From: Patescibacteria group bacterium
Lineage (GTDB): Bacteria; Patescibacteriota; JACPGU01
Assembly (NCBI GenBank): GCA_041675145.1
Contig: JBAYUK010000001.1
Location: 106,751 to 170,750, forward strand
DNA length: 64,000 bases
Direction of reading: 5' to 3'
Shown: positions 1 through 64,000 of the stretch, one piece after another
How the letters are laid out: each line of letters begins with the position of its first letter
Numbering within the stretch: position 1 is the first letter of the stretch
The notes under the pieces: model-generated
What the model was told of the DNA's origin: nothing
What the model saw: the letters and a program-made list of their open reading frames with translations, nothing else
Database searches by the model: none
Position numbers and translations under genes: made by a program

Positions 1-2504
1 CTACTGCTACCGCTATCAATACTATTCCTCGTGTGAAGCCAGCAACTCAGCTGACCACTACACTTGGAGTTGGAAGTACTGATGCGGACCAGATTAGTGC
101 CCTACAGACATATCTAGGAATTCCATCATCAGGAACCTATGACCCTGCAACTCAGACAGCAGTAGAGGCTTTCCAGACTCAGCATGGCCTACCTACAACA
201 GGACTCTTAGATGACGGTACACTTCACTATATCTATCTTGCACCTGTTAACTGGTACAAAACAGTTAACTACCAAGTATTCCTAGCCGAAAACGGTTTAC
301 CAGTATCTGCTACTGGAATATTTGACCCAGCAACCCAGACAGCAACTAACCAATTGCAGTCAATGTTGCATGTTCCTCAGACAAGCGTTCTAGATCAGGC
401 AACTATTGACGCAATTACAACCTTCTTAGCTTCAAACAATAACGGTGGTGGACAACAATCACAGCACGGTCCTTTAGACTTCCGTTTTGGTGTTCGTGTT
501 GGTAATACCAACCAAGGTCAACAAGGTGGTGAACTAAGTGTTGACTGGAGTAGCTCAGGATCTGTTACCTACCAAGGAAATATCAACGGTAATCAGGGTA
601 ATATGTTACAAGGCAACTTACCTATGACACCTGGTACATACACAGTTCGTATTGACTTCAACGGTAATAATGTAAATGTACAAATCAACAACCAAACTGT
701 AGCAAGCGGTCAGTCACTTTCTTTGCAAGACCCACTATACAGCTTTTCGCCGTACTTCTCTCTTGTAGGAGATGATCAGGGGCTTACTTTTGGATTTGAT
801 GACTTCAGTTCAAGCCTCGCTCTTCCTGCTACCTACTCAATGGCAGCAACTGGAATGCAGTATGGAAATGTTTCATACGCAGACCCTGTTCCATTCGAAA
901 ACGGTAATCCAGCAGGTATTGTAGTGTGGTCAGATCAAAGCAACCTCACTGTGCTACCTCTTACGAATGTAGAGCAGTTTCCAATTTCTGGTGAAGTATA
1001 TGTGTACCTCACAACTCTAACTATTCCAGCAGGAGCTTTGGGAAACAACCCAGAAACAAAACTTCGCTGGACTAACTTTGCTGGAGACCCTCAGGTATTC
1101 AAGCAAACTGTTGATTTTATCAACACTCAGGTTGGATTTAACTTCGTAGTAGATGCGTATGCAAAGGCATTCTCACGGTCTGGAGACACTTTCACGCCAG
1201 TGACATTCCCAATGCAAAATGTTGGACAGATAGATAGTCACGGTATTCTTCTTCCACCAGCAAATACATCTCTCCTTCTTGCTCGTGCAACAACTGCATC
1301 AAACGGACAGTGGACAGCAACATTTGGTAAGGACGAAAACGGTGCAGATATTGCACAGCTCATCGGTCAGACTCTTGCTGGTGTTGCTCCTGCTCCTTAC
1401 GCATTCGTTGTCTATGCATCTCTTGGTGGAAATAGTGCCTACTCAGTAACTCCAATTATAGCTACTTCGGTTACTACCCAGACAGACACTGTTCCTCCTA
1501 CTTCAACTGCCACAATCACTGGTACCACAGAACCAGTTCCGTACGCTTCGTTCTACAAAGATCAGGCAACCGTAACTATTTCTGCAACAGATAACGATGG
1601 TGGATCTGGAGTTCAAAAGATAATGTATAGTTTGTCAGGCGCAGTAAATCGTACTGAGACAGAGTACACCGCTCCTATTGTCTTAAATACTGCGGGTGAG
1701 ACAACTATCACCTTCCATGCTATAGATAATGCCGGTAACGGTGAATCTCCAGAAACAATGATCATTCGTATCGACAAAGACTCGGACGGAGATCAGGTAT
1801 ATGACAACCTCGACTCATGTGCACTTGTTGCTGGAATCGCATCTATTAACGGATGTCCAGTAGCAATCAGCCTTCGTGGTCGCCTAGATGTGAAATACGC
1901 AGGCAAATCAAATGGATACGCAGCTATTGTGAATGGTAAACAAAAGAAGGAAGCTCGTATCTCTTTGAAGACTGGTGATATCGGAGACTCAAGAGACGAA
2001 TCAGTTACTGCAATTGTAGCGAAAGTATATAACACAAAGACACTTAAGACTGGTTACGGAAAGAACCTCGGGCGCGTACTGAATAAGCAGTGTAGTACTG
2101 TATTTGACACCGCTCCAGCTCTTCTTTCACGAAACATCCAGAATGCAGATACTGATTTGATCGGTGTTCCTGGTAAATCTGATTATGTTATTGCAACTCG
2201 CATAACTATCACTGAACCAGACGGATCTACAATCGAATCAACCGTTTGTCGTTCAATTGCAGCTCGTGCCTTCCGTTGGAATCAGACAGCTACCGGATTT
2301 GATAAGCTTCCTGGAAACAAACTTGGTCAAGGCACTATTGCTCGACCTCGTGTGAAATTCACGAAGTCTGTTAAACCTCCTAAGGTAACGTGTGAGGCTG
2401 ACGAAGACCAAGACAGCCCAGATGACAACAAGGAAGACAACAACCGCGATAATCGTCATAGAGACGATGACGGCGAGCGTGATGTCAGTGAGAACCTTGA
2501 CTAA
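1..2504 (+). CDS. Secreted protein, 5'-partial (ORF open to window start): tandem peptidoglycan-binding (PG_binding_1-like) repeats, central Gly/Asn/Gln-rich region, Ig-like (chitobiase C-terminal/Big-like) domain, acidic C-terminal tail
   Basis: Frame is open from position 3 with no upstream stop. Repeated 'G(I/L)xxSGxxDxATQTAV' motifs are typical of PG-binding domains. 'TISATDNDGGSGVQKIMYSL...TITFHAIDNAGN' matches a Big/chitobiase-C-like fold. Followed by an intrinsic terminator. Confidence 0.6.
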   Translation, partial: TATAINTIPRVKPATQLTTTLGVGSTDADQISALQTYLGIPSSGTYDPATQTAVEAFQTQHGLPTTGLLDDGTLHYIYLAPVNWYKTVNYQVFLAENGLPVSATGIFDPATQTATNQLQSMLHVPQTSVLDQATIDAITTFLASNNNGGGQQSQHGPLDFRFGVRVGNTNQGQQGGELSVDWSSSGSVTYQGNINGNQGNMLQGNLPMTPGTYTVRIDFNGNNVNVQINNQTVASGQSLSLQDPLYSFSPYFSLVGDDQGLTFGFDDFSSSLALPATYSMAATGMQYGNVSYADPVPFENGNPAGIVVWSDQSNLTVLPLTNVEQFPISGEVYVYLTTLTIPAGALGNNPETKLRWTNFAGDPQVFKQTVDFINTQVGFNFVVDAYAKAFSRSGDTFTPVTFPMQNVGQIDSHGILLPPANTSLLLARATTASNGQWTATFGKDENGADIAQLIGQTLAGVAPAPYAFVVYASLGGNSAYSVTPIIATSVTTQTDTVPPTSTATITGTTEPVPYASFYKDQATVTISATDNDGGSGVQKIMYSLSGAVNRTETEYTAPIVLNTAGETTITFHAIDNAGNGESPETMIIRIDKDSDGDQVYDNLDSCALVAGIASINGCPVAISLRGRLDVKYAGKSNGYAAIVNGKQKKEARISLKTGDIGDSRDESVTAIVAKVYNTKTLKTGYGKNLGRVLNKQCSTVFDTAPALLSRNIQNADTDLIGVPGKSDYVIATRITITEPDGSTIESTVCRSIAARAFRWNQTATGFDKLPGNKLGQGTIARPRVKFTKSVKPPKVTCEADEDQDSPDDNKEDNNRDNRHRDDDGERDVSENLD

Positions 2505-2513
2505 CAATCAATT

Positions 2514-2542
2514 AAAAAAGACCCCATACGGGGTCTTTTTTA
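2514..2542 (+). terminator. Rho-independent terminator (AGACCCC-ATAC-GGGGTCT followed by T5)
   Basis: Perfect 7-bp GC-rich stem with a tetraloop and a T-tract, 10 nt after the stop at 2504. An A-tract upstream makes it bidirectional. Confidence 0.85.
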
Positions 2543-2595
2543 ATACCTATTTATGTTTCTTCTTACTATACATGGCTATATGTAGCTAGAGGTAT

Positions 2596-3606
2596 TTATT
2601 CCCAAGAAATGTTTTGAGCTATCCAGGCAAGCATCTCCTTAGTCTGTACAAAACGAGCAGATGATCCCAGTACTACTGTTATAACCTGATTCCCAGCTAT
2701 TTCAGTTAATGTAATGAAACACTCACCAGCGAGTGGAGTAGAACCAGTCTTGAGCCCCAATACACGAAAGTCCTTATCCGTGAGGAGTGCATTCGTAGAT
2801 CGTATCTCAGCTTTCTTGTTGCCTGAGTTCCAGACAATACCTGCATTCTCTTTACCAACTTCTCTCATTACTTCTGGATGTGAAATTGCAGCACGCGCAA
2901 GGATAGCGAGATCTCCTGCTGTTGAGTAGTTATCTCCTTGATCTAAACCAATCATATTAGAAAAGTGCGTATTACTCATACCTAGTTCCGTAGCCTTTTC
3001 GTTCATAAGACGAATAAATTCTAGGGGCTTTCCTGGAGAAACAGCCTCAGACAGTACCGCCGCGGCGTCATTAGAAGAAGAGACTAAGCTTGCAGTCAGC
3101 AAATCCTGTACCAGGATAGTATCTCCTGGAACTAGTCCAAGTTTATGTGCCGGAAGATCCGTGTAATTACCACGAACCGTTACAGCATCAGTTAACTTGA
3201 CATGATCTAAAGCCACTAGTACGGTCATAAGCTTGGTCAAGCTTGCAATCGGTCTTTTCGTATCGGTGTTTTTTCCCAGTAACAGGCTATGAGTCGTAAC
3301 ATCTATTGCCGTGTAGGCCGCAGGTGCAAACAACGGAGGACGAGCTGTTGTTGCTCGTGGAATCTTTACCGGGCTGTATCCAGAAAGTACTACAGTATGA
3401 TCTTGGTAAATAGTAAGTGGTACCGCTTCAAACTCAGCCCGAGAGTGAGGCAGAGCACGAAATGAAAGGTATATGACTGCCGAACTGGCAATAAAAAAAG
3501 CTGCCATATAGTGATGATGGGCAACTGGAAAGGAACCTTTTTTCGCGTTGTTTCTTTTTTTCTGTGGCATTACCTGTACTGTACCAGGAAAGGCATGAGC
3601 GGTCAA
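2596..3606 (-). CDS. D-alanyl-D-alanine carboxypeptidase (low-MW PBP, PBP5/6 family) with N-terminal membrane anchor
   Basis: SxxK 'SLTKLMT', SxN 'SSSND' and KTG 'KTGST' motifs in the canonical order. Confidence 0.8.
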   Translation of the reverse strand: MTAHAFPGTVQVMPQKKRNNAKKGSFPVAHHHYMAAFFIASSAVIYLSFRALPHSRAEFEAVPLTIYQDHTVVLSGYSPVKIPRATTARPPLFAPAAYTAIDVTTHSLLLGKNTDTKRPIASLTKLMTVLVALDHVKLTDAVTVRGNYTDLPAHKLGLVPGDTILVQDLLTASLVSSSNDAAAVLSEAVSPGKPLEFIRLMNEKATELGMSNTHFSNMIGLDQGDNYSTAGDLAILARAAISHPEVMREVGKENAGIVWNSGNKKAEIRSTNALLTDKDFRVLGLKTGSTPLAGECFITLTEIAGNQVITVVLGSSARFVQTKEMLAWIAQNISWE

Positions 3607-4338
3607 TTACAGACCACCTACAAGACCTGCTACCTCCTGAGGTGTTAGCTGACGGTACTGGCCGGTAGGTAGCTTTCCTAGGAGGAGTGTCCCGAGGCGA
3701 ATGCGTTTCAAGTCGACTACCGGGCATCCTACCGCTTCTCCCATGCGACGAATTTGACGGTTCCATCCTTGATGAATAACGAGAGAAAAAATCATACTTC
3801 TTCCTTTGTGCGTGATGAAGCGCAACCGGTCCGCTTTCGCTATCCCCTCCTCAAGAGTAATGCCATGTACAAAGGCGTGTTCAAGAGTACTGAACTGGTA
3901 CTGGGTATTTGGGATCGTTACCCGTACTTCGTATTCTTTTTCCTTCTCAAACTTCGGGTGAGTCAACTTATATGCAAAATCTCCGTCGTTCGTGAGTAGT
4001 AGTAGCCCTGAAGTGTTTTTATCGAGCCTTCCAACACTAAAGACTCTATGCTCAGATGGAACCAGGTCTGTTACTATCTTACGACCCTCAGGGTCATCTG
4101 AGGTTGTCACATACCCTACTGGCTTGTTGAGGAGATAGTATACATGGCTTTTTGGAGCAGCTACCACGCGACCACTAGCCTCCACCTTGTCTTTCTCAGG
4201 ATCTACCTGGGTTCCAAGTACCGTTACTACCTCACCATTTACCCTAATCTTTCCAGCTAAAATCATCTCGTCGGCACCGCGACGAGATGTAACTCCTGAA
4301 CTGGCCAGAAATTTATTGAGTCGAACCATAACAAACAA
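3607..4338 (-). CDS. rRNA pseudouridine synthase, RsuA/RluB family (S4 domain plus catalytic domain)
   Basis: N-terminal S4-like 'LNKFLASSGVTSRRGADEMI'; catalytic 'GRLDKNTSGLLLLTNDG' motif. Confidence 0.8.
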   Translation of the reverse strand: MFVMVRLNKFLASSGVTSRRGADEMILAGKIRVNGEVVTVLGTQVDPEKDKVEASGRVVAAPKSHVYYLLNKPVGYVTTSDDPEGRKIVTDLVPSEHRVFSVGRLDKNTSGLLLLTNDGDFAYKLTHPKFEKEKEYEVRVTIPNTQYQFSTLEHAFVHGITLEEGIAKADRLRFITHKGRSMIFSLVIHQGWNRQIRRMGEAVGCPVVDLKRIRLGTLLLGKLPTGQYRQLTPQEVAGLVGGL

Positions 4339-4848
4339 TTATTCCCAGATAACGCGTACAAATTTGTTTCCTGGGCTCCATTTATATGTCACCTTACTCT
4401 GGTATGCTTTTCCAAGGTGGTCACCGATGATTCGTGCGAGGTATGGGCTTGCAGTATACACAATCCAACCGGTTTTTTTCTTATCTATATGTACAATTCT
4501 GTTCTTAGGGTCCTCGTGACGGTGAGCTTCTTCAAGGTTATTGATCATAGCAGTGATTTGAGACGGTACGAGCATCGCAATCTTGTTCTTAAGTACCACT
4601 TCACCCTCATACCAACCGTTTTCAATAGAAAGACACCCAGGACAAACCTTTTCCTTATATTCCTGGCGTTCACTCTCCTTAATTTCAGGATCCCAAAACC
4701 AGTGCTTCTGAGCTTTTACCATACCACACGTTGGGCAGATTAAAACTGTAGATTCAGCCTTGTTGGCTCTCTCCTTAGATTTAAATCCCCCTTCTTGTTG
4801 TTGTCTGACCATTTTCCCTGCTATTTTTGTTGTTCTGAAAATTCCCAT
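4339..4848 (-). CDS. Hypothetical zinc-ribbon protein (CxxC...CxxC); possibly Nmd3/COG1499-like
   Basis: 'ICPTCG' and 'VCPGC' pairs. Similarity to Nmd3-like proteins is only an impression. Confidence 0.4.
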   Translation of the reverse strand: MGIFRTTKIAGKMVRQQQEGGFKSKERANKAESTVLICPTCGMVKAQKHWFWDPEIKESERQEYKEKVCPGCLSIENGWYEGEVVLKNKIAMLVPSQITAMINNLEEAHRHEDPKNRIVHIDKKKTGWIVYTASPYLARIIGDHLGKAYQSKVTYKWSPGNKFVRVIWE

Positions 4849-4857
4849 TGTGTGTGT

Positions 4858-5127
4858 TTAGAATTTTACATCCATTGAAGTATTGTTTTCTTCACGGTGA
4901 GTGAGGAGGAAAATAATATCGAGGATACCCATGGTGTTGATAATCAAGATACACCAGAACCACACCTTTTTTTCCATGCGAGCTGCGCGCCATAGCGCAA
5001 GACCCTTAAGAAGCAACAGTGTAGCAATAAAGAGATAAAACAGAACTCCGAACAATGCAAAATACTGTGCTGGCACATTGAAATACTGTGCCAACCACGT
5101 AAGACCTAACACATTTGGACTTGCCAT
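4858..5127 (-). CDS. Small hydrophobic membrane protein (2 TM), hypothetical
   Basis: 89-aa ORF with two clear hydrophobic spans and tight spacing to neighbours. Confidence 0.4.
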   Translation of the reverse strand: MASPNVLGLTWLAQYFNVPAQYFALFGVLFYLFIATLLLLKGLALWRAARMEKKVWFWCILIINTMGILDIIFLLTHREENNTSMDVKF

Positions 5128-5199
5128 GGGTAAAACCTCCGGGAAGTAACTAATATATGTACTTATTATGCAATATTTTAAAATAAAAACAAGGATTTT

Positions 5200-6015
5200 C
5201 TAAACTCCATGGACTTCTCTTTGGTACTTCTCGATAAGTACTGCGTCCTGAGCTATTTGCGCAGCTTCCCTTACTTTCAGGCTCTCAGTAGCTTGGGAGC
5301 TAATCTGGCCAAAGCGATGACTGGCGTTTACTACATTTCCTTCTCGTTTTTTCTCGGAAATCGATGAGAGCGCCTGTTCAGCTTTTCTATACAATTCAGT
5401 CACGTCAGTCATGAGTACATCAGGTGCGTTTTTATCTTCTGGAGCGGGCGGGGTAATAGAGTTAAGAATAGCTACGAGTTCAGACAACTCTTCCCTATCC
5501 CCTTCCTCTACAAGCCGAGCAATAAGACTCTCTACCTGCTTTTTGACTTGCTCACGTTCGTGGGTAGATTTTACTACCGCTACCTTATCGTAGGTCTTGT
5601 GAATCTGGTTAATCACCTCGGTATACGGCATAGTATTCTCAGAAACTTCGTTTAACGCTTCCTGAGTAAGCCCGATCATCTCGTTAATTCGTACCTGGGC
5701 CTCTACTTCGTTACCGAACATGTCTGTTTCGGTAAACTGAGAAGGCTTCATGTTTGTGAGTCTTCGTAAGAGGTTGTTGAGTTGGTCACGATTCTCTTCT
5801 TCTTTTAAGGTATTAATGATCCGAGTGAGCGCTCCATACGCTGAGTTGGAGTCTACTTCGTCGTGAACTCGAGCCAAGTCTCCATACGCATCATTAAAAG
5901 CTCCCCAGGCTTCGTTCACGACATTCTCTGGGGTTAGAAGCCCCAGTTCTTTTTCACGAGCGCGTTCATTTGTTCTTCTTTTCTCCTCGTTTACGAGGAA
6001 TTGCTCTGTACTCAT
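5200..6015 (-). CDS. Hypothetical charged/coiled-coil protein (E/K/R-rich)
   Basis: 271-aa ORF with no overlap conflicts and no recognisable catalytic motif. Confidence 0.5.
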   Translation of the reverse strand: MSTEQFLVNEEKRRTNERAREKELGLLTPENVVNEAWGAFNDAYGDLARVHDEVDSNSAYGALTRIINTLKEEENRDQLNNLLRRLTNMKPSQFTETDMFGNEVEAQVRINEMIGLTQEALNEVSENTMPYTEVINQIHKTYDKVAVVKSTHEREQVKKQVESLIARLVEEGDREELSELVAILNSITPPAPEDKNAPDVLMTDVTELYRKAEQALSSISEKKREGNVVNASHRFGQISSQATESLKVREAAQIAQDAVLIEKYQREVHGV

Positions 6016-6038
6016 GTGTGTCTGTTTTATGTATTGTG

Positions 6039-8423
6039 CTAGCGAATTTCAGCTGAAAAGTCTATGGTAAGTTTCTTGATTATACTATCTAGTGCCTCTT
6101 TGATTTCTGCATCGGTTAAGGTATGGTCTTGCGCTTGCAGTGTAATACGGAATCCAAGAGATTTCTTTCCCTTCTCTATCCCCTCTCCACGGTAGTCATC
6201 AAAAAGTTCTACACTGGTTACTATATCAGAAACAGACGAGATAGATAGCGCAATCTGGTTGCTATCCCGATCTTCCAAAACAAGGATTGCAAGGTCACGG
6301 CGGGATATTTCATAACGAGAAAACTCCTTATATACCACATTACTCTCATTATCCACGAATTCAGGCGTACTGTTTTGTAAGAACAAGGCAAGATACGAAA
6401 GATCTATTTCTGCCACCCAGACGCGTTGCTTGATGTCTAGTGCAGAAAGTATTGAAGGATGAACCTCATATGTCTGCCCTACTTCCTGTGAGTTATACAA
6501 AATCCTTGCAGATCTTCCTGGGTGACCTGAAGCAATGGTATCAGTAGCTTCATACTGAAGTATAATTCCTGCATCCCGGGTCCAAAGATCCAGACTGTGC
6601 TTGATTTCCCCCCATTCAGTATCTGTCCCGCTTGTATACGCAAGAGCTAAACGGCGCGGTTCAGTATCTACCTGGCTTGGATCCATACTTTTCATATATA
6701 CCTTTGAAACATCAAAAAGAGCCAGCACTTTTTCTTTTTTCAGGTTTAAGGCGACAGTGTGAACGAGCCCCGGAATGAGACTTGGTCGAGGAATGCTATT
6801 CCCCTCGGGTAGCGGGTTCGTAATATTAAAACTTGCCTGGTAGTCAGGGAAAAGTGAGATGAGTTCTGGCTTGAGCAGCGAGTAGGTAAAGATCTCACTA
6901 TACCCAGCTGATACAAAATGTCTACGAACTGCCTGTTCTGCAAGCATGATCTTTGGCTTGTCTTGAATAGTAGTAGTTTCTGGTAGCACTTCAGGTACGG
7001 TGTCAAAACCATAAATACGACCCACTTCCTCGGCAATGTCTTGCCAGATAGTCACATCATTACGCCATATAGGTACCTGGATGAGCCAGGTAGTACCGTC
7101 GTTAATTACTATGAAGCCAAGGGAGAGCAAAATCTGCTCCATTCTTGTAAGTGTTATGTCTTGCGCTAAAAAGTCGAGTATTTGTTGTGGGTTAACTCGT
7201 AGTGATACAGGGTTCTGGTCTTGATCACCTTTTATCTCAACTGTAGCAATCTCAGCTTCAGGACAGATCTGAGATATAAGAGAGCGTGCACGCTCCATAG
7301 CAGCAGTGGCCAACCCAATTGGTAGTCCTTTTGCAAACCGCACCGATGACTCGGTAGTAATGCCGAGAGTCCTTTGAGAGTGACGAATAATCGGTGATGT
7401 GAAGTGAGCTGCCTCAAGCAGTATCTGAGTAGTTGAGTCACTTACTCCAGTATCTTTTCCTCCAATGACTCCTGCAATAGCAATAGGATGCTTAAGGTCA
7501 GAAATAACCAAAATTCCATCAGGCAATTCGCGACTTACCCCATCAAGAGTAGTGATATTTTCTCCTTTTTTAGACAAGCTAATTGCAATAGTCTTTCTCC
7601 CCTCACCACCTACTTTACTATAGTCGAAGGCATGAAGTGGGTTACCCATCTCAAGCATAACAAGATTAGTAATATCTACTATGTTATTAATAGGGCGAAT
7701 ACCACAGGCCATAAGCCGTGCCTGCATCCATGCCGGAGATGACTGTACCTGAATATTCGTAACTATACACGCTTGATACAGTGGACAGGCCATAAAGTCA
7801 TGACGCCACTCAATATCTACATAGTCATGAGTACTCCCCTCCTCCTGTATCTCCCCTACTACTGCCTCAGTGTATTCTTTGTTATATATAGCGGCAATCT
7901 CACGAGCAAGTCCTGTATGGCTCTGCAAGTCTCCACGATTAGGAAGAATAGCTCCATCTAGAACATAGTCATGATAAAGAGTAGATAGCTTCATGCCTAC
8001 CTGTGTACCTTCAGGTAAGGTCATAATGTCATGGGTTTCACCACCGAGACCAATTTCATCTGCTCCACAAATCATTCCCTGTGATTCTATTCCACGCAGT
8101 TTAGAAACTTTAATTTCACCGTTGGGTAGTTTTGTTCCTGGAAGTGCAACTGGCACCTTAATACCAGCTCGTACATTAGGAGAACCACAAACAATCTGGT
8201 GCATTGCTCCACCAGTATCTACCCGGCACACCTTAAGTCGGTCTGCATCTGGATGCTGCTCACATGAAGTAACCTCCCCTACAATGACGGTATCCATATA
8301 TGTTCCGCCCATCTCCTCTATTCCCTCTACTTCAACAGATTTAAGAGATAGCTCATCTGCCAGCGCTTGTGACGTTGCATTGAAATCTACGAGTTGTTTT
8401 AGCCAGTTATATGAGAATTTCAT
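6039..8423 (-). CDS. pheT: Phenylalanine--tRNA ligase beta subunit
   Basis: N-terminus 'MKFSYNWLKQLVDF' is the canonical PheT start, followed by the tRNA-binding, B3/4 and B5 domain order. 794 aa. Confidence 0.95.
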   Translation of the reverse strand: MKFSYNWLKQLVDFNATSQALADELSLKSVEVEGIEEMGGTYMDTVIVGEVTSCEQHPDADRLKVCRVDTGGAMHQIVCGSPNVRAGIKVPVALPGTKLPNGEIKVSKLRGIESQGMICGADEIGLGGETHDIMTLPEGTQVGMKLSTLYHDYVLDGAILPNRGDLQSHTGLAREIAAIYNKEYTEAVVGEIQEEGSTHDYVDIEWRHDFMACPLYQACIVTNIQVQSSPAWMQARLMACGIRPINNIVDITNLVMLEMGNPLHAFDYSKVGGEGRKTIAISLSKKGENITTLDGVSRELPDGILVISDLKHPIAIAGVIGGKDTGVSDSTTQILLEAAHFTSPIIRHSQRTLGITTESSVRFAKGLPIGLATAAMERARSLISQICPEAEIATVEIKGDQDQNPVSLRVNPQQILDFLAQDITLTRMEQILLSLGFIVINDGTTWLIQVPIWRNDVTIWQDIAEEVGRIYGFDTVPEVLPETTTIQDKPKIMLAEQAVRRHFVSAGYSEIFTYSLLKPELISLFPDYQASFNITNPLPEGNSIPRPSLIPGLVHTVALNLKKEKVLALFDVSKVYMKSMDPSQVDTEPRRLALAYTSGTDTEWGEIKHSLDLWTRDAGIILQYEATDTIASGHPGRSARILYNSQEVGQTYEVHPSILSALDIKQRVWVAEIDLSYLALFLQNSTPEFVDNESNVVYKEFSRYEISRRDLAILVLEDRDSNQIALSISSVSDIVTSVELFDDYRGEGIEKGKKSLGFRITLQAQDHTLTDAEIKEALDSIIKKLTIDFSAEIR

Positions 8424-9478
8424 TAAAATTGTTTCAAGAAACGAATATCATTCTCGTACAGGTAGCGAATATTAGGTATTGCGTGTTTCATCATGGCCAG
8501 CCGCTCTATACCCGTACCAAACGCAAACCCGGTATATACATCAGGATCTATTCCTCCAAACTTTAGAACATTTGGATGTACCATACCTGCACCAAGAAGC
8601 TCGAGCCATCCGGTCTGTTTACAGACACGACACCCTTTACCGGTACAGATTACGCACGTTACATCTACTTCAAAACTTGGTTCAGTAAATGGAAAATAGC
8701 TTGATCGGAAACGGATATTCACATCATCTCCAAGTAGTTTCTGCATCGCCAGATGTACGGTAGCTTTCAGGTTTGCAAGAGTAAGCCCCTTATCCACTAC
8801 TAACCCCTCGAATTGATGAAACATCGGGAAGTGGGTCGCATCATCATCTCTACGGTATGTCTTACCAGGGAAGATCACCTTGATTGGAAGTTTTTCTTTA
8901 TGGTCTTGCATGTAGCGCACCTGGTAGGCTGAAGTTTGGGTACGCATTAAAAGCTGGTCTTTTAAAGATGCCCCGCCTACTTTTTCTACATAAAAGGTAT
9001 CGTGGTCATCACGAGTGGGGTGGTCTGCTGGAATATTTAATGCCGTGAAGTTATAAAAATCGGTCTCTATCTCACTCCCATCCGCAATATCATAGCCGAG
9101 GTCAGAAAACACTCGACACACTTTTAAAATAAAATTAGAAAGAGGGTGAAGGTGACCTTCTGTAGTAGTCATCTGTCGAAGACTAGAAAGCGCGTTAATA
9201 TCTTGTTTCTCATACTGCGCTAACTTCTTCCACTCTTCTGTCTGAAGTGCCTTGCGCTTCTCTTCCAGTTGAGCACGCATGTCATCTCGCAGTTGGTTTG
9301 CCTGGGGTCCTAACACTTTTTTCTCCTCTAACCGTAGGTCAGAGAGGGATTTCAAGATAAGGGTTAGTCTTCCTTTGCGTCCAAGGTATGACACTTCAAG
9401 CTCCTCTAATACTTTCGCATCAGAAATAACAGAGAGGTCTTGCATGAATTGTGTGCGCAAATCTGGTAGTGGATACAT
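8423..9478 (-). CDS. pheS: Phenylalanine--tRNA ligase alpha subunit
   Basis: Class II motifs including 'FPFTEPSFEVDV' and 'GWLELLGAGMVHPNVL'. Overlaps pheT by 1 nt. Confidence 0.95.
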   Translation of the reverse strand: MYPLPDLRTQFMQDLSVISDAKVLEELEVSYLGRKGRLTLILKSLSDLRLEEKKVLGPQANQLRDDMRAQLEEKRKALQTEEWKKLAQYEKQDINALSSLRQMTTTEGHLHPLSNFILKVCRVFSDLGYDIADGSEIETDFYNFTALNIPADHPTRDDHDTFYVEKVGGASLKDQLLMRTQTSAYQVRYMQDHKEKLPIKVIFPGKTYRRDDDATHFPMFHQFEGLVVDKGLTLANLKATVHLAMQKLLGDDVNIRFRSSYFPFTEPSFEVDVTCVICTGKGCRVCKQTGWLELLGAGMVHPNVLKFGGIDPDVYTGFAFGTGIERLAMMKHAIPNIRYLYENDIRFLKQF

Positions 9479-9873
9479 TATTGTTCTTCTATTTTAATAG
9501 GGGTCTTCTTAGACCAGAAGTAGGCTTCAAGTAAGAGTACAGCAGTGACAAACACAATACCATCAAATACCTTAAAGAGATGGAGAGATGTCATGCCCAG
9601 TAACCCCACGAGAATAATACCAAACATGATCCCGTGACGCAGTGAAGTTAGTATTTGGCGCTTCACCGTATCATACCCATGCTTTTTAAGTCGGAAGCGT
9701 AGTTCAAGGAGTCCAAAAGTACCCAGGATTGAGATAAAAAGACTTGAGAAGAAGAGTATCAATACTCCAACACTCGCGTTCCTTGGGTCAGTAAAGTTAA
9801 GTGTCAAAAAGAAAATCACCCATGTAAAGGAAACGAAGATCTCACTGTTCCAAAAAAAGTTTTTGATATCCAT
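9478..9873 (-). CDS. Hypothetical integral membrane protein (4 TM), first gene of the pheST operon
   Basis: 131 aa with four hydrophobic segments. The start overlaps the pheS start region. A 'TGGTACAAT' element sits 9 nt upstream. Confidence 0.55.
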   Translation of the reverse strand: MDIKNFFWNSEIFVSFTWVIFFLTLNFTDPRNASVGVLILFFSSLFISILGTFGLLELRFRLKKHGYDTVKRQILTSLRHGIMFGIILVGLLGMTSLHLFKVFDGIVFVTAVLLLEAYFWSKKTPIKIEEQ

Positions 9874-9923
9874 ATCTCCTCTATTGTACCAGATTGAAAG
9901 CCACTGTCGAGAATTTTAGGTAT

Positions 9924-9969
9924 AAAAAAAGTCGGCACCCCCCAAATGGGGTGCCGACCGGTTTTTTTT
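9924..9969. terminator. Bidirectional intrinsic terminator (GTCGGCACCCC-loop-GGGGTGCCGAC flanked by A7 and T8)
   Basis: Perfect 11-bp stem, with a U-tract on both strands. Confidence 0.85.
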
Positions 9970-10091
9970 GCTGGGAAACCCTGCACTCTTCTTTCTTGAT
10001 GGAGAGATCAGAGAGCAGTGAAACTCACCCCAGCGGTTCCAGTACTCAAATGAGTCTTGAAACCGCTGGGGAGCGGGAAGATATTATACCA
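9931..10091 (-). ncRNA. Candidate small RNA or leader: extended -10 promoter TGGTATAAT (10083-10091), ~45-nt imperfect hairpin (10027-10071), intrinsic terminator (9931-9968)
   Basis: Promoter, a long inverted repeat CCCCAGCGGTT...AACCGCTGGGG and a terminator all occur on the minus strand within about 160 nt. No ORF is present. Confidence 0.3.
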
Positions 10092-10123
10092 TATTATGGT
10101 CATAGGACAGAGAGACTGCCACC

Positions 10124-10139
10124 CGCGCAGATCTGCGCG
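10124..10139. promoter_or_regulatory. Perfect 16-bp palindrome CGCGCAGATCTGCGCG, adjacent to an ACCC-TTTC-GGGT mini-hairpin
   Basis: Seen directly in the sequence. It sits about 35 nt upstream of the TGGTATAAT element on the minus strand. Confidence 0.4.
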
Positions 10140-10153
10140 TACACCCTTTCGGG

Positions 10154-10420
10154 TTATTTTGAATTCGTTTTCGCCTTAGCGATGACGCGTTGGCGGGTGG
10201 CGATTCTCTCTGGGACTGGGCACTTTATACACGCCCTTATTTCTTCAGCGCGTACCACACACTGCACACCTTTCTCGTTTGGTTCATAGTAAGCCCAGAA
10301 GGTGATGTAATCGGACTTCATTTCACCCTTCGGCATGGCGACCTTGGGGGCCTGTAGTCTCTTATTGAGATTACAGGGAACCTGCTCATCCTCACTCTTG
10401 TGTCCTGCTTGAGTCAGCAC
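10154..10420 (-). CDS. Doubtful small Cys-containing ORF (88 aa, GTG start, no SD)
   Basis: Open frame only. It lies at the edge of a GC-rich island where long ORFs occur on both strands. Confidence 0.2.
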   Translation of the reverse strand: MLTQAGHKSEDEQVPCNLNKRLQAPKVAMPKGEMKSDYITFWAYYEPNEKGVQCVVRAEEIRACIKCPVPERIATRQRVIAKAKTNSK

Positions 10421-11651
10421 AGGAAAGTTCGAAAACTAAGTGATTATTGTTTCTTGTAAGACATCTATGCGTGTGCCTCAAAAGAATGGCTATCTGCTAC
10501 CCTTTTCACTCTTCGCTACTCGGAGGTAACAGATCTCTCTACACCTTCCAGGCCTCCTCCCTTTTAGAGCAAGGAAGTAATGCGGCTCCAGTGTAGTTTT
10601 TTGATGCCACACCATCTCATGCCGGGAACGCATCCAGGGCACTTTGACTGGTCATCGGCCTGTTTAGTGGTACTCCTTTGGAATAGCACATGGGGTCAGG
10701 CTACCGTTGTCCGGGTGGATCAGGCGATGGCGGCGGGTTTGCCGCGGCCGGAGCCGGCGCCCAGGGCGTTCAGGTTTTCAGTCTTCGAATCGGTCTTTTT
10801 GGCGGCCGTGTGCGCACCATGGCAAATAGTACAAGTTCCGATGAAAGTAGAGCCTCTGCAGGCCATGATGTCCTCCTTGGGACAGTGACGAGTCCTTGGC
10901 TGGACCTCTATCACTTGTGCAAACCTTTCGTGAGTGCACAAACCTTTTGTTCATATCCTCGTTTCCTACACTAGGCAAGCTAGCACGGTTGGGACACAGA
11001 ACATTGTGATTGCGGGCGTATCTGGGTTACTCTTGCGAGACCGTCGTGTCTTTAGGTACCCTTTGGTCATTTATTTATGAATGGCTGTGCCTCCATAGGA
11101 AAATTCTCGGGGGAATCAACCCCTAAAAAACCTTATTTACGCTACTTGCTCGGATTCCTCATGGTCGTGCAGCTCTTTTTCCATATCTGGAAAAAGATCG
11201 AGACGAGTCATGCAGGATAGAGCGTTGGCAAGACCTATATAAGGTCTGTTTTATTCCCCTACCTCACAGGCGCTAGTTCATTGAGTGCCGATAACTCATA
11301 GGTCGCGGCTGAACTGCTATACGTTGTAAGGCGAAAGCGGGGGTCATTCGTTTAGTGGCGATGGGGCTCCACATCGGGACCCCGTGCCGTTGGAATTACC
11401 AGCATTCGGGTTGCTCCTTCTTTTTTTTCAGCGGCGCTGACAGTTGATGGACCGGATGTTGTGCTAGTAGCTGTAACTCAAACGCATGATTGCGCCTCCT
11501 TTCAAAGAATCTTAATATTCCTCTTTATAGAGGAGATCAAATAGGCGGGTTGTTCATGTGCGACAGGTTTTTCAACCGGATGTGTACATAATAACACAAA
11601 AGAAAGAGTGCGTCAAGTATTTTTAGTAAATACACGCTTTCTTCTGGGATA

Positions 11652-11993
11652 TTACTCTAGGCTACCCAGTATTTCTTCTACTACCTTTACTGCTTTCACT
11701 GATTCATCTATTTTAAACACGATTTTCGGGACAAAGCGCATCTCCAGCCTTCGGTTTAGCTTCTTTTGAATATCTGCAATATTCTCACGAAGTAGGGTAA
11801 GCACTGTCCCCTCTTTTCCTTCTGGAAGTACAGATATCCAGACCGTTGCATGCTCTAGTGTATCAGAGGTTGCGATTCTTTGTACAGTCACCATTACGCC
11901 AGGACCAAAAACACCCTCAGAGAGGAGTATCTGGGCAAGCTCAACACGAATAACTTCATTAACCTTTTCTATACGCATAGGGGTGTTAGACAC
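11652..11993 (-). CDS. rbfA: Ribosome-binding factor A
   Basis: 113 aa with an RbfA-like KH fold signature ('VTVQRIATSDTLEHATVWISVL'). Sits in the usual position downstream of the r-protein genes. Confidence 0.8.
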   Translation of the reverse strand: MSNTPMRIEKVNEVIRVELAQILLSEGVFGPGVMVTVQRIATSDTLEHATVWISVLPEGKEGTVLTLLRENIADIQKKLNRRLEMRFVPKIVFKIDESVKAVKVVEEILGSLE

Positions 11994-12026
11994 ACATGGA
12001 GCAGAAACTGCTCCATGTGGGGTATA

Positions 12027-12473
12027 TTAACGCTTTGAGAACTGTGGTGCCTTACGAGCACGGCGAAGACCTGGCTTCTTACGCTCTTTTTCACGAGGAT
12101 CACGAGTAAGGAATCCGTTTTTACGTAGTGGAGACTTGAGTTCTGGGTCCATAGCAACAAGTGCACGAGCAACTCCTAGTAAAATTGCATCTGCTTGAGC
12201 TACAATCCCACCACCGTTTACTCTTGCACTGACGTCAAACTTTGCCTTGAAGCCTGTTAGAGCTAAAGGAGCAGAAAGCTTACGCATAAGACCTTCTAAA
12301 CCACCGAAGAACTCCTGCTCAGCACGCTCGTTAATAACAACAGCGCCCTTACCTGGGTACAAACGAACTTTTGCCACCGCAGTCTTGCGACGACCAAGAC
12401 CGTAGAAATACGTTGCAGTAGGGTTTGCTACCGTTACCTTTTCGATTGTTTTTTTAGCAGTAGTTGTTGCCAT
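12027..12473 (-). CDS. rpsI: 30S ribosomal protein S9
   Basis: C-terminal '[14 protein letters not shown]' is diagnostic of uS9. Confidence 0.95.
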
Positions 12474-12477
12474 GTGG

Positions 12478-12900
12478 TTATGCCTTTAGTTCGATATCGT
12501 TTTTAGTCTTCTGGTATGCGTCATCGTTTAAAATCAAAAGGTTCTTCATGAAACGTTCGCGAAGTTTATTCTTGGGAAGCATTCCGTGTACTGCGCGGCG
12601 CATAAGGTCAGATGGGTTCTTTTCCATAATCTCTTTTGCAGTTGTGCGACGAAGTCCTCCTGGATAACGCGTGTGATGAAAGTATTCCTTTGCTTCAAGT
12701 TTGTTACCAGAAAGTTGGATGTCTTTCATGTTCAAAACAATCACTGTGTTTCCTGACATTTCATGTCGTTCAAAGTTTGGATCATTTTTTCCACGCAACG
12801 CCTCTGTTGCAACAGTTGCAACACGGCCAAGGATCTTGCCACCAGCATCAATAACAAAGGTTTTTGGAGTATGTGAGATTTTCATATTATACAAATTCAA
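12478..12900 (-). CDS. rplM: 50S ribosomal protein L13
   Basis: '[26 protein letters not shown]' is a uL13 N-terminus. Confidence 0.95.
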
Positions 12901-13237
12901 TTATTGCTTTGCGAGTAGCGTCTCCTGGACGAACACCAATCTTGGTAATACGCAAGTATCCGCCATTACGCTTTTCATATTTCTTACCAATATCTTCGAT
13001 CAACTTCTTTGCAAGCAGTTCGTCACCTAAGGCTGAGATAATCTGGCGACGGTTATGTAAGTCACCTTTCTTACCCTTTGTAACAAGCTTTTCAACAATA
13101 GGACGAATTTCTTTCGCTTTTGCTTCGGTAGTTGTGATTTTGTCATGCAAAATCAACGACTTCGCAAGACTCTTCAAAAGTCCTTTGCGTGCCCCGTCTT
13201 TTCGTCCCAATGTGCGTCCTGAATGCAAGTGTTTCAT
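12887..13237 (-). CDS. rplQ: 50S ribosomal protein L17
   Basis: 'MKHLHSGRTLGRKDGARKGLLKSLAKSLILHDKITTTEAKAKE' is canonical bL17. Confidence 0.95.
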   Translation of the reverse strand: MKHLHSGRTLGRKDGARKGLLKSLAKSLILHDKITTTEAKAKEIRPIVEKLVTKGKKGDLHNRRQIISALGDELLAKKLIEDIGKKYEKRNGGYLRITKIGVRPGDATRKAIIEFV

Positions 13238-13247
13238 GATCTGGTAA

Positions 13248-14168
13248 TTATTTAAGTCCTAGTTCAACTATTTTCTCAGCAATTTCTTCCTGAGCTTTTG
13301 CTCCCATACCACGCAGTGATCCAATCTCATCAGTTGAGAGAGATGAAAGCTGCTTCATGCTCTTGATATTGTTCTTCAGAAGCGCGTTAATAGTGCGGGT
13401 TGAGAAGTCTACTTCTTCAACACTCATATCTTCGTCGCGACCTGAAACACGGCTACCTTTTTTCTCGGCCATCTTAGATGGTTCGCGGTTACCTGCAAGC
13501 AAGCTAAACTGTTCAACTAAAATGTTTGCTGCATCGGTAATAGCCTGGCGAGGTGAAGTAGTGCCATCTGTTTCAACATCAAGCATAATTTTATCAAAGT
13601 TAGTTGCTTGTCCAACACGAGTGTTCTCAACTGAGTAAGAAACACGAGTAACTGGTGTGTAGAGTGCATCGATAGCAATTTCCCCGATTGGACGCTTTTC
13701 ACGGCGCTCTTCAGCTGAAACATACCCACGACCACGCTCAACTTCAATCTCCATATTCACTACGCCTTTTGGAGTAGTAATAGTGAAGAGTGGCTGTTCA
13801 GGGTTTAAAATTACTACATCAGCGTTTCCTTTGATGTCAGCAGCCGTTACTACTCCCTCACCCTTTGACTGAAGTGTTAGAGTATGACGGTCACCCTGCT
13901 TAATCTGTACCCGAACAAGCTTCAAATTAAATACAATATTTAAAATATCTTCCTTTACATGAGGTAGCGTAGAGAATTCATGAGAAACACCATCGATCTT
14001 TACAGAAGAGATAGCCGCACCAGGGAGAGATGAAAGAAGCACGCGGCGCAATGCATTCCCAATGGTCATACCGTAACCTGGATAGAGAGGCTCGATCAAA
14101 AAGCTACCAGACTTGGTCTCTTCAGTGATTGTTTTGATACTCGGTAATATAATTTCTTCGGTTTCCAT
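13248..14168 (-). CDS. rpoA: DNA-directed RNA polymerase subunit alpha
   Basis: 306 aa between rpsD and rplQ, with an N-terminal domain plus alphaCTD ('INALLKNNIKSMKQL'). Confidence 0.95.
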   Translation of the reverse strand: METEEIILPSIKTITEETKSGSFLIEPLYPGYGMTIGNALRRVLLSSLPGAAISSVKIDGVSHEFSTLPHVKEDILNIVFNLKLVRVQIKQGDRHTLTLQSKGEGVVTAADIKGNADVVILNPEQPLFTITTPKGVVNMEIEVERGRGYVSAEERREKRPIGEIAIDALYTPVTRVSYSVENTRVGQATNFDKIMLDVETDGTTSPRQAITDAANILVEQFSLLAGNREPSKMAEKKGSRVSGRDEDMSVEEVDFSTRTINALLKNNIKSMKQLSSLSTDEIGSLRGMGAKAQEEIAEKIVELGLK

Positions 14169-14207
14169 AAAATGTTTTATCCCTCCCTAAAATTAGTGGT
14201 GATATGA

Positions 14208-14828
14208 TTAACGTGAGTAGTACTCAATAATAAGTCTTTCCTCAATATTTTCTGTCATATCTTCCGATTTCGGCAATGAGGTTACTTCACCAGCTCCTGT
14301 TGTGACATTCATCTTAAGCCATGATACTGGAGTGAGCTTCTTCTGTCGCTCCCCGATCGCCTTCATGTCTGTTTCATCCATTCCGGTAACCGCAATGGTG
14401 TCACCGACACGAACCTGGTATGAAGGAATGGTCAAACGGCGTCCTTTAACGGTAATGCGACCGTGAGATACAAGCTGACGAGCAGCGGCACGAGACGGTG
14501 CAATACCAAGACGGAACACAACATTGTCCAAACGGCGTTCAACAAGTGTTAACAGAGTCTGTCCATGAGAACCAGTGTTCATCTGCTTATAATAGCTTGA
14601 GAACTGGCGCTCGAGTACTCCGTAAATTGCCTTTGCCTTTTGCTTTGCGCGAAGCTGAGTTCCGTATTCAGAGAGACGAGGCTTGCGACCATTTGCTCCA
14701 TGCTGACCTGGAATGTAAGACCTGCGAGTAAACGAACACTTTGGCGAAACACATCGTTCACCCTTGAGAAAAAGCTTCTCACCTTCACGACGACATTTTG
14801 AGCAAACTGGAGATGTAATGCGAGCCAT
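14208..14828 (-). CDS. rpsD: 30S ribosomal protein S4
   Basis: N-terminal zinc-ribbon-like 'CSKCRREGEKLFLKGERC' and an S4 domain. Confidence 0.95.
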   Translation of the reverse strand: MARITSPVCSKCRREGEKLFLKGERCVSPKCSFTRRSYIPGQHGANGRKPRLSEYGTQLRAKQKAKAIYGVLERQFSSYYKQMNTGSHGQTLLTLVERRLDNVVFRLGIAPSRAAARQLVSHGRITVKGRRLTIPSYQVRVGDTIAVTGMDETDMKAIGERQKKLTPVSWLKMNVTTGAGEVTSLPKSEDMTENIEERLIIEYYSR

Positions 14829-14843
14829 ATGATTAGATTATGA

Positions 14844-15317
14844 TTATACGCGACGAACTTTTTTACGACGGCACCCGTTGTGTGGTAATGGTGTTAAGTC
14901 TTTGATCGCAACTACATTCATACCAGATGACTGCAATGCACGAACCGCTGACTCACGACCAGAACCAATTCCTTTTACAAAGACTGAGATGTCCGACATA
15001 CCAAAGTTCTTAGCCTTAGTAGCAACAGATCCAGCGACAAGTCCTGCAACATACGGGGTACTTTTCTTTGTACCAGAGTATCCCATAGAACCCGCTGAAC
15101 CAGCAGCAAGCACATTTCCTGACAAGTCAGTAATCGAAATAATAGTGTTGTTAAAAGAAGCAGATACATAGGCATGACCGATTGGGATATGCTTTTTAAA
15201 CTTCTTCTTTTTCTTCTTGCCATCAGAAGCTTCAGTAGGCTCTACTACTTTTTCTTCCTTCTTGTCCTCGAGAGAATCGAGAAGCGCTTGGTCGTTATTT
15301 AGAATTTCGTCAGCCAT
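14844..15317 (-). CDS. rpsK: 30S ribosomal protein S11 with ~30-aa acidic/Lys-rich N-terminal extension
   Basis: Core 'GHAYVSASFNNTIISITDLSGNVL...GSGRESA' is uS11. Confidence 0.9.
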   Translation of the reverse strand: MADEILNNDQALLDSLEDKKEEKVVEPTEASDGKKKKKKFKKHIPIGHAYVSASFNNTIISITDLSGNVLAAGSAGSMGYSGTKKSTPYVAGLVAGSVATKAKNFGMSDISVFVKGIGSGRESAVRALQSSGMNVVAIKDLTPLPHNGCRRKKVRRV

Positions 15318-15321
15318 GTGA

Positions 15322-15705
15322 TTACGTCTTAGTTACTTTACGTCGTCCGCTACCCATTGTTACACGCTTTCCTCTCTTCGTACGCGCGTTGGTCTTGGTT
15401 CGCTGTCCACGAGCAGGAAGTCCTGCCTTGTGACGGCTACCACGGTAACAGTTGATTTCTTTTAACGATTTGATATGCTGTTGGATTTCTCGGCGCAAGT
15501 CTCCTTCAATCACCATAGAACGCTCGATTACATCGCGAACCTTGTTCATTTCGCGTTCTGCAATATCTTTAAGCTTCATATCAGGATCTCCTCCTGCATC
15601 AGAAACGATTTTACGAGCAGTTGTACGGCCAATACCATAGATATATGTCAGAGCGATGTCTGCTTTCTTATGGTCAGGAAGGTTGATACCAGCGATTCGG
15701 ATCAT
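15322..15705 (-). CDS. rpsM: 30S ribosomal protein S13
   Basis: 'MIRIAGINLPDHKKADIALTYIYGIG' is canonical uS13. Confidence 0.95.
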   Translation of the reverse strand: MIRIAGINLPDHKKADIALTYIYGIGRTTARKIVSDAGGDPDMKLKDIAEREMNKVRDVIERSMVIEGDLRREIQQHIKSLKEINCYRGSRHKAGLPARGQRTKTNARTKRGKRVTMGSGRRKVTKT

Positions 15706-15719
15706 ATAGGTGTATTGAA

Positions 15720-15833
15720 TTATTTTTGGCGCTGTTTATGCTTTGCAGTTTCGCAAATAACACGCACACGACCGGCACGGCGGATAACTTTACAGTTCTT
15801 GCAAATTTTCTTGACCGAAGCGCGGACTTTCAT
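15720..15833 (-). CDS. rpmJ: 50S ribosomal protein L36
   Basis: Hand-translated minus strand gives [37 protein letters not shown], 37 aa. It falls below the ORF-track size cutoff. Conserved rpsM-rpmJ-infA order. Confidence 0.85.
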
Positions 15834-15849
15834 AAACGAAATTTAGTAT

Positions 15850-16125
15850 TTAAACGGTTGGATCAGTAGGTGGTGGAGTTGCTCCAGTTCCCTTCATGCG
15901 GTAGGTGATGCGTCCCTTCGTTAAATCGTATGGAGTCATCTCTACCGTTACTCGGTCTCCTAATAGGATTTTAATCGAGTGCATTTTCATTTTGCCAGAA
16001 AGATACGCCAGTATTTCGTGGCCGTTATCGAGTTTAACGCGAAAAAAAGCTCCCGGCAGGGTATCAACTACCTCACCGTCGACTTTGATTGTATCTTGTT
16101 TTTGATCAGACATATTGAATTGCAA
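15850..16125 (-). CDS. infA: Translation initiation factor IF-1; probable true start at the ATG at 16113, with a C-terminal extension
   Basis: S1-like '[39 protein letters not shown]'. Confidence 0.9.
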
Positions 16126-16130
16126 AGTTA

Positions 16131-16159
16131 ATTCTAGCAGATAACCTGATCTGTTGCAA
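16131..16159 (-). promoter_or_regulatory. infA promoter: TTGCAA(-35)-17 nt-TAGAAT(-10) on minus strand
   Basis: Read on the minus strand: CCCTTGCAACAGATCAGGTTATCTGCTAGAAT. A near-identical copy lies upstream of tuf. Confidence 0.6.
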
Positions 16160-16168
16160 GGGAAAAAT

Positions 16169-16933
16169 TTATAGCAATGTCAGAATAACCGGACCAGTAG
16201 CAGTAATTGCCACGGTATGCTCAAAATGAGCGGCAATTGTCCCGTCTTCAGTGATCACCGTCCAGTCGTCATCTGAGTCAATAAAGACTTCGTGAGTTCC
16301 CAGCGTTACCATGGGCTCAATAGCTATTACGAGCCCTTCTTCCATCACAGGACCAGAGTTGCTTGCGCCATAGTTGGGAACATGAGGCTCCTCATGAACT
16401 GCCAGTCCTACCCCGTGACCGACATAGTCTCTGACAATACCGAACCGGTGCGGTAAGATATGGGTCTCAACTGCGTTTCCGATCACCCCAATCCTCTTTC
16501 CTGCCTCAATCTGAGCAATACCTTGCATAAGAGCCTCTTCAGTTACCTGTAAGAGCTCTTCTATTTTGGGGTCAGCCTGACCTGCCACAAAAGAAATGGC
16601 CGCATCCGTAATGAGCCCTTTATAGAGCACACCAAAGTCCAAGCTTACGAGATCCCCTTCCTGGATTACCCGCTCTCCTGGGATACCGTGAATAACCTCT
16701 TCGTTAATACTGACACAGATATGTCCTGGGAAGTCGTGATATCCGAGAAAAGCAGCAGTTGCTCCATTCTCTTCTAGAAGTTTAGTGGCGAGGTGGTCGA
16801 TCTCAATAGTTTTGAGTTCACGCTTGGAATAGGTATCCAGCACAAACTTTTTGCATTCCTGCAAAATCATAGCCAAAATCTTCCCTCCCTCTCGCATAGT
16901 CGCTATTTGTTCTGGAGTCTTTAGTGTGATCAT
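16169..16933 (-). CDS. map: Methionine aminopeptidase type I
   Basis: MetAP metal ligands and fold ('[13 protein letters not shown]', '[11 protein letters not shown]'). 254 aa. Confidence 0.95.
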
Positions 16934-17619
16934 GAACCTTTGATAATCTTCATTAATTTATTATGGTTGGTCTTCATACTGCCACTCGCAGTAATTTCAA
17001 CGAATCTTCCTGCTTTCTGGTAGTAGTGTTTCAAAATCTTGCGTTGCAAGTCCATTACCTCGAAACGGTGCTTTATCGCTTCTGGTGTATCGTCTAGTCG
17101 AGTAACAAGATTACCGCCACAGACTGGACAGATACTGTAGGTACGGTTGCCGTTCAGTTTCTTTTTTAAGTCTTTGAGCTGGAACTGTCTCCCGCAGGCA
17201 TCACATTGCCGACGTCCTGACAACCGAGCTATGGCCTCTCTCTTGGTAATGTTAAGGCTTATCATCATGGGAAGTGCCTGACCACGACGAGCAAGCTGTG
17301 AGTCTAGAAAATAGGTCTGGTTCAAGCTTCTGGGATACCCATCAAAAAGCAATATCTTAGTAGGGTCCACCCTATCTAGTACATCAGATACTACTTTCTC
17401 AACTATCCTATCGTCAACAAAGTCCCCTGTCCTCATAGCACGACGAATCCTAAGCCCCGTGATACCAGGGCGACTAGCTCGCTCGCGAAGGATACGACCC
17501 AGTCCTATAACCTGTATTGGAAGATTAGCAGCTAGTAACCCTGCATGAGTAGTCTTACCAGCTCCTGGCATACCAAAGAGGATGAAATTGTGACGAACTT
17601 TTGTTTTTTTTGTTTGCAT
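16930..17619 (-). CDS. adk: Adenylate kinase (zinc-lid type)
   Basis: P-loop 'GMPGAGKTT' and Cys4 lid 'CDACG...CPVCG'. TGGTATAAT lies 8 nt upstream of the ATG. Confidence 0.9.
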   Translation of the reverse strand: MQTKKTKVRHNFILFGMPGAGKTTHAGLLAANLPIQVIGLGRILRERASRPGITGLRIRRAMRTGDFVDDRIVEKVVSDVLDRVDPTKILLFDGYPRSLNQTYFLDSQLARRGQALPMMISLNITKREAIARLSGRRQCDACGRQFQLKDLKKKLNGNRTYSICPVCGGNLVTRLDDTPEAIKHRFEVMDLQRKILKHYYQKAGRFVEITASGSMKTNHNKLMKIIKGS

Positions 17620-17708
17620 TTGCCCTCATTATACCAGGAATACCATCTGGTATCTAGTATTTTGATAACAAACATAAATACAGATATCAAGTATAGTTAT
17701 TGCTTTTA

Positions 17709-17737
17709 TTGACTTATCTGAGCCATTTTGTTATGAT
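17709..17737 (+). promoter_or_regulatory. Sigma70-type promoter TTGACT-17 nt-TATGAT driving the plus-strand small-gene operon
   Basis: The hexamers and spacing are seen directly. Divergent from the adk -10 element. Confidence 0.65.
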
Positions 17738-17804
17738 ATATTCATAGTTCATCCACCCTGATTTATCAGGCGCTCATTAACAAAGGATAGAATAGGACAG
17801 TTTC

Positions 17805-18137
17805 ATGCCCACTTGGATATTAGTCGCAGTAGTTGCAGTAATTACAATCTTTGGCACCATCGTTTCAGCAGTCGTGGCTGGCGTGACGGCTCTTATGATC
17901 CACCACAAAGCTTCGAATGTTATTTCAATTGCTGTCTTCATATATGGACTTCTTGTCACCGTGTACATAAGCTACGACGCGTACAAGAAACTTCAATATG
18001 AAGATCAGCGAGAAGAATACATCATCACCGTAAACGGCAAGATGTATTCTTGCACTAAGAATAAAAAAGCTGACACACTCTGGTGTGAGAGAGCCAAGAA
18101 GAAGGAAAAGCCAAAAGAGACTAAGGAGAATAAATAA
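17805..18137 (+). CDS. Small membrane protein: 2 TM plus a Lys/Glu-rich C-terminal tail (holin-like topology)
   Basis: 110 aa; first gene after the promoter. The stop overlaps the next start (ATGA). Confidence 0.55.
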   Translation: MPTWILVAVVAVITIFGTIVSAVVAGVTALMIHHKASNVISIAVFIYGLLVTVYISYDAYKKLQYEDQREEYIITVNGKMYSCTKNKKADTLWCERAKKKEKPKETKENK

Positions 18138-18334
18138 TGAGCACCATACTGACTTTCCTTCTGTTTTCTGCTTCTCTTGTCCTTGGCATGGCCATATTCA
18201 TCACTGCCATCATCAGTCTTTTTGAATATCCCTTCACAACAGAAGGGGAGCTTTCAATTCCTCAGGTGCTTCTCAGCATAGAAATAGCACTTTTCAGCCT
18301 TTCCCTGTTTGGAGTATTTGCTCTAAATAGATAG
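18137..18334 (+). CDS. Small membrane protein (2 TM, 65 aa)
   Basis: Translationally coupled to the upstream gene and hydrophobic throughout. Confidence 0.5.
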   Translation: MSTILTFLLFSASLVLGMAIFITAIISLFEYPFTTEGELSIPQVLLSIEIALFSLSLFGVFALNR

Positions 18335-18388
18335 ATTGAGTCCCAACACCAACCATGCCGGCGATACCGGAGAAATGCGAGAAGCACA

Positions 18389-18697
18389 ATGAGAAGACTT
18401 AACCTCAACTACCAACAAAGCGAGGATATGCGATACATGCTCGCAATCTTGGATGAAACAAGCGATGATTCAGTTGAAAATGTGAATCAACTCACAAAAG
18501 AACTTATAGAAGCAATTCCATTCAAGATTGAAATCGTTAAGAAGCCTTATGTTCGCTTTGAAAGAGACACAGGCAAAATAATGATTCGTCTTGAATTCAA
18601 CATCGGTAGCTACAGCCACAAAGATTTGGTTTCACAACTTGAAAAGGCTGGTTTCACAAAGTTTATACCTTTGTCTTCATGCCTTAAAACCAAGTAG
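18389..18697 (+). CDS. Hypothetical acidic soluble protein (102 aa)
   Basis: Fits the operon spacing. No known motif. Confidence 0.5.
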   Translation: MRRLNLNYQQSEDMRYMLAILDETSDDSVENVNQLTKELIEAIPFKIEIVKKPYVRFERDTGKIMIRLEFNIGSYSHKDLVSQLEKAGFTKFIPLSSCLKTK

Positions 18698-18720
18698 AGG
18701 AAAGCCAGAAAGGAAGCAAT

Positions 18721-19014
18721 ATGCTGGATTTAAAAAACATCCGACTCAACCATGGAAAGGCCGTTGACCTATCCATTCCTCTTGGGCTCGCCAATTGGTG
18801 GATAACCGAGGGTCCTAACTTCATTCGTGAAGAACTGGATGAACTTATAAGTGAAGTCACAAGCGAGTACAAGGAAACAATCCGCACGCTAGAAATGGTG
18901 CTAGATAAAATCCTGGAACTTGCTGTGGTTGACCTCAAGCTGGCAATGCACTTCTTCAAGCAACTTTTTGGTGACAGCACCAATATGGGCTGGATTCCTG
19001 GAGAAGAGTCATGA
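18721..19014 (+). CDS. Hypothetical soluble protein (97 aa)
   Basis: ORF in operon context. No known motif. Confidence 0.5.
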   Translation: MLDLKNIRLNHGKAVDLSIPLGLANWWITEGPNFIREELDELISEVTSEYKETIRTLEMVLDKILELAVVDLKLAMHFFKQLFGDSTNMGWIPGEES

Positions 19015-19376
19015 TCTTGCGAACAATCGCTCAGGCCGTCATGTTTATAGCGGTGAGTACCGTCGTCAGTCTTGGCTTAATCCAAGAGTCATTCAAGGCT
19101 CTGACAGAAATGGAGCAGAAATCAAGAAACATTGCACATAACTCTGTTCTGTCCGCTCAAGCCTGGCGAAAGACAGCTCTGGAATGGAAAAGAAATTCTC
19201 AAGAGTGGAAGAAATCCTCCAGTGACTGGAAAAATCTCTACCTTGTGGAGAAAAAGATTGCCAATGAATATGCTGATGGAATGGACAAGTACAACTCAGC
19301 ACTTCACAATTGCAAAGCGCTCATTCACAAGAAACGACCAGACTTGGTCTGTATCAACTACAAACAAGGGCGGTGA
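19011..19376 (+). CDS. Membrane-anchored coiled-coil protein (N-terminal TM plus W/K-rich heptad-like repeats 'WRKTALEWKRNSQEWKKSSSDWKN')
   Basis: 4-nt overlap with the upstream gene. Topology resembles TM-anchored coiled-coil proteins such as i-spanins. Confidence 0.5.
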   Translation: MILRTIAQAVMFIAVSTVVSLGLIQESFKALTEMEQKSRNIAHNSVLSAQAWRKTALEWKRNSQEWKKSSSDWKNLYLVEKKIANEYADGMDKYNSALHNCKALIHKKRPDLVCINYKQGR

Positions 19377-19378
19377 CT

Positions 19379-19789
19379 ATGCCTCAAACACACATAATCA
19401 TCCCCTTTCGGGATCGGTTACTTTCATTAGTTCGTGAACACCCAGGATGCACATACCTTTTGTTCTACGAGATCGGAGAAGGAATGATTTATGTATGCAC
19501 CACTCTCGAAGTTCTTGAGCTTCGCGACTGGAGCTACTACGATCTTTCCCTGTATCAACCAAAACACCCAAACAGTATTGACCCAGTGTGGCAAAAAAAG
19601 TACCAGATCGGATGCTTTCGAAGCTGCTACTACCCAGCTGGGTTTTCACCACTTGAAGGGCGCATTGAACACTTCAGCTCCACCTGCACACGAGAGCTAA
19701 ACCCTGCGCCACACACCCACCTTCCTAACCGACTCTTCTTCTCTTATGGACACTTGATACCCAATAGTCTCGGGGTTATCCATGAGTAA
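19379..19789 (+). CDS. Hypothetical Cys/His-rich protein (136 aa); ORF-track 19310..19789 trimmed to the ATG after the upstream stop
   Basis: Last gene of the operon. The terminator starts 2 nt after its stop. Confidence 0.45.
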   Translation: MPQTHIIIPFRDRLLSLVREHPGCTYLLFYEIGEGMIYVCTTLEVLELRDWSYYDLSLYQPKHPNSIDPVWQKKYQIGCFRSCYYPAGFSPLEGRIEHFSSTCTRELNPAPHTHLPNRLFFSYGHLIPNSLGVIHE

Positions 19790-19790
19790 T

Positions 19791-19828
19791 AACCGCCAAG
19801 TGGCAAAAGGCCGCTTCGGCGGTTTTTT
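19791..19828 (+). terminator. Intrinsic terminator (AACCGCC...GGCCGC-TTCG-GCGG-TTTTTT)
   Basis: Nested GC stems with a UUCG-type loop followed by T6. Confidence 0.75.
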
Positions 19829-19946
19829 GTTTGCTAAAATACCTCTTTGTCTAAAAAATATTTTGGTATATAGTGGCAAAAGAGACATATTGCTCGTTAA
19901 TAATAAATCGTGCAGTTATTCCAAAACACAACGAAAGGGGTCAATC

Positions 19947-20558
19947 ATGACCACGCCACCCGCCAAACTTGTCGTTCTTGCTTCCGGCTACGGGAGTAAC
20001 TTTCAGGCCGTTATTGACGCCTGTAAAGCAGAGGTTATCAACGCTCATGTATGCGCACTGGTCACCGACCAGAAAGAAGCGTACTGCCTGACTCGTGCAC
20101 GAACCGAGGATATCAAAAGCATGATCTATCCCAAGTTCAAGGCCGTTTCAAGACAAGCATACGACCAAGGACTTGCTGATCTCGTCACTGTTTTCAAACC
20201 CGACTGGGTTTTGTTGCTTGGCTGGATGCGAATCCTGTCTGGAGCGTTTCTTGATCAATTCCCAGGTAAGGTGATTAACATGCACCCAGCACTTCCGGGG
20301 AAGTTTCCGGGAGTAAACGCTATTGAACGCGCCTTTGCTGCGTTTCAAGAAGGTGAGGTCAACGAGACCGGAGTTATGCTCCACTTCGTCCCAGACGAAG
20401 GAGTAGATGACGGTCCTGTGATTACTCAAGCTACCGTTAGAATTTTTATGTCGGACACACTTGAAACACTGAAGAAGAGAATTCATGACACCGAGCATGC
20501 CCTGCTCGTTTCAACACTACAATCCCTTTGCAAAGTGGGACAACCAGCCCTTATCTAG
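19947..20558 (+). CDS. purN: Formyltransferase, PurN (phosphoribosylglycinamide formyltransferase)-like
   Basis: 'LVVLASGYGSNFQAV' N-terminus and 'HPALPGKFPG' from the folate-binding region; SD 'GAAAGGGG' 6 nt upstream. The ORF-track start at 19782 is probably too far upstream. Confidence 0.75.
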   Translation: MTTPPAKLVVLASGYGSNFQAVIDACKAEVINAHVCALVTDQKEAYCLTRARTEDIKSMIYPKFKAVSRQAYDQGLADLVTVFKPDWVLLLGWMRILSGAFLDQFPGKVINMHPALPGKFPGVNAIERAFAAFQEGEVNETGVMLHFVPDEGVDDGPVITQATVRIFMSDTLETLKKRIHDTEHALLVSTLQSLCKVGQPALI

Positions 20559-20578
20559 GGACATACGAGGAGACCGCC

Positions 20579-20731
20579 ATGAAGACACTTGTGATTGGAG
20601 TTTCAGCCTTCCTTCTTGTTTGGGGAGCAATTGAGCTATGGGAACTAAGCCTCGCTCAAAGCAACCCCAACAGCCGGAAACGACCCTTTCCCCCACTCGG
20701 GGATCCCACACCTGAGTTCGCCGGGGACTAA
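20579..20731 (+). CDS. Small signal-peptide/TM peptide (50 aa) with Pro-rich C-terminus
   Basis: Strong SD 'GAGGAG' 7 nt upstream of the ATG. Hydrophobic N-terminus. Confidence 0.45.
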   Translation: MKTLVIGVSAFLLVWGAIELWELSLAQSNPNSRKRPFPPLGDPTPEFAGD

Positions 20732-20754
20732 TACTCCCCAGGAGCTCAACGGCC

Positions 20755-20786
20755 AGAAAAAAACCACTGCAAAGTGGTTTTTTCTT
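20755..20786. terminator. Bidirectional terminator (AACCACT-GCAA-AGTGGTT flanked by A7 and T5) between convergent secY and the plus-strand island
   Basis: Perfect 7-bp stem with U-tracts on both strands. Confidence 0.8.
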
Positions 20787-20814
20787 GTCTATTACATTTC
20801 CTGTATCTTATCTT

Positions 20815-22104
20815 TTAGTAGTTGTCGTACTTACGCATAACGATTTGTGCATGCATTTGGCGAGCGGTCTCAAGAATGACTGAGACAATAATCAAGATAC
20901 TAGTACCACCCACTAAGACATCCAATGATGGATACGCTACTTGAACAACAAGGGGGAGTACCGCGATAATAGCAAGGAAGAGTGCACCGGTAATAGTTAA
21001 ACGGTTAATGATTGCTCCTAAATACGAAGCGGTCTGGGTTCCTGGGCGCATACCCGGGACAAAGCCACCCTGCTTCTGGATGTTTTCTGCAATCTCAGTA
21101 GGGTTAAACACCACTGAAGTGTAGAAGAACGTGAAAAGCATAACGAGTACAAAGTAGGCTAGGCCGTACCATACACTCGGAGGGCTCACTGAGAATACTT
21201 TTCCAATCCACTGTGCGAAATGCGCTACTTTTTCAGACTTCGCACTAGTAAAGAAGTTGGCGATAATAGTCGGGAAGATCATAAACGAGAGAGCGAAGAT
21301 GATCGGGATCACACCAGCAGTATTGATCTTGAGCGGAAGCTGGGTCTCTACTCCTCCACCGTACATACTAGCTCCTACCTGACGACGAGCATAGGATACC
21401 GGGATAAAGCGGTTTCCTTCGTTGATATAGATGATCGCGATAATTACTCCAAATGAGAGTGCAGCAATTGCTACTACTGGGAGCAGTGATGAAAGACCAG
21501 TATATCCCGCGCCAACGCTCTGGATAATACTCGGCAATGAAGACAAGATACCGGCCATAATGATAAGCGAAGTACCATTTCCAATACCGTTTTCTGTAAT
21601 AAGTTCACCGAGCCACATTAAAAATACTGATCCAGCAGTGACGATTAACATCAAAGAGACAAAGTGCATTGAGTCAACAGAGGTTAGAATTCCTCCACCT
21701 TGGTTCTTGAGGAGCAGTAGCATTCCATATGACTGGAGTAGTGCGAGTGGAATAGTAAGATACCGAGTCCACTGGTTAATCTTGCGACGACCTTCGTCTC
21801 CTTCTTTCTTCATCGCCTCCCATGATGGGATAATGTATGTCAAAAGCTGAGTAATAATTGAGGCATTAATGTACGGTCCCACACCCATCATAATGAGCGA
21901 GAAACGACTCATCGTTCCACCTGAAAAGATATCCAGTAGCCCGAATAATTGAGAACGATCAAAAAACTGCTTAAGCGCTGCGATGTCTACGCCTGGCAAC
22001 GGGATATGTGAGAGAACACGCACGAATAGAATAAGAGCAAGCGTCACAAGAATACGACGGCGTAAGTCCTTCAGACTCCAAATTGTTGCAAGGGTTTTGA
22101 ACAT
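20815..22104 (-). CDS. secY: Preprotein translocase subunit SecY
   Basis: 429 aa, 10 TM, sits between rplO and adk. Confidence 0.95.
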   Translation of the reverse strand: MFKTLATIWSLKDLRRRILVTLALILFVRVLSHIPLPGVDIAALKQFFDRSQLFGLLDIFSGGTMSRFSLIMMGVGPYINASIITQLLTYIIPSWEAMKKEGDEGRRKINQWTRYLTIPLALLQSYGMLLLLKNQGGGILTSVDSMHFVSLMLIVTAGSVFLMWLGELITENGIGNGTSLIIMAGILSSLPSIIQSVGAGYTGLSSLLPVVAIAALSFGVIIAIIYINEGNRFIPVSYARRQVGASMYGGGVETQLPLKINTAGVIPIIFALSFMIFPTIIANFFTSAKSEKVAHFAQWIGKVFSVSPPSVWYGLAYFVLVMLFTFFYTSVVFNPTEIAENIQKQGGFVPGMRPGTQTASYLGAIINRLTITGALFLAIIAVLPLVVQVAYPSLDVLVGGTSILIIVSVILETARQMHAQIVMRKYDNY

Positions 22105-22105
22105 A

Positions 22106-22600
22106 TTATTTCTTTACGGCTTTTTTCTTTGGTTTCTTATCTGTCGGCTTTACTTCTTTTACGATGAGTGTTGCTTTTCCGCCAGCTTTTTCAATCTTAA
22201 CAACTGCTGAAGCAGAAAACGCATGTGCTTCTACGGTAATTGCGCTCTTGATTTCACCGTTTCCTAGAATCTTAATACGAGTACGAGGTTTAACAAACTT
22301 TGAGGCAATAAGACCTGCGTAAGTGAACGATCCGTTTTCTGCCATCTTTTCAACACGATCAAGATTAAACGGTTGGTAGCTTCTATCATGAAGTACGTTG
22401 AAGCCTCGTGCCTTAGGAGTACGAGCAATAAGCGCCATCTGTCCTCCCTCGAACCCAACGCTGATGTTAGATCCTGAGCGAGCTTTGAAACCCTTGTGTC
22501 CGCGACCAGAGGTTTTACCCTTCGTCGAACCAGGACCACGTCCAACACGACGAGCAGGTTTACGAGTCTTCGATTTTGGTAATGCGTGTAGTTGAATCAT
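22106..22600 (-). CDS. rplO: 50S ribosomal protein L15
   Basis: 'RKPARRVGRGPGSTKGKTSGRGHKG' is a uL15 N-terminus. Confidence 0.95.
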   Translation of the reverse strand: MIQLHALPKSKTRKPARRVGRGPGSTKGKTSGRGHKGFKARSGSNISVGFEGGQMALIARTPKARGFNVLHDRSYQPFNLDRVEKMAENGSFTYAGLIASKFVKPRTRIKILGNGEIKSAITVEAHAFSASAVVKIEKAGGKATLIVKEVKPTDKKPKKKAVKK

Positions 22601-22605
22601 AATAA

Positions 22606-23295
22606 TTATGCCTTTTTAACTGAATCTTTTTTAGCTTTCTTACGAGACTCTAGTCTTTCGTCTGGAATCACCGCTCCGAGAGCACGCATAGCAGCACGAA
22701 CCGTATTAATCTTGTTATTTGAGCCAAAAGACTTCGCTACGATATCTGAATATCCTGCAAGCTCGAGTACGGTACGCACTGCACCACCTGCGATAAGACC
22801 ACGGCCTTTTTTCGCAGACTTCAAAAGTACCTGAGTGCCCTGAGACTTACCCCAGACATCGTGTAAAAGTGTACCATGTGCCATAGGAACATGGACGAGA
22901 TGCTTCTTAGCCTGAGAAGTTGCCTTCGCAGCAGCAGCCGTTACCTCGTTACCCTTACCGACACCAAACCCGATACGGCCTTTTTTGTCTCCGATAACAA
23001 CAAGAGCGCGGAATCGCATACGGCGACCTCCCTTTACTACACGGGTTACGCGGTCAATAGCGAGCATTTTTTCTTCAAACTCTGAAGGCTCCTTAACACG
23101 TTCTGGACGAGGCCCTCTGCCCTTTGGGGTGAATCCGCCAAACTTACTGGTTCCCTTAGTAGCAGCCGGCGCGCTTTCGGTAGGTACAACAACTTTAGCA
23201 ACTTCAGTCACTTCAGCAATATCAGATGAAATATCTGCTTCCTTTTCTGTCTCCAGTTTCGCCTCTCGGCCTAGTTTGATTTTGTCGTCACTCAT
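22606..23295 (-). CDS. rpsE: 30S ribosomal protein S5 with ~65-aa N-terminal extension; directly abuts rplO (no rpmD/L30)
   Basis: Core 'RFRALVVIGDKKGRIGFGVGKG...' is uS5. Confidence 0.9.
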   Translation of the reverse strand: MSDDKIKLGREAKLETEKEADISSDIAEVTEVAKVVVPTESAPAATKGTSKFGGFTPKGRGPRPERVKEPSEFEEKMLAIDRVTRVVKGGRRMRFRALVVIGDKKGRIGFGVGKGNEVTAAAAKATSQAKKHLVHVPMAHGTLLHDVWGKSQGTQVLLKSAKKGRGLIAGGAVRTVLELAGYSDIVAKSFGSNNKINTVRAAMRALGAVIPDERLESRKKAKKDSVKKA

Positions 23296-23316
23296 GATAG
23301 TTTTTACAATGTATGA

Positions 23317-23676
23317 TTAAAAGACAAGTCCGCCTTCTCGAGCACCATCTGCTACCGCTTTCACGATACCATGGTACAAGTTAGGGCCACGATCAAAAAC
23401 AACTGCCTCAATACTTGCTCCTTTAGCCTTGTTCGCTACTAGCTGTCCGAGCATACCAGCAATCTCCATCTTTTTCTTGCCCTTTGCCTTCAGTTCAGTA
23501 TCGTGTGCTGAAACCAGTGTCTTACCAACGGTGTCATCAATGATCTGAAGGAAAAGATGTTGATTCGATTTAAATACTGAAAGTCGAGGACGAGTTGTAG
23601 TGCCACGGTTAAGACGCGCCCTTGTACGGTTTGCGCGGAGAACCTTATTCAATTTTGTCGCTTTAGTTCTTGTCAT
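23317..23676 (-). CDS. rplR: 50S ribosomal protein L18
   Basis: 'RPRLSVFKSNQHLFLQIIDD' is a uL18 pattern. Confidence 0.9.
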   Translation of the reverse strand: MTRTKATKLNKVLRANRTRARLNRGTTTRPRLSVFKSNQHLFLQIIDDTVGKTLVSAHDTELKAKGKKKMEIAGMLGQLVANKAKGASIEAVVFDRGPNLYHGIVKAVADGAREGGLVF

Positions 23677-23685
23677 ATGAAATGA

Positions 23686-24225
23686 TTATTTTGCCTTACC
23701 TGCTTTACCAGCCTTACGCTTGATAACTTCATCAGTATATTTAAGACCTTTACCCTTATATGGCTCAGGCTTCTTGAGTTTACGAAGATTAGCTGCCACC
23801 TCACCCACCTGCTGCTTGTCAATTCCAGATAAATGAATAGTATTCTTATCTACTACACATTCAATAGTATCTGGAATGGCAAAAAATACTGGGTGAGAGA
23901 AACCTAGTGCTAACTCAAGTCCGTTATCTTTTTTTGCTACACGAAAACCTACTCCGATAAGGTCTAAACTCTTTTTAAAACCAGTCGTTACACCAGCTAC
24001 CATGTTGCGACATAGTGCCCATGCAGTTCCCTGCATAGCGCGCTGTGTTCCCATATCTCCCTCTCGTCCGATAAACAAGTCTGTTCCGTCAAGAGTAAGG
24101 GTAACAAGAGTACCAAAGTCATGAGAGAGTTTTCCCTTTGGTCCGGTAATCTCTACCATTCCTCCCGTAATAACTGCGGTCACTCCTGCTGGCAATTGAA
24201 TTGGTTTTTTTCCGAGTCTGCTCAT
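23686..24225 (-). CDS. rplF: 50S ribosomal protein L6 (start placed at internal 'MSRLGKKPIQLP')
   Basis: Canonical uL6 N-terminus. The ORF-track start at 24294 would overlap rpsH. Confidence 0.9.
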   Translation of the reverse strand: MSRLGKKPIQLPAGVTAVITGGMVEITGPKGKLSHDFGTLVTLTLDGTDLFIGREGDMGTQRAMQGTAWALCRNMVAGVTTGFKKSLDLIGVGFRVAKKDNGLELALGFSHPVFFAIPDTIECVVDKNTIHLSGIDKQQVGEVAANLRKLKKPEPYKGKGLKYTDEVIKRKAGKAGKAK

Positions 24226-24241
24226 AAGCGTATTTAAGTGA

Positions 24242-24628
24242 TTACCAAACTTTACAAATAACCTCACCACCGATTTTGTCAGCGCGGGCAGCACGATCTG
24301 TCATAAGACCTCGGCTTGTTGAAATGATTGCCATACCAAGACCATTTAAGATGTACGGAATGCCGTCAACAGGTACATAAATTCGACGCCCTGGAGTAGA
24401 AACTCGAGAGATAGTACGAATCTTTGACTGATTATTGGCGTATGCTAACTGGACTTTTATAGCTTTCTTGCCAGTCTTTTCGACAATGGCAGCGTCACTA
24501 ATATATCCCTCAGCTTTCAATATAGCTGCGATTTTCTCTTTCATCGTCGAAAAAGGTACCATACACGTTGGATGGTTTTTCGCTGATGCGTTTCGAATAA
24601 TCGTTAACATGTTTCCTATTGAATCCAT
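24242..24628 (-). CDS. rpsH: 30S ribosomal protein S8
   Basis: 'MDSIGNMLTIIRNA' is a uS8 start. Confidence 0.95.
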   Translation of the reverse strand: MDSIGNMLTIIRNASAKNHPTCMVPFSTMKEKIAAILKAEGYISDAAIVEKTGKKAIKVQLAYANNQSKIRTISRVSTPGRRIYVPVDGIPYILNGLGMAIISTSRGLMTDRAARADKIGGEVICKVW

Positions 24629-24662
24629 ATGGTTGATTTAGCGTTTTATCAAAAATGTTATA

Positions 24663-24857
24663 TTACCAAGAATCCTTTTTAATACCTGGCAATTCACCAC
24701 GACTTGCTAACTGACGGAAGCAAATACGACAAATACCAAATTTTCGCATAAAACCATGGGGGCGACCACACAAAGAGCAACGATTATATACCCGTGTTGA
24801 GTATTTCGCTTTCTTCTTGAGGCGCTCGGTTTTAACAATTAATGATGTCTTTGCCAT
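24663..24857 (-). CDS. rpsZ: 30S ribosomal protein S14, zinc-binding type Z
   Basis: 61-aa type-Z form with a CxxC...CxxC motif. Confidence 0.9.
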
Positions 24858-24912
24858 AAGTGTGAATTAACGATGGTATTATACCTGAATTGAGGTTTCC
24901 TATCTAGTAAAA

Positions 24913-25470
24913 TTATTTGGTGCTAAATGGCATTCCAAATTTTTTCAGCAATGCGCGGGCCATATCTGCGTCATGGGTGGAAACCGTAATGTTTATCTGT
25001 AACCCATGGATCGCATCAAGTGACTCAACAGTAGCTTCAGGGAAAACCGAGTGCTCCTTGATTCCAAGAGAGTAATTCCCTTCATCATCAAATGAATCAG
25101 GGTTGAGTCCTCGAAAGTCACGAACACGAGGAAGAGCAACATTGACTAAGCGATCCATAAACTCGTACATACGAGGACCACGAAGCGTTACTGCTACTCC
25201 TACTGGTTGTCCTTCACGAAGCTTGAAAGCCGCAATTGACTTCTTTGCTTTTGCTACAAATGGCTTTTGGCCGGTAATAACTGAAATGTTTTCCACAATC
25301 TTGTCGATAATCTTTGCATCTTTGTACGCCATTTTACCAACACCCACGTTAAGGGTGATCTTCTTAAGTCGTGGTACCGCTAAAAGATTTTCCACACCAA
25401 ATTCCTTCATCAGCTCTGGTGCGATGGTCTTGTCATACTGCTCTTTTAGTCTTGGTACTACTGCTTTCAT
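24913..25470 (-). CDS. rplE: 50S ribosomal protein L5 (start at internal 'MKAVVPRLKEQY')
   Basis: uL5 motifs. The upstream part of the ORF-track frame is non-homologous. Confidence 0.9.
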   Translation of the reverse strand: MKAVVPRLKEQYDKTIAPELMKEFGVENLLAVPRLKKITLNVGVGKMAYKDAKIIDKIVENISVITGQKPFVAKAKKSIAAFKLREGQPVGVAVTLRGPRMYEFMDRLVNVALPRVRDFRGLNPDSFDDEGNYSLGIKEHSVFPEATVESLDAIHGLQINITVSTHDADMARALLKKFGMPFSTK

Positions 25471-25492
25471 AATGGTGTAAAAGATAATTGAA

Positions 25493-25804
25493 TTAAATAA
25501 CTTCGCCAGATTTACGACTAATACGCTCACGAGTTCCATCAGCAAGGCTTCTGAATCCTACGCGAGTCGGTTTACCAAGTTTTGTATCAACAAGTGCCAC
25601 ATTTGAAACATGAATTGGAAGATTAATACTAATTCTTCCAGCCTGCTTTACACCACGAACTGGCTTACGGTGACGAGTTGCAACTCCAACACCAGTAACC
25701 ACTACGCGATCGGTGTTCGTCACAACGCGTTCAACCACGCCTCGTTTGCCGCGGTCTTTCCCTGTGAGAACTTCAACTGTGTCGCCTTTTTTGATTTTCA
25801 TCAT
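25493..25804 (-). CDS. rplX: 50S ribosomal protein L24
   Basis: KOW motif 'IKKGDTVEVLTGKDRGKRG'. Confidence 0.95.
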   Translation of the reverse strand: MMKIKKGDTVEVLTGKDRGKRGVVERVVTNTDRVVVTGVGVATRHRKPVRGVKQAGRISINLPIHVSNVALVDTKLGKPTRVGFRSLADGTRERISRKSGEVI

Positions 25805-25808
25805 ATAA

Positions 25809-26177
25809 TTATACTACCTCTGGGGCTAGTGATACGATTTTCATAAAGCCTTTTTCACGAAGTTCACGCGCTACTGGTCCAAAGATACGAGTACCACGAG
25901 GGTTCTTGTCTTTGTCTACAATAACTGCTGCGTTCTCGTCAAAACGAAGTGTAGTTCCATCGCGGCGCATAATAGCGCGCTTCTGACGAACAATCACTGC
26001 CTTTACTACTTCCTTCTTCTTCACAATTCCACCAGTTCGTGCATCTTTAACTGAAGCGGTGATAATATCACCAACTCGAGCATAGCGAGCATGACTTCCG
26101 CCAAGCACCTTGATACACATGATCGCTTTCGCGCCACTGTTGTCTGCTACTTTGAGTCTGGTAAAATTCTGAATCAT
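25809..26177 (-). CDS. rplN: 50S ribosomal protein L14
   Basis: '[17 protein letters not shown]' is a uL14 N-terminus. Confidence 0.95.
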
Positions 26178-26198
26178 AGGAATGAATAAATTGATCGA

Positions 26199-26522
26199 TT
26201 ATTTTGCTTCTACTTTTTCTTCTTTCTTGCGGTCTGCTGCAAGCACTTCTTCACCCGCAATCTTATCTAAACCAAACATGTTTGCTGTTGAAACCTTCTT
26301 CAAAACTATGAAACGCTTCGTCTTGGAAAGTGGTCGACACTCTTCAATAATCACAATATCCCCTAGCTTAAACTCATTGTTGGCATCATCTGCAAGATAG
26401 CTTTTAACAACCTTGTACCGCTTCTTATAGATCGGGTGAGTCTTCATCACAAAGGTCTCAACCGAAACAGTTCGGGCGTCAAGCTTCTTGATAATTGTGC
26501 CTCGCAAGGTCATCTTTGCCAT
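26199..26522 (-). CDS. rpsQ: 30S ribosomal protein S17
   Basis: uS17 OB-fold sequence. Confidence 0.9.
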   Translation of the reverse strand: MAKMTLRGTIIKKLDARTVSVETFVMKTHPIYKKRYKVVKSYLADDANNEFKLGDIVIIEECRPLSKTKRFIVLKKVSTANMFGLDKIAGEEVLAADRKKEEKVEAK

Positions 26523-26531
26523 AGGAAATGA

Positions 26532-26744
26532 TTATGATTTCAAGAGTAATGCTTCTTCTTTCTCGCGAATAATAGTCATGATACGCGCGATCTCACGGCG
26601 AATCTTTGCTCTCTTGGTAGTATCAGCAACCTCACGGTGAGCCATCTTGAAACGGACTTCACGCATAGCAGTAGCTAAAGTAGCCAGATCTTTGTAGAGC
26701 TGTTCAACCGATTTCTCGCGAATTGGATCAGTAAGCTTTTTCAT
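26532..26744 (-). CDS. rpmC: 50S ribosomal protein L29
   Basis: 70-aa helical protein in the conserved position. Confidence 0.85.
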   Translation of the reverse strand: MKKLTDPIREKSVEQLYKDLATLATAMREVRFKMAHREVADTTKRAKIRREIARIMTIIREKEEALLLKS

Positions 26745-26749
26745 GACAA

Positions 26750-27154
26750 TTATTTGCTGATGAATTTAGTACGCACAGGCATCTTTGCAGATGCTAATTT
26801 GAGCGCCGCCTGAGCTACCGCTGGTGTTACCCCATCGAGCTCAAACAAGATACGGCCTGCTTCAACATTGGCCACAAAGTGGTCAAGTGCACCTTTTCCA
26901 GATCCCATCGGCGCTTCTGCAGCGTGCTTGGTGATTGGGCGATCTGGGAAGATACGAATCCACAACTGTCCACCTCTCTTAATATGGCGGGTAATCGCAC
27001 GGCGACCTGCCTCAATCTGACGAGCAGTAATCCAGGCAGAATCAAGTGATTTAATACCGTAATGACCAAAAGCAAGTTTCGTACCACGAGAAGCCACACC
27101 TATAATCTTAGGGTTGAACTGGCGGCGGAATTTTATCTTTTTGGGCATTAACAT
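26750..27154 (-). CDS. rplP: 50S ribosomal protein L16
   Basis: '[12 protein letters not shown]' and '[10 protein letters not shown]' are uL16 motifs. Confidence 0.95.
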
Positions 27155-27182
27155 AATAACAGGGGTTTAAGTAATGATTTGA

Positions 27183-27809
27183 TTATTTCTTCACTTCTTT
27201 ACGGAAGATCCAGACTTTGACACCGATAATTCCGTAGGTCGTATGTGCTGGTGTATGAGCAAAGTCGATATCTTCGCGTAATGATGACAAAGGAATTTTA
27301 CCAAGTGAAAAAGTTTCTGTACGAGCAATGTCTGCACCATTTAAACGACCACCAACCTTAATACGGATTCCACGAACACCTGCCTTCATAGTCTGCTCAA
27401 GTGTCATTTTCACTGCACGGCGGTATGGGATACGCTTTTCTATCTGGTCTGCGATATTACGTCCAACAATTGCTGCGTGGTTTTCCGGCATGTCCACTTC
27501 TTCGATACTCACTCCGGCTTTTTTGACCGTCAATTTTTGAACGTCCTTCTTAAGTTGCTCAATACCTGCTCCTGCGCGACCAATCAAAACACCCGGCTTG
27601 CTTGTACGAATCGTAATCTTTGCGTCGGTCTTTGAACGAGAAATTTCAACATCAGCGATACCGCCAGTCTTATATTTCTTGAGCAACATCTGACGAATAT
27701 TATAGTCTTCTTTCAAAAACAGTGGGTAGTCGCGAGTCGCAAACCACTTCGAAGACCAGTCTTTCGAGATGCCGATTCTAATCAATTTTGGATGTATTTT
27801 CTGTCCCAT
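27183..27809 (-). CDS. rpsC: 30S ribosomal protein S3
   Basis: 'MGQKIHPKLIRIGISKDW' plus a KH domain. Confidence 0.95.
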   Translation of the reverse strand: MGQKIHPKLIRIGISKDWSSKWFATRDYPLFLKEDYNIRQMLLKKYKTGGIADVEISRSKTDAKITIRTSKPGVLIGRAGAGIEQLKKDVQKLTVKKAGVSIEEVDMPENHAAIVGRNIADQIEKRIPYRRAVKMTLEQTMKAGVRGIRIKVGGRLNGADIARTETFSLGKIPLSSLREDIDFAHTPAHTTYGIIGVKVWIFRKEVKK

Positions 27810-27863
27810 AGGATTTTAATCTGAGCTTTTCAATTATGCCTTAATTATCGTAATTTTTCAATA

Positions 27864-28454
27864 TTATTCTGCTTTCTCTTCTTCTGGTGTAGTAGTCTCT
27901 TCGGGAGCCACTTCTTCTGGGGTTTCCACTACTGCTTCAGTCTTTACTTCTACCTCAGGAGCTGCCTCAGGGTTGATAACCTCTTCAACAATCTCCGTCT
28001 TTTCTTCTTCCTTCTCCTTTTTCACCACCTTCTCTTTCGTTTCCTTCTTTTTCGCTGGTGCTTTAGCAGCCTTCTTTACTACAACCGTCTCTTTCTTCTC
28101 TTTTTTCGGCTTAGCCACTATTTCTTTTTCAGTAACTTCGACAATGAGGTGGGTAGTGCGCTTCTTGATAGGACGAGCTGAACCTCGTGACCATGGAATA
28201 GAGCGTTTGAGGGCTGGTCCCCCATCTGCTCTGATCTGGGAGATAACAAGCTTCTTGGTATCCATGTTTTTGATCTGCGCGTTTGCAATCGCTGAGTTGA
28301 GCGTCTTGGTAATAAGCTCAGATGCTTTCCTTGGGGTACGCATAAGAATAGTGCGGGCAACAGCAACATCGCGTCCGCGAACAAGTTTCGCTAAACCTAC
28401 CACTTTGCGTGGACTAATGCGAGCGTATCGAGTTATTGCTTTTGCGCTATTCAT
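27864..28454 (-). CDS. rplV: 50S ribosomal protein L22 with ~80-aa Lys/Glu-rich C-terminal extension
   Basis: uL22 core in the first ~115 aa. Confidence 0.9.
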   Translation of the reverse strand: MNSAKAITRYARISPRKVVGLAKLVRGRDVAVARTILMRTPRKASELITKTLNSAIANAQIKNMDTKKLVISQIRADGGPALKRSIPWSRGSARPIKKRTTHLIVEVTEKEIVAKPKKEKKETVVVKKAAKAPAKKKETKEKVVKKEKEEEKTEIVEEVINPEAAPEVEVKTEAVVETPEEVAPEETTTPEEEKAE

Positions 28455-28474
28455 ATGGATTGATTATTCAAAAA

Positions 28475-28762
28475 TTATTTTCCGGCCTTTGACTGTTCCT
28501 TTGCCATCTTTCCTCCGTGACCCTTGAACTTACAAGTTGGAGAAAATTCGCCAAGACGATGTCCTACCATGTTTTCAGTCACTACTACCGGTAAGTGATC
28601 CTTACCATTGTGTACACCAAAAGTGAATCCAACCATCGATGGAGCGATTTGGCAGTCTCGTGCCCAGGTTTTAATAACCGTCTTGCTACCCGCCGAAAGC
28701 CCTTCGAGCTTCTTCATGAGGCGTTCATCGAGATATGGTCCTTTTTTAGTACTTCTGCTCAT
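28475..28762 (-). CDS. rpsS: 30S ribosomal protein S19
   Basis: '[15 protein letters not shown]' is canonical uS19. Confidence 0.95.
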
Positions 28763-28786
28763 AGTGTATGACTTAACTTATGGTGA

Positions 28787-29620
28787 TTATTTCTTCTTGC
28801 GGCGCTGGATAATAAACTGATTGGTTCGCTTATTTGACCGAGTCTTGACTCCCATCGCTTTCTTGCCCCATGGAGTCTTTGGTCCCTTTTTAAGACCAAT
28901 TGGTGCTCGTCCTTCTCCACCTCCATGTGGGTGGTCTACCGGGTTCATCACTGAACCACGAACAGTTGGACGACGGTTCATCATACGACTGCGGCCTGCC
29001 TTACCAATAACGACTAAGTTATGCTCAGAATTACTCACAGAACCAATCGATGCGTAACAGTTCTTGTGTACGCGACGAAGCTCTGAAGATGGCATTTTGA
29101 TCGTAACCCAGTCACCTTCTTTAGCCATGATAGTAGCAGATGAACCTGCTGAACGCACGATTTGACCACCACGGTTAATAGAAAGTTCAATATTGTAAAT
29201 AGCAATTCCTGCGGGGATAACTGAAAGCGGTAGACGGTTACCAGTCTTAATTGGAGCAGTAGTTGCCGTAATAATCTCGTCTCCTACCTTAATACCCGCT
29301 GGAGCTAGAAGATAGCGCTTGTCTCCGTCTTTGTATGAAATAAGCATGATATATGCTGAGCGATTCGGATCATAGGCAACATCTGCAACGCGTCCAACAA
29401 TGTCTTTTTTAAGTTGAGTAAAATCAACCAAACGAAGTTTTCTGCGCACTCCACCACCTTGGTGACGCACTGCAATCTTACCATGACTTGCACGACCAGC
29501 GTTTTTGCGCTTTCCAAAAGTAAGCTTCTTATGAGGCTTCTTTTCAGTAACTTCAGCAAAGTCAACCACTGTCATGGTTCGTCTGCTAGGCGTTAATGGT
29601 CGGTATGATTTGATTGCCAT
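28787..29620 (-). CDS. rplB: 50S ribosomal protein L2
   Basis: 'MAIKSYRPLTPSRR' and 'GGGEGRAPIG'. Confidence 0.95.
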   Translation of the reverse strand: MAIKSYRPLTPSRRTMTVVDFAEVTEKKPHKKLTFGKRKNAGRASHGKIAVRHQGGGVRRKLRLVDFTQLKKDIVGRVADVAYDPNRSAYIMLISYKDGDKRYLLAPAGIKVGDEIITATTAPIKTGNRLPLSVIPAGIAIYNIELSINRGGQIVRSAGSSATIMAKEGDWVTIKMPSSELRRVHKNCYASIGSVSNSEHNLVVIGKAGRSRMMNRRPTVRGSVMNPVDHPHGGGEGRAPIGLKKGPKTPWGKKAMGVKTRSNKRTNQFIIQRRKKK

Positions 29621-29634
29621 GGGACTGGGATAAA

Positions 29635-30006
29635 TTATGCTTCGTGAGTATGATTATGACCTTCATGATCGTGATCATGAGTATCTTCTGCCTTCTTCTT
29701 AACAGTCTTAACCTTTACCTTTGGTTCTTCTGCCTTGGTACGAATAGTCTTTCCCTTCTCAAGCGTTACAATTGCTTTCTTGTATCCAGCAACAACCCCG
29801 GAAATGCGTCCGCGACGCTTCGTCTTTTCCTGAGTGTTAATGATTCTCACCTGAGTAACCTTGGTATTGAAAATTTTCTCAACTGCCTGCTTTACTTCAA
29901 ACTTATTCGTTGTTGGCGCTACCTTAAAGACATAAATACCCTTCTGCTCAGCGATTGCAGTCTTTTCAGTGATTACCGGGAATTGTAAGACAGATTCGTG
30001 TTTCAT
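29635..30006 (-). CDS. rplW: 50S ribosomal protein L23 with His-rich C-terminal tail (THDHDHEGHNHTHEA)
   Basis: uL23 core 'PVITEKTAIAEQKGIYVFKV'. Confidence 0.9.
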   Translation of the reverse strand: MKHESVLQFPVITEKTAIAEQKGIYVFKVAPTTNKFEVKQAVEKIFNTKVTQVRIINTQEKTKRRGRISGVVAGYKKAIVTLEKGKTIRTKAEEPKVKVKTVKKKAEDTHDHDHEGHNHTHEA

Positions 30007-30008
30007 AA

Positions 30009-30599
30009 TTATGCAGCTTGATTAAAACTCGCAAGAACTTCAGCACTCATCATAACAACTGGGTTATTGAGCAAGAAATATACATTAAGCTTTCTTACGG
30101 GAATAACAGAAACCGTTGGTGTGTTTTTTACTCCACGGATTAGTGCATTGCCGTTTTCACTCACAAACATCGCGTCATCCAAGACAATAAGTGCCTTGCG
30201 ATCCACACTGTTCTTTGCTAAAAATGCAATTACTTCTTTCGTCTTACCAGAAAAACTTGGTACTGAGTCAATGATCTTCAATTGACCCTCTTCCTGCTTT
30301 CCAGATAATACGGCCCAAATAGCTGCATTCTTCTGCTTCTTGTTAATACTGAGCGCAAAATTGCGGTTTGAACGAGGTCCAAAGGTAATACCACCACCAA
30401 CCCAAATCGGTGAACGATTAGAACCGTGACGAGCACGCCCTGTACCTTTTTGCTTCCATGGCTTGCGACCACCACCACGAACCTCAGACTTATCTTTCGT
30501 ATGAGCAATAGCTACGCGACGGTTTGCAAGATTTGCACGCAAAGCCAAAGCAATAGTTGCTGGTGAAGTAGTCTTAGTTGTAGTAGTTGCTGCTTTCAT
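30009..30599 (-). CDS. rplD: 50S ribosomal protein L4
   Basis: uL4 fold in the conserved position. Confidence 0.9.
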   Translation of the reverse strand: MKAATTTTKTTSPATIALALRANLANRRVAIAHTKDKSEVRGGGRKPWKQKGTGRARHGSNRSPIWVGGGITFGPRSNRNFALSINKKQKNAAIWAVLSGKQEEGQLKIIDSVPSFSGKTKEVIAFLAKNSVDRKALIVLDDAMFVSENGNALIRGVKNTPTVSVIPVRKLNVYFLLNNPVVMMSAEVLASFNQAA

Positions 30600-30618
30600 G
30601 ATAGTAAAAAGTCAAAAA

Positions 30619-31230
30619 TTAATTTCCTGCGATTTCAAGAAGTCGTCCAACTACTCCCGGAACTCCTCCACGAACAAGGATAATATTGTTAGCCTGGTCA
30701 ACATCGACTACCGTCAAGTTCATAACTGACTTGCGCGTGTCTCCGTATTTTCCTGCCATGCGCATACCTTTAATAACATGCTGTGGGAAGGTTGAACCAA
30801 TTGAACCAACTTTTCTCTGTTGCGGGTGACCGTGAGAAGCAGGATGTCCCTTAAAGCCATAACGCTTTACTGGACCAGTAAACCCACGACCCTTAATCTG
30901 ACCTGAGACTTTTACTTTATCTCCCTTTGAGAAAAGAGAAACATCAAAAGTGTTACCAAGAGCCATAGTGCCTGCCTCTTCTTCTGTAATACGAGCCTCT
31001 CGTGTATAACGGGGAGTAGTTTCACTCTTTGCAAAGTGACCAGTAGCTGGCTTATTAAGCTTTTTCGCTGTACCAAGACCAATTTGAACCGCAGCATACC
31101 CATCTGACTCACGGGTCTTTACTTGAGTAACTACACAAGGACCAGCTTGAATAACCGTCACTGGGATGAGGGTTCCTTGTTCATCAATAATTGATGTCAT
31201 ACCGATTTTCGTACCAAGAAGAAATTTCAT
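30619..31230 (-). CDS. rplC: 50S ribosomal protein L3 (start at internal 'MKFLLGTKIGMT')
   Basis: uL3 N-terminal motif. SD 'GGAAG' upstream of that ATG. Confidence 0.9.
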   Translation of the reverse strand: MKFLLGTKIGMTSIIDEQGTLIPVTVIQAGPCVVTQVKTRESDGYAAVQIGLGTAKKLNKPATGHFAKSETTPRYTREARITEEEAGTMALGNTFDVSLFSKGDKVKVSGQIKGRGFTGPVKRYGFKGHPASHGHPQQRKVGSIGSTFPQHVIKGMRMAGKYGDTRKSVMNLTVVDVDQANNIILVRGGVPGVVGRLLEIAGN

Positions 31231-31285
31231 AGCTTCCAAATATTTGTGCGTTTGCAACAGATGAGATCCTGTTACACAGCCACAA

Positions 31286-31648
31286 TTACATCCTTATTTC
31301 AATATCTACACCAGCTGGCAGATTGAGACTCATAAGAGAATCAATAGTTTTAGCAGAAGGATCAAAAATATCAATCAAGCGCTTGTGAATACGCATAGCA
31401 AACTGCTCCTGTGAATTCTTGTGCACAAATGTTGAGCGCAGTACTGAGAAAAGATTGCGTTCAGTAGGCAATGGAATTGGTCCTGCTACTGTTGCTCCTG
31501 TTCTCTTTACTGTTTCCAGTATCTGTGCTGCCGACTGGTCAAGTACCTTATGGTCATACGACTTTAACTTAAGTCGCACACGCTGTGTGGTAGTCTTAGC
31601 CGCCTTTGGCGCTGCTGATTTTACTTTGGCTTCTGTTTTTTCTGCCAT
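31286..31648 (-). CDS. rpsJ: 30S ribosomal protein S10
   Basis: '[21 protein letters not shown]' is uS10. Confidence 0.95.
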
Positions 31649-31782
31649 ATGGATTATAGCTGTAAAGAGTTACTTTACGGTCATGTTACTGATATCCACG
31701 CGACTGAGGAATTCCCCAATCGTCTGATTACCAGACGGCAAGTACCTGAAGGGTGTTGCGCATGCAACACCCTTCAGAGAAC

Positions 31783-32964
31783 TTACGCGACGATCTTCGT
31801 TACAATTCCTGCTCCTACTGTGCGTCCACCTTCGCGAATAGCGAAACGAACACCATCTTCAAGAGCGATCGGAGTAATAAGCTTCACATTGATTTTGATA
31901 GTATCACCAGGCATTACCATTTCAACACCCTCTGGCAAGATTACTTCACCAGTTACATCGGTTGTACGGATGTAGAACTGTGGCTTGTAACCCTTCAAGA
32001 ATGGAGTGTGGCGTCCGCCTTCTTCCTTCTTCAATACATATACTTCACCTTCAAACTCAGAGTATGGCTTGATTGATCCTGTCTTAGCCAAAACCTGACC
32101 ACGCTCGATGTCTTCACGCTCAATACCGCGCAAAAGAACACCTACGTTGTCACCTGCTTGACCCTGATCGAGCAACTTACGGAACATTTCTACTCCAGTA
32201 ACAGTTACTTTCTTAGTGTCTTTAATTCCGAGGATTTCAACTTCTTCACCAACCTTTACGATACCGCGCTCAATACGACCAGTTGCTACAGTTCCACGAC
32301 CCTTAATTGAGAATACATCCTCGATCGGCATAAGGAACGGCTTGTCAGTCTGACGAACTGGTTCTGGGATATAGGTATCAAGAGCTTTTACCAATTCCAT
32401 AATGTGGTCTTCTTCAGCAGCGTCTCCTTCAAGAGCCTTCAGTGCTGAACCACGGATAATTGGAGTGTCTTTACCTGGGAATTCGTTCTTAGTCAAAAGA
32501 TCACGAACTTCTTCCTCAACAAGGTCAATAAGATCCTTGTCTGGAACCATGTCACACTTATTCAAGAATACTACGATATATGGAACACCTACCTGACGAG
32601 CAAGAAGAATGTGTTCACGAGTCTGAGGCATAGGACCGTCAGTAGCAGATACTACAAGGATAGCACCGTCCATCTGAGCAGCTCCTGTGATCATGTTCTT
32701 GATGTAGTCAGCGTGACCTGGACAGTCAACGTGTGCGTAGTGACGTACTTCTGACTCATACTCTACGTGTGAGGTATTAATAGTAATACCACGTGCTTTT
32801 TCTTCTGGCGCATTGTCAATCTGCGCATAACTCTTCGCTTGAGAAAAACCCTTCTTTGCAAGAACGGTTGTAATCGCAGCCGTAAGTGTTGTCTTACCGT
32901 GGTCTACGTGACCGATTGTACCCACATTGATGTGAGTTTTGTTTCGCTGAAAAGCATCTGCCAT
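31783..32964 (-). CDS. tuf: Elongation factor Tu
   Basis: '[15 protein letters not shown]', 'DCPGHADY' and 'NKCD' G-motifs. 393 aa. Confidence 0.97.
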
Positions 32965-33084
32965 GGCAATATTCCTTTCTTTTACTTAGTGTGTATTGAT
33001 AAATATCTAGATTAAGCTCTTTTTTAGCACTATTTAAATGTAGCGCAAAAAAGAAAAGTCGCACGTAAAATGCACTTGAAGTTC

Positions 33085-33113
33085 ATTCTACTCTATATTT
33101 TGATCTGTTGCAA
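33085..33113 (-). promoter_or_regulatory. tuf promoter: TTGCAA-17 nt-TAGAAT on minus strand
   Basis: Minus-strand read: CCCTTGCAACAGATCAAAATATAGAGTAGAAT. Its upstream half is identical to the infA promoter. Confidence 0.6.
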
Positions 33114-33142
33114 GGGGAATTTTTCGAGAAAGAGAGGTCTTA

Positions 33143-33757
33143 CTATAGCAACTCTAGTAAATGAGTTATGCTAGAAATGTAGTGATCTGGGTTCGCCTGT
33201 TTTAGCTTTTCTTCTGGTTGGTATCCCCAGCCCAACGCAACAGTCATGACGCCTGCCTTTTTACCTGCATCAATATCGTGCGTCATATCTCCGACATATG
33301 CAGTTTCCTGTGAACTAAAATTATTCCTCTGGAGGATATCTTGTATAGCTACTGTTTTGTCGTGGATACTACCGTTAATCTCCTGAAAGAAAGGTTGCAA
33401 CCCATAATATGCCGCCTCTGTTATGAGCTTGTCATGGGGATGAGAACTAATAACGATCATACTGATACTGCACGATCTCAGCTCTTCGAGTACTGAGACC
33501 ACCCCAGGATAGATAGTTGGTTCTTCCACCTGGTGAATCGCCTCCAGATAAAGGGCATCCTGTTTTTCTTTGGTCAAATCTGGAAAATACTTGTGCCAAA
33601 AAAGCATGTACGGTAAAACAAACTCTCTTCTGCATTCATCTTGAGATATCGGTTCATGTCCTAGTACTTTAAAAACTAAAGCGATCGCCTTACAAACAGG
33701 AGTAAAATCGTCACTTAGAGTACCAGACCAATCAAAGATAATATTCTTTATCATCAT
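33143..33757 (-). CDS. HAD-superfamily hydrolase (phosphoglycolate phosphatase-like)
   Basis: Motif I 'IIFDWSGTL' (DxD variant) and motif IV 'VGDMTHD'. Confidence 0.75.
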   Translation of the reverse strand: MMIKNIIFDWSGTLSDDFTPVCKAIALVFKVLGHEPISQDECRREFVLPYMLFWHKYFPDLTKEKQDALYLEAIHQVEEPTIYPGVVSVLEELRSCSISMIVISSHPHDKLITEAAYYGLQPFFQEINGSIHDKTVAIQDILQRNNFSSQETAYVGDMTHDIDAGKKAGVMTVALGWGYQPEEKLKQANPDHYISSITHLLELL

Positions 33758-33763
33758 TCAAGT

Positions 33764-34219
33764 CTAGTCTCCTGAAATTACTAATCTCATCTCTCCTGTT
33801 TGTACAAACCCCATATCCTCATAAAGTTTTCTTGCAAATCTTGAGGCATCTAGTTTTATAAATGTAACACCATTCATCTTAAACCACTTAATTACGGACT
33901 CCGTTAGAGTTTTGGCAATCCCTTTTTTTCTAAAAAGTGACTCAACGAAAACATCTAATATCCAGCCATAATTTCTGCAATTAAGAGCGATGAACGGGAA
34001 ATCGTCTCTTATAAATCCTCCTGCAATTCCTACAAGTTTGTCATCTTCATAATATCCAAAGTGTATTCCTTTATTTTGTTCATACATTTCCTTATAGTAT
34101 TTGGTTGATACCTCTCTCCAGTCAGGCGCAAGATGCTTGTCGGCTTGATTCTCTTCTAGCATTTTAAACCTAAGATCTAAAATCTGAGGAATGTCAGCAA
34201 CTGTCATTTCTTTAATCAT
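33764..34219 (-). CDS. GNAT family N-acetyltransferase (start at internal Met)
   Basis: Acetyl-CoA motif 'FRKKGIAKTL'. The N-terminal 36 aa of the ORF-track frame is unlikely to be real. Confidence 0.7.
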   Translation of the reverse strand: MIKEMTVADIPQILDLRFKMLEENQADKHLAPDWREVSTKYYKEMYEQNKGIHFGYYEDDKLVGIAGGFIRDDFPFIALNCRNYGWILDVFVESLFRKKGIAKTLTESVIKWFKMNGVTFIKLDASRFARKLYEDMGFVQTGEMRLVISGD

Positions 34220-34277
34220 AATAATTCTGAGGTTAATAGTAATTGTTACTTGAAATAATAAAGGAAATAAGAACGAC

Positions 34278-34739
34278 TTAATAGAGACTACATATTTTCT
34301 TCCCAATATCATACGCCACGATCCCAAAAGCTACTGATACATTAAAAGATTTGCGACTACCCAGCATTGGGATGTGAATGAGTTGGTCAGCCTGATCTCT
34401 AAGAGATTTAGATACTCCCCTCACTTCGTTACCCATTAATAATGCTATCTTTTTATTAGGCACAAGATTCTTGAAGTCAATTGAACGACTGTCTTGCTCG
34501 CATACGACTATCTGATATCCCTCCAATTTGAGCTTCTTTATAACATACGATATGTTCCTACGGTACTCCCAGGGAATCCGATTCTCTGACCCAAGAGCTA
34601 CCTTGGCAATCTCACGACGAGGAGGAAACCCAGTATATCCAGTCAAATACACCTTAGAAACACCCGCTCCTTCGCTGGTCCGAAAGATCGAACCAACGTT
34701 GTGCAGACTCCTGATATTATGCGCAATGACGATAAGCAT
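34278..34739 (-). CDS. SpoU/TrmH-family RNA 2'-O-methyltransferase
   Basis: SPOUT motifs 'VGSIFRTSEGAG' and 'LLMGNEVRGVS'. Confidence 0.75.
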   Translation of the reverse strand: MLIVIAHNIRSLHNVGSIFRTSEGAGVSKVYLTGYTGFPPRREIAKVALGSENRIPWEYRRNISYVIKKLKLEGYQIVVCEQDSRSIDFKNLVPNKKIALLMGNEVRGVSKSLRDQADQLIHIPMLGSRKSFNVSVAFGIVAYDIGKKICSLY

Positions 34740-34889
34740 ACAGAAAGTATATCAGTAAGTATGGTAGAACGAAACAGTAACGCAACCCAGCTATTCACAG
34801 GTAATTATGAAATAATTTGCCTTATTATGGCTATTTAATATCAATATGATATAATACGGGAACAAAAAAATCAAAGTGAGGTTATAACC

Positions 34890-35429
34890 GTGAAAAAGAA
34901 AGCTTCTAAAGCCCCTTCACAACCAGCCAATAAACGACTCCGAAGCGCTCTTGCGGTGTGTCAAGAGACACAAGTCAAGGTGTACGACCAAATCACGGAA
35001 CACATAAAAAAAATCCGTGGCCAAATGGCATTTAGCCTGTATGGAGCCGGCGAGACAGTCCTACTGTCTTCAGCCCAACCAGAGAAAACAACGACAGGTA
35101 TTGCTATCCTGTGGACACATCAGAGCAACCTGCCACAACACCTCAACCACCGTCTTGTGTTCGTCCCTAATACTCAAATCTATTCACACGACACCCGCCC
35201 CAAAGAAATGCTTGTGTTGGATATTTCGCAATGCGACCTACCGAATAAGCATGGACTACGAGAACGTCTTAAGGAGATCGACAAGCTTCAGAAACAAAAC
35301 AACGAGCTTTTTAACGACCTTGGAAAACTTCGTAAACTTCAGAAGTATTCAGACAAGGATGTTAAGCGAGTCGTTCCTGACTGGAGCCCTGACCGCGAGG
35401 TTTTACGCCGACACGGATTTCGAATCTAA
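34890..35429 (+). CDS. Hypothetical basic protein (179 aa), GTG start with SD 'AGTGAGG'
   Basis: Plus-strand ORF with an upstream TGATATAAT-like -10 element. Confidence 0.5.
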   Translation: MKKKASKAPSQPANKRLRSALAVCQETQVKVYDQITEHIKKIRGQMAFSLYGAGETVLLSSAQPEKTTTGIAILWTHQSNLPQHLNHRLVFVPNTQIYSHDTRPKEMLVLDISQCDLPNKHGLRERLKEIDKLQKQNNELFNDLGKLRKLQKYSDKDVKRVVPDWSPDREVLRRHGFRI

Positions 35430-35684
35430 AGGAGGATTCATGCCACGCCACACCCACTATTCTCGTTGAAAAAAATACCAGGGTCAAAAAGGGCAGAAAG
35501 GACAGAAACGCCACACTTCCGGCTCAGGCCTTTTTCAACAACAGGACGGAAGAATACCCCAAAGAAGTCTGAAACGACTTCTCAAACAAATCAAAGATGA
35601 AGCATGGAACAAGCCATATCGCCATTAACCATTTTTTGGGAGGAGAAAGATACTACCATCCTAACTCTCGCTCCAACGAACATA

Positions 35685-35708
35685 AGCGCCACCCTTCGGG
35701 GTGGCGCT
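35685..35708. terminator. Bidirectional stem-loop AGCGCCACCC-UUCG-GGGTGGCGCT between convergent transcription units
   Basis: 10-bp GC stem with a UUCG tetraloop and U-rich flanks on both strands. It argues against the overlapping ORF 35604..35822. Confidence 0.6.
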
Positions 35709-35742
35709 GTTGATTTCTATTTAGAAACTAACTACAAATACC

Positions 35743-36009
35743 TTATTTCTTATAAAGATAACTATGAGTGCCGATACGATAAAACAGTACCGTATCTTCT
35801 CCCGGAGCATAACGCAGTATAAGTCTAATGTCACCCGTTATGTCTATGCTTTGGAATCCTTCAAACCTACCCCTAAGGTGATGATAATTAAGAAGTGGAT
35901 CAAAGGGGTTTACTATAAATAGATTCACTCTTTCAATAAAGGATATCTTTTGACCCTTAAGAAGAGTTTTTACTTCCTTCTCGAATCGACGATGATTTTT
36001 TATTTTCAT
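35743..36009 (-). CDS. Type II toxin, RelE/ParE superfamily (YafQ-like mRNA interferase)
   Basis: 'HHLRGRFEGFQSIDITGDIRLILRY...FYRIGTHSYLY' matches the YafQ/RelE pattern. 4-nt overlap with the upstream antitoxin. Confidence 0.8.
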   Translation of the reverse strand: MKIKNHRRFEKEVKTLLKGQKISFIERVNLFIVNPFDPLLNYHHLRGRFEGFQSIDITGDIRLILRYAPGEDTVLFYRIGTHSYLYKK

Positions 36010-36293
36010 TTTTGCTTATCTATAGATGCCATCATTTCCTCAACACTATTAAAGGCAGGAGACCAGTTTATACCTTTTTTGTAGTCCTCATCTGCCTGTA
36101 GCAACTCTTCTGCAATCTCGTCTCGTAATTCATGTGTATCCTCGAGTACCACTCGACGATTTTTAACTGTTTCTCGAAGAGACATATTTACTAATGCAGT
36201 CATAGTAATACCAAATGTATCTGCCAACTTTTCCGCTTCTTTCTTGAACCCCTGGTCAATTTTAATGTGAAGCGTAGTAGTACTATTCTTCAT
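36006..36293 (-). CDS. Type II antitoxin, RelB/DinJ family (ribbon-helix-helix)
   Basis: 'TLHIKIDQGFKKEAEKLADTFGITMTALVNMSLRE' is a DinJ-like RHH N-terminus. Confidence 0.8.
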   Translation of the reverse strand: MKNSTTTLHIKIDQGFKKEAEKLADTFGITMTALVNMSLRETVKNRRVVLEDTHELRDEIAEELLQADEDYKKGINWSPAFNSVEEMMASIDKQK

Positions 36294-36308
36294 GCTGATA
36301 ACCTAATT

Positions 36309-36349
36309 GTATATACCTAAAATATACCTTTTTGGTATATACTTGTCAA
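36309..36349 (-). promoter_or_regulatory. TA promoter/operator: TTGACA-17-TATATT overlapped by a perfect 9-bp inverted repeat GTATATACC...GGTATATAC
   Basis: Seen directly; the typical autoregulatory architecture of a TA operon. Confidence 0.65.
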
Positions 36350-36363
36350 TAATTCTGTAGTCA

Positions 36364-36750
36364 CTATTTCTTATCTAGCTGTAGCGCTGCCGAGTTAATA
36401 CAATACCGCTCCCCTGTCTCGGTCGGTCCGTCTTTAAAAACATGTCCTAAATGTGAACCACAGTTCTTGCAGATTACTTCAGTTCGCTTCATGCCATGCG
36501 AAACATCATCAACCAGAACTACATGCTCTAAATCTGCTGGCCGGTCAAAAGATGGCCAGCCAGTACCAGACTCGAATTTGGCATCAGAAGAGAAAAGTTC
36601 TTGGGAACAAGCCGCACACTTATACATACCTGCTTCTTTTGTTGCACAATACTCTCCGGAAAACGGAGCCTCAGTCCCTTTGTGACGCAGTACTCCGTAC
36701 TGCTCAGGAGTAAGCTTTGCCTTCCACTCTTCATCGGATATATTCATCAT
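36364..36750 (-). CDS. msrB: Peptide-methionine (R)-S-oxide reductase
   Basis: SelR motifs 'GWPSF' and '[17 protein letters not shown]', with two CxxC pairs. Confidence 0.9.
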
Positions 36751-36751
36751 A

Positions 36752-37138
36752 TTAGACCTCCTCGGTATGCTCGCGACGAATCACCGACCAGTGGTAACCC
36801 AAAAGTGGCAAGCCAACAATAAGGAGTGCAACATCTTGAGCAAGGTCACGATTCATGTTGTTCTTTTTATCCAGTGCCTTTCGCTCCTGGTCTTCTACTT
36901 TCTTCTGGGCATATTGTTCATCCGTACACGGTTTGCGGTCGTAGGTCATTGAGCTTGGCACATCCATATAACAGTCGGTACGAGTTAGTGGGTAGTTGTA
37001 TGAGTACCCGTCATTCGGGAACACATAGATACTTAACACGAGCTGGATCAGTGAGATAAGAGCGATAAGGACCATAATCAAGCCAGCTGCTGAAAAGCTA
37101 TACAGATAAATGTTGCGCAGTGAAAAAGAGAGTTTCAT
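36752..37138 (-). CDS. Small membrane protein (2 TM), start trimmed to Met-30 because the upstream part overlaps the gmk terminator
   Basis: Hydrophobic N-half and charged C-half. Confidence 0.45.
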
Positions 37139-37181
37139 ACAAAATTTTAATACTAATACCTCTATACTACCTACTTTATAC

Positions 37182-37216
37182 AAAAAAGAAACCCCAGCCT
37201 TTTGTAAGGTGGGGTT
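37182..37216 (-). terminator. Intrinsic terminator after gmk (AACCCCA...TGGGGTT with U-tract)
   Basis: 7-bp stem; T-rich on the minus strand downstream. Confidence 0.65.
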
Positions 37217-37235
37217 CCAGGTCAATGGTGCGAAT

Positions 37236-37913
37236 TTATAGGCGCTGAAGCCTCTGCATGCGCTGATGAATTATGTGCTCCAATTCAGCACATGCTTTTT
37301 CAAAGTTATCATTTACCAGCGAGCAGTCGAACAGCGGTTCAAATGCAAGCTCCTTCTTGGCTAGCTCGAGCCTCTCCTCAATGTTGTCTCGTCCCCCGCT
37401 CTCACGCATGCGCCGTTCTAGTTCGCGCATACTGGGAGGCTTGATCAGGACCGTAAGCACCAGTGGACCAAGCTCGTTCTTGATGTTTGTTGCTCCAACC
37501 GGCTCAACATCGAGCAAAAGATGCCTGCCATGATTAACCAACTGCATCACCTTATCTTTAGGAGTGCCATACCAGACACCTTCATGCACCTGGTTGGTTT
37601 CGAGAAAGAAACCCTCGTCTTTGAGTCGCAAAAAGGTCTTCTTGTCTGTGTGGGTGTAGTGCACTCCGTCGATTTCATCATAGACTTTACCAGTCTTTTT
37701 GCACACAACTCCAGTCCTCAGAGCCCTTGTGGTGCATGACACCACAAACCTGAATTTGTATTTTTCAACTAAACGGTTCTTCAAGGCTCCTTTTCCAACA
37801 GCAGATGGACCCGAGAGAACGAGCAGTTGCGGATTTGGGCCGTTCGAGCCAACAAATCCCTTGTAATCCATCTTCTTGGGCTTGCTTCTTTCTTCTTTCT
37901 TTACGTAAGCCAT
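37236..37913 (-). CDS. gmk: Guanylate kinase
   Basis: P-loop 'LSGPSAVGKG', 'VSCTTR' and NMP-binding motifs. Confidence 0.9.
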   Translation of the reverse strand: MAYVKKEERSKPKKMDYKGFVGSNGPNPQLLVLSGPSAVGKGALKNRLVEKYKFRFVVSCTTRALRTGVVCKKTGKVYDEIDGVHYTHTDKKTFLRLKDEGFFLETNQVHEGVWYGTPKDKVMQLVNHGRHLLLDVEPVGATNIKNELGPLVLTVLIKPPSMRELERRMRESGGRDNIEERLELAKKELAFEPLFDCSLVNDNFEKACAELEHIIHQRMQRLQRL

Positions 37914-38017
37914 TGCAGACTCCTTTCCTTGTGTGTATTTTCCGACTGTAAAAGAGGATCGAGGAGTAATGTCACTCCCTGATATTTCCTGTATTATAGC
38001 AGTTTTGTACTATACAT

Positions 38018-38046
38018 AAAAGACCCGCCTTGTAGCGGGTCTTTTA
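38018..38046. terminator. Bidirectional terminator AGACCCGC-CTTGTA-GCGGGTCT with A/T tracts
   Basis: 8-bp GC stem with flanking A4 and T4. Confidence 0.8.
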
Positions 38047-38787
38047 TTCTTTTATATTAAATATACTGAATATGTACTTTACTCTAGTTTTAATCGGATC
38101 CACTAATCTTGAAATTACCTTATCAAAATATATCGCACAATCACTAAAACAAATAACTAAAATCAATGTTAAAACCAAACCATATTCCCATGTCGTTATA
38201 AAAGATAACTTTCTAAGCGAAAAAACTAATGTAACTACTCCACCCATAAATAGCAACACCAGCAACTCCTTGAAGTACGATAAATACCCATGATCTTTCT
38301 GCTTAATACCACTATCGTTACTTTGCACCTTAGCAATAATCCCACCATAAATATTATCTAATTTTTTAAAGTCATGAGATTTAAAACCATCAAGCCACGC
38401 GTTATTGACTACCTCATTCGTATCGTAATACTCATTTGAAATCCTGGCTACCTCATTAGCTCTTATGTCTATATTTTCCCTCAAGAAGAATACCGAGAAA
38501 ACTATCTGTAAAAATAAAAGTATATAACCGGACTCAAAAAAATATATTCTTGAGGGTAAAACATGTGGATATATAAAACCCACTAAGCCCATTATAGCAA
38601 TAGAGATAGTAAGCAGTAACCTTATAAACTCCACTCCTTCTTTTCTTGCCGCATCGCGCTGACTCTGTAGTAGAACTACATTCTGATGATAGTCATTTAG
38701 ATATGACTCGTACCTCTTTTTCATATCTTCAAGATAATCCCTACTAACCGATTCTTCTACTATTGAGTCGTCTAACATATAAAACAA
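38044..38787 (-). CDS. Hypothetical polytopic membrane protein (247 aa)
   Basis: Charged N-terminal domain followed by 4-5 TM segments. Confidence 0.5.
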   Translation of the reverse strand: MFYMLDDSIVEESVSRDYLEDMKKRYESYLNDYHQNVVLLQSQRDAARKEGVEFIRLLLTISIAIMGLVGFIYPHVLPSRIYFFESGYILLFLQIVFSVFFLRENIDIRANEVARISNEYYDTNEVVNNAWLDGFKSHDFKKLDNIYGGIIAKVQSNDSGIKQKDHGYLSYFKELLVLLFMGGVVTLVFSLRKLSFITTWEYGLVLTLILVICFSDCAIYFDKVISRLVDPIKTRVKYIFSIFNIKE

Positions 38788-38801
38788 AGTTACTAACTAC
38801 T

Positions 38802-38825
38802 AATGAGGGGCTTACGCCCCTCATT
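38802..38825 (-). terminator. Stem-loop AATGAGGGGC-TTAC-GCCCCTCATT downstream of fusA
   Basis: 10-bp perfect stem 12 nt after the fusA stop. The U-tract is weak. Confidence 0.5.
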
Positions 38826-38836
38826 CTGTCTCAATT

Positions 38837-40930
38837 CTAGTCTTCTTTCTTTGCACGAAGTCCAATAATAGTTTCGCGAATATTTCGTGGTACTTCAGCG
38901 TAGTGATGGAACTCCATCGTAGAGCTGGCACGACCCTGTGACATAGAACGAAGAGTGGTAGTGTAACCAAACATTTCAGCAAGTGGTACATACGCTTGTA
39001 CGAATTTCACTGAACCACGGTCACCCGTTTCCAAGATCTGACCACGCTTTGCATTCACATCTCCCATCACATCTCCTAAGAAGTCTTCAGGAGTAAGTAC
39101 TTCTACTTTCATAACTGGCTCAAGGATAGCAGGGTCTGCTTTCTTCACACCATCCTGGAAGGCCATTGAGCCGGCAATCTTAAATGCCATTTCAGATGAG
39201 TCAACATCGTGGTATGACCCGTCATATACCGCTACCTTCACATCAATAACTGGATAGCCGGCAATTACTCCACGAGTCATCGCTTCCTTTACACCCTTTT
39301 CAATTGCAGGGATGTATTCACGAGGAATAGCACCACCAACAATCTTGTTTTCAAAAACAAAGTTCTTAATTTCAGACTCAGGCTCGAGTGGAGAAATTTC
39401 CAACCAACAGTGTCCATACTGACCACGACCACCAGACTGGCGAACAAATTTTCCTTCCACCTTAACGCTCTTTTTAATCGCTTCTTTGTAGGCAACCTGT
39501 GGTTTACCAACATTTGCCTCCACTTTAAATTCACGCTTCATACGGTCTACGAGAATTTCCAAGTGAAGCTCTCCCATTCCTGAGATGATAGTCTCACCTG
39601 TTTCTTGATCTGAGTTAATCCTAAATGTTGGATCTTCTTCAGCAAGTTTAGAAAGTGCAATACCCATCTTTTCCTGGTCGGCCTTGGTCTTTGGCTCAAT
39701 AGCAACTGAGATCACTGGCTCTGGGAAGGTAATTTTTTCTAAGATAATTTGGTTGTTCTCATCACACAAGGTATCTCCCGTAAAGGTAGACTTGAGTCCT
39801 ACTGCTGCTGCAATCTCACCTGCGCCTACTTCAGATACTTCCTCGCGCTGTGCCGCATGCATACGAACAATACGTCCAATACGCTCACGCTCACCCTTGG
39901 TCGAGTTGTACACATAGCTACCAGCAGTCAGTTTTCCTGAATACACACGGAAGAAACAGAGTTTTCCAACAAATGGGTCGGTTGCAATCTTGAACGCAAG
40001 CGCTGCAAATGGACCTGACTCGTCAGCTGTTCTTGTAATATCTTCTTCAGTTTTAGGATCAGTACCGTGTACTGGTGGCTTATCGAGTGGAGATGGGAGA
40101 TATTCCATAATTGCATCAAGCAAGCACTCTACAATTACTCCACGGCCGTCTCCTCCCAGTACTGGAGAGAAGTCTCCTGATAGAGTTGCTTTACGGATAG
40201 CAGCCTTAATTTCTGCTACCGAAAGCTCCTCACCAGCTAGGTACTTGTTCATCATCGCCTCATCGTATTCAGAGACTTTTTCGATCAGCTCTGAACGATA
40301 CTTAGCAACTTTTTCTGCCATGTCTGCAGGAATTTCTCCTTCTACAAGCGCATGGTCAGTAAAGTCCTTGTAGGTATATGACTTCATAGCAACCAAGTCC
40401 ACTAAACCGTTGATTTCTTTTTCAAAACCAATTGGTAGTGCAATAGGAAACGCATTTTTGCGTAGACGCGCACGAATAGACTCGAGTGACTTGTAGAAGT
40501 CTCCACCCGTTTGGTTGATCTTGTTAATAAAACACAAACGAGGGACATTGTACTTGTCTGCTTGACGCCATACTGTTTCTGACTGAGGCTCTACACCCAT
40601 TTTTCCGTCAAAGATTACGGCAGCACCGTCAAGAACACGGAGTGAACGTTCTACCTCTACGGTAAAGTCTACGTGACCTGGGGTGTCGATAATGTTGTAC
40701 CGATGACCCTTCCAGAAACAGGTAGTAGCAGCTGAGGTAATAGTAATACCACGCTCCTGCTCCTGTTCCATCCAGTCCATGGTCGCCTGTCCTTCATGAA
40801 CGGCACCAATTTTGTGTTTCTTACCAGTTCGGTACAAGATCCCTTCGGTCACAGTTGTCTTACCCGCATCGATGTGGGCAATAGTTCCAAAGTTACGCAC
40901 TTTATCTAAAGGATAGTGTTCGTCTGCCAT
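38837..40930 (-). CDS. fusA: Elongation factor G
   Basis: 'AHIDAGKTT', 'DTPGHVDF' and 'NKMD'-like motifs. 697 aa. Confidence 0.97.
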
Positions 40931-40971
40931 AAAAATAAGTTAGATATATTGAAGTTATATAGTACTGGATC

Positions 40972-41002
40972 AGCAAAATAAAATACGCTCAAAGCGTTTG
41001 AG
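40972..41002 (-). terminator. Intrinsic terminator ending the surface-protein operon (CTCAAA-GCG-TTTGAG followed by U-rich on minus strand)
   Basis: Hairpin about 35 nt downstream of the 41041 stop. Confidence 0.55.
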
Positions 41003-41040
41003 AGTAATTATACTGGATTTATCTGGTTTTGCAAGGAGTA

Positions 41041-41706
41041 TTACAGATCCGACTCATCAAGAATATTATACTTTTGAGAAAGCTTTTTTCTTCTAGTTCC
41101 CTTAACTACTCGATACACTATGTCTGCAAGAATAATAAACACCAGAAACCCTATAATCCCTTTAACCCACGGCTCTTTATACCACTGATTCACAAGACCA
41201 CTACAACAAACTACTATCGGCGCCTGGGTAATAACATTCGCCTCAACCAAAGAAGCGAGACTAGTTCTTATTTGACTTCCTCCCTGAACAGTATTACTAG
41301 CTCTTGCCTGCTCAGTAAAGAAAACGCCAAAGTCATACTCACCTGAGGCAATCTTCTTGGGTGAGACACGGACGGTAACTGAAGCATCAGCGCCAGATGG
41401 AACGATAAAAGTAGAAGGTTCAACTGTTATAAACTGAGTAAGTTCATTAGTAACTTTCTTACCCCCTAGCTCAAATACTGCCTGTGTATCGTCTTTAATG
41501 AAGGCACGGATATCTACATCAATAGTACGAGGCTCATTTGCTCCATTAAAGTAGGTTACAACATGCTCTACCGTATCCCCTTCTTGAATATCCAGGTGCT
41601 TGGAAAGTGGAGATACCTGAAACTGTGCTGCACTTACGGGAAGAGCAACAAGCATCAGTATCGCTACAAAACTAACCCGAGCTAACGAAATTATTTTATT
41701 GAACAT
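41041..41706 (-). CDS. Small surface protein: signal peptide, ~150-aa beta-rich domain, C-terminal TM anchor and short basic cytoplasmic tail
   Basis: 'MFNKIISLARVSFVAILMLVALPVSAAQ' signal. C-terminal 'IIGFLVFIILADIVYRVV' TM followed by 'KGTRRKKL'. Confidence 0.6.
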   Translation of the reverse strand: MFNKIISLARVSFVAILMLVALPVSAAQFQVSPLSKHLDIQEGDTVEHVVTYFNGANEPRTIDVDIRAFIKDDTQAVFELGGKKVTNELTQFITVEPSTFIVPSGADASVTVRVSPKKIASGEYDFGVFFTEQARASNTVQGGSQIRTSLASLVEANVITQAPIVVCCSGLVNQWYKEPWVKGIIGFLVFIILADIVYRVVKGTRRKKLSQKYNILDESDL

Positions 41707-44700
41707 TTGGTACTATGGTAATAATAATGTTGTTTTTGTATTTACCGGCAGGCTGGCCTTTGCCTAATCCAACACGAACAAGTAAGTAGTCAGTAAATGA
41801 AGTTGGTTTTCCAGAGACACTGGGAATATGGGTTGCAATCGGTGCATCTTGTGTTGTAAAGGCTGCCCATTTTCTCACTCCTCCTAGAAAGAACCGATTT
41901 GGAATGCCACCTGAAACACTGGTACTGGTAGTTGAGTATCCCATAAACCCAGTACCCTTTGGTTCTACCCATGGAACAGGCGCGCCATTTGAGATAGGAG
42001 ACCCGGTGTTGCCATCAAAAGGAGGGATCACTTCCCCGTTATCATTCCGCAAGTCCCCGTCTTGCTTTACTGTGACAGTATACCCTTGCGCATTATCTGC
42101 AAATCCTTGGATCGCAAATGCTCCAGACTTATTGTCTTCCCATGAAACATTATCAAAAGAGATTCCGTCGGCTCGGGATGCGGCAGAGAGCACAATATCA
42201 GATAAGCTGGATACCGTATCCACAGTCAAAACTGGTTCGATAGTAAGAGACAGTGTTTCAGGAGGACCTATCAAAAACTGGGTACTATCAGAGAAAAGAT
42301 AGGGGCTTGTTACTCCATCCCCTATAGAAACAGTAACCGGCACAGTTCCTTGATTTACTAAAAGCTCTTCAGGTACTTGAGCAGTAAGCTCAGTCTCGGA
42401 AACAAACGTTGTGGGAATGTCTTTAACATTGAATTGTACCTTAGCTGTTGAGTTAAACTTAGAACCTTTGATACGCAATGTAAATTCTCCTCTATTTTTT
42501 GCACGTGAGTTAGGAGTAAGCTCTGTAATAACTGGGTTTGGACTAACGGGTGGAATTGTATTACCTCCCCCAGTTGATCCTGGGTTAACCGGTACAGCAC
42601 TAGTAACGGTTAGTGTCTTTATCGCAGAGAGTCCCCCGCCTGGCGTTGGATTAAAAACAGTAATGTTAACTGTACCAGCCGTTGAAATATCTGTATTGAG
42701 TACAGTAGCCGTTATCTGCCCTGAGTTGACAAAAGTAGTAGCACGATCAGAACCGTTAACACGAATCACTGAAGTCGGGAAGAAGTCACTCCCGTTGGCT
42801 GATAGTACAAAAGATGGATCTCCTTCGGTTTTAGTATCAGGCACTATCGTTGACAATGTCGGCACCGGCAGCGGATCAACTGTAAAAAAGGTGGCACCGG
42901 AGTCAGTTTGGGCAGCTTGCGAAACACTAGGATTCTTAACTCTCACACTCAACGATCCAGCACTCGTTATATCGCCAGATGTAATTGCTGCAGTTAGTTG
43001 AGTTGGACTCACATAGGTAGTGGTTTTTGCTACCCCATCCACATACACCACCGAACCTGAATCAAAATGGCGCCCATTGACGGTCAAGGTAAGTCCAGCT
43101 GATCCTGCATAGACATTAGTTGGTGAGATAGACGAAACCACTGTTTGCAACATGACAGAAAACTGTGTGTTATTTGAGTTGCTCGTAGCAAAATCCATAA
43201 CTCCATCATTATCAAAGTCAGCGGCGGTAATAGCTGAGACAGACAGCGTTGAAGGGTTCGTTGGATCAGGTCGATATATTGTTTGGTTATCTCCCTGGTA
43301 GTTTGATTCTACGACCGTATTGATTCCATCAGTTGAAAATATTCTTGAGCTTCCCCCAACTAAAACGTTACCGAGGTAGATTCTGTTAGCTGAGGTAGGA
43401 GCCAGGAACGGAAAAGTCGCGCTAAGACTAAAAGTACCGGATCCGCCATTGGCAAGATAATAGAGATTATTTGATCCCACTACTCCGATATGGCGAATTG
43501 AGCCTGCATTGAGCGTGGTAAGCGTATTGACTGAAGGTAAACTAACATTCGCATGGGTAGCGCTTAAAACGCCGGCTGTATTTGTAAATACTGAAACAGT
43601 ATTGTCTCCAATATTCGCTGTTGCAATACGATCCACTACCCCACTCGGGTTAATGTGTTTAAAGGCAATAACCGAACGAGGATTAGTACCTGCTCCAGTT
43701 GAGTATGTTGTAGTGGCGCCGTAGCTACCCGTGTTTATCCCGGTCTGGATAGTAACACCTACCTGGTTTGCAGTTTGGTGAACGGTAATAATATCCATAT
43801 CCGTATCACCGTCTATATCAACTATCTCGACATCACGAGTAACTGCCGGCACGCTAACCGTTGTTGGCCCTGTAAATACTCCGGTTCCATCGTTAAAAAA
43901 TAAATCTACTATACTGCTCGAAAAAACAAGAGCTACATCTTGATCCCCATCAATATCTATATCAGCCAGCTTGATGGCAATCGGATTGAGATGCCCACCA
44001 GTAGAGTAGGCAGTACCAGTAGCCGGAAATGTTCCGTCACCGTTATTAAGCGATACACCAAAACCGTGAGTAGTAGCAGACATATTGGTTACAATATCCG
44101 GAAAAGCGTCCCCGTTGAGGTTACCTGAGACTATAAGCTGTGAGAAAAATGTTGCTGCTGGAGCATAATTTTGTGAAGTATAGGTTTTTTCAGATGGGAC
44201 TACTACAGAGAAGTTGATCAAAGAAGACAGGCCACCACCAGGTGATGGGTTGAATATAGTTACCGGTACTGTTGCGGCCGAGGTAAAGTCTGTTGATGGA
44301 ATAGTAGCAGATAATGACGTACTACTGCCAAAAGTAGTAGTCCGATCTGATCCATTCCAGCGCAACACTGAGCTACTAATAAAGTCTAGCCCAGTAACGC
44401 TTAGAGTCAGCGCTGCTGCGCCAACATTCTCAAATCCTGGACTCAGCGTAGAAAGAGTCGGAGTGGTCACCCCAAACTGAGACAGGTTTGGCCGGGAAGA
44501 TCCACCGACTGCTGTGTATGATCCACCAATGTAGACTACACTCCCCTGAAGAGAGCTAGAGAATACGGTTCCTGTTATATTTGGATCCCAAGTAGTTACT
44601 AGCGCAGTACTAGTACTGAGCGCTGCTAAATTAGTGCGTGCTCCTCCGCCAATAGTTGCAAAAGTACCGCCCACATAGAGCGTTGTGGTACCATCTGGCG

Positions 44701-46642
44701 TAATGGTATTAATGGTAGCACTTGGTGAAGCTGCATCCCAAACATTAGCAGTACCAGTAGCAATAGATAGACTGGCTATACCTTTTCGTGCTCCTCCGCC
44801 AATAGTAGTGAATGCTCCTCCGGCATAGATCACACCACCATTCTCAAGTAGAGCATTTACCTGTCCGTTCGCGTTCGGATCCCAGGCGGTAGCCAGTCCT
44901 GTTGCTGGAGAAATTGCGGCAATGTTGTTACGAGTCGAACCTGCTGCAGTTCCAAATGAACCACCGATGTATACATCCGTACCATCTGCGACCAGGGCGT
45001 ATACAAATCCTACTACTCCAGGATCCCACGCCGTAACCGATTCAGTTCCTGTATCTATCGCTCCAAGATGAGCACGGGAAGACGCTCCCAATAAGGTAAA
45101 CTGTCCTCCAATATATAAATTAGTACCATTAAGAGCAAAGGCTTTGACTACTGCGTTTGGTGCAATATTTAATGTTGTTGCACTACCAGTAGTAGTATCG
45201 AGCGCTACAAGGTTAGTACGCGACTGACCTCCAATTGTTCCTGTAAATGTTCCACCAGTATAGAGTGTTGAACCAGACAATAGTAAAGCATTGACTGTCA
45301 TGGAGGTAGATCCTGCAGGGTTCCATGAGGAAATCGTTCCGTCACTCCCAATTTTGGCCAACCCTTTTCTATTTTTTCCGCCAATAGAGGTGAAGTTTCC
45401 TCCGAAGTAGACATTCGTAGCGTCAACTGCTACTACAATTGCCCCACCACCAATTCCAGTGTTAGGGTCAAAGGAAGTAGCCAGGCCAGTTGCAGTGTCG
45501 ATAGCGGCGGCAAGTTGCCTCGACTGGCCACCTATGGTCGTGAAACCTCCCGCCACATATACCATACTACCGCTGAGTTCAAGTCCAAACACTACGCCGT
45601 TCGCGTTCGGATCCCAGGCGGTAGCGTTCAGTGTATTAGTTGTTGTATCGAGTGCTGCAATGTTATTACGAGCTGACCCTCCAATAGAAGTGAATAATCC
45701 TCCCGCATACAGCGTTGTACCGGAAAGTCGAATCTCGTATACCGTACCATTTGAACCAGGGTTCCAGGCAGTTGCCAATCCTGTTGTAGTGTCGAGCGCC
45801 GCAATCCGGTTGCGAGACTGACCACCAATGGTCGTGAAGTTACCTGAAGCGTAGAGCGTAGTACCAGAAAGAGCAAGTGAATCGAGGTTTGAGTTTGCAT
45901 TCGGGTCAAAAGCGGTAGCAAGTCCTGTTGTCGTATCAATTGCTGCTATTCTGTTACGAGAGGTAACGCCAACTGTTGTAAAAAAACCACCTACATACAA
46001 AGTATTGGCACCATCAAAAACAATGGAAAGTACACGGTTATCTAGATTGGGGTTCCAAGAAGTTGCAACACCAGTAGTGAGGTTAAGCGCAGCTAAATTG
46101 TTACGAGTCTGACCCCCTATAGTACTGAAATTTCCTCCTACATACAGTACGCCGTTTGCCACTACTAGTTCTTCAATGTATGAGTTAGCATTACCATCAA
46201 AAGTAGGGTCAAGCGTACCGTCAGACAAGATGTGGGCAATATGATTACGGGTAGTAGTCCCAACCAGAGTAAAATCACCACCTATGTAGTATCCACCAGA
46301 TCCATCCAGACCTACCGCACGCACCACACCGTTGGGAACTGCGTTACCAGATGGGACACTTGCTGTTGTCTTGTTTACCACTGCTCCGTATCCTGTATAT
46401 GGTCCAACATAGGTGAAGTTTCCACCAATATATACTGATCCATCTCCTGCTGTCTGTATAGCATTCACATCACCATCTGTAATCGGAAAGCTCGAAACGG
46501 CAGCTGAAGAAGGAGCCGCATACGTCTCCCCGACCCGAGTCCCAAAGGTAAAGAAACATGAACTGAGAATAAGCGCACTAATACTCACACCAGAAAAGAG
46601 GCGTTGAAGTATGGTCGTCTTTTGTTTTAGGTAATCCTGCAT
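41696..46642 (-). CDS. Giant secreted/cell-surface protein (1648 aa): ~14-16 tandem ~47-aa beta-propeller-type repeats, IPT/TIG-like Ig domains, FG-GAP/VCBS-like Asp-rich repeats, unassigned ~230-aa C-terminal domain
   Basis: Signal peptide, then the repeat consensus 'SRNxIAALDTTTGxATAWNPNANGxVxAL..GxTLYxGGxFTxIGG'. 'DIDGDTDMD' and 'FDNDGVMDF' are FG-GAP-like. Several 'LTVNG..F..SVV..NG...TT..S...' IPT-like segments. Confidence 0.8.
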   Translation of the reverse strand: MQDYLKQKTTILQRLFSGVSISALILSSCFFTFGTRVGETYAAPSSAAVSSFPITDGDVNAIQTAGDGSVYIGGNFTYVGPYTGYGAVVNKTTASVPSGNAVPNGVVRAVGLDGSGGYYIGGDFTLVGTTTRNHIAHILSDGTLDPTFDGNANSYIEELVVANGVLYVGGNFSTIGGQTRNNLAALNLTTGVATSWNPNLDNRVLSIVFDGANTLYVGGFFTTVGVTSRNRIAAIDTTTGLATAFDPNANSNLDSLALSGTTLYASGNFTTIGGQSRNRIAALDTTTGLATAWNPGSNGTVYEIRLSGTTLYAGGLFTSIGGSARNNIAALDTTTNTLNATAWDPNANGVVFGLELSGSMVYVAGGFTTIGGQSRQLAAAIDTATGLATSFDPNTGIGGGAIVVAVDATNVYFGGNFTSIGGKNRKGLAKIGSDGTISSWNPAGSTSMTVNALLLSGSTLYTGGTFTGTIGGQSRTNLVALDTTTGSATTLNIAPNAVVKAFALNGTNLYIGGQFTLLGASSRAHLGAIDTGTESVTAWDPGVVGFVYALVADGTDVYIGGSFGTAAGSTRNNIAAISPATGLATAWDPNANGQVNALLENGGVIYAGGAFTTIGGGARKGIASLSIATGTANVWDAASPSATINTITPDGTTTLYVGGTFATIGGGARTNLAALSTSTALVTTWDPNITGTVFSSSLQGSVVYIGGSYTAVGGSSRPNLSQFGVTTPTLSTLSPGFENVGAAALTLSVTGLDFISSSVLRWNGSDRTTTFGSSTSLSATIPSTDFTSAATVPVTIFNPSPGGGLSSLINFSVVVPSEKTYTSQNYAPAATFFSQLIVSGNLNGDAFPDIVTNMSATTHGFGVSLNNGDGTFPATGTAYSTGGHLNPIAIKLADIDIDGDQDVALVFSSSIVDLFFNDGTGVFTGPTTVSVPAVTRDVEIVDIDGDTDMDIITVHQTANQVGVTIQTGINTGSYGATTTYSTGAGTNPRSVIAFKHINPSGVVDRIATANIGDNTVSVFTNTAGVLSATHANVSLPSVNTLTTLNAGSIRHIGVVGSNNLYYLANGGSGTFSLSATFPFLAPTSANRIYLGNVLVGGSSRIFSTDGINTVVESNYQGDNQTIYRPDPTNPSTLSVSAITAADFDNDGVMDFATSNSNNTQFSVMLQTVVSSISPTNVYAGSAGLTLTVNGRHFDSGSVVYVDGVAKTTTYVSPTQLTAAITSGDITSAGSLSVRVKNPSVSQAAQTDSGATFFTVDPLPVPTLSTIVPDTKTEGDPSFVLSANGSDFFPTSVIRVNGSDRATTFVNSGQITATVLNTDISTAGTVNITVFNPTPGGGLSAIKTLTVTSAVPVNPGSTGGGNTIPPVSPNPVITELTPNSRAKNRGEFTLRIKGSKFNSTAKVQFNVKDIPTTFVSETELTAQVPEELLVNQGTVPVTVSIGDGVTSPYLFSDSTQFLIGPPETLSLTIEPVLTVDTVSSLSDIVLSAASRADGISFDNVSWEDNKSGAFAIQGFADNAQGYTVTVKQDGDLRNDNGEVIPPFDGNTGSPISNGAPVPWVEPKGTGFMGYSTTSTSVSGGIPNRFFLGGVRKWAAFTTQDAPIATHIPSVSGKPTSFTDYLLVRVGLGKGQPAGKYKNNIIITIVPNVQ

Positions 46643-46712
46643 GTAAACATAGTTATACAGGATTTAGTATACGGTATTTTCTAGAAGAAAAGTGTGGATA
46701 AATAAAAAGAAT

Positions 46713-46733
46713 GGAGACGCATTTAGCGTCTCC
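46713..46733 (-). terminator. Stem-loop GGAGACGC-ATTTA-GCGTCTCC after the protease gene (partial terminator or processing site)
   Basis: 8-bp perfect stem with T-rich sequence downstream on the minus strand. Confidence 0.5.
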
Positions 46734-46757
46734 ACATTCAAAGTATCGTTGAGAAAG

Positions 46758-47528
46758 TTATTTATGGGGCATTTCAGGCAACGGATGCCTGAGATTGGCC
46801 AAGTAAACAAGAAAACTTGTCGACTTTGTTTTGGTCTCTGCTCCATTTTTTTGTTGGTAGTTAAACCCCTGCTCCGTTGTTCCTGATAACAAGAGAAGAT
46901 TGTCGTCGCTACTGCGAAACGGGGTTCCTGAGTCACCAGGCTTAGAAGGCGGAACAATGTCACACATGAAGAATTGCCGTTCCTCATTGGTACCAACTAC
47001 ACCTACAACAAACCGAGCCTGGCCGAAGCACTGTCCAGAACGCTTACCGTCCAGGGATTTGACGACAATGGGATCAATTCCTTGCACGTCACCCACGGCA
47101 TTCATGGTGCCCTCATCACCTAAAGGTTGTATTGGAGCACTTCCGGAAGTCAGTGGCGCATCTGTTCCGGGCTTACCCGGTGCAAGAATGACCACGTCCC
47201 CCCCCAAGTACATAGTTGCAACCAACGGGTAAATCCCAGACTCATCATGGATTTTGTAGTGACCGACAAAGTCCTTTTGAAACCAGTGCCCAACCGTAAA
47301 AAACGCAGACCGTCCTTCCATATTGGATAACCGTACGCCTGGAGCAGACATCTTCGCTTCCAGGTTTTCGATAACCATTGCTTTGGCTTCCACCTGGATC
47401 GGTGGCAGCTCTGGTTTCTTTGCAAGAGCATGTTGCTTTGCGACGGGGGTTGTAGTAGGTTTACAGCCCATAACGCCTGAGGCGAGGAGAAGAAAGGCAA
47501 GAGTGTGCGCTTTCATGTGAGTCACCAT
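46758..47528 (-). CDS. Secreted trypsin-like (S1 family) serine protease, probable lipoprotein or signal peptide
   Basis: 'GDSGTPF' catalytic Ser motif. N-terminal 'LLLASGVMGC'. Confidence 0.7.
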   Translation of the reverse strand: MVTHMKAHTLAFLLLASGVMGCKPTTTPVAKQHALAKKPELPPIQVEAKAMVIENLEAKMSAPGVRLSNMEGRSAFFTVGHWFQKDFVGHYKIHDESGIYPLVATMYLGGDVVILAPGKPGTDAPLTSGSAPIQPLGDEGTMNAVGDVQGIDPIVVKSLDGKRSGQCFGQARFVVGVVGTNEERQFFMCDIVPPSKPGDSGTPFRSSDDNLLLLSGTTEQGFNYQQKNGAETKTKSTSFLVYLANLRHPLPEMPHK

Positions 47529-47547
47529 CCTTTTTTGAACTAAATAT

Positions 47548-47575
47548 ATTATATATATTTATTCACTTTTGTCAA
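47548..47575 (-). promoter_or_regulatory. Consensus sigma70 promoter TTGACA-16 nt-TATAAT (minus strand) for the protease-adhesin operon
   Basis: Both hexamers are perfect consensus. Confidence 0.7.
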
Positions 47576-47606
47576 TACATTGGTAAATAGATGCAATTAT
47601 TACACT

Positions 47607-47636
47607 AAAAAACCCGGATTATCTCCGGGCTTTTTA
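47607..47636. terminator. Bidirectional terminator CCCGGA-TTATC-TCCGGG with A5/T5 flanks, after rpsG
   Basis: Seen directly, 20 nt after the rpsG stop. Confidence 0.8.
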
Positions 47637-47657
47637 GTGAGTACTTTTCTTATAGCT

Positions 47658-48134
47658 TTAGTATCGTGCAAAGTGTGCGTATGCGCGGTTACTTTCTGCC
47701 ATACGGTGTGTATCTTCTTTCTTCTTAACCGCTGCACCTTGTGCTTCAGAGGCTAACATAAGCTCTTCAGCAAGCTCCTCTGCAGTTGAACGGCCTTTCT
47801 TAGCCCGCACAGCAGCAATCACCCACTTCATAGCAAACATAAGCTTCTGGTCTTTTTTAACTTCCATAGGAACCTGGTAGTTTGCTCCACCAACACGGCG
47901 AGATTTTACCTTCACCGAAGGAGAAACATTCTTCATTGCAGCACTAAACACATCCAGTCCCTTTTTTCCTGTCTTTTTTTCAATGATATCGAATGCATCG
48001 TACACGATACGAGATGCAACTGACTTTTTTCCATCCCACATTAAGTGGTTCACAAACTTTGCCAAAATCAAAGAATTATGGATTGGATCCGGAGCAAGTT
48101 TATGTTTAGCGATCAGGCTTTTTCCTCGTGACAT
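47658..48134 (-). CDS. rpsG: 30S ribosomal protein S7
   Basis: 'MSRGKSLIAKHKLAPDPIHNS' is a uS7 N-terminus. Confidence 0.95.
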   Translation of the reverse strand: MSRGKSLIAKHKLAPDPIHNSLILAKFVNHLMWDGKKSVASRIVYDAFDIIEKKTGKKGLDVFSAAMKNVSPSVKVKSRRVGGANYQVPMEVKKDQKLMFAMKWVIAAVRAKKGRSTAEELAEELMLASEAQGAAVKKKEDTHRMAESNRAYAHFARY

Positions 48135-48151
48135 ATCAAGTAGTAGTTAGG

Positions 48152-48583
48152 TTATTTTTTAGCAGCTGCGCCCGCTTTTTTCGCACCGTAGCGAGAACGA
48201 CCTTGTTTGCGCTTATCTACACCACCAGCGTCGAGCATTCCTCGAACAATGTGGTAACGAACTCCTGGAAGGTCCTTTACACGACCACCACGGATCACTA
48301 CCACTGAGTGTTCCTGGAGGTTATGCCCAATACCCGGGATGTAGGCGGTTACTTCCATACCATTCGTTAAACGAACACGAGCGATTTTTCGAAGCGCTGA
48401 GTTCGGTTTCTTTGGTGTCATGGTAGTAACCTTGGTACATACTCCCCTCTTAAACGGAGCTCCCTTTGGGCTATCGGTAACCTTGTTTTTAATCGAATTG
48501 AAATTCTTCAGCAGGGCTGGAGATTTACTTTTCTGAGTAATTTTCTTGCGTCCCTTACGGACAAGCTGGTTAATAGTTGGCAC
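48152..48583 (-). CDS. rpsL: 30S ribosomal protein S12
   Basis: '[13 protein letters not shown]' and '[10 protein letters not shown]'. Confidence 0.97.
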
Positions 48584-48652
48584 GGTAAAAATTTAAAATG
48601 TAAGAATCAAGGGTTATTGTAGCACAGTTTAACAGATCAATCAAGAAGCGTC

Positions 48653-51600
48653 CTAGAGGACTTTACGAAAACCGGTTCCAGCAGGAATAAGTTTTCCAAG
48701 GATAGTGTTTTCTTTGAGCCCCCTCAAGTAGTCAACCTTGCCCTGAGTTGCAGCATCGATCAACACTGCGGTTGTCTCTTGGAATGAAGCTGCTGACAAG
48801 AATGATTCAGTATTAAGCGCTGCTTTAGTAATACCAAGGAGCAATTCCTCTGCCTCAATCGGTTTCTTTGAGTTCTTGTTGTGCGCCTCAATAACTGAAC
48901 GAGAAACAATCTCACCTTCAAGGTACTCACTGTCTCCTTGGGCAACAATTCTCATCTTACTAAACATCTGGCGGATAATAAGCTCAAGATGCTTGTCGTT
49001 AATAAACTGCGCTTGAGACTCGTAAATACTCTGAATCTCACGAGCAATATACTGCTTGACCGCAAATGTTCCTTTAATATCCATCAATTCATGCAGATCG
49101 ATATGTCCTTCAGTGATCTGGTCACCCTTTTCAATACGAGCACCATCTTCGAGCATGAGGTCCATACCTGGATCAATTGCGTAGCTCTTCTCGTCTTTGT
49201 GAGTATAGGTCACAGTTACGGTACCAGCCTTTTCGTTAACTTCAACACTACCCTTACCGTGAGAACGCATGGTCTTTTGCTTACCGAGGTCGATCAAGGC
49301 CTGACCGTCTTCTACCTTGTCCTTGTCTTTTACAAGAACTTTAGCGCCCTTTTTCACGACGAAAATCTCACGCTTGTTGTCTTCCGAGGTAATAACAACT
49401 GTCTTTTTATCATGGCTGTTTTCTATTACAGCAACCTTACCGGTAAGTTCAGAGATGAGAGCCAGACCCTTTGGAGAACGAGCTTCGAAGAGCTCTTCTA
49501 CACGAGGAAGTCCTTGGATGATGTCGCGCTTTGCAATACCACCCGAGTGGAAGGTACGCATGGTAAGCTGGGTTCCCGGCTCTCCGATAGACTGTGCAGC
49601 TACAATTCCGGCTGCCTCACCGATAGCCACCAAGTGACCACGAGCAAGGTCTCGTCCGTAACACATCTGACAAATTCCCCACGCCGCTTCACATTCAAGT
49701 ACGGTACGAACATGGACAACATCTACTTCTGGATTTTCAATAAGAGTAACAATAATTTCACGAGTGAGTTCAGTGCCGGCAGCAACCAGTACTTTTCCTT
49801 TCTTGGTTATAATGTCTTGGGCAAGCATTCGGCCATCGATATGGCGAGTAAACTCATTTTCAATATCATGTGCCGTGCTCTTCGCAAACGAAATACTCTT
49901 TGCTGTTTTACAGTCATCTTCTGCTACGATCATATCCTGACAGACATCTACCAAACGACGAGTAAGGTACCCTGAGTCAGAGGTACGAAGCGCAGTGTCG
50001 GCAAGACCCTTTCTCGCTCCGTGAGACGAGATAAAGTACTCAAGAACTGAGAGTCCTTCTTTGAAGTTAGATTTAACTGGAAGATCAAGAGTCTGACCTG
50101 TTGGACCAGCCATCAAACCACGCATGGCAACCAACTGGGTAATAAGGTCTTTGTCTCCACGCGCTTTAGAGGTAAACATCATGTGGAGTGGGTTGTTCGC
50201 GGTAAATGTCTGCATCATCTCTGACTCGATCTTAGCTTTAGTAGCAGACCATAACTGAATAGTCTTCATCGATTTCTCGGCTTCAGTAATAAGTCCGAGT
50301 TTGTACTGTGCATCAATTTCGTTATAGAGCTCCTCGGCATCATGAATACGACCCTGCTTGGTTGCTGCAATCTTGAGGTCATCGATAGAAAGAGTTACTC
50401 CAGAAAGAGTTGCCGCCTTCATACCAATATTTTTAATGTCGTCTACAAACACTGCAGTGCGCTCAATACCGAGCTCCTTAAATGAACGAGCAATAATAGC
50501 CTCGAGCTTACCCTTTACCATCGTATCGTTTACCATTCCAAATTCAGGTGGCAAGATTTGGTTAAACATTAAGCGACCAATAGTAGTCTCTATCACGTCT
50601 TCCCCGATCTTAACCTTAATTGGCTCGCGCAACTTAATTTGATTCAAGTCATAGGCTGAATGCGCTTCATTTTCATTTCCAAATGCACGAATCTTATTAC
50701 CTTCAAAATCAATATCAATCATGGTGAGGTAGTAACATCCCAATACCATGTCTTTAGATGGGGCAACAGACGGCGCACCATCTGAAGGCTTGAGCAAGTT
50801 ACGACTTGCTACCATCGTCTCACGAGCCTCAGCTTGCGCTGGTGCTGAAAGTGGTACGTGGATTGCCATCTGGTCACCATCGAAGTCAGCGTTAAACGGC
50901 GCACACACAAGAGGGTGGATACGAATCGCTTTTCCTTCAATAAGTTTTACTTTAAATGCCTGGATACCAAGACGGTGAAGAGTTGGCGCACGGTTTAGTA
51001 AGACATAGTGTTTACTAGTTACTTCTTCCAAAATATCCCATACTTCCGGAATACCCGCGTCGATCAACTTACCGGCAGACTTAGCACTATGAGTAAACCC
51101 ACGAGCGATAAGACCTGAGATAATAAATGGCTTAAAGAGTTCTAGTGCCATGGTCTTTGGAATACCACATTCATCCAGCTTCAGGTCTGGTCCTACTACA
51201 ATTACTGAACGACCAGAGTAGTCTACACGCTTACCAAGCAAGTTCTGACGGAATCGTCCCTGCTTACCTTTGAGTGCCTCAGAAAGAGACTTGAGTTTCT
51301 TTTTATTCGCTGCAGCAGCACCCTTACCGCGCTGTGAGTCAGTACCGATCAACGCGTCAACTGCTTCCTGTAACATACGCTTTTCATTGCGCTGAATGAC
51401 CTCAGGAGCACGAAGTTCCTGAAGGCGCTTCAAGCGATTGTTACGGTTAATAACACGACGGTAGAGGTCGTTAATATCGCTCGTTGCAAAACGACCACCA
51501 TCTAATTGCACCATTGGGCGTAAATCGGGTGGAATAACTGCAATATGTGTCCAAATCATCCACGCAGGATCAAGACTAGCTTTTACTAAGCCATGCACAA

Positions 51601-52498
51601 AACGAAGACGCTTCATGACTTTCTTTTTCTTTTGTCCTGCTGACTTTTCCTTCTCTTCTTCGAGTTCTTTTTTGAGTGTAGTAATATCGATCTCACGAAT
51701 AAGATCATAAATTGCTTCTGCTCCAATATTGGCCTTAAAGAAGTCACCGTACTTGCGACGCAAATCAGCGTATTTTCCTTCTGAAAGAATCGCGTATTTC
51801 GCAAGCTTCGAGATATCATCTCGAGCTTCCTCGTATACCGTTTCTACTTCATTCTTCTTTGCCTCTACACTCTTTTCATAGGCTTTGAGCTCGTCTTGAA
51901 GTTTTTTAACTAATGTTTTCTTCTCGGCTGTTTCCATCTTGTCATCAGCCATGGCCTTATCCAGCGCCTTCTTGTGGGTATCCCCTTCTTTTGCGAGCGC
52001 TTTTTTGAATTCTTCAACTTCAGCTTTCAGTTTCGCGAGAATCTGTTGCTTCTCCTTCTCCTTTACATCAGTGACCACAAAGCTGGCAAAGTACACAACC
52101 TTTTCAAGGTCACGAACAGAAATACCAAGATACATACCAATTCGGCTTGGTACGCCACGCAAATACCACACATGCGCAACTGGTGCAGCAAGCTTGATAT
52201 GACCCATGCGTTCACGACGAACAATAGAGCGAGTTACTTGCACTCCACATTTATCACAGATAATTCCCTTGTAACGAACTTTCTTGTATTTACCACAGTA
52301 ACACTCGAAGTCTCGAGTAGGTCCAAAGATTCTTTCACAAAACAAACCATCGCGCTCAGGCTTCTGAGTACGATAGTTAATAGTTTCAGGTTTTGTCACT
52401 TCACCATGAGACCACTGTAATATGTGTTCTGGGGAAGCAAGCGATACTTTGATGGCGTCGAAGTGGGTCACTCTCTCGCCGAATTGTTCTTTCATCAT
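48653..52498 (-). CDS. rpoC: DNA-directed RNA polymerase subunit beta'
   Basis: Zn finger 'CYCGKYKKVRYKGIICDKCGV' and the catalytic 'NADFDGDQM'. Confidence 0.97.
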   Translation of the reverse strand: MMKEQFGERVTHFDAIKVSLASPEHILQWSHGEVTKPETINYRTQKPERDGLFCERIFGPTRDFECYCGKYKKVRYKGIICDKCGVQVTRSIVRRERMGHIKLAAPVAHVWYLRGVPSRIGMYLGISVRDLEKVVYFASFVVTDVKEKEKQQILAKLKAEVEEFKKALAKEGDTHKKALDKAMADDKMETAEKKTLVKKLQDELKAYEKSVEAKKNEVETVYEEARDDISKLAKYAILSEGKYADLRRKYGDFFKANIGAEAIYDLIREIDITTLKKELEEEKEKSAGQKKKKVMKRLRFVHGLVKASLDPAWMIWTHIAVIPPDLRPMVQLDGGRFATSDINDLYRRVINRNNRLKRLQELRAPEVIQRNEKRMLQEAVDALIGTDSQRGKGAAAANKKKLKSLSEALKGKQGRFRQNLLGKRVDYSGRSVIVVGPDLKLDECGIPKTMALELFKPFIISGLIARGFTHSAKSAGKLIDAGIPEVWDILEEVTSKHYVLLNRAPTLHRLGIQAFKVKLIEGKAIRIHPLVCAPFNADFDGDQMAIHVPLSAPAQAEARETMVASRNLLKPSDGAPSVAPSKDMVLGCYYLTMIDIDFEGNKIRAFGNENEAHSAYDLNQIKLREPIKVKIGEDVIETTIGRLMFNQILPPEFGMVNDTMVKGKLEAIIARSFKELGIERTAVFVDDIKNIGMKAATLSGVTLSIDDLKIAATKQGRIHDAEELYNEIDAQYKLGLITEAEKSMKTIQLWSATKAKIESEMMQTFTANNPLHMMFTSKARGDKDLITQLVAMRGLMAGPTGQTLDLPVKSNFKEGLSVLEYFISSHGARKGLADTALRTSDSGYLTRRLVDVCQDMIVAEDDCKTAKSISFAKSTAHDIENEFTRHIDGRMLAQDIITKKGKVLVAAGTELTREIIVTLIENPEVDVVHVRTVLECEAAWGICQMCYGRDLARGHLVAIGEAAGIVAAQSIGEPGTQLTMRTFHSGGIAKRDIIQGLPRVEELFEARSPKGLALISELTGKVAVIENSHDKKTVVITSEDNKREIFVVKKGAKVLVKDKDKVEDGQALIDLGKQKTMRSHGKGSVEVNEKAGTVTVTYTHKDEKSYAIDPGMDLMLEDGARIEKGDQITEGHIDLHELMDIKGTFAVKQYIAREIQSIYESQAQFINDKHLELIIRQMFSKMRIVAQGDSEYLEGEIVSRSVIEAHNKNSKKPIEAEELLLGITKAALNTESFLSAASFQETTAVLIDAATQGKVDYLRGLKENTILGKLIPAGTGFRKVL

Positions 52499-52535
52499 GA
52501 TAAGAAGGTTAAAGTGGTAGATGTGGTTGAACTAT

Positions 52536-55500
52536 TTATGCAATCTCTTCTAATTCTTCTTCAATCATATCTTCTTCGGCTAGGGCGTCTGTTGCTTCCT
52601 CTTCGATATCGGCGCTTTCTTCGTGTAATTCCTCGCCTGAAATGTCCTGCATTTCAGCAACCATTTCTCCGAGATCAAGGCTGGTATCGCTCTCAATCTC
52701 AGCCATTTCCTGCTCAACTACTGCCTCAGCGTCTATGATCTCGATGCCAGACTCACCCTTGCGGATAAGTTCAACAGAAAGACCCAGACCCTCAAGCTCT
52801 TTGACCAGTACATTAAATGACTCAGGGATAGATGGTTTTCGTATTTCTTCGTTCTTAATAATTGATTCATAGGCTTTACTGCGACCCCAGACATCGTCTG
52901 ACTTAATGGTCAACATTTCTTGTAGTGTGTGAGCAGCACCATACGCTTCTAGTGCCCACACCTCCATTTCTCCAAACCGCTGTCCGCCAAACTGGGCACG
53001 ACCTCCAAGAGGCTGCTGGGTTACCAGCGAGTATGGTCCAATAGAACGAGCGTGGATCTTGTCGTCTACAAGGTGAGAAAGTTTTAACATATACTTCGTA
53101 CCAATTACCGTGCGCTGCTCAAACGGCTGACCAGTACGGCCATCAAACAACTGGACTTTTCCATCCTCTGGAAGTCCGGCCTTTTTAAGCTCAGCGGTAA
53201 TCTCCTGGTAGGTTACTCCGTCAAAGACTGGAGTTGCAACCTTGTACCCGATCGCAGTCGCTGCGTATCCAAGGTGTGTCTCAAGGAGCTGTCCTAGGTT
53301 CATACGACCCACAATACCGATTGGGTTCAAGATAATATCTACTGGCTTTCCGTCAGCGGTAAATGGCATATCTTCAATAGGGAGAATCTTTGCCACAATA
53401 CCCTTATTTCCGTGGCGACCCGCCATCTTGTCACCTACTACCACTTTTCTGAACTGCGCTACAGAGACCTCGATACGGCGGATTACTCCCGGTGGAAGTT
53501 CATCACCCTTGTCTCGATTAAATTCACGAATTTCAACAACCTTACCATACTCTCCGTGAGGAAGGCGAAGCGAGACATCTTTTACGTCACGCGCCTTTTC
53601 ACCGAAAATGGCACGAAGGAGGCGCTCTTCAGGTGTTAGTTCAGACTCACCCTTTGGAGTAATCTTTCCAACAAGAATATCTCCAGACTTGAGTTCTGCT
53701 CCAATCCGGATTACTCCGTCTTCGTCGAGGTTTTTCAACGCCTCATCTCCAACGTTTGGAATATCTCGAGTAACAATTTCTGGTCCAAGCTTCGTGTCTC
53801 GTACATCAACTGAATAGTCTTCAATATGGATTGAGCTGTAGCGGTCGTCGTGCACCATACGCTCTGATAGGATGATCGCATCTTCAAAGTTATACCCACC
53901 CCAGATCATAAACGCTACGGTGACATTTTGTCCGAGTGCTACTTCACCGTTGTCAGTTACCATTCCATCTGCAATAACATCACCTTTCTTAACCTTGTCT
54001 CCCTTTTCAACAATAGTGCGCTGAGAGATACAGGTTCGATCGTTTGAACGAACAAATTTACGAAGTCTGTATGAAGAAGTAGTCCCGTCAGTATTCGCAA
54101 TGATAATTTCATCACCAAATACTTCTTTTACTACTCCATCTTGGTTAGCTAAAATAACATGACCAGACTTTTTACCGATCATAAGCTCCATACCAGTACC
54201 CACAGTCGGGCTATCTGGTTTAACCAGTGGCACAGCTTGACGCAACATGTTTGATCCCATCAGTGCACGGCGTACATCGTCGTGTTCAATAAATGGAATA
54301 AGAGATGCGGCAATACCCACAATCTGTTTTGGAGAAACATCCATGTAGTCGATCAGCTCATGACTTACAATATCTGGGTGTGAGTGATTTCGTGACGCAA
54401 CTGACGTTTCTGCAAAGTAGCCGTCTTTATCCACGACAGCGTTTGCCTGCGCAATAACTGACGCTTCGTCTTCCTCAGCATCAAGATAGAGTACTTCACC
54501 CGTTACTCGTGGCTTTACTTTAATACGCTCTTTTTTAAGAGTAGTAATTTTCTTTGCGAGTTCTGTAGTAATCTTTTCGTCCTTTTTCGCAATTACCTTG
54601 CCTTTTTCATCAAGGATATCTTCACGCAAAATATGTCCGGTAAGATCCTCGACAGTATTTTTTGCCTTACGCTGCACCCAAATGTATGGGGTTTCAATAA
54701 AGCCGTACTCATTTACACGAGCATATGACGCGAAGTATGAGATCAAACCAATGTTTGGTCCTTCAGGTGACTCTACAGGACAAAGTCTTCCGTAATGGCT
54801 TGAGTGAACGTCACGAACTTCGAAACCTGCGCGCTCACGAGAAAGTCCTCCTTGTCCCATCGCTGACAAGCGACGCTTGTGTTCAAGCTCAGACAACAAG
54901 TTAGTCTGGTCCATGAACTGAGAAAGCTGTGAACTCGCGAAAAACTCCTGAATAGCAGAAGTAATCGGACGAACGTTAATTAACTGTGCTGGAGTAACCG
55001 TATCAATATCTACTACCGACATACGGTCTTTTACATTGCGCTCTACACGCAAAAATCCAACGCGGACTTTGCGTTGTACGAGCTCACCTACCGCACGAAC
55101 ACGGCGGTTTTTTAAGTGGTCAATATTATCAGATACTGATCCTGGAGTATTATTTAAACGAATTACTTCACGAATAATCGCAATGAGGTCTTCTTTTTGA
55201 AGAACACGGTGTGCGATATCATTTGGAGTATCAAGATCGAGGCGCTTGTTAATCTTGTAGCGACCAACACGAGAGAGATCATAGCGACGGAAGTTGAAGA
55301 ACATATTCTCAACCAATGTGCGTGCATTTTCTACCGTCACAAGGTCACCTGGACGAATCCTCTTATATACTTCTACTACTGCGCTGTCTGAAGTTGGCGC
55401 AAGATCTTTATCTAGTGTAGCTTTTAAGAATGGTCGAGCTGGGTTCGTATCTACATCCGCAAACAGCTTCATTGCTTCAGCGTTGTTTTGAACAACACCC

Positions 55501-56099
55501 AAGGCTTTTAAGAGCGTAGTGACAGGGATCTTACGCTTGCGATCTACCTTTACTGAAATGACATTCTTTGCAGAAGTTTCAATTTCAAGCCAGGCACCAC
55601 GGTCTGGAATGATTTTACATCCAAATTGATCCTCTCCTCCTGAAACTTCAGAGACAAAAAGAACACCTGGAGATCTAACGATCTGAGATACTACAACGCG
55701 CTCTACACCGTTGATAATAAAGGTACCTTGCGCTGTCATCAAAGGAATATCTCCTAAGAAAACAGTCTGCTCCTTGATTTCGCCAGTATTTTTATTCACG
55801 AGACGTAACCGGCATCGAACTGGTGCCTTGTAGGTCAAGTTCTTGATACGCACTTCTTCTTCACTGTACTTCGGGTCTTCAATAACATAGTCTAAAAATG
55901 ACAATTCGAGGTTCTTCCCGATGAAGTCCTCGATAGGGTTCAATTCTTCAAAAATTTCCTTTAGTCCCTCGCGCAAAAACCACTCATACGAGTCTAACTG
56001 CACTTCTATCAAATTCGGTAAGCTTGCCACATCAGAAGAAGTATGAAAAAATCTTCGTTCTGATTTCGCCTTTTTTGAGACCATAAAAAACTCCCCCAA
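52536..56099 (-). CDS. rpoB: DNA-directed RNA polymerase subunit beta (acidic C-terminal tail)
   Basis: 1187 aa immediately upstream of rpoC; conserved beta-subunit core motifs. Confidence 0.97.
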   Translation of the reverse strand: MGEFFMVSKKAKSERRFFHTSSDVASLPNLIEVQLDSYEWFLREGLKEIFEELNPIEDFIGKNLELSFLDYVIEDPKYSEEEVRIKNLTYKAPVRCRLRLVNKNTGEIKEQTVFLGDIPLMTAQGTFIINGVERVVVSQIVRSPGVLFVSEVSGGEDQFGCKIIPDRGAWLEIETSAKNVISVKVDRKRKIPVTTLLKALGVVQNNAEAMKLFADVDTNPARPFLKATLDKDLAPTSDSAVVEVYKRIRPGDLVTVENARTLVENMFFNFRRYDLSRVGRYKINKRLDLDTPNDIAHRVLQKEDLIAIIREVIRLNNTPGSVSDNIDHLKNRRVRAVGELVQRKVRVGFLRVERNVKDRMSVVDIDTVTPAQLINVRPITSAIQEFFASSQLSQFMDQTNLLSELEHKRRLSAMGQGGLSRERAGFEVRDVHSSHYGRLCPVESPEGPNIGLISYFASYARVNEYGFIETPYIWVQRKAKNTVEDLTGHILREDILDEKGKVIAKKDEKITTELAKKITTLKKERIKVKPRVTGEVLYLDAEEDEASVIAQANAVVDKDGYFAETSVASRNHSHPDIVSHELIDYMDVSPKQIVGIAASLIPFIEHDDVRRALMGSNMLRQAVPLVKPDSPTVGTGMELMIGKKSGHVILANQDGVVKEVFGDEIIIANTDGTTSSYRLRKFVRSNDRTCISQRTIVEKGDKVKKGDVIADGMVTDNGEVALGQNVTVAFMIWGGYNFEDAIILSERMVHDDRYSSIHIEDYSVDVRDTKLGPEIVTRDIPNVGDEALKNLDEDGVIRIGAELKSGDILVGKITPKGESELTPEERLLRAIFGEKARDVKDVSLRLPHGEYGKVVEIREFNRDKGDELPPGVIRRIEVSVAQFRKVVVGDKMAGRHGNKGIVAKILPIEDMPFTADGKPVDIILNPIGIVGRMNLGQLLETHLGYAATAIGYKVATPVFDGVTYQEITAELKKAGLPEDGKVQLFDGRTGQPFEQRTVIGTKYMLKLSHLVDDKIHARSIGPYSLVTQQPLGGRAQFGGQRFGEMEVWALEAYGAAHTLQEMLTIKSDDVWGRSKAYESIIKNEEIRKPSIPESFNVLVKELEGLGLSVELIRKGESGIEIIDAEAVVEQEMAEIESDTSLDLGEMVAEMQDISGEELHEESADIEEEATDALAEEDMIEEELEEIA

Positions 56100-56232
56100 A
56101 ATTAACGATAAAAAAAATAGGGTTCTCTCGGTACTGCCTAATTTTCGAAATCACACCAGATTGTCGCCCACATTGTGGATAAGTATAGCTCAGGTCTACC
56201 CTGTTGTCAACGCTCTTTTGGAATATTATTTG

Positions 56233-56922
56233 TTATTTTTCGGTGGATTTATCTTCATCCCCCAAACCCATCTCATCTTTTATCTTATTTTTCTGGGTTT
56301 TTGCGCCAATTCGTAAGATATCTCGATACATTTTGACCCGAGCCCATAGACCCTTCCCTACCCCCATTTTCTCCTCTTTGGTGGTATGGGTTACCCCCTC
56401 AAGAATCACTTTTTCTGTGGTGAGCCCCTTTTTCTTAAAATGCTCAGATAGGGCTAATTCTAAACCAAAGCGAGTATCTGCAAGATCGGCACCAACAACC
56501 GAGGATTTGAAAAAACACTGCTGACCAGACAAAACCGAAAACGCTCGCTGTCCAATATCTCGCCATTTCTTATCTTTCGTCACTACTCCGATACAGATAT
56601 CTGCCTTTTGCTCCATGACCGGCTCAAGCAACTGCTGAATGTGTTGCTTCGTAAGCCCTACCAGGTCAGCGTCTAGCATACAGAGCAGATCTCCCGTAGA
56701 CTTTTCAATACCAGCAGTAATGGCACCTCCCTTCCCTTGGTTTTCAGCGAGGTTAATTGCCACAATCCCTGATTCAAGTGCCATTTTTTCAGCCGTCCTA
56801 TCATCTGACCCATCGTTAATCACGATAACCTCATCAAAAAAGCCCGTAGATCGTACGGTCTGAATCATATTTCTAATGTTTTTTTCTTCGTTAAACGCCG
56901 GTATAAGGCAGGTTATTCTCAT
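56233..56922 (-). CDS. Family 2 glycosyltransferase (dolichyl-/polyprenyl-phosphate sugar transferase-like)
   Basis: 'CLIPAFNEEKNI' and 'NDGSDD', plus a 'DAD' DxD motif. Confidence 0.8.
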   Translation of the reverse strand: MRITCLIPAFNEEKNIRNMIQTVRSTGFFDEVIVINDGSDDRTAEKMALESGIVAINLAENQGKGGAITAGIEKSTGDLLCMLDADLVGLTKQHIQQLLEPVMEQKADICIGVVTKDKKWRDIGQRAFSVLSGQQCFFKSSVVGADLADTRFGLELALSEHFKKKGLTTEKVILEGVTHTTKEEKMGVGKGLWARVKMYRDILRIGAKTQKNKIKDEMGLGDEDKSTEK

Positions 56923-57374
56923 GAAGATAGTACTATGTTTTTCCAGTTTTCTTTAAGCCATCTTTTTTGGAACTTCATTGTATCATGAAGACCACGCTCA
57001 TAACACTCCTTCTCTATAATACCCCCGGCATGAGGGTGAGAAAACATTCTTTTTCGTTTTGAGTTAAAACCGTGGTAGTAGTGGCAAAACTCATGTGCAA
57101 TAACCGCATCAATTACCTGTTCTGGGTGAGCAAGATCGCGCAGTCTTCCGTTAATCGTAATGACACTGACTGCGTCTGTATGGGTTAAAAAGTATGCCTG
57201 GCGACGAGTAAGGGGCTTACTAACCCGATCTTTGTGGCGCAAGGTAATAGAACCGAGTCGGCTCTTGCTCTTGCGACCAAAACGGATCACAATCTCATTG
57301 CCATCAGTAACATCGGCAAAATGTGTTTGCCATAGATACACAAATCGTTGATGTAACCAGAGATCGTCTCGCAT
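56919..57374 (-). CDS. Predicted zinc metallohydrolase (HExxH; SprT/DUF45-like)
   Basis: 'AHEFCHYYHG' motif. 151 aa; 4-nt overlap with the GT2 gene. Confidence 0.5.
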   Translation of the reverse strand: MRDDLWLHQRFVYLWQTHFADVTDGNEIVIRFGRKSKSRLGSITLRHKDRVSKPLTRRQAYFLTHTDAVSVITINGRLRDLAHPEQVIDAVIAHEFCHYYHGFNSKRKRMFSHPHAGGIIEKECYERGLHDTMKFQKRWLKENWKNIVLSS

Positions 57375-57413
57375 GGCATTATTCTACCATGTATTTCGTA
57401 TGAAAAAACTACC

Positions 57414-58688
57414 TTAGTACTCCACTACTTTCTCACCAATCCATATCTTATCCCCCGCTTTAAGACCCAGTTTCTTCATCTGCTTAACAGCGCCGTGTCT
57501 GGCAATAATATCGAAGAAGCGTTCCCTGGCCTGCCATGATGAAAAGTTCAAGCGGTGTGCCAGTTCCTCAATTTTCTTACCTTGGATGCGGAATCCTGAC
57601 GCCAACTTCTTTACTTCAAACATATCTGGCATGATGTCCTCAAAGGTAAAAACTTTATGTTGGTCACTATCCATCTGTGGCACAGGAAGTTTCGAAGCAA
57701 GGGTAAAGATATCGTTAAAGAGTGGCTTTACGCCATCACCAGTTACCGCTGAGATCTGGTAGATCTTTTGGCGACCCACAAGTTTTTTGAGTGCCTTCAA
57801 CTGTACGTCTGCGTCTGCAACCTGGGCATCAATCTTATTTACTACAATGAGCTCCTTTTTCTCTGCCAGTTTCGGGTCAAATTTAATGAGTTCTGAGCGA
57901 ATTGTCTTGTACTGAGCAACCCAGTCATCGCCCGTGGCGTCAATCATATGGAGAATGAGCCTACAGCGAGCAACATGGCGCAAGAACTCGTGTCCCAGTC
58001 CCTTGCCTTCTGCAGCTCCCTCGATCAACCCTGGGATATCTGCGACCACTAAATGGTCGTCTCCTCGAGTAGTCACTCCAAGGTTTGGAATGAGCGTGGT
58101 AAATGGGTAGTTAGCAATCTTTGGTCGGGCGTTAGAAACACGCGAGATGAGCGTAGACTTACCGGCGTTTGGGAACCCAACCAAACCTACATCTGCCAAG
58201 AGACGCAATTCCAGCTTCACTGTATGATGATCTCCCTGTGACCCAGCCTCAGCAAAGTCTGGCGACTGGCGGTTGGCTGCCTTGAAGTGGAAGTTACCAA
58301 AACCACCACGACCACCCGATGCAATTAAGAGTTGCTGACCATCTTCCACGAGGTCTCCCATTACTTCGTTCACGGTTTCTTTTCCGTGCTGTTTAATAAA
58401 AAAGATTACCGTTCCAACCGGAACAAGGAGTACGAGATCGTCTCCTTTTTTTCCGTGACAGTTCTTCGTGCCACCCTTCTCACCGTCTGCAGCGTTAAAC
58501 TTCTTGCGACTAATATAGTTTGAGAGGGTATTGAGCCGATTCGTAGCTTGCACAATAACAGAGCCACCATAGCCTCCATCTCCACCGTCAGGACCGCCTT
58601 TAGGCACTCCTTTGGCACGATAAAAAGAGACCATACCATTGCCTCCTGCTCCTGCCTTGACTTCAATTGTGGCTTGATCGTAAAACAT
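57414..58688 (-). CDS. obg: GTPase Obg/CgtA
   Basis: Gly-rich Obg fold 'GGDGGYGGSV', G-domain 'GFPNAGKST' and a C-terminal OCT/TGS-like domain. Confidence 0.95.
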   Translation of the reverse strand: MFYDQATIEVKAGAGGNGMVSFYRAKGVPKGGPDGGDGGYGGSVIVQATNRLNTLSNYISRKKFNAADGEKGGTKNCHGKKGDDLVLLVPVGTVIFFIKQHGKETVNEVMGDLVEDGQQLLIASGGRGGFGNFHFKAANRQSPDFAEAGSQGDHHTVKLELRLLADVGLVGFPNAGKSTLISRVSNARPKIANYPFTTLIPNLGVTTRGDDHLVVADIPGLIEGAAEGKGLGHEFLRHVARCRLILHMIDATGDDWVAQYKTIRSELIKFDPKLAEKKELIVVNKIDAQVADADVQLKALKKLVGRQKIYQISAVTGDGVKPLFNDIFTLASKLPVPQMDSDQHKVFTFEDIMPDMFEVKKLASGFRIQGKKIEELAHRLNFSSWQARERFFDIIARHGAVKQMKKLGLKAGDKIWIGEKVVEY

Positions 58689-58756
58689 AGAATACTATTA
58701 TGCGCTTAAATAAGAGAAAATACTACCCTCGCTTTTCGATATTCTGCAATATACAA

Positions 58757-59011
58757 CTATATATTAACTAGATCTGAACGAGAGGCTTTCCTTGCTTTTT
58801 CAGCCCTATCTCTCATTTCAGGAGCCACCTCACTCTCATCTAGCTCGCGCAAAACTGGACAGTGATACTCCTCATACTCTGCAATATCCATAATAACTGC
58901 AATTGGGCGGTTATTCACAAAAATATACTTCGGCTCTTTTTTTAGATCCTTTAAACACTCCTTTGTCTTAGTGCGCAGATCAGTAACTGAGATACACTGG
59001 TTCTGTAACAT
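58757..59011 (-). CDS. Phd/YefM-family antitoxin-like protein (no adjacent toxin)
   Basis: 'ISVTDLRTKTKECLKDL...PIAVIMDIAEYEEY' is a YefM-like N-terminal pattern. Confidence 0.6.
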   Translation of the reverse strand: MLQNQCISVTDLRTKTKECLKDLKKEPKYIFVNNRPIAVIMDIAEYEEYHCPVLRELDESEVAPEMRDRAEKARKASRSDLVNI

Positions 59012-59087
59012 AGAGATATAGTGATAAATATATTACTTTAACTATACACATATATATACATATATTCAATACTATACTTATACATAA

Positions 59088-59133
59088 AAAGAGGCGCTAA
59101 AAACTTGAAGTCTTTAGCGCCTGAAATTTTTTA
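59088..59133. terminator. Bidirectional terminator AGGCGCTAAA-loop-TTTAGCGCCT with T6
   Basis: 10-bp stem abutting the stop of the M23 peptidase gene. Confidence 0.75.
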
Positions 59134-60246
59134 CTTCACATAATCAAACGGGTTCTGAGCTACACCATTTAAACGAACTTCAAAGTGCAGGTGGGTACCG
59201 GTCGAAAATCCGGTTGAGCCCATGATACCGATCTTCTGCCCTGAAGTAACATTATCTCCAGGCTTAACCAAGACACTGGATAAGTGGCCGTACAGAGTCT
59301 GGTATCCGTTACCGTGATCTATAATGATGTGGTTTCCGTATCCTCCGCCCCATCCGTAACCAACAGAAACGACTGTTCCCTGGTCAGAAGCTAAAATATC
59401 GAGGCCGTTTCTAAAGTCAAGGTCCACTCCTGTATGCTTGTATGTTTTTGTCACCCATCCAAAGTACTGAGTTACAAAGTGAGTTCTAGAGGTAAGTGGC
59501 CAAACAAAGTTACCACTACCCATAACAACTGATCCGCTATATGCGGTCATACCAGGGCCAGTTACCGGCAAGAAGGTCTGGGCAGTAGTCTTGCGAGCTC
59601 CTGGAAGCGTAATCATCTCACCGATAGGTAAGTTGCCTGCTATTTTATTCTGAGACTTTATCGTATCTGCCGAGACTGAGAAGTCCTTGGCAATACCCTC
59701 GAGTGTATCCCCTTCTTTCACGGTATATACAAGACCGTTTACTGGTGGAATGATCATTTCCTGGCCAGGTTTAATCGCATTCGTATCGGTGATGTTATTT
59801 ACCCAACGCAAGGTATCTATCGTAATTTCAAAACGGTAAGAAATAGTATAGATCGTATCTCCTTCCGCTACTGTATAGGTAGTAATCTTTTCACGAGGCA
59901 GCGTTGATATAATAGTGTTTGGCAGTATCGGTTTTGAAAGGAAGAAGTCACCCTCTGTTAAATACTTCGTATTCTGACTTGACTGGCCACCTACTATAGG
60001 AGGCGCTAGATCAGAGACATACGATAGGATTATATCTATCTTTTTAGCGTCAATTGATCCAACCTCTACTCCCTGAGCCAGGATAAGAGAGTGGTTGATC
60101 GTAGATCCAAAAAAGACCTGTAACATCAAAGCAAAGCTCACCAAGACGATAATACGCTGGTGAGTAGTCCATATATCTACAATTGTAGTACGCACACTGT
60201 CCCGAAGATTGGGCATAGAAATTACATTATACTCCTGGGTATGCAA
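59131..60246 (-). CDS. Secreted M23-family metalloendopeptidase with two LysM domains
   Basis: LysM 'YTVAEGDTIYTIS' and 'YTVKEGDTLEGIA'; M23 'HTGVDL...GYGNHIIIDHG...GSTGFSTGTHLHFEV'. Confidence 0.85.
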   Translation of the reverse strand: MHTQEYNVISMPNLRDSVRTTIVDIWTTHQRIIVLVSFALMLQVFFGSTINHSLILAQGVEVGSIDAKKIDIILSYVSDLAPPIVGGQSSQNTKYLTEGDFFLSKPILPNTIISTLPREKITTYTVAEGDTIYTISYRFEITIDTLRWVNNITDTNAIKPGQEMIIPPVNGLVYTVKEGDTLEGIAKDFSVSADTIKSQNKIAGNLPIGEMITLPGARKTTAQTFLPVTGPGMTAYSGSVVMGSGNFVWPLTSRTHFVTQYFGWVTKTYKHTGVDLDFRNGLDILASDQGTVVSVGYGWGGGYGNHIIIDHGNGYQTLYGHLSSVLVKPGDNVTSGQKIGIMGSTGFSTGTHLHFEVRLNGVAQNPFDYVK

Positions 60247-60267
60247 CCCGTGTCAAATCCATATATG

Positions 60268-60296
60268 ATTATACTGTATATATACTATTTTGTCAA
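60268..60296 (-). promoter_or_regulatory. Consensus promoter TTGACA-17 nt-TATAAT for the M23 peptidase gene
   Basis: Both hexamers are perfect consensus on the minus strand. Confidence 0.65.
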
Positions 60297-60311
60297 TATT
60301 CCAACAGATAC

Positions 60312-60345
60312 AAAAATCCCCTGCCTAGTAGTCCAGACAGGGGTA
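60312..60345 (-). terminator. Terminator CCCCTG...CAGGGG followed by U-tract, after the HD-domain gene
   Basis: Hairpin about 20 nt after the stop, with T5 on the minus strand. Confidence 0.55.
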
Positions 60346-60366
60346 GGAGCATTCTTTATAAAAATG

Positions 60367-61212
60367 TTAGGCAACTTGTGCAAGTGCTAATATTTCGTAA
60401 AGGTTCATGGAAGATTCGTTGATGTCTTGAAGAAAAGCACGGAACTTGAACACAAGATCCAGATTCAAGAGACCAGCACGACCCATTTGGATCAGGATGA
60501 TCATGGTTGCGTCCTGGCTTCTTTTGTCTCCAGAGTCATCAGCATTGTAGGGACGAGAGCCAGTAATAGCCTCAAAGATATCAACGATGGCCATCATATC
60601 GGCAATTTGGTGCTCACCAATAGTAAGCCCGTGTTCAGTGAAAAAGCCGTAGCTGGTTCCGTCGTCCTTGTAGCGCAGATGGTGCGCTGTAGTTGCGAAA
60701 CGCACCTCATCAGGCAGTTTAGAGAATTGCAATCCCATCTTCTCCTCAAACGCCTTGTACACACTGCGCTTGGCAATGTGCTGGCGAAAGATTTCAATGC
60801 GAGGGTCTCTTTTTGGGATCTTGTTGAGTTGGGCCATGATTCCAAGAGCAATCAATTCTTTGGTTCGATCACCCTCCTTGCCTTCTTCTTCCCCCATAAA
60901 CGGCTTACCGGCATCATGAAGATACGCAGCAACACCATAAGCGAACGGATTTTTGATCCCTAAGTGGAAGGCCCAGTACATCATGAGTTTCGCACATCGT
61001 CTCACATGCGCCTCATTCATATCATGGCCAGATCCTCTTAAACTCACCAAGATGATCGGATTGACCTTCTTGAGGAGCTCATGGTCGTCGTGGCGCGGTT
61101 GCAACATCGAAGCGTATGATGCCTTGCCGAGGAAATAGAGATCACGCCATTCTTCAGTTGCTGTTGCAGCGATTTTCTTCGCCAGTGGGAGAGTAATGAT
61201 TTCATTGGACAA
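60367..61212 (-). CDS. HD-domain phosphohydrolase-like protein
   Basis: 'YLHDAGK' HD motif with further His/Asp ligands. Confidence 0.55.
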   Translation of the reverse strand: MSNEIITLPLAKKIAATATEEWRDLYFLGKASYASMLQPRHDDHELLKKVNPIILVSLRGSGHDMNEAHVRRCAKLMMYWAFHLGIKNPFAYGVAAYLHDAGKPFMGEEEGKEGDRTKELIALGIMAQLNKIPKRDPRIEIFRQHIAKRSVYKAFEEKMGLQFSKLPDEVRFATTAHHLRYKDDGTSYGFFTEHGLTIGEHQIADMMAIVDIFEAITGSRPYNADDSGDKRSQDATMIILIQMGRAGLLNLDLVFKFRAFLQDINESSMNLYEILALAQVA

Positions 61213-61304
61213 GAAAATGCCCCCTTTCTTTTCTTGGTGGTGTGTATGTTGTAGCTGTCAAAGGACGAGTGAACCTTATTCTACTCCTTTAGTGGGATTA
61301 AATC

Positions 61305-61332
61305 AAAATACACAGATAACTGTGTATTTTTC
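61305..61332. terminator. Terminator AATACACAG-ATAA-CTGTGTATT followed by T4
   Basis: Perfect 9-bp stem, 47 nt after the stop of the RHH gene. Confidence 0.7.
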
Positions 61333-61375
61333 CTCTTACTGACCCTAATCGTATCTACTGTAAACTCGGCATAAA

Positions 61376-61561
61376 CTATTTCTTTATTTTTGCTTTCTCC
61401 TTTTTACTTGGCTTAAGAGAAACGTGTATCTCTTTGTCGCTAATAAACTGTCTCAAAAGAACATTTAATACCTTACTAAGCGTAAGGCCCATTTCCTTGG
61501 CTAACTTTTGAGCCTCTTTTTTTACTCTTTCATCAGTTTTAAAGCTTATTGTTGTTTTCAT
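61376..61561 (-). CDS. Ribbon-helix-helix (CopG/RelB-like) small DNA-binding protein, no partner toxin
   Basis: 'ISFKTDERVKKEAQKLAKEMGLTLSKVLNVLLRQFI' is an RHH pattern. Confidence 0.55.
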   Translation of the reverse strand: MKTTISFKTDERVKKEAQKLAKEMGLTLSKVLNVLLRQFISDKEIHVSLKPSKKEKAKIKK

Positions 61562-61607
61562 TGGTATATTTTTTTATATAAAAATAAGTACAACTTGCAG
61601 TAGTTTT

Positions 61608-61988
61608 TTACGAGTTTTCTAACAAAAATTTCTTCAAGCCTTTAAGATCCTTCGCGTCTTTGTCGTACCAGAATGTCGTAATCCCTACTGACTGGGCAGA
61701 CGCAACTGCTTCCGTGTTATGCTCAAAGTACACCACTTCATTTGGAGTAAGAGAAAAATGCTCGAGTAGTTTTTGAAAATATTCAGGATCGGTTTTGTTT
61801 GGATTATGCTCGAGAGAAAAAACCTCGTACGGCATGCTTACAATCCCAAACTTTTCTCGTTCTTCTTCGTTCGCATTAGTGACAATTATTTTTCTATTGT
61901 AAAAACTATCTAGCAGATCTTTCATCTCCTGAAAAACACCACTTTCGGTCACGAATGTATTCCACGCATCAACAAGAATGGTTTTCAT
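61608..61988 (-). CDS. Small HAD-like hydrolase (126 aa)
   Basis: 'ILVDAWNTF' motif I-like and 'YFEHNTEAV'. Weak. Confidence 0.45.
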   Translation of the reverse strand: MKTILVDAWNTFVTESGVFQEMKDLLDSFYNRKIIVTNANEEEREKFGIVSMPYEVFSLEHNPNKTDPEYFQKLLEHFSLTPNEVVYFEHNTEAVASAQSVGITTFWYDKDAKDLKGLKKFLLENS

Positions 61989-61993
61989 AGCAA

Positions 61994-62524
61994 TTATTTT
62001 TTATCTGGATAGATTCTGTACTCAACCATGTGCAGGTTAACACCACTTGCGTTCACTTCATCATATTCTCGTTCTATAACACCACCTAAAGATTCAGGGA
62101 TCTTGCGACTGGCGATATTCACATCTACCACTGGATATTTGATATAGTCGTATTTCAAATTTTCTTCTCCCCATTTTTTCAAGGCAGCGACTGCCTCTCT
62201 TCCATAACCATAACCATGGGCAGATTTTTTGATCCAGATACCTAACTCTGGAGTCTTCGTATTAATCTCCTCGATACCGCCGTTGCCCAAATATTCTCCT
62301 GTATCTTTGAGGATAATATTAACAATATAGTCAGTACCAGCTTTGTTCTGTCCCATCGCTCCATTTATGTACTCAATCGACTCCTCTATCTTTTCCGGGG
62401 AGCTAGGAAACATATGTCTAGTTATTTCTGGAGTAAATTCAGCAAACATCTCTTCTTTATAATCCAAAGAGATTGGTTTTAAAATCAAGCGATCTGTTTC
62501 AATTACGATACTTGAAGTGTCCAT
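61994..62524 (-). CDS. GNAT N-acetyltransferase (RimJ/RimL-like)
   Basis: 'IETDRLILKPISLDY' N-terminus typical of RimJ/L-type acetyltransferases. Confidence 0.7.
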   Translation of the reverse strand: MDTSSIVIETDRLILKPISLDYKEEMFAEFTPEITRHMFPSSPEKIEESIEYINGAMGQNKAGTDYIVNIILKDTGEYLGNGGIEEINTKTPELGIWIKKSAHGYGYGREAVAALKKWGEENLKYDYIKYPVVDVNIASRKIPESLGGVIEREYDEVNASGVNLHMVEYRIYPDKK

Positions 62525-62525
62525 A

Positions 62526-63776
62526 TTATCCTTTCAAAAATTTCACAAGTTCGTCTTCGCTCATAATCTGCGACTCAGCCTCAGTGCGCTTCTTTACTTC
62601 CACGCCACCTGCAGCGAGAGATTTTTCAGACACTACGACGCGCACTGGCATACCCATAAGGTCTGCGTCGGCCAGTTTTGCTCCAGCTGACTCTTCACGG
62701 TCGTCGTAGAAGACTTCTACCCCTGCAGATACAAGCTGGGAATACAGCGCATCGGCAGTAGCTCGCGTACTATCATCTTTTCCAAGCAAGGCTACATACA
62801 CGGTATACGGCGCAATCGCCGCAGGCCAAACGAGTCCCTTCTCATCAGCAAAGTACTCAACTACCACTCCCATCAGGCGCCCAATACCGATACCATACGA
62901 ACTAAGATATACTGGCTTGCGTTCACCGTTCTCATCTTGGAAGTAGAGTCCGATTTGCTCAGATTTAGTCGTACCAAAGTTAAAGATATTCCCCACTTCA
63001 GCTGCTCGTACTTTCTCTAATGTATCTTTATTCAGTCCGAGTTGTGAGATCACCTCGTCGGTATATACCTCTTCGTTAATAGCAACTTTCTTTTCTCGAT
63101 CAATATAGATCGTATCTTCACCGGCTTCTACTACGGTCTGGAACTCGTGACTAAACTGAGTAAACGCTCCCCCTGATGCAGCGGTAAGGTAAGTAACATC
63201 CCCTAAACCAACACGGCTAAATATCTTCAGGTACGTCTGTGTAGTAGCATCATAGAAGTCTGTTAATTCCGCCTCCGTCTTGGTATAGGTATACATATCT
63301 TTCATGACAAACTCACGAGTACGCATAATGCCTGACTTGGCTCTTGTTTCATTACGCAGCTTATTCTGGAACTGGTAGACGCTAAACGGAAGATCCCGGT
63401 AGCTACTCACAAATTCCTTCATCATGGTTGTGATCGGTTCTTCATGTGACCACCCGAATCCTACTTCAGTACCATTTTTAAGCTTGGATTTAAACCAGAC
63501 ATCTACCTTTTCATCATCCCAGCGATCTGTCTGTTCCCAGACCTCTTTTGGCTGAAGACTGGTCATGGTAAGTTCTTGCGATCCAAGCGCATTCATCTCT
63601 TCCCGTACGATGTTTTTGATCTTTTCAAAGACACGGAGTCCAAGTGGCAAGTATGCATACACTCCTGCCATTTCTTTATGGATAAAACCAGCACGAAGCA
63701 GAAGCTGGGCATTTTTTGCCACTTCTTCTGCAGAAACGGTTTTGCTTGTTTTTGTAAAAAGCTGTGAGTATCTCAT
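62526..63776 (-). CDS. proS: Proline--tRNA ligase (short form lacking the insertion/editing domain)
   Basis: 'MRYSQLFTKTSK...LLLRAGFI' N-terminus, class II motifs and a C-terminal anticodon-binding domain. Confidence 0.85.
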   Translation of the reverse strand: MRYSQLFTKTSKTVSAEEVAKNAQLLLRAGFIHKEMAGVYAYLPLGLRVFEKIKNIVREEMNALGSQELTMTSLQPKEVWEQTDRWDDEKVDVWFKSKLKNGTEVGFGWSHEEPITTMMKEFVSSYRDLPFSVYQFQNKLRNETRAKSGIMRTREFVMKDMYTYTKTEAELTDFYDATTQTYLKIFSRVGLGDVTYLTAASGGAFTQFSHEFQTVVEAGEDTIYIDREKKVAINEEVYTDEVISQLGLNKDTLEKVRAAEVGNIFNFGTTKSEQIGLYFQDENGERKPVYLSSYGIGIGRLMGVVVEYFADEKGLVWPAAIAPYTVYVALLGKDDSTRATADALYSQLVSAGVEVFYDDREESAGAKLADADLMGMPVRVVVSEKSLAAGGVEVKKRTEAESQIMSEDELVKFLKG

Positions 63777-63821
63777 AGGGATAAATAACCAGTATTACGA
63801 GTAGTATACCAGAAACAATAA

Positions 63822-64000
63822 TTATTTCGAATGCTTTGCCACCGCCTTAGCCACTGCCGGCACCACTGTTGGATCCAGTGGACCAGGTAAAATACGATCC
63901 GCTGTGGGGTGAGAGACCAAATCTGCAATTGCTTTACTTGCCGCATACTGCATGGCTGGGGTAATGCGCTGTGCTCGAGAGTCAAGCGCTCCACGAAATA
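63822..64000 (-). CDS. 3' end of a malic enzyme gene (partial; continues beyond window)
   Basis: Hand-translated frame gives '...AMQYAASKAIADLVSHPTADRILPGPLDPTVVPAVAKAVAKHSK*', which resembles malic-enzyme C-termini. The ORF-track entry 63773..63994 is in a different frame and looks spurious. Confidence 0.5.
   Translation of the reverse strand, partial: FRGALDSRAQRITPAMQYAASKAIADLVSHPTADRILPGPLDPTVVPAVAKAVAKHSK

What the first reader, a model, noticed from the sequence alone, without database searches (positions are those of the whole stretch)
9924..10160. Promoter-hairpin-terminator unit (candidate ~145-nt sRNA or attenuator) upstream of the membrane-protein-pheS-pheT operon, with a 16-bp perfect palindrome
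On the minus strand an extended -10 TGGTATAAT (10083-10091) is followed by a ~45-nt imperfect hairpin (CCCCAGCGGTT...AACCGCTGGGG, 10027-10071). Next come a ~58-nt spacer and a textbook intrinsic terminator (9931-9968). Then a second TGGTACAAT element and SD 'AGAGGAG' lie immediately before the membrane-protein ATG at 9873. This could be an independent small RNA. It could also be a transcription-attenuation leader for the pheST operon; Phe-tRNA synthetase operons are classically attenuator/T-box controlled, but no T-box consensus is present here. About 35 nt upstream of the -10 lies a perfect palindrome CGCGCAGATCTGCGCG (10124-10139) next to an ACCC-TTTC-GGGT mini-hairpin, a plausible operator.
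Basis: seen in the sequence. Interest (0 to 1): 0.6.

Follow-up and report, generated by a model that had tools for sequence, protein, structure and literature searches.

The report
Terminator end of long noncoding RNA
The hairpin-plus-terminator unit is real, but it is most likely the structured tail of an unannotated, roughly 1.7-kb noncoding RNA gene that related uncultured bacteria keep at the same spot, and not a control switch for the phenylalanine-tRNA synthetase genes.

Summary
The 153-nt and 237-nt stretches fold far better than shuffles (z = -7.8). The 16-bp palindrome is what chance gives, one per 64 kb. The unit is not isolated. It closes a 1,778-bp gene-free stretch (9874-11651, minus strand) between rbfA and the membrane-protein/pheS/pheT operon. 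This stretch is richer in G+C than its surroundings, shows no codon periodicity and has stops in all frames. It starts with a near-consensus promoter (TTGACG-17-TGtTATTAT, 11616-11588) and has one sense-strand intrinsic terminator, the one in the finding. All eight related Patescibacteria loci that reach this position (PheS 59-63% identical) hold a comparable G+C-rich noncoding stretch. The seven that include its start have the same promoter type, three of them in tandem. All eight end with a terminator, and in most a separate promoter for the membrane-protein gene follows. Primary sequence is not conserved with the window. The closest pair of relatives aligns over about 1 kb, with compensatory changes in three hairpins. 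No Rfam family matches. The pheST-attenuator reading is not supported: no T-box, no leader peptide, and a promoter lies downstream of the terminator. A nested ~150-nt RNA from the internal TGGTATAAT remains possible.

The parts
11588..11616 (-). Promoter P1 of the long RNA: TTGACG, 17 nt, TATTAT, with TG upstream (extended -10). It begins 35 nt after the rbfA stop codon.
   Evidence: The same type, TTGACA-N14-TGnTAnAAT, stands at the start of the gap in L163 and L166-L171.
9924..11581 (-). Inferred long noncoding transcription unit of about 1,658 nt, from about 7 nt after the -10 of P1 to the end of the terminator T-run.
   Evidence: G+C is 0.49 against 0.44 for the window and 0.36-0.45 in the flanking genes. 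Power at period three is 2.1 against 24-61 in genes, and all three stop codons occur in all sense frames. No peptide is conserved across relatives. There is one sense-strand terminator only. The transcript itself is inferred, not observed.
11499..11511 (-). GATTCTTTGAAAG, a boxA-like element (10 of 13 to TGTTCTTTGAAAA). It overlaps the ribosome-binding-like AAGGAGG at 11501-11495, which precedes a 7-codon ORF at 11487-11464.
   Evidence: The reading is ambiguous in the window because the element overlaps a ribosome-binding-like site. The consensus used is from memory.
10720..10878 (-). AAGGAGG (10878-10872), 5 nt, then ATG: a 48-codon Cys-rich orphan ORF (10866-10720).
   Evidence: No homologue was found. 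Pfam gives only a sub-threshold CXXCH match.
10154..10336 (-). Orphan 60-codon ORF that ends just before the finding. Probably not a gene.
   Evidence: The only hits are itself and eukaryotic tandem-repeat artefacts. The gene caller did not call it on the source contig.
10143..10154 (-). Mini-hairpin ACCC-GAAA-GGGU with a GNRA-type loop. First hairpin of the 3' domain.
10124..10139 (-). 16-bp perfect palindrome CGCGCAGATCTGCGCG. In RNA it forms a 6-bp hairpin with loop GAUC.
   Evidence: One is found in the window and 1.0 is expected.
10083..10091 (-). Internal extended -10 TGGTATAAT with a poor -35 (CTGTCC, 3 of 6). Possible start of a nested ~150-nt RNA near 10076.
   Evidence: No relative has an equivalent element near its 3' end.
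10028..10071 (-). Long hairpin of 14 + 4 base pairs (-32.8 kcal/mol) containing one U-G pair, which would be an A-C mismatch on the other strand.
9969..10027 (-). Spacer with a weak hairpin (CUGC.UCUC / GAGA.GCAG) that presents a C/U-rich loop (UGAUCUCUCCAUC), followed by an A-run.
9924..9968 (-). Intrinsic terminator: A8 run, a 12-bp stem (9 G-C, -26.1 kcal/mol), loop AUUUGG, then U7. Its sequence also qualifies as a terminator on the plus strand.
9883..9910 (-). Separate promoter of the membrane-protein/pheS/pheT operon: TCGACA, 16 nt, TGgTACAAT. The -10 ends 9 nt before the ATG at 9873, so the mRNA would be nearly leaderless.
6039..9873 (-). The operon downstream of the unit: a conserved 131-aa membrane protein (9478-9873), pheS (8423-9478) and pheT (6039-8423).

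Best explanation
The stretch 9924-10160 is the hairpin-rich 3' terminal domain, plus the intrinsic terminator, of a long RNA gene of about 1.66 kb. That RNA is essentially noncoding and runs on the minus strand.

How it most likely works:
- Transcription starts at a strong sigma-70-type promoter right after rbfA (11616-11588).
- It runs through G+C-rich hairpins separated by A-rich linkers.
- It stops at the only sense-strand terminator of the region (9959-9924).
- The terminator ends this RNA, and also any read-through from the ribosomal-protein/rbfA operon.
- The membrane-protein/pheS/pheT operon is therefore expressed from its own promoter (9910-9883), probably as a nearly leaderless mRNA.
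- The stable terminal hairpins (10071-10028 and the terminator) probably protect the 3' end of the RNA.
- The internal TGGTATAAT may add a nested ~150-nt RNA that shares the terminator.

What is shown: the sequence elements, the absence of coding signal, the fold stability, and the conserved position and promoter/terminator layout in relatives.

What is inferred: that one transcript spans the whole unit, and what that RNA does.
For: - Elements and fold of the unit.
- It is the only long gene-free stretch in 64 kb whose G+C exceeds the average.
- No periodicity of three, and stops in every frame.
- No conserved peptides. The ORFs inside it are orphans.
- There is one promoter at the 5' end and one sense-strand terminator at the 3' end.
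- The source is a Patescibacteria metagenome contig.
- Relatives L163, L164 and L166-L171 all hold a noncoding stretch before the membrane-protein/pheS genes; in L168, L169 and L171 a further gene separates it from rbfA. It measures 1.2-1.8 kb, except about 0.5 kb in L166, and is at least 1.2 kb in L164, whose contig is cut. G+C is raised by 6-13 points; in L166 only the first ~600 nt is raised.
- Each gap whose start is on the contig begins with TTGACA-N14-TGnTAnAAT. The promoters are in tandem in L166, L169 and L170.
- Each gap ends with a terminator; in most relatives a recognisable promoter for the membrane-protein gene follows.
- nhmmer links L167-L171. L169 and L170 match at E = 3e-37 over about 1 kb.
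- Three well-aligned hairpins of L169/L170 each carry one compensatory change and no broken pair.
Against: - No transcript data exist.
- The window's RNA shows no sequence or covariance-model similarity to any relative. Its homology therefore rests on position, signals and composition.
- A four-way alignment gives no consensus structure.
- Outside the last ~300 nt, the window's folding z-scores are weak, from 0.9 to -3.3.
- AAGGAGG followed by ATG is enriched, so short ORFs may be translated and the RNA may not be strictly noncoding.
- A long untranslated RNA could be cut short by Rho before it reaches the finding. In that case the internal promoter would be the real source of the 3' unit.
Confidence: 0.55

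Rival explanations
1. The unit is an independent small RNA of about 150 nt. It is made from the internal extended -10 promoter (10091-10083), starts near 10076 with a protective 5' hairpin, has a C/U-rich single-stranded middle that could pair with ribosome-binding sites, and ends at the terminator. The upstream 1.5 kb is a separate matter.
For: - The extended -10 is perfect. My own base-frequency estimate gives about 0.025 for such a copy in the gap by chance.
- Other extended -10 elements with poor -35 hexamers sit just upstream of genes in the window, at 38001, 57389, 24668 and 27161.
- The layout of 5' hairpin, spacer and terminator folds with z = -7.8.
- This is by far the most structured part of the gap.
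Against: - The -35 matches 3 of 6.
- No relative has a promoter-like element near the 3' end of its gap, and none has a match to the unit.
- No terminator lies upstream, so transcripts from P1 would cover the same sequence anyway.
- Window-wide, the number of TGnTATAAT copies is near chance.
Confidence: 0.25
2. The unit is a transcription-attenuation leader. The terminator at 9959-9924 is conditionally read through to control the membrane-protein/pheS/pheT operon in response to phenylalanine or tRNA-Phe charging.
For: - Its position is upstream of pheST.
- Pairing of GGGGUG (10030-10025) with CACCCC in the 5' half of the terminator stem is possible.
- The ribosome-binding-like AGAGGAG at 9882-9876 would be present only in read-through transcripts, because the -10 of the operon promoter ends 9 nt before the ATG.
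Against: - There is no T-box hit even at E <= 10. The Phe_leader hit scores 17.3 bits against 55 and covers the terminator only.
- There is no leader ORF with Phe codons or a ribosome-binding site.
- The alternative pairing is about 22 kcal/mol worse than the terminator fold.
- A good promoter lies downstream of the terminator, in the window and in relatives.
- In L166, L168 and L169 the -10 lies 7-8 nt from the ATG with no ribosome-binding site. The operon therefore does not depend on read-through.
Confidence: 0.05
3. Only the terminator is functional. It ends the ribosomal-protein/rbfA operon. The rest of the gap, including the hairpin, the palindrome and the internal -10, is fast-evolving spacer or decayed DNA without a function of its own.
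For: - There is no sequence conservation between the window and any relative.
- No consensus structure emerges across four relatives.
- The palindrome is at chance level.
- Length varies from 0.5 to 1.7 kb.
Against: - A near-consensus promoter, often in tandem, is kept at the 5' end in all eight lineages whose gap start is on the contig, the window included.
- G+C is raised in AT-rich, gene-dense genomes.
- L169 and L170 are homologous over 1 kb without an ORF, and compensatory changes preserve their hairpins.
- AAGGAGG occurs 12 times on the sense strand against 1.3 expected.
- The 3' unit folds at z = -7.8.
Confidence: 0.15

Closest known systems
Small RNAs nested in the 3' end of a longer transcription unit that have their own internal promoter and share the terminator (MicL in cutC and DapZ in dapB of enterobacteria; from my own knowledge)
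   Same: An internal -10 element about 165 nt upstream of a shared intrinsic terminator. A stable hairpin, then a single-stranded stretch, then the terminator.
   Different: Here the host unit is noncoding. There is no chaperone context, target or expression data, and the internal promoter is not seen in relatives.
Large bacterial noncoding RNAs found as long G+C-rich intergenic regions in AT-rich genomes (OLE, GOLLD, ROOL, HEARO, raiA; the approach is described in PMC6429828 and PMC8723152)
   Same: A long G+C-rich gene-free region in an AT-rich, gene-dense genome, with its own promoter and terminator and a conserved genomic position.
   Different: No Rfam family matches. Those families have strongly conserved sequence and structure. 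This one is alignable only between the closest relatives and varies from 0.5 to 1.7 kb in length.
Expression signals of long untranslated RNAs: ribosomal RNA operons and CRISPR arrays with strong or tandem promoters and a boxA element that recruits Nus factors against Rho termination (PMC7665894, PMC5725501)
   Same: Near-consensus promoters, in tandem about 85-98 nt apart in three relatives. A boxA-like motif lies within 160 nt of the promoter in 6 of 9 units, against 8.7% of random segments. The transcript is long and untranslated.
   Different: There is no similarity to rRNA and there are no repeats. The boxA consensus of this lineage is unknown, and the one I used is from memory. In the window the motif overlaps a ribosome-binding-like site.
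pheST control elements: the pheM leader-peptide attenuator of E. coli and T-box leaders of Firmicutes (Rfam RF01859 and RF00230)
   Same: A terminator upstream of pheS.
   Different: There is no leader peptide, T-box sequence or specifier stem, and a promoter lies between the terminator and the operon.

Membership tests
T-box leader (RF00230) | Covariance-model match that includes Stem I with the specifier loop and the conserved 14-nt T-box sequence in an antiterminator overlapping the terminator | tested here: not met
   T-box does not appear among the 18 matches with E <= 10 in 9700-10500, nor at the gathering threshold over the whole window.
Phe leader-peptide attenuator (RF01859, pheM type) | Short leader ORF rich in Phe codons that overlaps region 1 of alternative hairpins | tested here: not met
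   The Rfam hit scores 17.3 bits against 55 and covers the terminator only. No ATG-initiated ORF or ribosome-binding site lies between 10076 and 9931.
Phe leader-peptide attenuator (RF01859, pheM type) | An antiterminator that competes with the terminator | tested here: inconclusive
   A 6-7 bp pairing of GGGGUG with CACCCC is possible, but the best fold without the terminator is -29.0 against -51.0 kcal/mol with it. Kinetics cannot be tested here.
Intrinsic (factor-independent) terminator | G+C-rich stem-loop followed directly by a U-run | tested here: met
   12 pairs (9 G-C), a 6-nt loop and U7; -26.1 kcal/mol.
Sigma-70 extended -10 promoter (the internal one at 10091-10083) | TGnTATAAT sequence | tested here: met
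   TGGTATAAT is present, with a -35 matching 3 of 6.
Sigma-70 extended -10 promoter (the internal one at 10091-10083) | Transcription initiation in vivo | not testable with these tools
   Needs dRNA-seq or 5' RACE.
Known large ncRNA families (OLE, GOLLD, ROOL, HEARO, raiA and all other Rfam 15 families) | Covariance-model match at the gathering score | tested here: not met
   There are no hits in the window. Nothing with E <= 1 in the gap beyond chance-level sRNA or miRNA models. Nothing in the relatives' gaps.
boxA/Nus-dependent antitermination leader | boxA sequence shortly downstream of the promoter | tested here: inconclusive
   At least 10 of 13 matches to TGTTCTTTGAAAA in 6 of 9 units, against 8.7% of random 160-nt segments. 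The lineage's own boxA is unknown, and the window's copy overlaps AAGGAGG.
One homologous RNA family across the relatives and the window | Detectable sequence or structure homology | tested here: inconclusive
   Met among L167-L171. Not met for the window, L163 and L164, which share only position, promoter type, terminator and composition.
Protein-coding gene (for the gap as a whole) | An open frame, periodicity of three, and conserved peptides | tested here: not met

The most novel reading that the evidence does not exclude
The locus may be an undescribed class of large bacterial RNA, 0.5-1.7 kb long and highly expressed, in a clade of Patescibacteria (candidate phyla radiation). It is kept between the ribosomal-protein/rbfA genes and the pheST operon. 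It is driven by rRNA-like strong or tandem promoters, possibly with a boxA element. It is built of G+C-rich hairpins, A-rich linkers and exposed ribosome-binding-like AAGGAGG sites. It evolves too fast for sequence searches. It might act on the translation apparatus, for example by titrating 30S subunits or an RNA-binding protein, or it might deliver micro-peptides. The window's 3' unit would be a lineage-specific terminal domain, or a nested small RNA.
Probability: 0.3. Interest if true: 0.75.

Novelty: new variant of a known kind. Interest (0 to 1): 0.5.

Why it matters
Taken alone, the unit is an ordinary terminator with a stable hairpin. The pheST-attenuator idea can be dropped.

The locus it closes is more interesting. 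Long noncoding RNAs are rare in bacteria, and none is described for the candidate phyla radiation, whose tiny, gene-dense genomes leave little room for 1-2 kb of noncoding DNA. Here such a stretch is kept at the same position, next to translation genes, across lineages as far apart as 59-63% PheS identity, and it has strong promoters. That points to a function that current annotation misses. Gene callers instead place spurious antisense ORFs there.

The locus also shows a limit of homology-based RNA discovery. Only position and expression signals are conserved across these lineages.

Tried and rejected
- **PheS scans.** Scans of genome contigs and metagenome contigs returned only relatives at most 50% identical, so L001-L160 were unusable. 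Useful relatives came from the protein search plus contig look-ups. One look-up had no DNA and one had no record.
- **Similarity of the window's gap to relatives.** blastn with words of 7, nhmmer with --max and iterated nhmmer profiles found nothing beyond promoters.
- **Covariance model of the 153-nt unit.** It found only itself and its own palindromic mirror hits.
- **Shared words and degenerate motifs.** Only A-runs and AAGGAGG turned up.
- **Six-frame peptide comparison.** Nothing was conserved.
- **Recoding of a single stop codon.** Rejected, because all three stop codons occur in all sense frames.
- **The 60-aa ORF as a gene.** Rejected. The high-scoring hits are eukaryotic proteins made of up to 53 Vps16_N repeat fragments and are artefacts.
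- **Other ORFs.** The 79-aa antisense gene that was called, and the 48-aa ORF, are both orphans.
- **A long-range 5'/3' processing stem.** No consistent signal: z from +0.2 to -3.3.
- **Consensus structures.** The four-way consensus structure was essentially empty. The two-sequence RNAalifold structure over 949 columns shows 37 double changes, but it was derived from the same two sequences. I rely only on the three hairpins in well-aligned blocks.
- **Phage and plasmid DNA searches.** No match.
- **Literature.** No paper describing such an RNA in Patescibacteria was found.
Full report
**Observation**

Reading the minus strand of 9700-10500 confirms every element of the finding.

- The extended -10 TGGTATAAT lies at 10091-10083.
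- An imperfect hairpin has 21-nt arms at 10071-10051 and 10048-10028, 86% complementary.
- A 59-nt spacer follows.
- The intrinsic terminator has a 12-bp stem (9 G-C) at 9959-9930 and a T-run to 9924. It is preceded by an A-run, so its sequence also qualifies as a terminator on the plus strand.
- TGGTACAAT lies at 9891-9883, AGAGGAG at 9882-9876 and the ATG at 9873.
- The perfect 16-bp palindrome lies at 10139-10124, and the ACCC-GAAA-GGGT hairpin at 10154-10143.

As RNA, 10076-9924 folds at -74.9 kcal/mol (z = -7.8) and 10160-9924 at -102.3 kcal/mol (z = -7.8). No shuffle out of 200 folds as well. The plus strand folds almost as well (z = -7.4), so energy does not assign the strand.

The palindrome is not remarkable: there is one 16-bp palindrome in the window and 1.0 is expected. 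TGnTATAAT occurs 4 times on the minus strand and 2 times on the plus strand. My own estimate from base frequencies is about 1.9 per strand for the window and about 0.025 for the 1.8-kb gap.

**Surroundings**

The unit is not a small island upstream of pheS. On the minus strand the gene order is:

| Feature | Coordinates |
|---|---|
| rpoA | 13248-14168 |
| rplQ | 12887-13237 |
| rplM | 12478-12900 |
| rpsI | 12027-12473 |
| rbfA | 11652-11993 |
| stretch without a credible gene (1,778 bp) | 9874-11651 |
| conserved 131-aa membrane protein | 9478-9873 |
| pheS | 8423-9478 |
| pheT | 6039-8423 |

.

The gene-free stretch has several distinctive properties.

- In a simple ORF cover of the window it is the only long stretch without a credible gene: only chance plus-strand ORFs of 102 and 131 codons fall inside it. 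Its G+C exceeds the average, whereas the other gaps are AT-rich.
- G+C reaches 0.50-0.60 there, against 0.36-0.45 in the flanking genes.
- Power at a period of three is 2.1, against 24-61 in the genes. All sense frames carry all three stop codons.
- The ORFs inside are orphans. The 60-codon ORF at 10154-10336 matches only itself and eukaryotic tandem-repeat artefacts.
- The gene called on the opposite strand of the source contig (10050-10289) matches only itself.
- The 48-codon ORF has no homologue.
- Rfam gives nothing at the gathering threshold over the window and nothing meaningful at E <= 1 in the gap. ARAGORN finds no tRNA or tmRNA.
- The gap has no match among phage or plasmid records.

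**Expression signals**

A near-consensus promoter, TTGACG-17-TATTAT with TG, lies at 11616-11588, 35 nt after the rbfA stop codon. The only sense-strand intrinsic terminator in the whole gap is the one in the finding.

The simplest reading is a single transcription unit of about 1,658 nt, from about 11581 to 9924. The stretch 10160-9924 is its most strongly folded part: sliding-window z-scores are -4.7 to -5.9 there, against +0.9 to -3.3 elsewhere.

Downstream of the terminator stands a separate promoter, TCGACA-16-TGgTACAAT (9910-9883). Its -10 ends 9 nt before the ATG.

**Relatives**

The source is a 377-kb metagenome contig of a Patescibacteria bacterium. The nearest PheS proteins are 68%, 63%, 62% and about 60% identical.

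Scans of the genome and metagenome collections gave only relatives at most 50% identical and were of no use. Contig look-ups for the closer PheS proteins gave nine loci.

The contig of L162 ends about 590 nt upstream of pheS, with a tRNA gene at its very end, so it does not reach the region. All eight other relatives show the same layout: a noncoding stretch downstream of rbfA, directly or after one more gene, and then the membrane protein and pheS.

| Locus | Length of the noncoding stretch |
|---|---|
| L163 | 1,534 bp |
| L164 | at least 1,188 bp (contig cut) |
| L166 | about 530-nt RNA, then an inserted 257-aa gene |
| L167 | 1,208 bp |
| L168 | 1,216 bp |
| L169 | 1,812 bp |
| L170 | 1,468 bp |
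| L171 | 1,666 bp |

- G+C of the gap exceeds that of the locus by 6-13 points. In L166 only the first ~600 nt is raised.
- Every gap whose start is present begins with TTGACA-N14-TGnTAnAAT. The promoters are in tandem, about 85-98 nt apart, in L166, L169 and L170. L171 has a second full promoter 675 nt further in.
- Every gap ends with an intrinsic terminator; in most relatives a recognisable promoter for the membrane-protein gene follows.
- In L166, L168 and L169 that promoter's -10 is 7-8 nt from the ATG, which implies a leaderless mRNA.

**Homology and structure**

The window's gap has no detectable similarity to any relative. This holds for blastn with words of 7, for nhmmer and for iterated nhmmer profiles. 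A covariance model of the 153-nt unit finds only itself.

Among the relatives, nhmmer links L167-L171.

| Pair | E-value |
|---|---|
| L169 / L170 (over about 1 kb) | 3e-37 |
| L168 / L171 | 9e-11 |
| L168 / L170 | 2e-4 |
| L167 / L170 | 4e-3 |

.

In the well-aligned blocks of L169/L170, three hairpins each carry one compensatory double change and no broken pair. A whole-length RNAalifold structure on the same two sequences shows 37 double changes. It was derived from those sequences, so I do not lean on it. A four-way alignment yields no consensus structure.

The relatives' gaps are therefore homologous noncoding sequence with some sign of selection on hairpins. They evolve so fast that the window's membership rests on position, signals and composition.

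**Shared features other than position**

- AAGGAGG occurs 12 times on the sense strand of the nine gaps. Shuffles give 1.3 on average and at most 6 in 200 trials. CCTCC is depleted, at 4 against 8.4.
- By my count, half of these sites have an ATG 3-9 nt downstream, where I estimate about 10% by chance. The resulting ORFs of 7-48 codons are not conserved.
- The only degenerate motifs shared by most gaps are A-runs next to G+C-rich stems. Many terminator-like hairpins on the antisense strand appear in the scans for the same reason.
- A boxA-like motif lies within 160 nt of the promoter in 6 of 9 units at 10 or more of 13 matches, against 8.7% of random segments from the same loci. The consensus is from my memory of Gram-positive rRNA leaders. 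The lineage's own boxA is unknown, and the window's copy (11511-11499) overlaps an AAGGAGG-ATG site.
- Long untranslated RNAs such as rRNA and CRISPR arrays use boxA against Rho termination (PMC7665894, PMC5725501). This makes the idea reasonable but unproven here.

**What the unit does**

The best-supported reading (0.55) is that 10160-9924 is the terminal hairpin-rich domain and terminator of the long RNA. The terminator also stops read-through from the upstream ribosomal-protein/rbfA genes, which have no terminator of their own in the window. It insulates the pheST operon, which has its own promoter.

A nested short RNA from the internal TGGTATAAT is compatible with this and is my main rival as the principal product (0.25). 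Similar extended -10 elements with poor -35 hexamers stand in front of several genes in the window. However, no relative has one near the 3' end of its gap.

Attenuation of pheST is unlikely (0.05), for these reasons:

- There is no T-box and no Phe leader.
- There is no leader ORF.
- The terminator wins by about 22 kcal/mol over the best alternative fold.
- A promoter lies downstream of the terminator in the window and in relatives.

That the gap is functionless spacer with only a terminator keeps 0.15. Arguing for it are the lack of conservation of the window's sequence and the empty four-way consensus. Arguing against it are the conserved strong promoters, the raised G+C and the L169/L170 hairpins.

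**Novelty**

The terminator and hairpin are ordinary. The locus they close matches no Rfam family, and I found no paper describing it.

It resembles the large bacterial noncoding RNAs discovered as long G+C-rich intergenic regions (PMC6429828, PMC8723152). It differs from them in its lack of sequence conservation and its variable length. In its expression signals it resembles rRNA and CRISPR leaders.

I rate it a new variant of a known kind. There is a 0.3 chance that it is a real new class of large RNA tied to the translation apparatus.

Noticed in passing
window 9874-11651 (minus strand); L163 3319-4852; L167 3357-4564; L168 3385-4600; L169 1711-3522; L170 1893-3360; L171 1939-3604; L166 2892-3530; L164 1-1188: A 0.5-1.8 kb G+C-rich, gene-free stretch with a strong promoter and a terminator, kept between the rbfA region and the membrane-protein/pheS genes in every relative whose contig reaches that far. 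It became the main result.
   Followed up: yes
sense strand of all nine gaps; in the window 11501-11495 and 10878-10872: The perfect ribosome-binding sequence AAGGAGG is enriched: 12 copies against 1.3 expected. About half the copies are followed by an ATG at 3-9 nt, yet the short ORFs are not conserved. CCTCC is depleted.
   Followed up: partly
window 11511-11499; L169 ~2050-2062; L170 ~2052-2064; L171 two sites: A boxA-like motif ((T/C)GTTC(G/T)TT(G/A)AAAA) lies shortly downstream of the promoters. Promoters are in tandem in L166, L169 and L170, as in rRNA operons.
   Followed up: partly
window 9883-9873; L166 4444-4459; L168 ~4588-4603; L169 ~3509-3525: The -10 hexamer of the membrane-protein promoter ends only 7-9 nt before the ATG, which implies a leaderless mRNA. 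In the window, the ribosome-binding-like AGAGGAG would then be present only in transcripts that read through the terminator.
   Followed up: partly
window 11537-11527 and 9884-9874: There is an 11-nt perfect complementarity between the 5' part of the long RNA (AUCUCCUCUAU) and the translation start region of the membrane-protein gene (AUAGAGGAGAU). By my estimate about 0.4 such pairs are expected by chance in this region.
   Followed up: no
window 10866-10720 (minus strand): A 48-codon Cys-rich orphan ORF (MACRGSTFIGTCTICHGAH...) follows a perfect AAGGAGG-5 nt-ATG. It has a sub-threshold match to a CXXCH motif family and no homologue.
   Followed up: partly
L163, L169, L170, L171 gaps (antisense strand): Terminator-like hairpins are over-represented on the antisense strand of the gaps, for example 5 of 5 in L170 and 7 of 9 in L171. 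On the sense RNA these read as an A-run followed by a G+C hairpin.
   Followed up: no
L161 5585-5824 and 4900-5184 (= window 10050-10289 and 10690-10974, plus strand): The gene caller of the source assembly placed two orphan genes on the strand opposite to the RNA. They are probably artefacts of the G+C-rich noncoding sequence.
   Followed up: partly
window 17620-20800: A short block of plus-strand ORFs interrupts an otherwise almost entirely minus-strand gene array. Divergent extended -10 promoters lie at 17636 (minus) and 17729 (plus).
   Followed up: no
L164 9607-9848: A gene with 23S_rRNA_IVP / bAvd domains, the accessory protein of diversity-generating retroelements, lies a few kb downstream of pheT in one relative.
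   Followed up: no

What the first reader, a model, noticed from the sequence alone, without database searches (positions are those of the whole stretch)
17640..19830. Oppositely transcribed six-gene operon of small unknown proteins inserted between secY and adk
secY-adk-map are contiguous in most bacteria. Here a 3.2-kb insert separates them. It begins with a near-consensus promoter (TTGACT-17-TATGAT, 17709-17737) and ends at a terminator placed 2 nt after the last stop (19791-19828). It encodes six tightly packed or overlapping genes on the strand opposite to all flanking genes. These are a 2-TM protein with a highly charged tail (holin-like topology), a 65-aa 2-TM protein, two small acidic soluble proteins, an N-terminally anchored coiled-coil protein with W/K-rich heptad repeats (i-spanin-like topology), and a Cys/His-rich 136-aa protein. 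None carries a motif I recognise. The compact, self-contained, membrane-associated architecture resembles phage lysis/abortive-infection cassettes or small defence/toxin-immunity modules. That resemblance is inference only.
Basis: partly seen in the sequence, partly recalled or inferred. Interest (0 to 1): 0.7.

Follow-up and report, generated by a model that had tools for sequence, protein, structure and literature searches.

The report
Orphan six-gene operon splitting secY–adk
A poorly sampled Patescibacteria (CPR) genome carries a real, self-contained operon of six small proteins, three of them membrane-anchored, wedged backwards between secY and adk; none has a detectable relative among about 15 billion proteins, so its function stays open and it is a curiosity rather than a demonstrated new system.

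Summary
Between adk (16930-17619, -) and secY (20815-22104, -) lies a 3.2-kb block on the + strand. It starts with a near-consensus promoter and six packed ORFs (P1-P6, 17805-19789). A strong intrinsic terminator follows.

Host-like codon statistics, Shine-Dalgarno-like motifs and 99.7% stop-free coverage say the six ORFs are genes.

All six are strict orphans. P2-P6 gave only self-hits in a full phmmer scan of 1.84 billion representatives. P1 and P6 gave only self-hits in the 5.8-billion-cluster search. Phage, plasmid, viral-contig, PDB, Pfam, NCBIfam, PHROG and PADLOC searches gave no credible match.

The only lead is a weak P1 match to SLATT 2TM effectors. It is within shuffle noise in Pfam and about 6 bits above it in PADLOC.

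138 related loci have a tight secY-adk/map junction (median gap about 50 nt). None carries these genes. The closest SecY is only 55% identical.

There are no mobile-element, prophage or endolysin marks, and composition is native.

Best reading: a lineage-restricted, membrane-associated accessory module, possibly conflict-related. The phage-lysis reading is disfavoured. Interest is modest, because species-level orphans are common in this phylum.

The parts
17628..17656 (-). Promoter-like site (TAGATA-17-TATAAT, TG-extended) for adk-map-infA. Its -10 ends 8 nt before the adk ATG.
   Evidence: sequence. It is a consensus match only.
17709..17737 (+). Promoter-like site TTGACT-17-TATGAT (TG-extended) of the six-gene operon
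   Evidence: 10/12 matches
17757..17770 (+). Perfect palindrome CCTGATttATCAGG in the roughly 60-nt leader. It could be an operator or a small hairpin.
   Evidence: unique in the window, but 12 of 100 shuffles give at least one match.: the leader fold is not exceptional (z = -0.5).
17805..18137 (+). P1, 110 aa. It has a 2-TM hairpin and a 54-aa Lys-rich tail with 2 Cys (pI 9.3). It is an orphan with a marginal SLATT_6 / 2TM-effector resemblance.
18137..18334 (+). P2, 65 aa. It is a 2-TM hairpin with an acidic loop. Its start overlaps the P1 stop (TAATG). Orphan.
18389..18697 (+). P3, 102 aa (alternative start 18437, 86 aa). It is soluble. It shares a frame with P2, separated by one TAG and 18 sense codons. 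Orphan.
18721..19014 (+). P4, 97 aa. It is soluble, acidic (pI 4.6) and predicted helical. Orphan.
19011..19376 (+). P5, 121 aa. It has an N-terminal signal-anchor TM segment, then long helices with four exact heptads [E/D]-W-[K/R]-[K/R]-x-x-x (Trp at 52/59/66/73) and 2 Cys. Its start overlaps the P4 stop (ATGA). Orphan.
19379..19789 (+). P6, 136 aa. It is soluble, with 5 Cys, 8 His, 12 Pro and 10 Tyr. It has the weakest codon margin of the six. Orphan.
19791..19833 (+). Intrinsic terminator of the operon: hairpin 19791-19824 plus a U-tract
   Evidence: -23.1 kcal/mol, z = -4.6
19847..19874 (+). Promoter-like site TTGTCT-16-TATAGT ahead of purN
   Evidence: 9/12 matches
19947..20558 (+). purN (phosphoribosylglycinamide formyltransferase). 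It is the second + strand unit of the same insert.
   Evidence: PF00551, 5e-48; TIGR00639, 201 bits against a cut-off of 150
20579..20731 (+). 50-aa ORF with an N-terminal TM segment and a Pro-rich tail. Hypothetical.
   Evidence: coding margin 0.275
20758..20783 (.). Bidirectional intrinsic terminator shared by convergent purN/orf50 (+) and secY (-)
   Evidence: -17.2 and -14.0 kcal/mol; U-tracts on both strands

Best explanation
P1-P6 are real protein-coding genes restricted to this lineage. They form one translationally coupled operon with its own promoter and terminator. The operon sits in a break of the spc/alpha ribosomal gene cluster of a poorly sampled Patescibacteria genome.

Inferred mechanism:
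- The products assemble into a small membrane-associated complex.
- The two hairpin proteins P1 and P2 form the membrane core.
- P5 is anchored by its N-terminus and projects a Trp/Lys-striped helix with a possible disulfide outside the cell.
- P3, P4 and P6 are cytoplasmic partners that bind or control the long basic tail of P1.

The most likely role is a fast-evolving accessory one at the envelope. In my leading guess it is a conflict-type module: a membrane-permeabilising hairpin effector (P1) kept in check by its operon partners. It is not a housekeeping function and not a phage lysis cassette.

What is shown and what is inferred:
- Shown: gene reality, operon signals, topology, orphan status, absence from relatives, and absence of mobile-element marks.
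- Inferred: complex formation and the conflict role.

My estimates: real operon about 0.85; membrane complex about 0.5; conflict/effector role about 0.25.
For: - Coding: the annotated frame is best of six for every ORF, with margins above all 81 shadow ORFs. Stop-free coverage is 99.7%, against at most 78% in shuffles. SD-like motifs and start/stop overlaps are present.
- Transcription unit: promoter and terminator are in place.
- Topology: hydropathy segments and helices in the low-confidence AF2 model.
- Orphan status: only self-hits. There are no paralogues.
- Not housekeeping, not conserved at the site.
- Native-like composition: tetranucleotide z is at most 1.4. There are no repeats, tRNA or integrase.
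- The genome tolerates other lineage-specific interruptions of the ribosomal clusters, at S7/EF-G and EF-G/EF-Tu.
- Hint of an effector role: the P1 score of 22.7 bits to the PADLOC 2TM effector model is 6 bits above the best of 10 composition-matched controls.
- Orphans are very common in Patescibacteria (PMC9132574), which fits native, fast-evolving accessory genes.
Against: - There is no expression, conservation or dN/dS evidence, because only one genome carries the genes.
- P2, P5 and P6 have weaker codon margins (0.14-0.19) than any of 32 long genes of the window (minimum 0.256).
- P2 and P3 could be one gene broken by a TAG.
- The Pfam and NCBIfam SLATT scores are within shuffle noise.
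- No sensor or enzyme partner typical of defence systems was recognised.
- Structure models are unusable: pLDDT 37 and 43.
Confidence: 0.45

Rival explanations
1. P1 is a true SLATT-family pore-forming effector. The operon would then be a nucleotide-signal or other sensor-coupled abortive-infection defence system, with P2-P6 as novel sensor or regulator components.
For: - P1's best hits in three libraries are to the same family: PADLOC PDLC00695 '2TM effector' at 1.5e-5 (22.7 bits), Pfam SLATT_6 at 0.0017, and NCBIfam SLATT_6 at 0.0023.
- The PADLOC score exceeds 10 reversed or shuffled controls, whose best is 16.7 bits.
- The 2-TM topology fits the family description (PMC9226505).
Against: - The scores are far below the curated cut-offs: 18.4 against 27.1 bits, and 17.6 against 100 bits.
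- Shuffled P1 reaches 19.0 bits to unrelated Pfam families.
- Reversed P1 itself hits a SLATT-type model, RTasSLATT, at 0.0085.
- P1 covers only part of the profile (positions 41-117 of 176-195).
- No SMODS, SLOG, TIR, RT or other known partner is in the operon or its flanks.
Confidence: 0.12
2. The operon encodes lineage-specific envelope or secretion-associated accessory proteins, that is, ordinary cell biology rather than conflict. In other Patescibacteria membrane proteins are found at the same secY-adk junction, so the position beside secY would be functional or at least tolerated for membrane-protein genes.
For: - About a dozen CPR loci have 1-2 kb inserts at this junction, and several of the encoded proteins scanned are membrane proteins. 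They include presenilin-type signal-peptide peptidase PF06550 (4e-14), DUF389 and TerC/DUF475.
- Three of the six products are membrane-anchored.
- Composition is native.
- The metabolic gene purN shares the insert.
Against: - Those inserts are on the secY strand and share no similarity with P1-P6.
- No match to SecG, YajC, DivIC, pilin or any envelope family.
- Housekeeping envelope factors are usually conserved at least within a class, but these have no relative at all.
Confidence: 0.2
3. The operon is the remnant of a CPR prophage lysis or moron cassette, with a holin (P1), an antiholin (P2) and a spanin-like protein (P5).
For: - P1 has class-II-holin-like topology with a charged C-terminal tail.
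- P5 has i-spanin-like topology.
- The cassette is compact.
- CPR phages are poorly sampled, so orphan status would be expected.
Against: - There is no endolysin or other peptidoglycan hydrolase, no phage structural or integration genes, and no att repeats or tRNA.
- The holin hits (E 0.05-0.18) are reproduced by shuffled P1.
- No relative was found in IMG/VR, INPHARED or PHROGs.
- There is no o-spanin.
- Composition is native.
Confidence: 0.04
4. The ORFs are non-functional or decaying. They would be young de novo ORFs or broken remnants that merely persist between two transcription units.
For: - Only one genome carries them.
- P2, P5 and P6 have lower codon margins than established genes.
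- P2 and P3 are in one frame, separated by a single TAG.
- P6 is poorly structured in AF2.
Against: - Six consecutive ORFs fill 99.7% of 2 kb on one strand.
- All have frame-specific host codon usage above every shadow ORF.
- SD-like motifs, coupled starts, a strong promoter match and a strong terminator are present.
- No remnant of any known gene lies on either strand.
Confidence: 0.12

Closest known systems
SLATT domain 2TM effectors (Pfam PF18169 SLATT_6; PADLOC CBASS-type '2TM' effectors)
   Same: P1 is a small protein with a 2-TM hairpin followed by a cytoplasmic segment. SLATT is the best-scoring family for P1 in three libraries.
   Different: - Scores are below every curated cut-off and near shuffle noise.
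- P1 is about half the profile length.
- No signal-generating or sensing partner gene is present.
Class II phage holins with spanins (lysis cassettes)
   Same: P1 has two TM segments plus a highly charged C-terminal tail. P5 has an N-terminal anchor plus a helical ectodomain. The genes are tightly packed and overlapping.
   Different: - There is no endolysin, no o-spanin and no phage context.
- There is no significant holin-family match.
- The host is presumed to lack an outer membrane (established knowledge of CPR envelopes, not tested here).
Same-strand inserts at the secY-adk junction of other Patescibacteria (presenilin-type signal-peptide peptidase PF06550, DUF389, TerC/DUF475)
   Same: The genomic site is the same. 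Membrane-protein content interrupts an otherwise tight junction.
   Different: - Those are single, recognisable families on the secY strand.
- Here there are six unrecognisable small proteins plus purN on the opposite strand, with their own promoter and terminators.
Taxonomically restricted (orphan) genes of Patescibacteria (PMC9132574)
   Same: There is no homologue outside the lineage and function is unknown. The phylum has the highest unknown-to-known gene ratio, with 45,788 species-level unknown clusters.
   Different: - Here six orphans are organised as one signal-bounded operon.
- The operon lies inside the most conserved gene cluster of bacteria.

Membership tests
[quoted passage not shown] | Match to a family profile at or above its curated threshold | tested here: not met
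   - Pfam SLATT_6 scores 18.4 bits against a gathering score of 27.1. NCBIfam SLATT_6 scores 17.6 bits against 100.
- Shuffled P1 reaches 19.0 bits to unrelated Pfam families.
[quoted passage not shown] | Similarity beyond what TM composition alone gives | tested here: inconclusive
   PADLOC PDLC00695 scores 22.7 bits (1.5e-5). The best of 10 reversed or segment-shuffled controls scores 16.7 bits (9.6e-4).
[quoted passage not shown] | Two to three TM helices | tested here: met
   Hydropathy segments lie within residues 1-33 and 35-58. AF2 helices span 3-33 and 37-65 (low confidence).
[quoted passage not shown] | Fusion to, or neighbourhood with, a sensor or signal enzyme (SMODS/CD-NTase, SLOG, TIR, reverse transcriptase, RADAR, GAP1) | tested here: not met
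   No such family appears in P2-P6 or within 10 kb either side. The feature is as described in PMC7159879 and PMC9226505.
Phage holin-endolysin(-spanin) lysis cassette | Small TM protein with a charged C-terminus that matches a holin family | tested here: not met
   - The topology is present.
- The holin hits are only E 0.047 (PF07332) and 0.18 (phrog_6854).
- Shuffled P1 reproduces them.
Phage holin-endolysin(-spanin) lysis cassette | Adjacent endolysin or other peptidoglycan hydrolase | tested here: not met
   No hydrolase family was found in P2-P6, purN or orf50.
Phage holin-endolysin(-spanin) lysis cassette | Phage or prophage context | tested here: not met
   - The flanks are ribosomal and housekeeping genes.
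- There are no phage or viral relatives.
- There are no att-like repeats or tRNA.
Phage holin-endolysin(-spanin) lysis cassette | An o-spanin lipoprotein partner for the i-spanin-like protein | tested here: not met
   No ORF with a signal peptide or lipobox is embedded in or follows P5. P6 has no hydrophobic N-terminus.
Known anti-phage defence systems (PADLOC-DB v2.0) | At least the core proteins of a catalogued system present together | tested here: not met
   Five of the six proteins give no hit at E <= 1. P1 gives only the marginal 2TM hit.
Mobile genetic element / genomic island | Integrase or transposase, flanking direct repeats, a tRNA target, deviant composition | tested here: not met
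   - No repeats bracket the insert.
- There is no tRNA in 64 kb.
- There are no recombinase hits.
- Tetranucleotide z is at most 1.4 and GC lies within about 2 sd of the window mean.
Taxonomically restricted (orphan) protein-coding genes | No detectable homologue outside the lineage | tested here: met
   - P2-P6: full phmmer against 1.84e9 representatives gives self-hits only.
- P1 and P6: the word-seeded search of 5.8e9 clusters gives self-hits only. P1 was not scanned by the full phmmer.
- The 90% clusters hold one sequence each, apart from start-site variants of P3 and purN.
Taxonomically restricted (orphan) protein-coding genes | Evidence that the ORFs are translated genes rather than chance ORFs | tested here: met
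   Statistical evidence only. Expression cannot be tested with these tools.

The most novel reading that the evidence does not exclude
The six orphans constitute a previously unseen kind of small membrane-embedded module. Examples would be a gated pore or toxin with dedicated cytoplasmic controllers and an external Trp/Lys-zipper sensor, used for phage defence or for the episymbiont-host interface. The module would have originated within a deep Patescibacteria lineage and be fixed inside its ribosomal gene cluster.
Probability: 0.25. Interest if true: 0.6.

Novelty: categorically new. Interest (0 to 1): 0.33.

Why it matters
If functional, these are six new protein families organised as one unit, with no relative among about 15 billion known proteins. 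They sit in one of the most conserved gene orders in bacteria. That makes them a compact, clonable candidate for CPR-specific membrane biology, such as defence, toxin control or host contact.

Two caveats limit the claim:
- 'New' here means 'no detectable relative', not 'new mechanism shown'.
- Species-level orphans are abundant in Patescibacteria, and this lineage is badly undersampled (nearest SecY 55% identical).

The practical value is as a small test case for orphan-gene function and for how ribosomal superoperons get interrupted.

Tried and rejected
1. A concatenated six-protein query to the word-seeded homology search returned nothing, not even self. That search was wasted.
2. AlphaFold2 without an alignment gave unusable models: P6 at pLDDT 36.6, and P1-P5 concatenated at pLDDT 43.3. 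No fold search was run, because matches would be meaningless.
3. PDB phmmer for P1, P3, P4, P5 and P6 gave only E >= 0.17 noise.
4. tblastn against phages and plasmids, and pattern plus tblastn scans of IMG/VR for P1, P3, P4, P5 and P6, gave nothing.
5. I looked for closer relatives of the organism to get presence/absence and dN/dS. The SecY scans of GTDB genomes and JGI metagenomes top out at 55% and 52% identity. The exact IF-1 sequence occurs only in this organism's contigs. The two contigs read that carry the cassette are identical to the window.
6. I tested whether the + strand ORFs could be shadows of a decayed same-strand insert such as the SPP, DUF389 or TerC genes seen in other CPR. 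There is no significant tblastn hit on either strand.
7. Internal paralogy among P1-P6, and copies elsewhere in the window, were not found.
8. There is no tandem repeat at the DNA level under the P5 heptads.
9. There is no Rfam or tRNA feature.
10. The holin and SLATT Pfam hits were rejected as evidence after the shuffle controls.
Full report
**What is there**

The window comes from a Patescibacteria (CPR) metagenome-assembled genome. NCBI calls it 'Patescibacteria group bacterium', with locus tags WC045_00710-00745. The contigs are 377-428 kb.

On the - strand the usual ribosomal cluster runs L15 (22106-22600), then secY (20815-22104). It resumes with adk (16930-17619), map, infA, S13, S11, S4, rpoA and L17.

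Between secY and adk lie 3195 bases whose genes are all on the + strand. The layout is:
- a promoter-like site, TTGACT-17-TATGAT with a TG extension, at 17709-17737. It is the joint best match in the region.
- a leader of about 60 nt containing a perfect palindrome, CCTGATttATCAGG. It is unique in the window but not statistically compelling.
- six ORFs: P1 17805-18137, P2 18137-18334, P3 18389-18697, P4 18721-19014, P5 19011-19376 and P6 19379-19789.
- a hairpin at 19791-19824 followed by a U-tract. Its energy is -23.1 kcal/mol, z = -4.6, and no shuffle folds as well.

- a second promoter-like site at 19847-19874;
- purN at 19947-20558 (TIGR00639, 201 bits against a cut-off of 150);
- a 50-aa ORF with an N-terminal TM segment at 20579-20731;
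- a bidirectional terminator at 20758-20783, shared with the convergent secY.

adk has its own promoter-like site, 17656 to 17628 on the - strand. The insert is therefore fully wired into local transcription.

**Are the six ORFs genes?**

- Stop-free stretches of at least 60 codons cover 99.7% of 17805-19789 on one strand. In 300 shuffles the mean is 41% and the maximum 78%.
- I trained a codon model on 32 long genes of the window. The annotated frame beats the other five frames for every ORF, by 0.14-0.35 nats per codon. None of 81 shadow ORFs of the window exceeds 0.034 (first pass).
- P2, P5 and P6 (0.14-0.19) fall below the weakest long gene (0.256). Their adaptation is therefore poorer.
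- Each start has a purine-rich SD-like motif. P1/P2 and P4/P5 overlap start to stop, and P5/P6 are 2 nt apart.
- P2 and P3 share a frame, separated by one TAG and 18 sense codons. This could be two genes or one recently broken gene.

I conclude these are, or very recently were, translated genes (about 0.85).

**What the proteins look like**

- P1 has two hydrophobic helices and a 54-residue Lys-rich tail with two Cys (pI 9.3).
- P2 is a bare 2-TM hairpin with an acidic loop.
- P3 (pI 6.6-7.8) and P4 (pI 4.6) are soluble.
- P5 has one N-terminal TM segment after Arg4. That suggests N-in, C-out topology.
- P5 then has long helices carrying four exact heptads, [E/D]-W-[K/R]-[K/R]-x-x-x, with Trp at 52, 59, 66 and 73. 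It also has two Cys 13 residues apart.
- P6 is soluble, with 5 Cys, 8 His, 12 Pro and 10 Tyr.
- There is no similarity among the six and no paralogue in the window.
- AlphaFold2 without an alignment gave pLDDT 36.6 for P6 and 43.3 for concatenated P1-P5. These models are usable only as a rough secondary-structure guess, so I ran no fold search.

**Homology**

- A full phmmer scan of concatenated P2-P6 returned five hits, all self. The library holds 1.84 billion representatives of about 15 billion proteins.
- The word-seeded search of 5.8 billion clusters returned only self for P1 and for P6.
- The 90% clusters hold a single sequence each, apart from start-site variants of P3 and purN.
- Nothing was found in IMG/VR, INPHARED phages or PLSDB plasmids, or the PDB.
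- Pfam, NCBIfam, PHROGs and PADLOC give nothing for P2-P6.

The only lead is P1:
- PADLOC '2TM effector' PDLC00695 at 1.5e-5 (22.7 bits);
- Pfam SLATT_6 at 0.0017 (18.4 bits; gathering score 27.1);
- NCBIfam SLATT_6 at 0.0023 (17.6 bits; cut-off 100).

I tested this lead with reversed and segment-shuffled P1:
- In PADLOC the controls reach 16.7 bits. Reversed P1 even hits a SLATT-type model, RTasSLATT.
- In Pfam the controls reach 19.0 bits to unrelated families. They also reproduce the weak holin hit.

So the Pfam and NCBIfam scores are noise-level, and the PADLOC score is about 6 bits above noise. That is suggestive at most.

SLATT proteins are described as 2-3-TM pore-forming effectors. They are coupled to sensor or signal enzymes such as SMODS, SLOG, TIR, RT, RADAR and GAP1 (PMC7159879, PMC9226505). 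No such partner is recognisable here.

**Synteny**

- SecY scans of GTDB species representatives and of JGI metagenomes gave 160 loci.
- The best SecY identity is only 55% (a Berkelbacteria MAG) and 52%, so the lineage is badly undersampled.
- The exact IF-1 sequence occurs nowhere else.
- In 138 loci with secY and a downstream adk, map or infA, the median gap is about 50 nt. None contains P1-P6 (best tblastn E 0.75) or purN in the gap.
- About a dozen CPR loci do have 1-2 kb inserts at this junction. These are on the secY strand, and several of the proteins scanned belong to recognisable families. They include a presenilin-type signal-peptide peptidase (PF06550, 4e-14), DUF389, TerC/DUF475 and a 23S-rRNA-IVS protein.
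- No remnant of those genes is present in our insert on either strand.
- Within this genome the str cluster is also interrupted twice. S7 is followed by 256-aa, 1648-aa (FG-GAP) and 221-aa proteins before EF-G. EF-G is followed by a 246-aa ORF without a Pfam match, guanylate kinase, a DUF5671 protein, SpoU, GNAT and HAD genes before EF-Tu.

Loosened ribosomal clusters therefore seem to be a trait of the genome. The secY-adk site is not a special property of this cassette.

**Origin**

- No direct repeats bracket the insert.
- There is no tRNA or Rfam feature in the 64 kb.
- There is no recombinase.
- Tetranucleotide distance (z at most 1.4) and GC are ordinary for the window.

Nothing marks the insert as recently acquired or mobile.

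**Interpretation**

The shown facts are a real, signal-bounded, translationally coupled operon of six orphan proteins. Three are membrane-anchored. The operon is native in composition and absent from all sampled relatives.

The inference I commit to is a small membrane-associated complex:
- P1 and P2 form the membrane core.
- P5 provides an ectodomain.
- P3, P4 and P6 are cytoplasmic partners of the basic P1 tail.
- The role is a fast-evolving accessory one. My leading guess is a conflict-type module in which a hairpin effector is held in check by its partners.

The overall confidence for this package is 0.45, and for the conflict role itself about 0.25.

Rivals:
- an ordinary envelope or secretion accessory set (0.20);
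- true SLATT-family defence (0.12);
- decaying or non-functional ORFs (0.12);
- a prophage lysis remnant (0.04). This one is disfavoured because there is no endolysin, o-spanin, phage context or phage relative.

**Novelty and interest**

Every membership test against a known family failed or was inconclusive. By distance from known systems this is therefore 'categorically new'. That is so only in the sense of having no detectable relative.

Patescibacteria have one of the two largest unknown-to-known gene ratios among bacterial phyla. They carry tens of thousands of species-level unknown gene clusters (PMC9132574). This lineage has no sampled close relative either. Orphan status is thus expected for any accessory gene here.

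The unusual elements are two: six orphans organised as one operon, and their backwards position inside the secY-adk junction.

A specialist would be mildly, not strongly, surprised, and no open question becomes testable from this alone. Interest is 0.33.

Noticed in passing
window 38837-48134 and 31783-40930: The str cluster is interrupted twice. S7 (47658-48134) is followed by a 256-aa unknown protein, a 1648-aa FG-GAP/DUF5122 beta-propeller protein (41696-46642) and a 221-aa unknown protein before EF-G (38837-40930). The 1648-aa gene has the most deviant tetranucleotide composition of the window, with z up to 3.9. EF-G is then separated from EF-Tu (31783-32964) by about 6 kb. That stretch holds a 246-aa ORF without a Pfam match and guanylate kinase, DUF5671, SpoU methylase, GNAT and HAD genes.
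   Followed up: partly
L012 11978-12925; L006 12095-12937; L011 12389-13222; L015 11302-12135: Several other Patescibacteria carry a same-strand membrane-protein gene of about 280-316 aa between secY and adk. The L012 copy is a presenilin-type signal-peptide peptidase (PF06550, 4e-14). The others share the motif WEALL..FLGIWYVFLL but fall below Pfam detection. A signal-peptide peptidase next to secY may be a functional pairing.
   Followed up: partly
window 19947-20731: A bona fide purN (TIGR00639, 201 bits) with a trailing 50-aa TM/Pro-rich ORF sits in the same insert as its own transcription unit. A lone purine-synthesis formyltransferase is unexpected in a CPR genome, from my own knowledge of CPR metabolism. 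Other pur genes were not looked for.
   Followed up: no
window 18332-18391: P2 and P3 are in the same reading frame, separated by one TAG and 18 sense codons. They may be one 2-TM-plus-soluble-domain gene split by a nonsense mutation, or a read-through pair.
   Followed up: no
window 4339-4848 (-): A 168-aa protein matches Pfam NMD3 above its gathering score (35.5 against 24.9 bits). To my knowledge this family is eukaryotic and archaeal.
   Followed up: no
window 17617-17660 (-): The adk promoter-like -10 (TATAAT) ends only 8 nt before the adk ATG. If used, it would give a leaderless or nearly leaderless mRNA. It overlaps a 7-bp-stem palindrome, ATACCAG...CTGGTAT.
   Followed up: no
L017 12300-12653: A Magasanikbacteria locus has a 23S-rRNA-intervening-sequence protein gene (PF05635, 3.6e-13) in its secY-adk gap.
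   Followed up: no
window 1-64000: There is no tRNA gene and no Rfam family at gathering threshold anywhere in the 64 kb, despite the dense ribosomal-protein content. No ribosomal leader motifs were detected.
   Followed up: no

Follow-up and report, generated by a model that had tools for sequence, protein, structure and literature searches.

The DNA between rpsG and fusA in the window (the whole 64-kb stretch analyzed), which comes from a tiny Patescibacterium of symbiotic type, contains a functional unit of two genes rather than three. It consists of a 1648-aa secreted surface protein, referred to here as the giant, and a 221-aa membrane protein, the partner. The partner is remotely homologous to the WxL-interacting protein (DUF916/WxLIP). 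The C-terminal domain of the giant (C-dom) is a diverged relative of the acceptor domain that lies at the C-terminus of CPR Pam pilins. The reading we lean toward is a two-gene surface-display module in which donor-strand complementation would tether an adhesin to the membrane. The pair can be regarded as a stripped-down relative of Pam pili and of Gram-positive WxL surface complexes.

The genes of this region lie on the minus strand in the order rpoC, rpsL, rpsG, a 256-aa ORF (ORF-A), the giant, the partner, and fusA. The features are listed below by position in the window.

47658-48134, minus strand, rpsG (ORF list)
47600-47640, minus strand, intrinsic terminator closing the rpsL-rpsG transcript (16-bp stem, −25.3 kcal/mol)
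47548-47575, minus strand, sigma-70 consensus promoter of ORF-A, TTGACA-16-TATAAT (12/12 match)
46758-47528, minus strand, ORF-A, 252-256 aa, putative lipoprotein (ORF list)
46711-46735, minus strand, strong intrinsic terminator 3’ of ORF-A (10-bp stem, 6 GC pairs, T-run)
41696-46642, minus strand, giant secreted surface protein, 1648 aa (ORF list, domain matches)
46514-46642, minus strand, signal peptide region of the giant, aa 1-43 (...TYA/AP), read from the sequence
44468-46495, minus strand, 14 DUF5122/delta-60 beta-propeller blades, aa ~50-725 (PF17164, E 2e-20)
44198-44464, minus strand, CoaZ/IPT-like repeat 1, aa 727-815 (NF058597 CoaZ_rpt_PGGG; jackhmmer boundaries)
43148-44155, minus strand, FG-GAP/VCBS integrin-like propeller region, aa ~830-1165 (PF13517, PF01839)
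42284-43141, minus strand, CoaZ/IPT-like repeats 2-4, aa 1168-1257, 1259-1346, and 1367-1453 (NF058597, jackhmmer)
41699-42280, minus strand, C-dom, conserved C-terminal module, aa ~1455-1648 (~190 aa)
41041-41706, minus strand, partner, 221 aa, WC045_00915 (ORF list)
41227-41625, minus strand, partner beta-sandwich, PapD-like/WxLIP-PGBD-like, aa ~28-160, single domain
41104-41160, minus strand, partner C-terminal TM helix, aa 183-201, followed by a basic cytoplasmic tail
41007-41034, minus strand, promoter-like site before fusA, TTGCAA-16-TATAAT (10/12 match)
40985-40997, minus strand, weak 5-bp hairpin and T-run before fusA, not significant by energy
38837-40930, minus strand, fusA (ORF list)

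The ORF list places ~6.7 kb between rpsG and fusA, in line with the ~6.6 kb given by the first-pass annotation. This split is a minority arrangement, yet not a rare one. Among 60 GTDB loci with fusA downstream, the gap is <300 bp in 46 and 1-4.7 kb in eight; in nine further loci, beyond the 60, fusA is not within 10 kb. The four CPR-labelled loci (L003, L005, L008, and L011) have gaps of 10-69 bp. In the genome of the window, fusA and tuf are also separated, by ~10 unrelated genes. The region had been described as a self-contained insertion. It is not a recent one, since in a relative, locus L083, the pair sits at the same place before fusA with a different gene upstream. The N-terminus of EF-G in L083 is 97% identical to that of the window, versus ~40% for the pair; the giant, as a putative surface adhesin, appears to be fast-evolving.

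The locus is separated from the upstream ribosomal genes by a strong terminator directly 3’ of rpsG (47640-47600), which the first-pass annotation overlooked; its z score is −8.56, and 0 of 200 shuffles were as good. The perfect-consensus promoter noted at 47548-47575 was confirmed, and its pattern occurs at two sites in the window versus 0.08 expected by chance. The internal terminator noted at 46713-46733 also held (46735-46711; −18.1 kcal/mol, z −6.35). Because ORF-A has its own consensus promoter and strong terminator, it is a separate transcription unit outside the two-gene module. No promoter of the giant’s own was recognized downstream of that terminator in a promoter scan of the window. 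The proposed end terminator at 40972-41002 is not significant (−4.9 kcal/mol, z −0.86; 42 of 200 shuffles fold equally well), and it lies downstream of the promoter-like site at 41034-41007. Locus L083 has a similar hairpin at the same place with −7.8 kcal/mol (85 of 500 shuffles as good) and an equivalent promoter-like site before fusA, TTGAAT-17-TATAAT.

ORF-A is annotated by NCBI as a hypothetical protein (WC045_00925). Translation probably begins at the ATG at 47516, which is preceded by AAGGA, and the protein has a lipoprotein-type signal with lipobox Cys22. The GC content is 0.52, versus ~0.44 in the surroundings. The chymotrypsin-like motifs TVGH (aa 78-81), GGDVVIL (aa 109-115), and GDSGTP (aa 198-203) supply H81, D111, and S200 in chymotrypsin order and spacing. 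The earlier call of a secreted S1 serine protease agrees with these motifs, but no match to ORF-A was found in Pfam, NCBIfam, PHROGs, PDB sequences, plasmids, phages, or viral contigs. An hhalign comparison with streptogrisin B and alpha-lytic protease, using approximate reference sequences, gave a P of 0.05. The motifs suggest that ORF-A is possibly a small lipoprotein protease. Together with the lipoprotein-type signal and the adjacency of the three genes on one strand, they would fit a self-contained three-gene system in which ORF-A is a secreted S1 protease that matures the giant or otherwise processes it. Such a system is highly improbable. ORF-A has its own transcription signals and no homologue in the family, PDB, plasmid, phage, and viral searches, and it is absent from every other locus carrying the pair (at least nine loci compared), including the syntenic L083, where the upstream gene is PAP2. 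The first-pass annotation had treated the three genes as a unit, with co-occurrence as the check; this reading is largely refuted because ORF-A does not co-occur with the pair.

The C-dom and the partner recur as adjacent genes in at least nine other metagenomic loci and co-vary across them, so the earlier claim that the giant and its small anchored partner belong together stands. Besides the window, loci with the pair include L083, L084/85, L089, L090, L100, L101, and L103. Locus L101 has two tandem C-dom/partner pairs, and in L086 the C-dom and the partner lie within one ORF (P0130). The partner ATG overlaps the 3’ end of the giant gene by 11 nt, an overlap that is kept in L083. The window has one C-dom and one partner, with no second copy of either. 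The passengers vary by locus and are DUF5122 plus TIG, Laminin_G plus Big_12, an unannotated repeat-rich 1990-aa protein, or none.

The giant carries the NCBI name ‘FG-GAP-like repeat-containing protein’ (WC045_00920). Its 14 DUF5122 blades, FG-GAP region, and four CoaZ/IPT repeats agree with its first description as a giant beta-propeller surface protein. The blade motifs are regularly spaced with a period of 48-50 aa, and the stretch probably forms two 7-bladed propellers. This DUF5122 part is the main match of ~4,800 database proteins. Coverage of the query is ~40% for most of the 120 listed, and among these best 120, the C-dom is shared only by P0073. The model NF058597 matches the giant in four stretches (E 9e-90), and PF20144 TIG_SUH matches at aa 1370-1431. 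The FG-GAP region contains two DxDxDG-type Ca-binding motifs (aa 894 and aa 1142) and is missing from the L083 orthologue, where it appears as a gap in the BLASTP alignment. These domain types alone suggest an adhesive role for the giant.

The partner has a signal peptide (aa 1-27), a beta-rich domain, and a C-terminal TM helix, all as first described. An exhaustive HMMER search with the partner found 14 remote homologues, and PF06030 WxLIP_PGBD is matched by 8 of the 15 members of the partner family. A profile of six single-domain members matches PDB EfmWxLIP1 over residues 33-153 (E 2.3e-9), and hhalign to seven annotated WxLIPs gave 96.2% (E 2e-9). The ectodomain has the fold of the PapD/FimC pilus chaperones.

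The C-dom can be recognized by the motifs GYT[VIL]xV ... PxxW ... GYS ... W[AD] ... QxAGxYxN. In a phmmer search, the C-dom of the giant matched the L083 protein at E 1e-63 and the L084 protein at E 1e-14, and a C-dom profile built without the giant or L083 still finds the giant (E 9e-22). The giant’s own C-dom has no match in Pfam, NCBIfam (including the Pam models), or PDB. Seven C-dom family members match the NCBIfam models NF058579 CPR_pilus_PamT and/or NF058581 CPR_Pam_pilin_C with E values of 4e-9 to 6e-3, all below the curated cut-offs. By hhalign, the profile of the giant and L083 matches a profile of five of these seven members at 98.0% (E 2e-13, 154 columns). The giant’s C-dom may be a truncated Ig domain.

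The C-dom was also considered as a WxL domain and rejected. PF13731 matches no member of the C-dom family, the giant has no W-x-L motif, the C-dom profiles A4 and A7 match no PDB WxL chain (including 9i25_A), and hhalign probabilities are 1-27%, dropping as the profiles improve. A relaxed hhalign comparison aligns GYTV with GWxL and AGxYxxxIxI with YxxxLxWxL (best P value 7e-4). That alignment, the homology of the partner to the WxLIP PGBD, and the position of the C-dom as the last module of a large protein with many domains, as in ‘large WxL’ proteins (PMC9772566), would fit a very divergent WxL cluster, in which the C-dom binds peptidoglycan non-covalently and the partner, as a minimal WxLIP, stabilizes it. 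We consider this improbable; the cluster definition demands two WxL proteins and a two-domain WxLIP, and the link of the C-dom to Pam pilin C is far stronger. The WxL/DUF916-type likeness first proposed is kept for the partner and dropped for the C-dom.

In Bacilli, the WxL/WxLIP (Csc) clusters (Siezen 2006 PMC1534035; Hassan & Williamson 2022 PMC9772566; Hassan et al. 2023 PMC10599100; PDB 9i1y and 9i25) likewise place a large surface protein with a dedicated C-terminal module beside a signal-peptide/Ig-like/C-terminal-TM protein. In both sequence and structure the partner is homologous to the WxLIP PGBD (DUF916), including the E...G(A/S)Q(I/V)(K/R) loop-strand. Insertion of a WxLIP strand into WxL has been predicted (PMC10599100), and PDB 9i25 contains WxL and WxLIP chains together. 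Unlike these clusters, the locus has no WxL motifs, PF13731, small WxL protein, LPxTG protein, or HBD (DUF3324), and it comes from a Patescibacterium, while Firmicutes account for 91% of WxL sequences (PMC9772566). No link between WxL/DUF916 and CPR was found in the literature searched.

The closest described system is the Pam pilus of CPR bacteria (Troman et al., bioRxiv 10.64898/2026.03.03.709456), because the C-dom relates to the Pam-pilin C-terminal domain. Pam pilins assemble without an usher, by donor-strand exchange with FimC/PapD-like chaperones that are anchored in the membrane. Neither adhesin fusions nor WxL/DUF916 are mentioned in the preprint. The locus resembles this system in its superphylum, in a C-dom that belongs to the superfamily of the Pam pilin/PamT acceptor domain, in an adjacent gene whose Sec-exported product has the PapD/FimC fold and a C-terminal TM helix (compare PamC/PamD), and in the lack of an usher, with donor-strand complementation expected. 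It differs in that the acceptor domain is fused to a 1450-aa adhesin-type passenger rather than to the nine-strand NTD and its linker, the giant shows no evident donor-linker strand, and the sequence matches fall below cut-off, with none for the giant itself. The locus has two genes, without the PamA/B/E/T/R set or the ATP-synthase neighbourhood, and sits inside the str operon.

In the two-gene display module, the giant would be exported by Sec, with the C-dom carrying adhesin-type passengers: two DUF5122 propellers, an integrin-like FG-GAP propeller, and four IPT-like spacers. The partner, a predicted type-I membrane protein made from the overlapping start codon, would place a beta-strand in an open groove of the C-dom. 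The donor is likely to be the G1-like strand that follows the conserved E...GxQ[IV][RK] loop (partner aa ~133-160). Strand complementation would stabilize the adhesin and tether the giant to the cytoplasmic membrane through the partner TM helix, an arrangement that would amount to a ‘zero-length pilus’. The binding would be permanent rather than transient. The propellers would point outward and may bind a host, prey, or substrate surface, which makes the locus a plausible host-attachment device.

A less likely, though possible, alternative is that the giant is the distal tip adhesin (FimH/PapG-like or PamT-like) of a true Pam-type pilus. In that case the partner would serve only as a transient membrane-anchored chaperone dedicated to the giant, whose strand is displaced by a PamA/B-like shaft and a PamR-like anchor encoded elsewhere, and the filament would carry the adhesin, with its acceptor pilin domain and no donor strand, away from the cell. 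The matches of C-dom relatives to the PamT and Pam pilin C models agree with this, as do the descriptions of PamT as a CTD-only tip pilin and of PamC/D as TM-anchored chaperones. The tandem pilin-like/chaperone-like pairs of L101 adjoin a Peptidase_S74 tail-fibre-like protein, and pam neighbourhoods are reported to include a tail fibre-like protein (bioRxiv 10.64898/2026.03.03.709456). Against it, the window holds no second C-dom protein or partner, L083, L084, and L089 likewise show the pair alone, and most of the reported Pam pilin homologues come from Saccharimonadia and Microgenomatia. The single extracellular domain of the partner, compared with two in PamC/D and WxLIPs, counts against the tip adhesin and against the display module alike. 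Shaft pilins may lie outside the window, for instance on the rest of the 428-kb contig, in which case the partner would be a transient chaperone and not the final anchor of the display module.

The chaperone-usher tip adhesins (FimH-FimC, PapG-PapD, CfaE-CfaA, and CsuE-CsuC) also join a receptor-binding passenger to a C-terminal acceptor pilin domain, and the partner fold matches the N-terminal domain of their chaperones. Here, however, the cell is monoderm, without an outer membrane or usher, the chaperone-like partner is membrane-anchored and single-domain, and sequence similarity to chaperone-usher pilins is not detectable. The propeller and IPT passenger is common to thousands of DUF5122/delta-60 proteins, many of which end in PF18962 T9SS sorting domains, and the name of the CoaZ repeat marks it as a ‘choice-of-anchor’ module. 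In the giant, the anchor would be a Pam-type C-dom with a cognate membrane protein, rather than T9SS, LPXTG, or PEP-CTERM.

Three genes lie between rpsG and fusA, all on the minus strand. Their order is ORF-A, the giant surface protein, and the small partner, as the first-pass annotation had described for this insert. The genes of the locus and its surroundings are as follows.

Genes at the split str operon
48653-52498, minus strand, rpoC
48152-48583, minus strand, rpsL
47658-48134, minus strand, rpsG
46758-47528, minus strand, ORF-A, 256 aa
41696-46642, minus strand, giant, 1648 aa
41041-41706, minus strand, small partner, 221 aa
38837-40930, minus strand, fusA
31783-40930, fusA to tuf, with the following genes between: 247-aa membrane protein, gmk, DUF5671 protein, msrB, YafQ-type toxin pair, SpoU methylase, GNAT acetyltransferase, and HAD hydrolase

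ORF-A, the giant, and the partner are tagged WC045_00925, WC045_00920, and WC045_00915, respectively, in the NCBI record, which is a "Patescibacteria group bacterium" MAG. The same DNA is present in ENA ERZ27247358 (a 377-kb contig) and in Logan SRR6484325. In GTDB, rpsG is matched best by Paceibacterota/Parcubacteria, with identities no higher than 60%, and a close reference genome is therefore lacking.

The splitting of the conserved rpsG-fusA string had been singled out as unusual. Among GTDB loci with fusA downstream of rpsG, the gap is shorter than 300 bp in 46 of 60 and measures 1 to 4.7 kb in eight. Nine additional GTDB loci have no fusA within 10 kb of rpsG, and the gap is 10 to 69 bp in all four CPR-labelled loci (L003, L005, L008, and L011). 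The split is thus a minority state, yet not a unique one. In the window fusA and tuf are also apart, by approximately 6 kb holding about ten unrelated genes, so the str operon of this genome is broken at two junctions rather than one.

A mobile-element origin, or a recent insertion, was considered and rejected. No flanking repeats, integrase, or IS were found around the locus in the window, and in the relative L083 the giant and its partner also precede fusA. The order there is PAP2, a 1122-aa orthologue of the giant, a 209-aa partner, and fusA. The pair has therefore occupied that place for some time. A search of the window for RNA families gave no Rfam match.

ORF-A looks like a real gene, with a promoter of consensus sequence, a lipobox, a terminator, and AAGGA as ribosome-binding site ahead of its second ATG. 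Its earlier naming as an S1 serine protease holds at the level of motifs. Catalytic-type residues H81 (FFTVGHW), D111 (GGDVVIL), and S200 (PGDSGTPF) occur in chymotrypsin order with spacings of 30 and 89 aa, each in a sequence context of peptidase family S1 (TxxH, D[IV]x[LI], and GDSGxP). Database and profile searches did not support the name. No S1-clan match was obtained in Pfam or NCBIfam (E 1), PDB (E 10), or PHROGs, and hhalign against SGPB and alpha-lytic protease, using approximate sequences, was not significant (P 0.05). No homologue was found in plasmids, phages, or viral contigs, and ORF-A is an orphan against a search space of 5.8 billion proteins. The GC content of ORF-A is 0.52 (47000-47499) versus approximately 0.40-0.46 in the flanking genes. 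It may be a recent acquisition or a fast-evolving gene.

The promoter of ORF-A (47575-47548) matches the consensus perfectly. Two such sites occur in the window versus 0.08 expected, and the promoter reported earlier is accordingly real and non-random. The internal terminator after ORF-A is likewise confirmed as strong (-18.1 kcal/mol, z -6.35), and the one directly 3' of rpsG is stronger still (-25.3 kcal/mol, z -8.6). The terminator assigned to the end of the locus proved to be a hairpin of little stability (-4.9 kcal/mol, z -0.86), preceded by a promoter-like site with 10 of 12 matches. The layout upstream of fusA is alike in the window (40985-41034) and in L083 (4820-4885). Both have a promoter-like site, a short weak hairpin from about +3, and a T-run, with hairpin energies that are not significant in either. 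That this layout is kept is a hint that the element serves fusA, as a leader or attenuator, and does not terminate the adhesin operon. Between the ORF-A terminator and the ATG of the giant (46643-46710), no sigma-70-like promoter or Shine-Dalgarno sequence was found. A TATAAC hexamer lies 9 nt upstream of this ATG, and a leaderless transcript for the giant is possible.

The giant opens at its N-terminus with a signal-like segment, followed by 14 DUF5122/delta-60 blades and one CoaZ (IPT-like) repeat. Next come an integrin-like FG-GAP propeller bearing DxDxDG motifs, three further CoaZ repeats, and an unassigned C-terminal domain of approximately 190 aa (C-dom). The propeller is common to thousands of proteins, often with T9SS sorting domains. 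Among the best 120 database matches to the giant, C-dom is shared by the L083 protein (P0073) alone. Between the window and L083 the giant is 40-42% identical and the partner 31%, while the N-terminus of EF-G is 97% identical. The FG-GAP propeller (43148-44155) and one CoaZ repeat, together aa ~820-1259 of the giant, are missing from the syntenic L083 orthologue. This difference is a whole-module gain or loss in an otherwise colinear adhesin. Divergence of this kind is to be expected when a surface protein evolves fast.

C-dom is a portable module that ends several quite different proteins, with a homologue of the partner adjoining each. The other loci are listed below.

C-dom proteins at other loci
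L083, 1122 aa, passenger DUF5122 and TIG, partner adjacent
L084/85, 1326 aa, passenger Laminin_G and Big_12, partner adjacent
L089, 1990 aa, long repeat-rich passenger without annotation, partner adjacent
L090 and L103, 257 and 206 aa, small proteins with no passenger, partner adjacent
L101, 350 and 385 aa, two pilin-like proteins in tandem pairs, partner adjacent
L100, fragment with its passenger outside the visible part, partner adjacent
L086 (P0130), 533 aa, partner, TM segment, and C-dom in a single ORF

The C-dom of the giant is also recovered (E 9e-22) by a profile from which the giant and L083 were left out. ORF-A is absent from all of these loci. Co-occurrence therefore holds for the giant's C-dom and its partner and not for the trio proposed as a unit. 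Within the 64-kb window there is one C-dom protein and one partner.

Some of these loci have further features. In L086 (8001-9602), P0130 carries a two-domain WxLIP-like part, TM segments, and a PamT-like C-dom; it is either a natural fusion of both partners or a gene-calling merge, and it adjoins a 686-aa CarboxypepD_reg-like protein. The two tandem pilin-like/chaperone-like pairs of L101 (1-8364) have in their vicinity a 1388-aa protein of tail-fibre type (Peptidase_S74), a PIN/HTH pair, and four glycosyltransferases. A tail fibre-like protein has also been reported in pam neighbourhoods (bioRxiv 10.64898/2026.03.03.709456). The small C-dom proteins (L090, L101, L103, and L086) share a repeated N-terminal motif, (S/T)xNYx(I/L)xxxxxxxGG, for example SSTNYQLKSYGFGSGG and GGAYQIYADSVNTGG, which is absent from the giant. 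It may be a donor or linker region of polymerising subunits.

Seven members of the C-dom family match NF058579 CPR_pilus_PamT and/or NF058581 CPR_Pam_pilin_C with E values of 4e-9 to 6e-3, all below the curated cut-offs (55 and 240 bits). The giant's own C-dom gives no match to either model even at E 10. Its link to these relatives comes from hhalign, in which a profile of the giant and L083 aligns with a profile of five of the seven at 98% (E 2e-13, 154 columns). Sequence and profile searches of the PDB gave no match for C-dom, and four C-dom sequences differed too much among themselves for their alignment to be of use in scanning. Identification of C-dom as a WxL domain was rejected as unproven. 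No W-x-L motif occurs in the giant and PF13731 matches none of six C-dom sequences, which bears out the earlier statement that no WxL motif was recognised. With 8-17 genuine WxL domains as targets, taken from plasmids of Enterococcus, Lactococcus, Listeria, Lactiplantibacillus, and Levilactobacillus, hhalign probability never exceeds 27%, and better alignments lower it to 1%.

The likeness to WxL/DUF916-type loci noted in the first-pass annotation survives on the side of the partner. All three features claimed for this protein were found: a signal peptide, a beta-rich ectodomain, and a C-terminal TM helix (aa 183-201, mean Kyte-Doolittle 2.3), here followed by a basic tail. A single-sequence AF2 model was unusable (pLDDT 49). 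The model from a 15-sequence alignment (pLDDT 87) has one beta-sandwich (aa 29-159) followed by a helix (179-212), with a less confident loop at aa 133-148. The partner has no family match of its own. A word-indexed protein search returned only the partner itself, and nothing for the C-terminal 209 aa of the giant; a first metagenome scan with the partner also gave no match. An exhaustive HMMER search yielded 14 remote homologues. Eight of the 15 family members match Pfam PF06030 WxLIP_PGBD (formerly DUF916) below threshold. A profile of six single-domain members matches E. faecium WxLIP1 (9i1y/9i25) across the PGBD domain (E 2.3e-9), and with seven plasmid proteins annotated as WxLIPs the hhalign probability is 96.2%. 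The partner is a PapD-fold, DUF916-type domain on a membrane anchor. Two-domain relatives exist (P0125, P0132, P0134, and the 273-aa protein of L090).

The locus was compared with three known systems. By the WxL cluster definition of Hassan et al. 2023, a WxLIP protein has a PGBD (DUF916, PF06030) domain and a C-terminal TM helix, and the partner has both. The second WxLIP domain, the HBD (DUF3324) before the TM, is absent from the 221-aa partner with its one beta-sandwich. The definition also calls for two or more WxL proteins, small and large, that bear dual Trp-x-Leu motifs (PF13731), and the window has one C-dom protein. For the Gram-positive complexes, an AF2 prediction has a strand of WxLIP inserted into WxL (PMC10599100), and PDB 9i25 contains WxL and WxLIP chains together.

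NF058579 and NF058581 go back to the Pam pilus of Ca. Mycosynbacter amalyticus. In its pilins the C-terminal domain is Ig-like but truncated, and subunits polymerise through donor-strand exchange; PamT, the pilin at the tip, is the CTD only, PamC/D are FimC/PapD-like chaperones with a C-terminal helix as membrane anchor, and the system has no usher (bioRxiv 10.64898/2026.03.03.709456). The partner resembles PamC and PamD (WP_260763277.1 and WP_260763284.1), to which it is likened by description rather than by sequence, in its PapD-like fold and C-terminal TM, but has one beta domain instead of two. A Pam pilin has an NTD (a nine-strand sandwich) and a linker donor strand, which let it polymerise. 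The passenger of the giant is made of propellers and IPT repeats, and a conceivable donor strand would be the segment at aa ~1446-1465. The Pam operon includes several pilins, the PamT tip, and the PamR anchor, with ATP synthase genes nearby. No such operon lies within the 64-kb window, which has rpsL, rpsG, fusA, gmk, and other genes around one C-dom gene and one partner. The locus also has no usher-like gene of the chaperone-usher pathway. As is established for the group, Patescibacteria have no outer membrane.

In its working the locus would resemble a WxL/WxLIP pair as well as the chaperone-subunit pairs of Pam and chaperone-usher systems. It lacks defining features of each known family: WxL motifs, an HBD, a second WxL protein, and a multi-pilin operon are absent, the chaperone is single-domain, and model scores are sub-threshold.

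In the proposed mechanism the giant would be a Sec-exported adhesin. Its C-dom, judged from sequence, would be an incomplete domain that accepts a strand, the co-translated partner would give it the missing strand, and the TM helix of the partner would tie the adhesin to the membrane. We infer both the strand insertion and the adhesion. The giant could instead be the tip adhesin of a filament encoded elsewhere in the genome, which we consider less likely. The window and several other loci carry the pair alone, and the partner has a single domain. The partner ATG overlaps the stop region of the giant by 11 nt, and the identical overlap in L083 suggests that the two are translationally coupled. 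On these three grounds, direct tethering of the adhesin to the membrane by the partner is somewhat favoured.

More tentatively, WxL/WxLIP complexes of Firmicutes, Pam pili of CPR, and chaperone-usher pili might form one ancient donor-strand-complementation family, with the small-partner family as the missing link. The most reduced version of that family would then be the one in the window, where a "chaperone" with a single domain and a membrane anchor would never leave the acceptor domain of a giant adhesin that diversifies rapidly. If so, monoderm CPR cells would have a general usher-less way to hang interchangeable host-recognition proteins on the membrane, and the giant would be a host or prey receptor-binding factor.

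CPR bacteria rely on attachment to host cells, and few of the molecules behind host recognition are known. How Pam filaments contact the host is described as unresolved (bioRxiv 10.64898/2026.03.03.709456). Pam-type acceptor domains fused to large, swappable, fast-evolving passengers, with a cognate partner, are concrete candidates for this contact. C-dom with its partner is a simple signature for finding such candidates in metagenomes, and WC045_00915 and WC045_00920, now "hypothetical" or vaguely named, gain a testable function. Through this locus the Gram-positive DUF916/WxLIP family and CPR chaperone-like proteins are joined by sequence. None of the papers searched connects WxL/DUF916 to CPR, and the Pam study mentions neither WxL/DUF916 nor adhesin fusions (bioRxiv 10.64898/2026.03.03.709456). 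The link suggests that surface display in monoderm bacteria follows a shared donor-strand principle.

Two minor observations concern other genes of the window. The rpsL call in a metagenome (L001, 3235-3504) is 89 aa, versus a 143-aa ORF from GTG in the window (48152-48583). The longer ORF aligns with rpsL of other bacteria over at least residues 1-136, so the public call is probably truncated. The other perfect promoter of the window (TTGACA-17-TATAAT, 60268-60296, minus strand) is directly upstream of a LysM-LysM-Peptidase_M23 gene (59131-60246), a candidate cell-wall hydrolase whose target could be host or self peptidoglycan.
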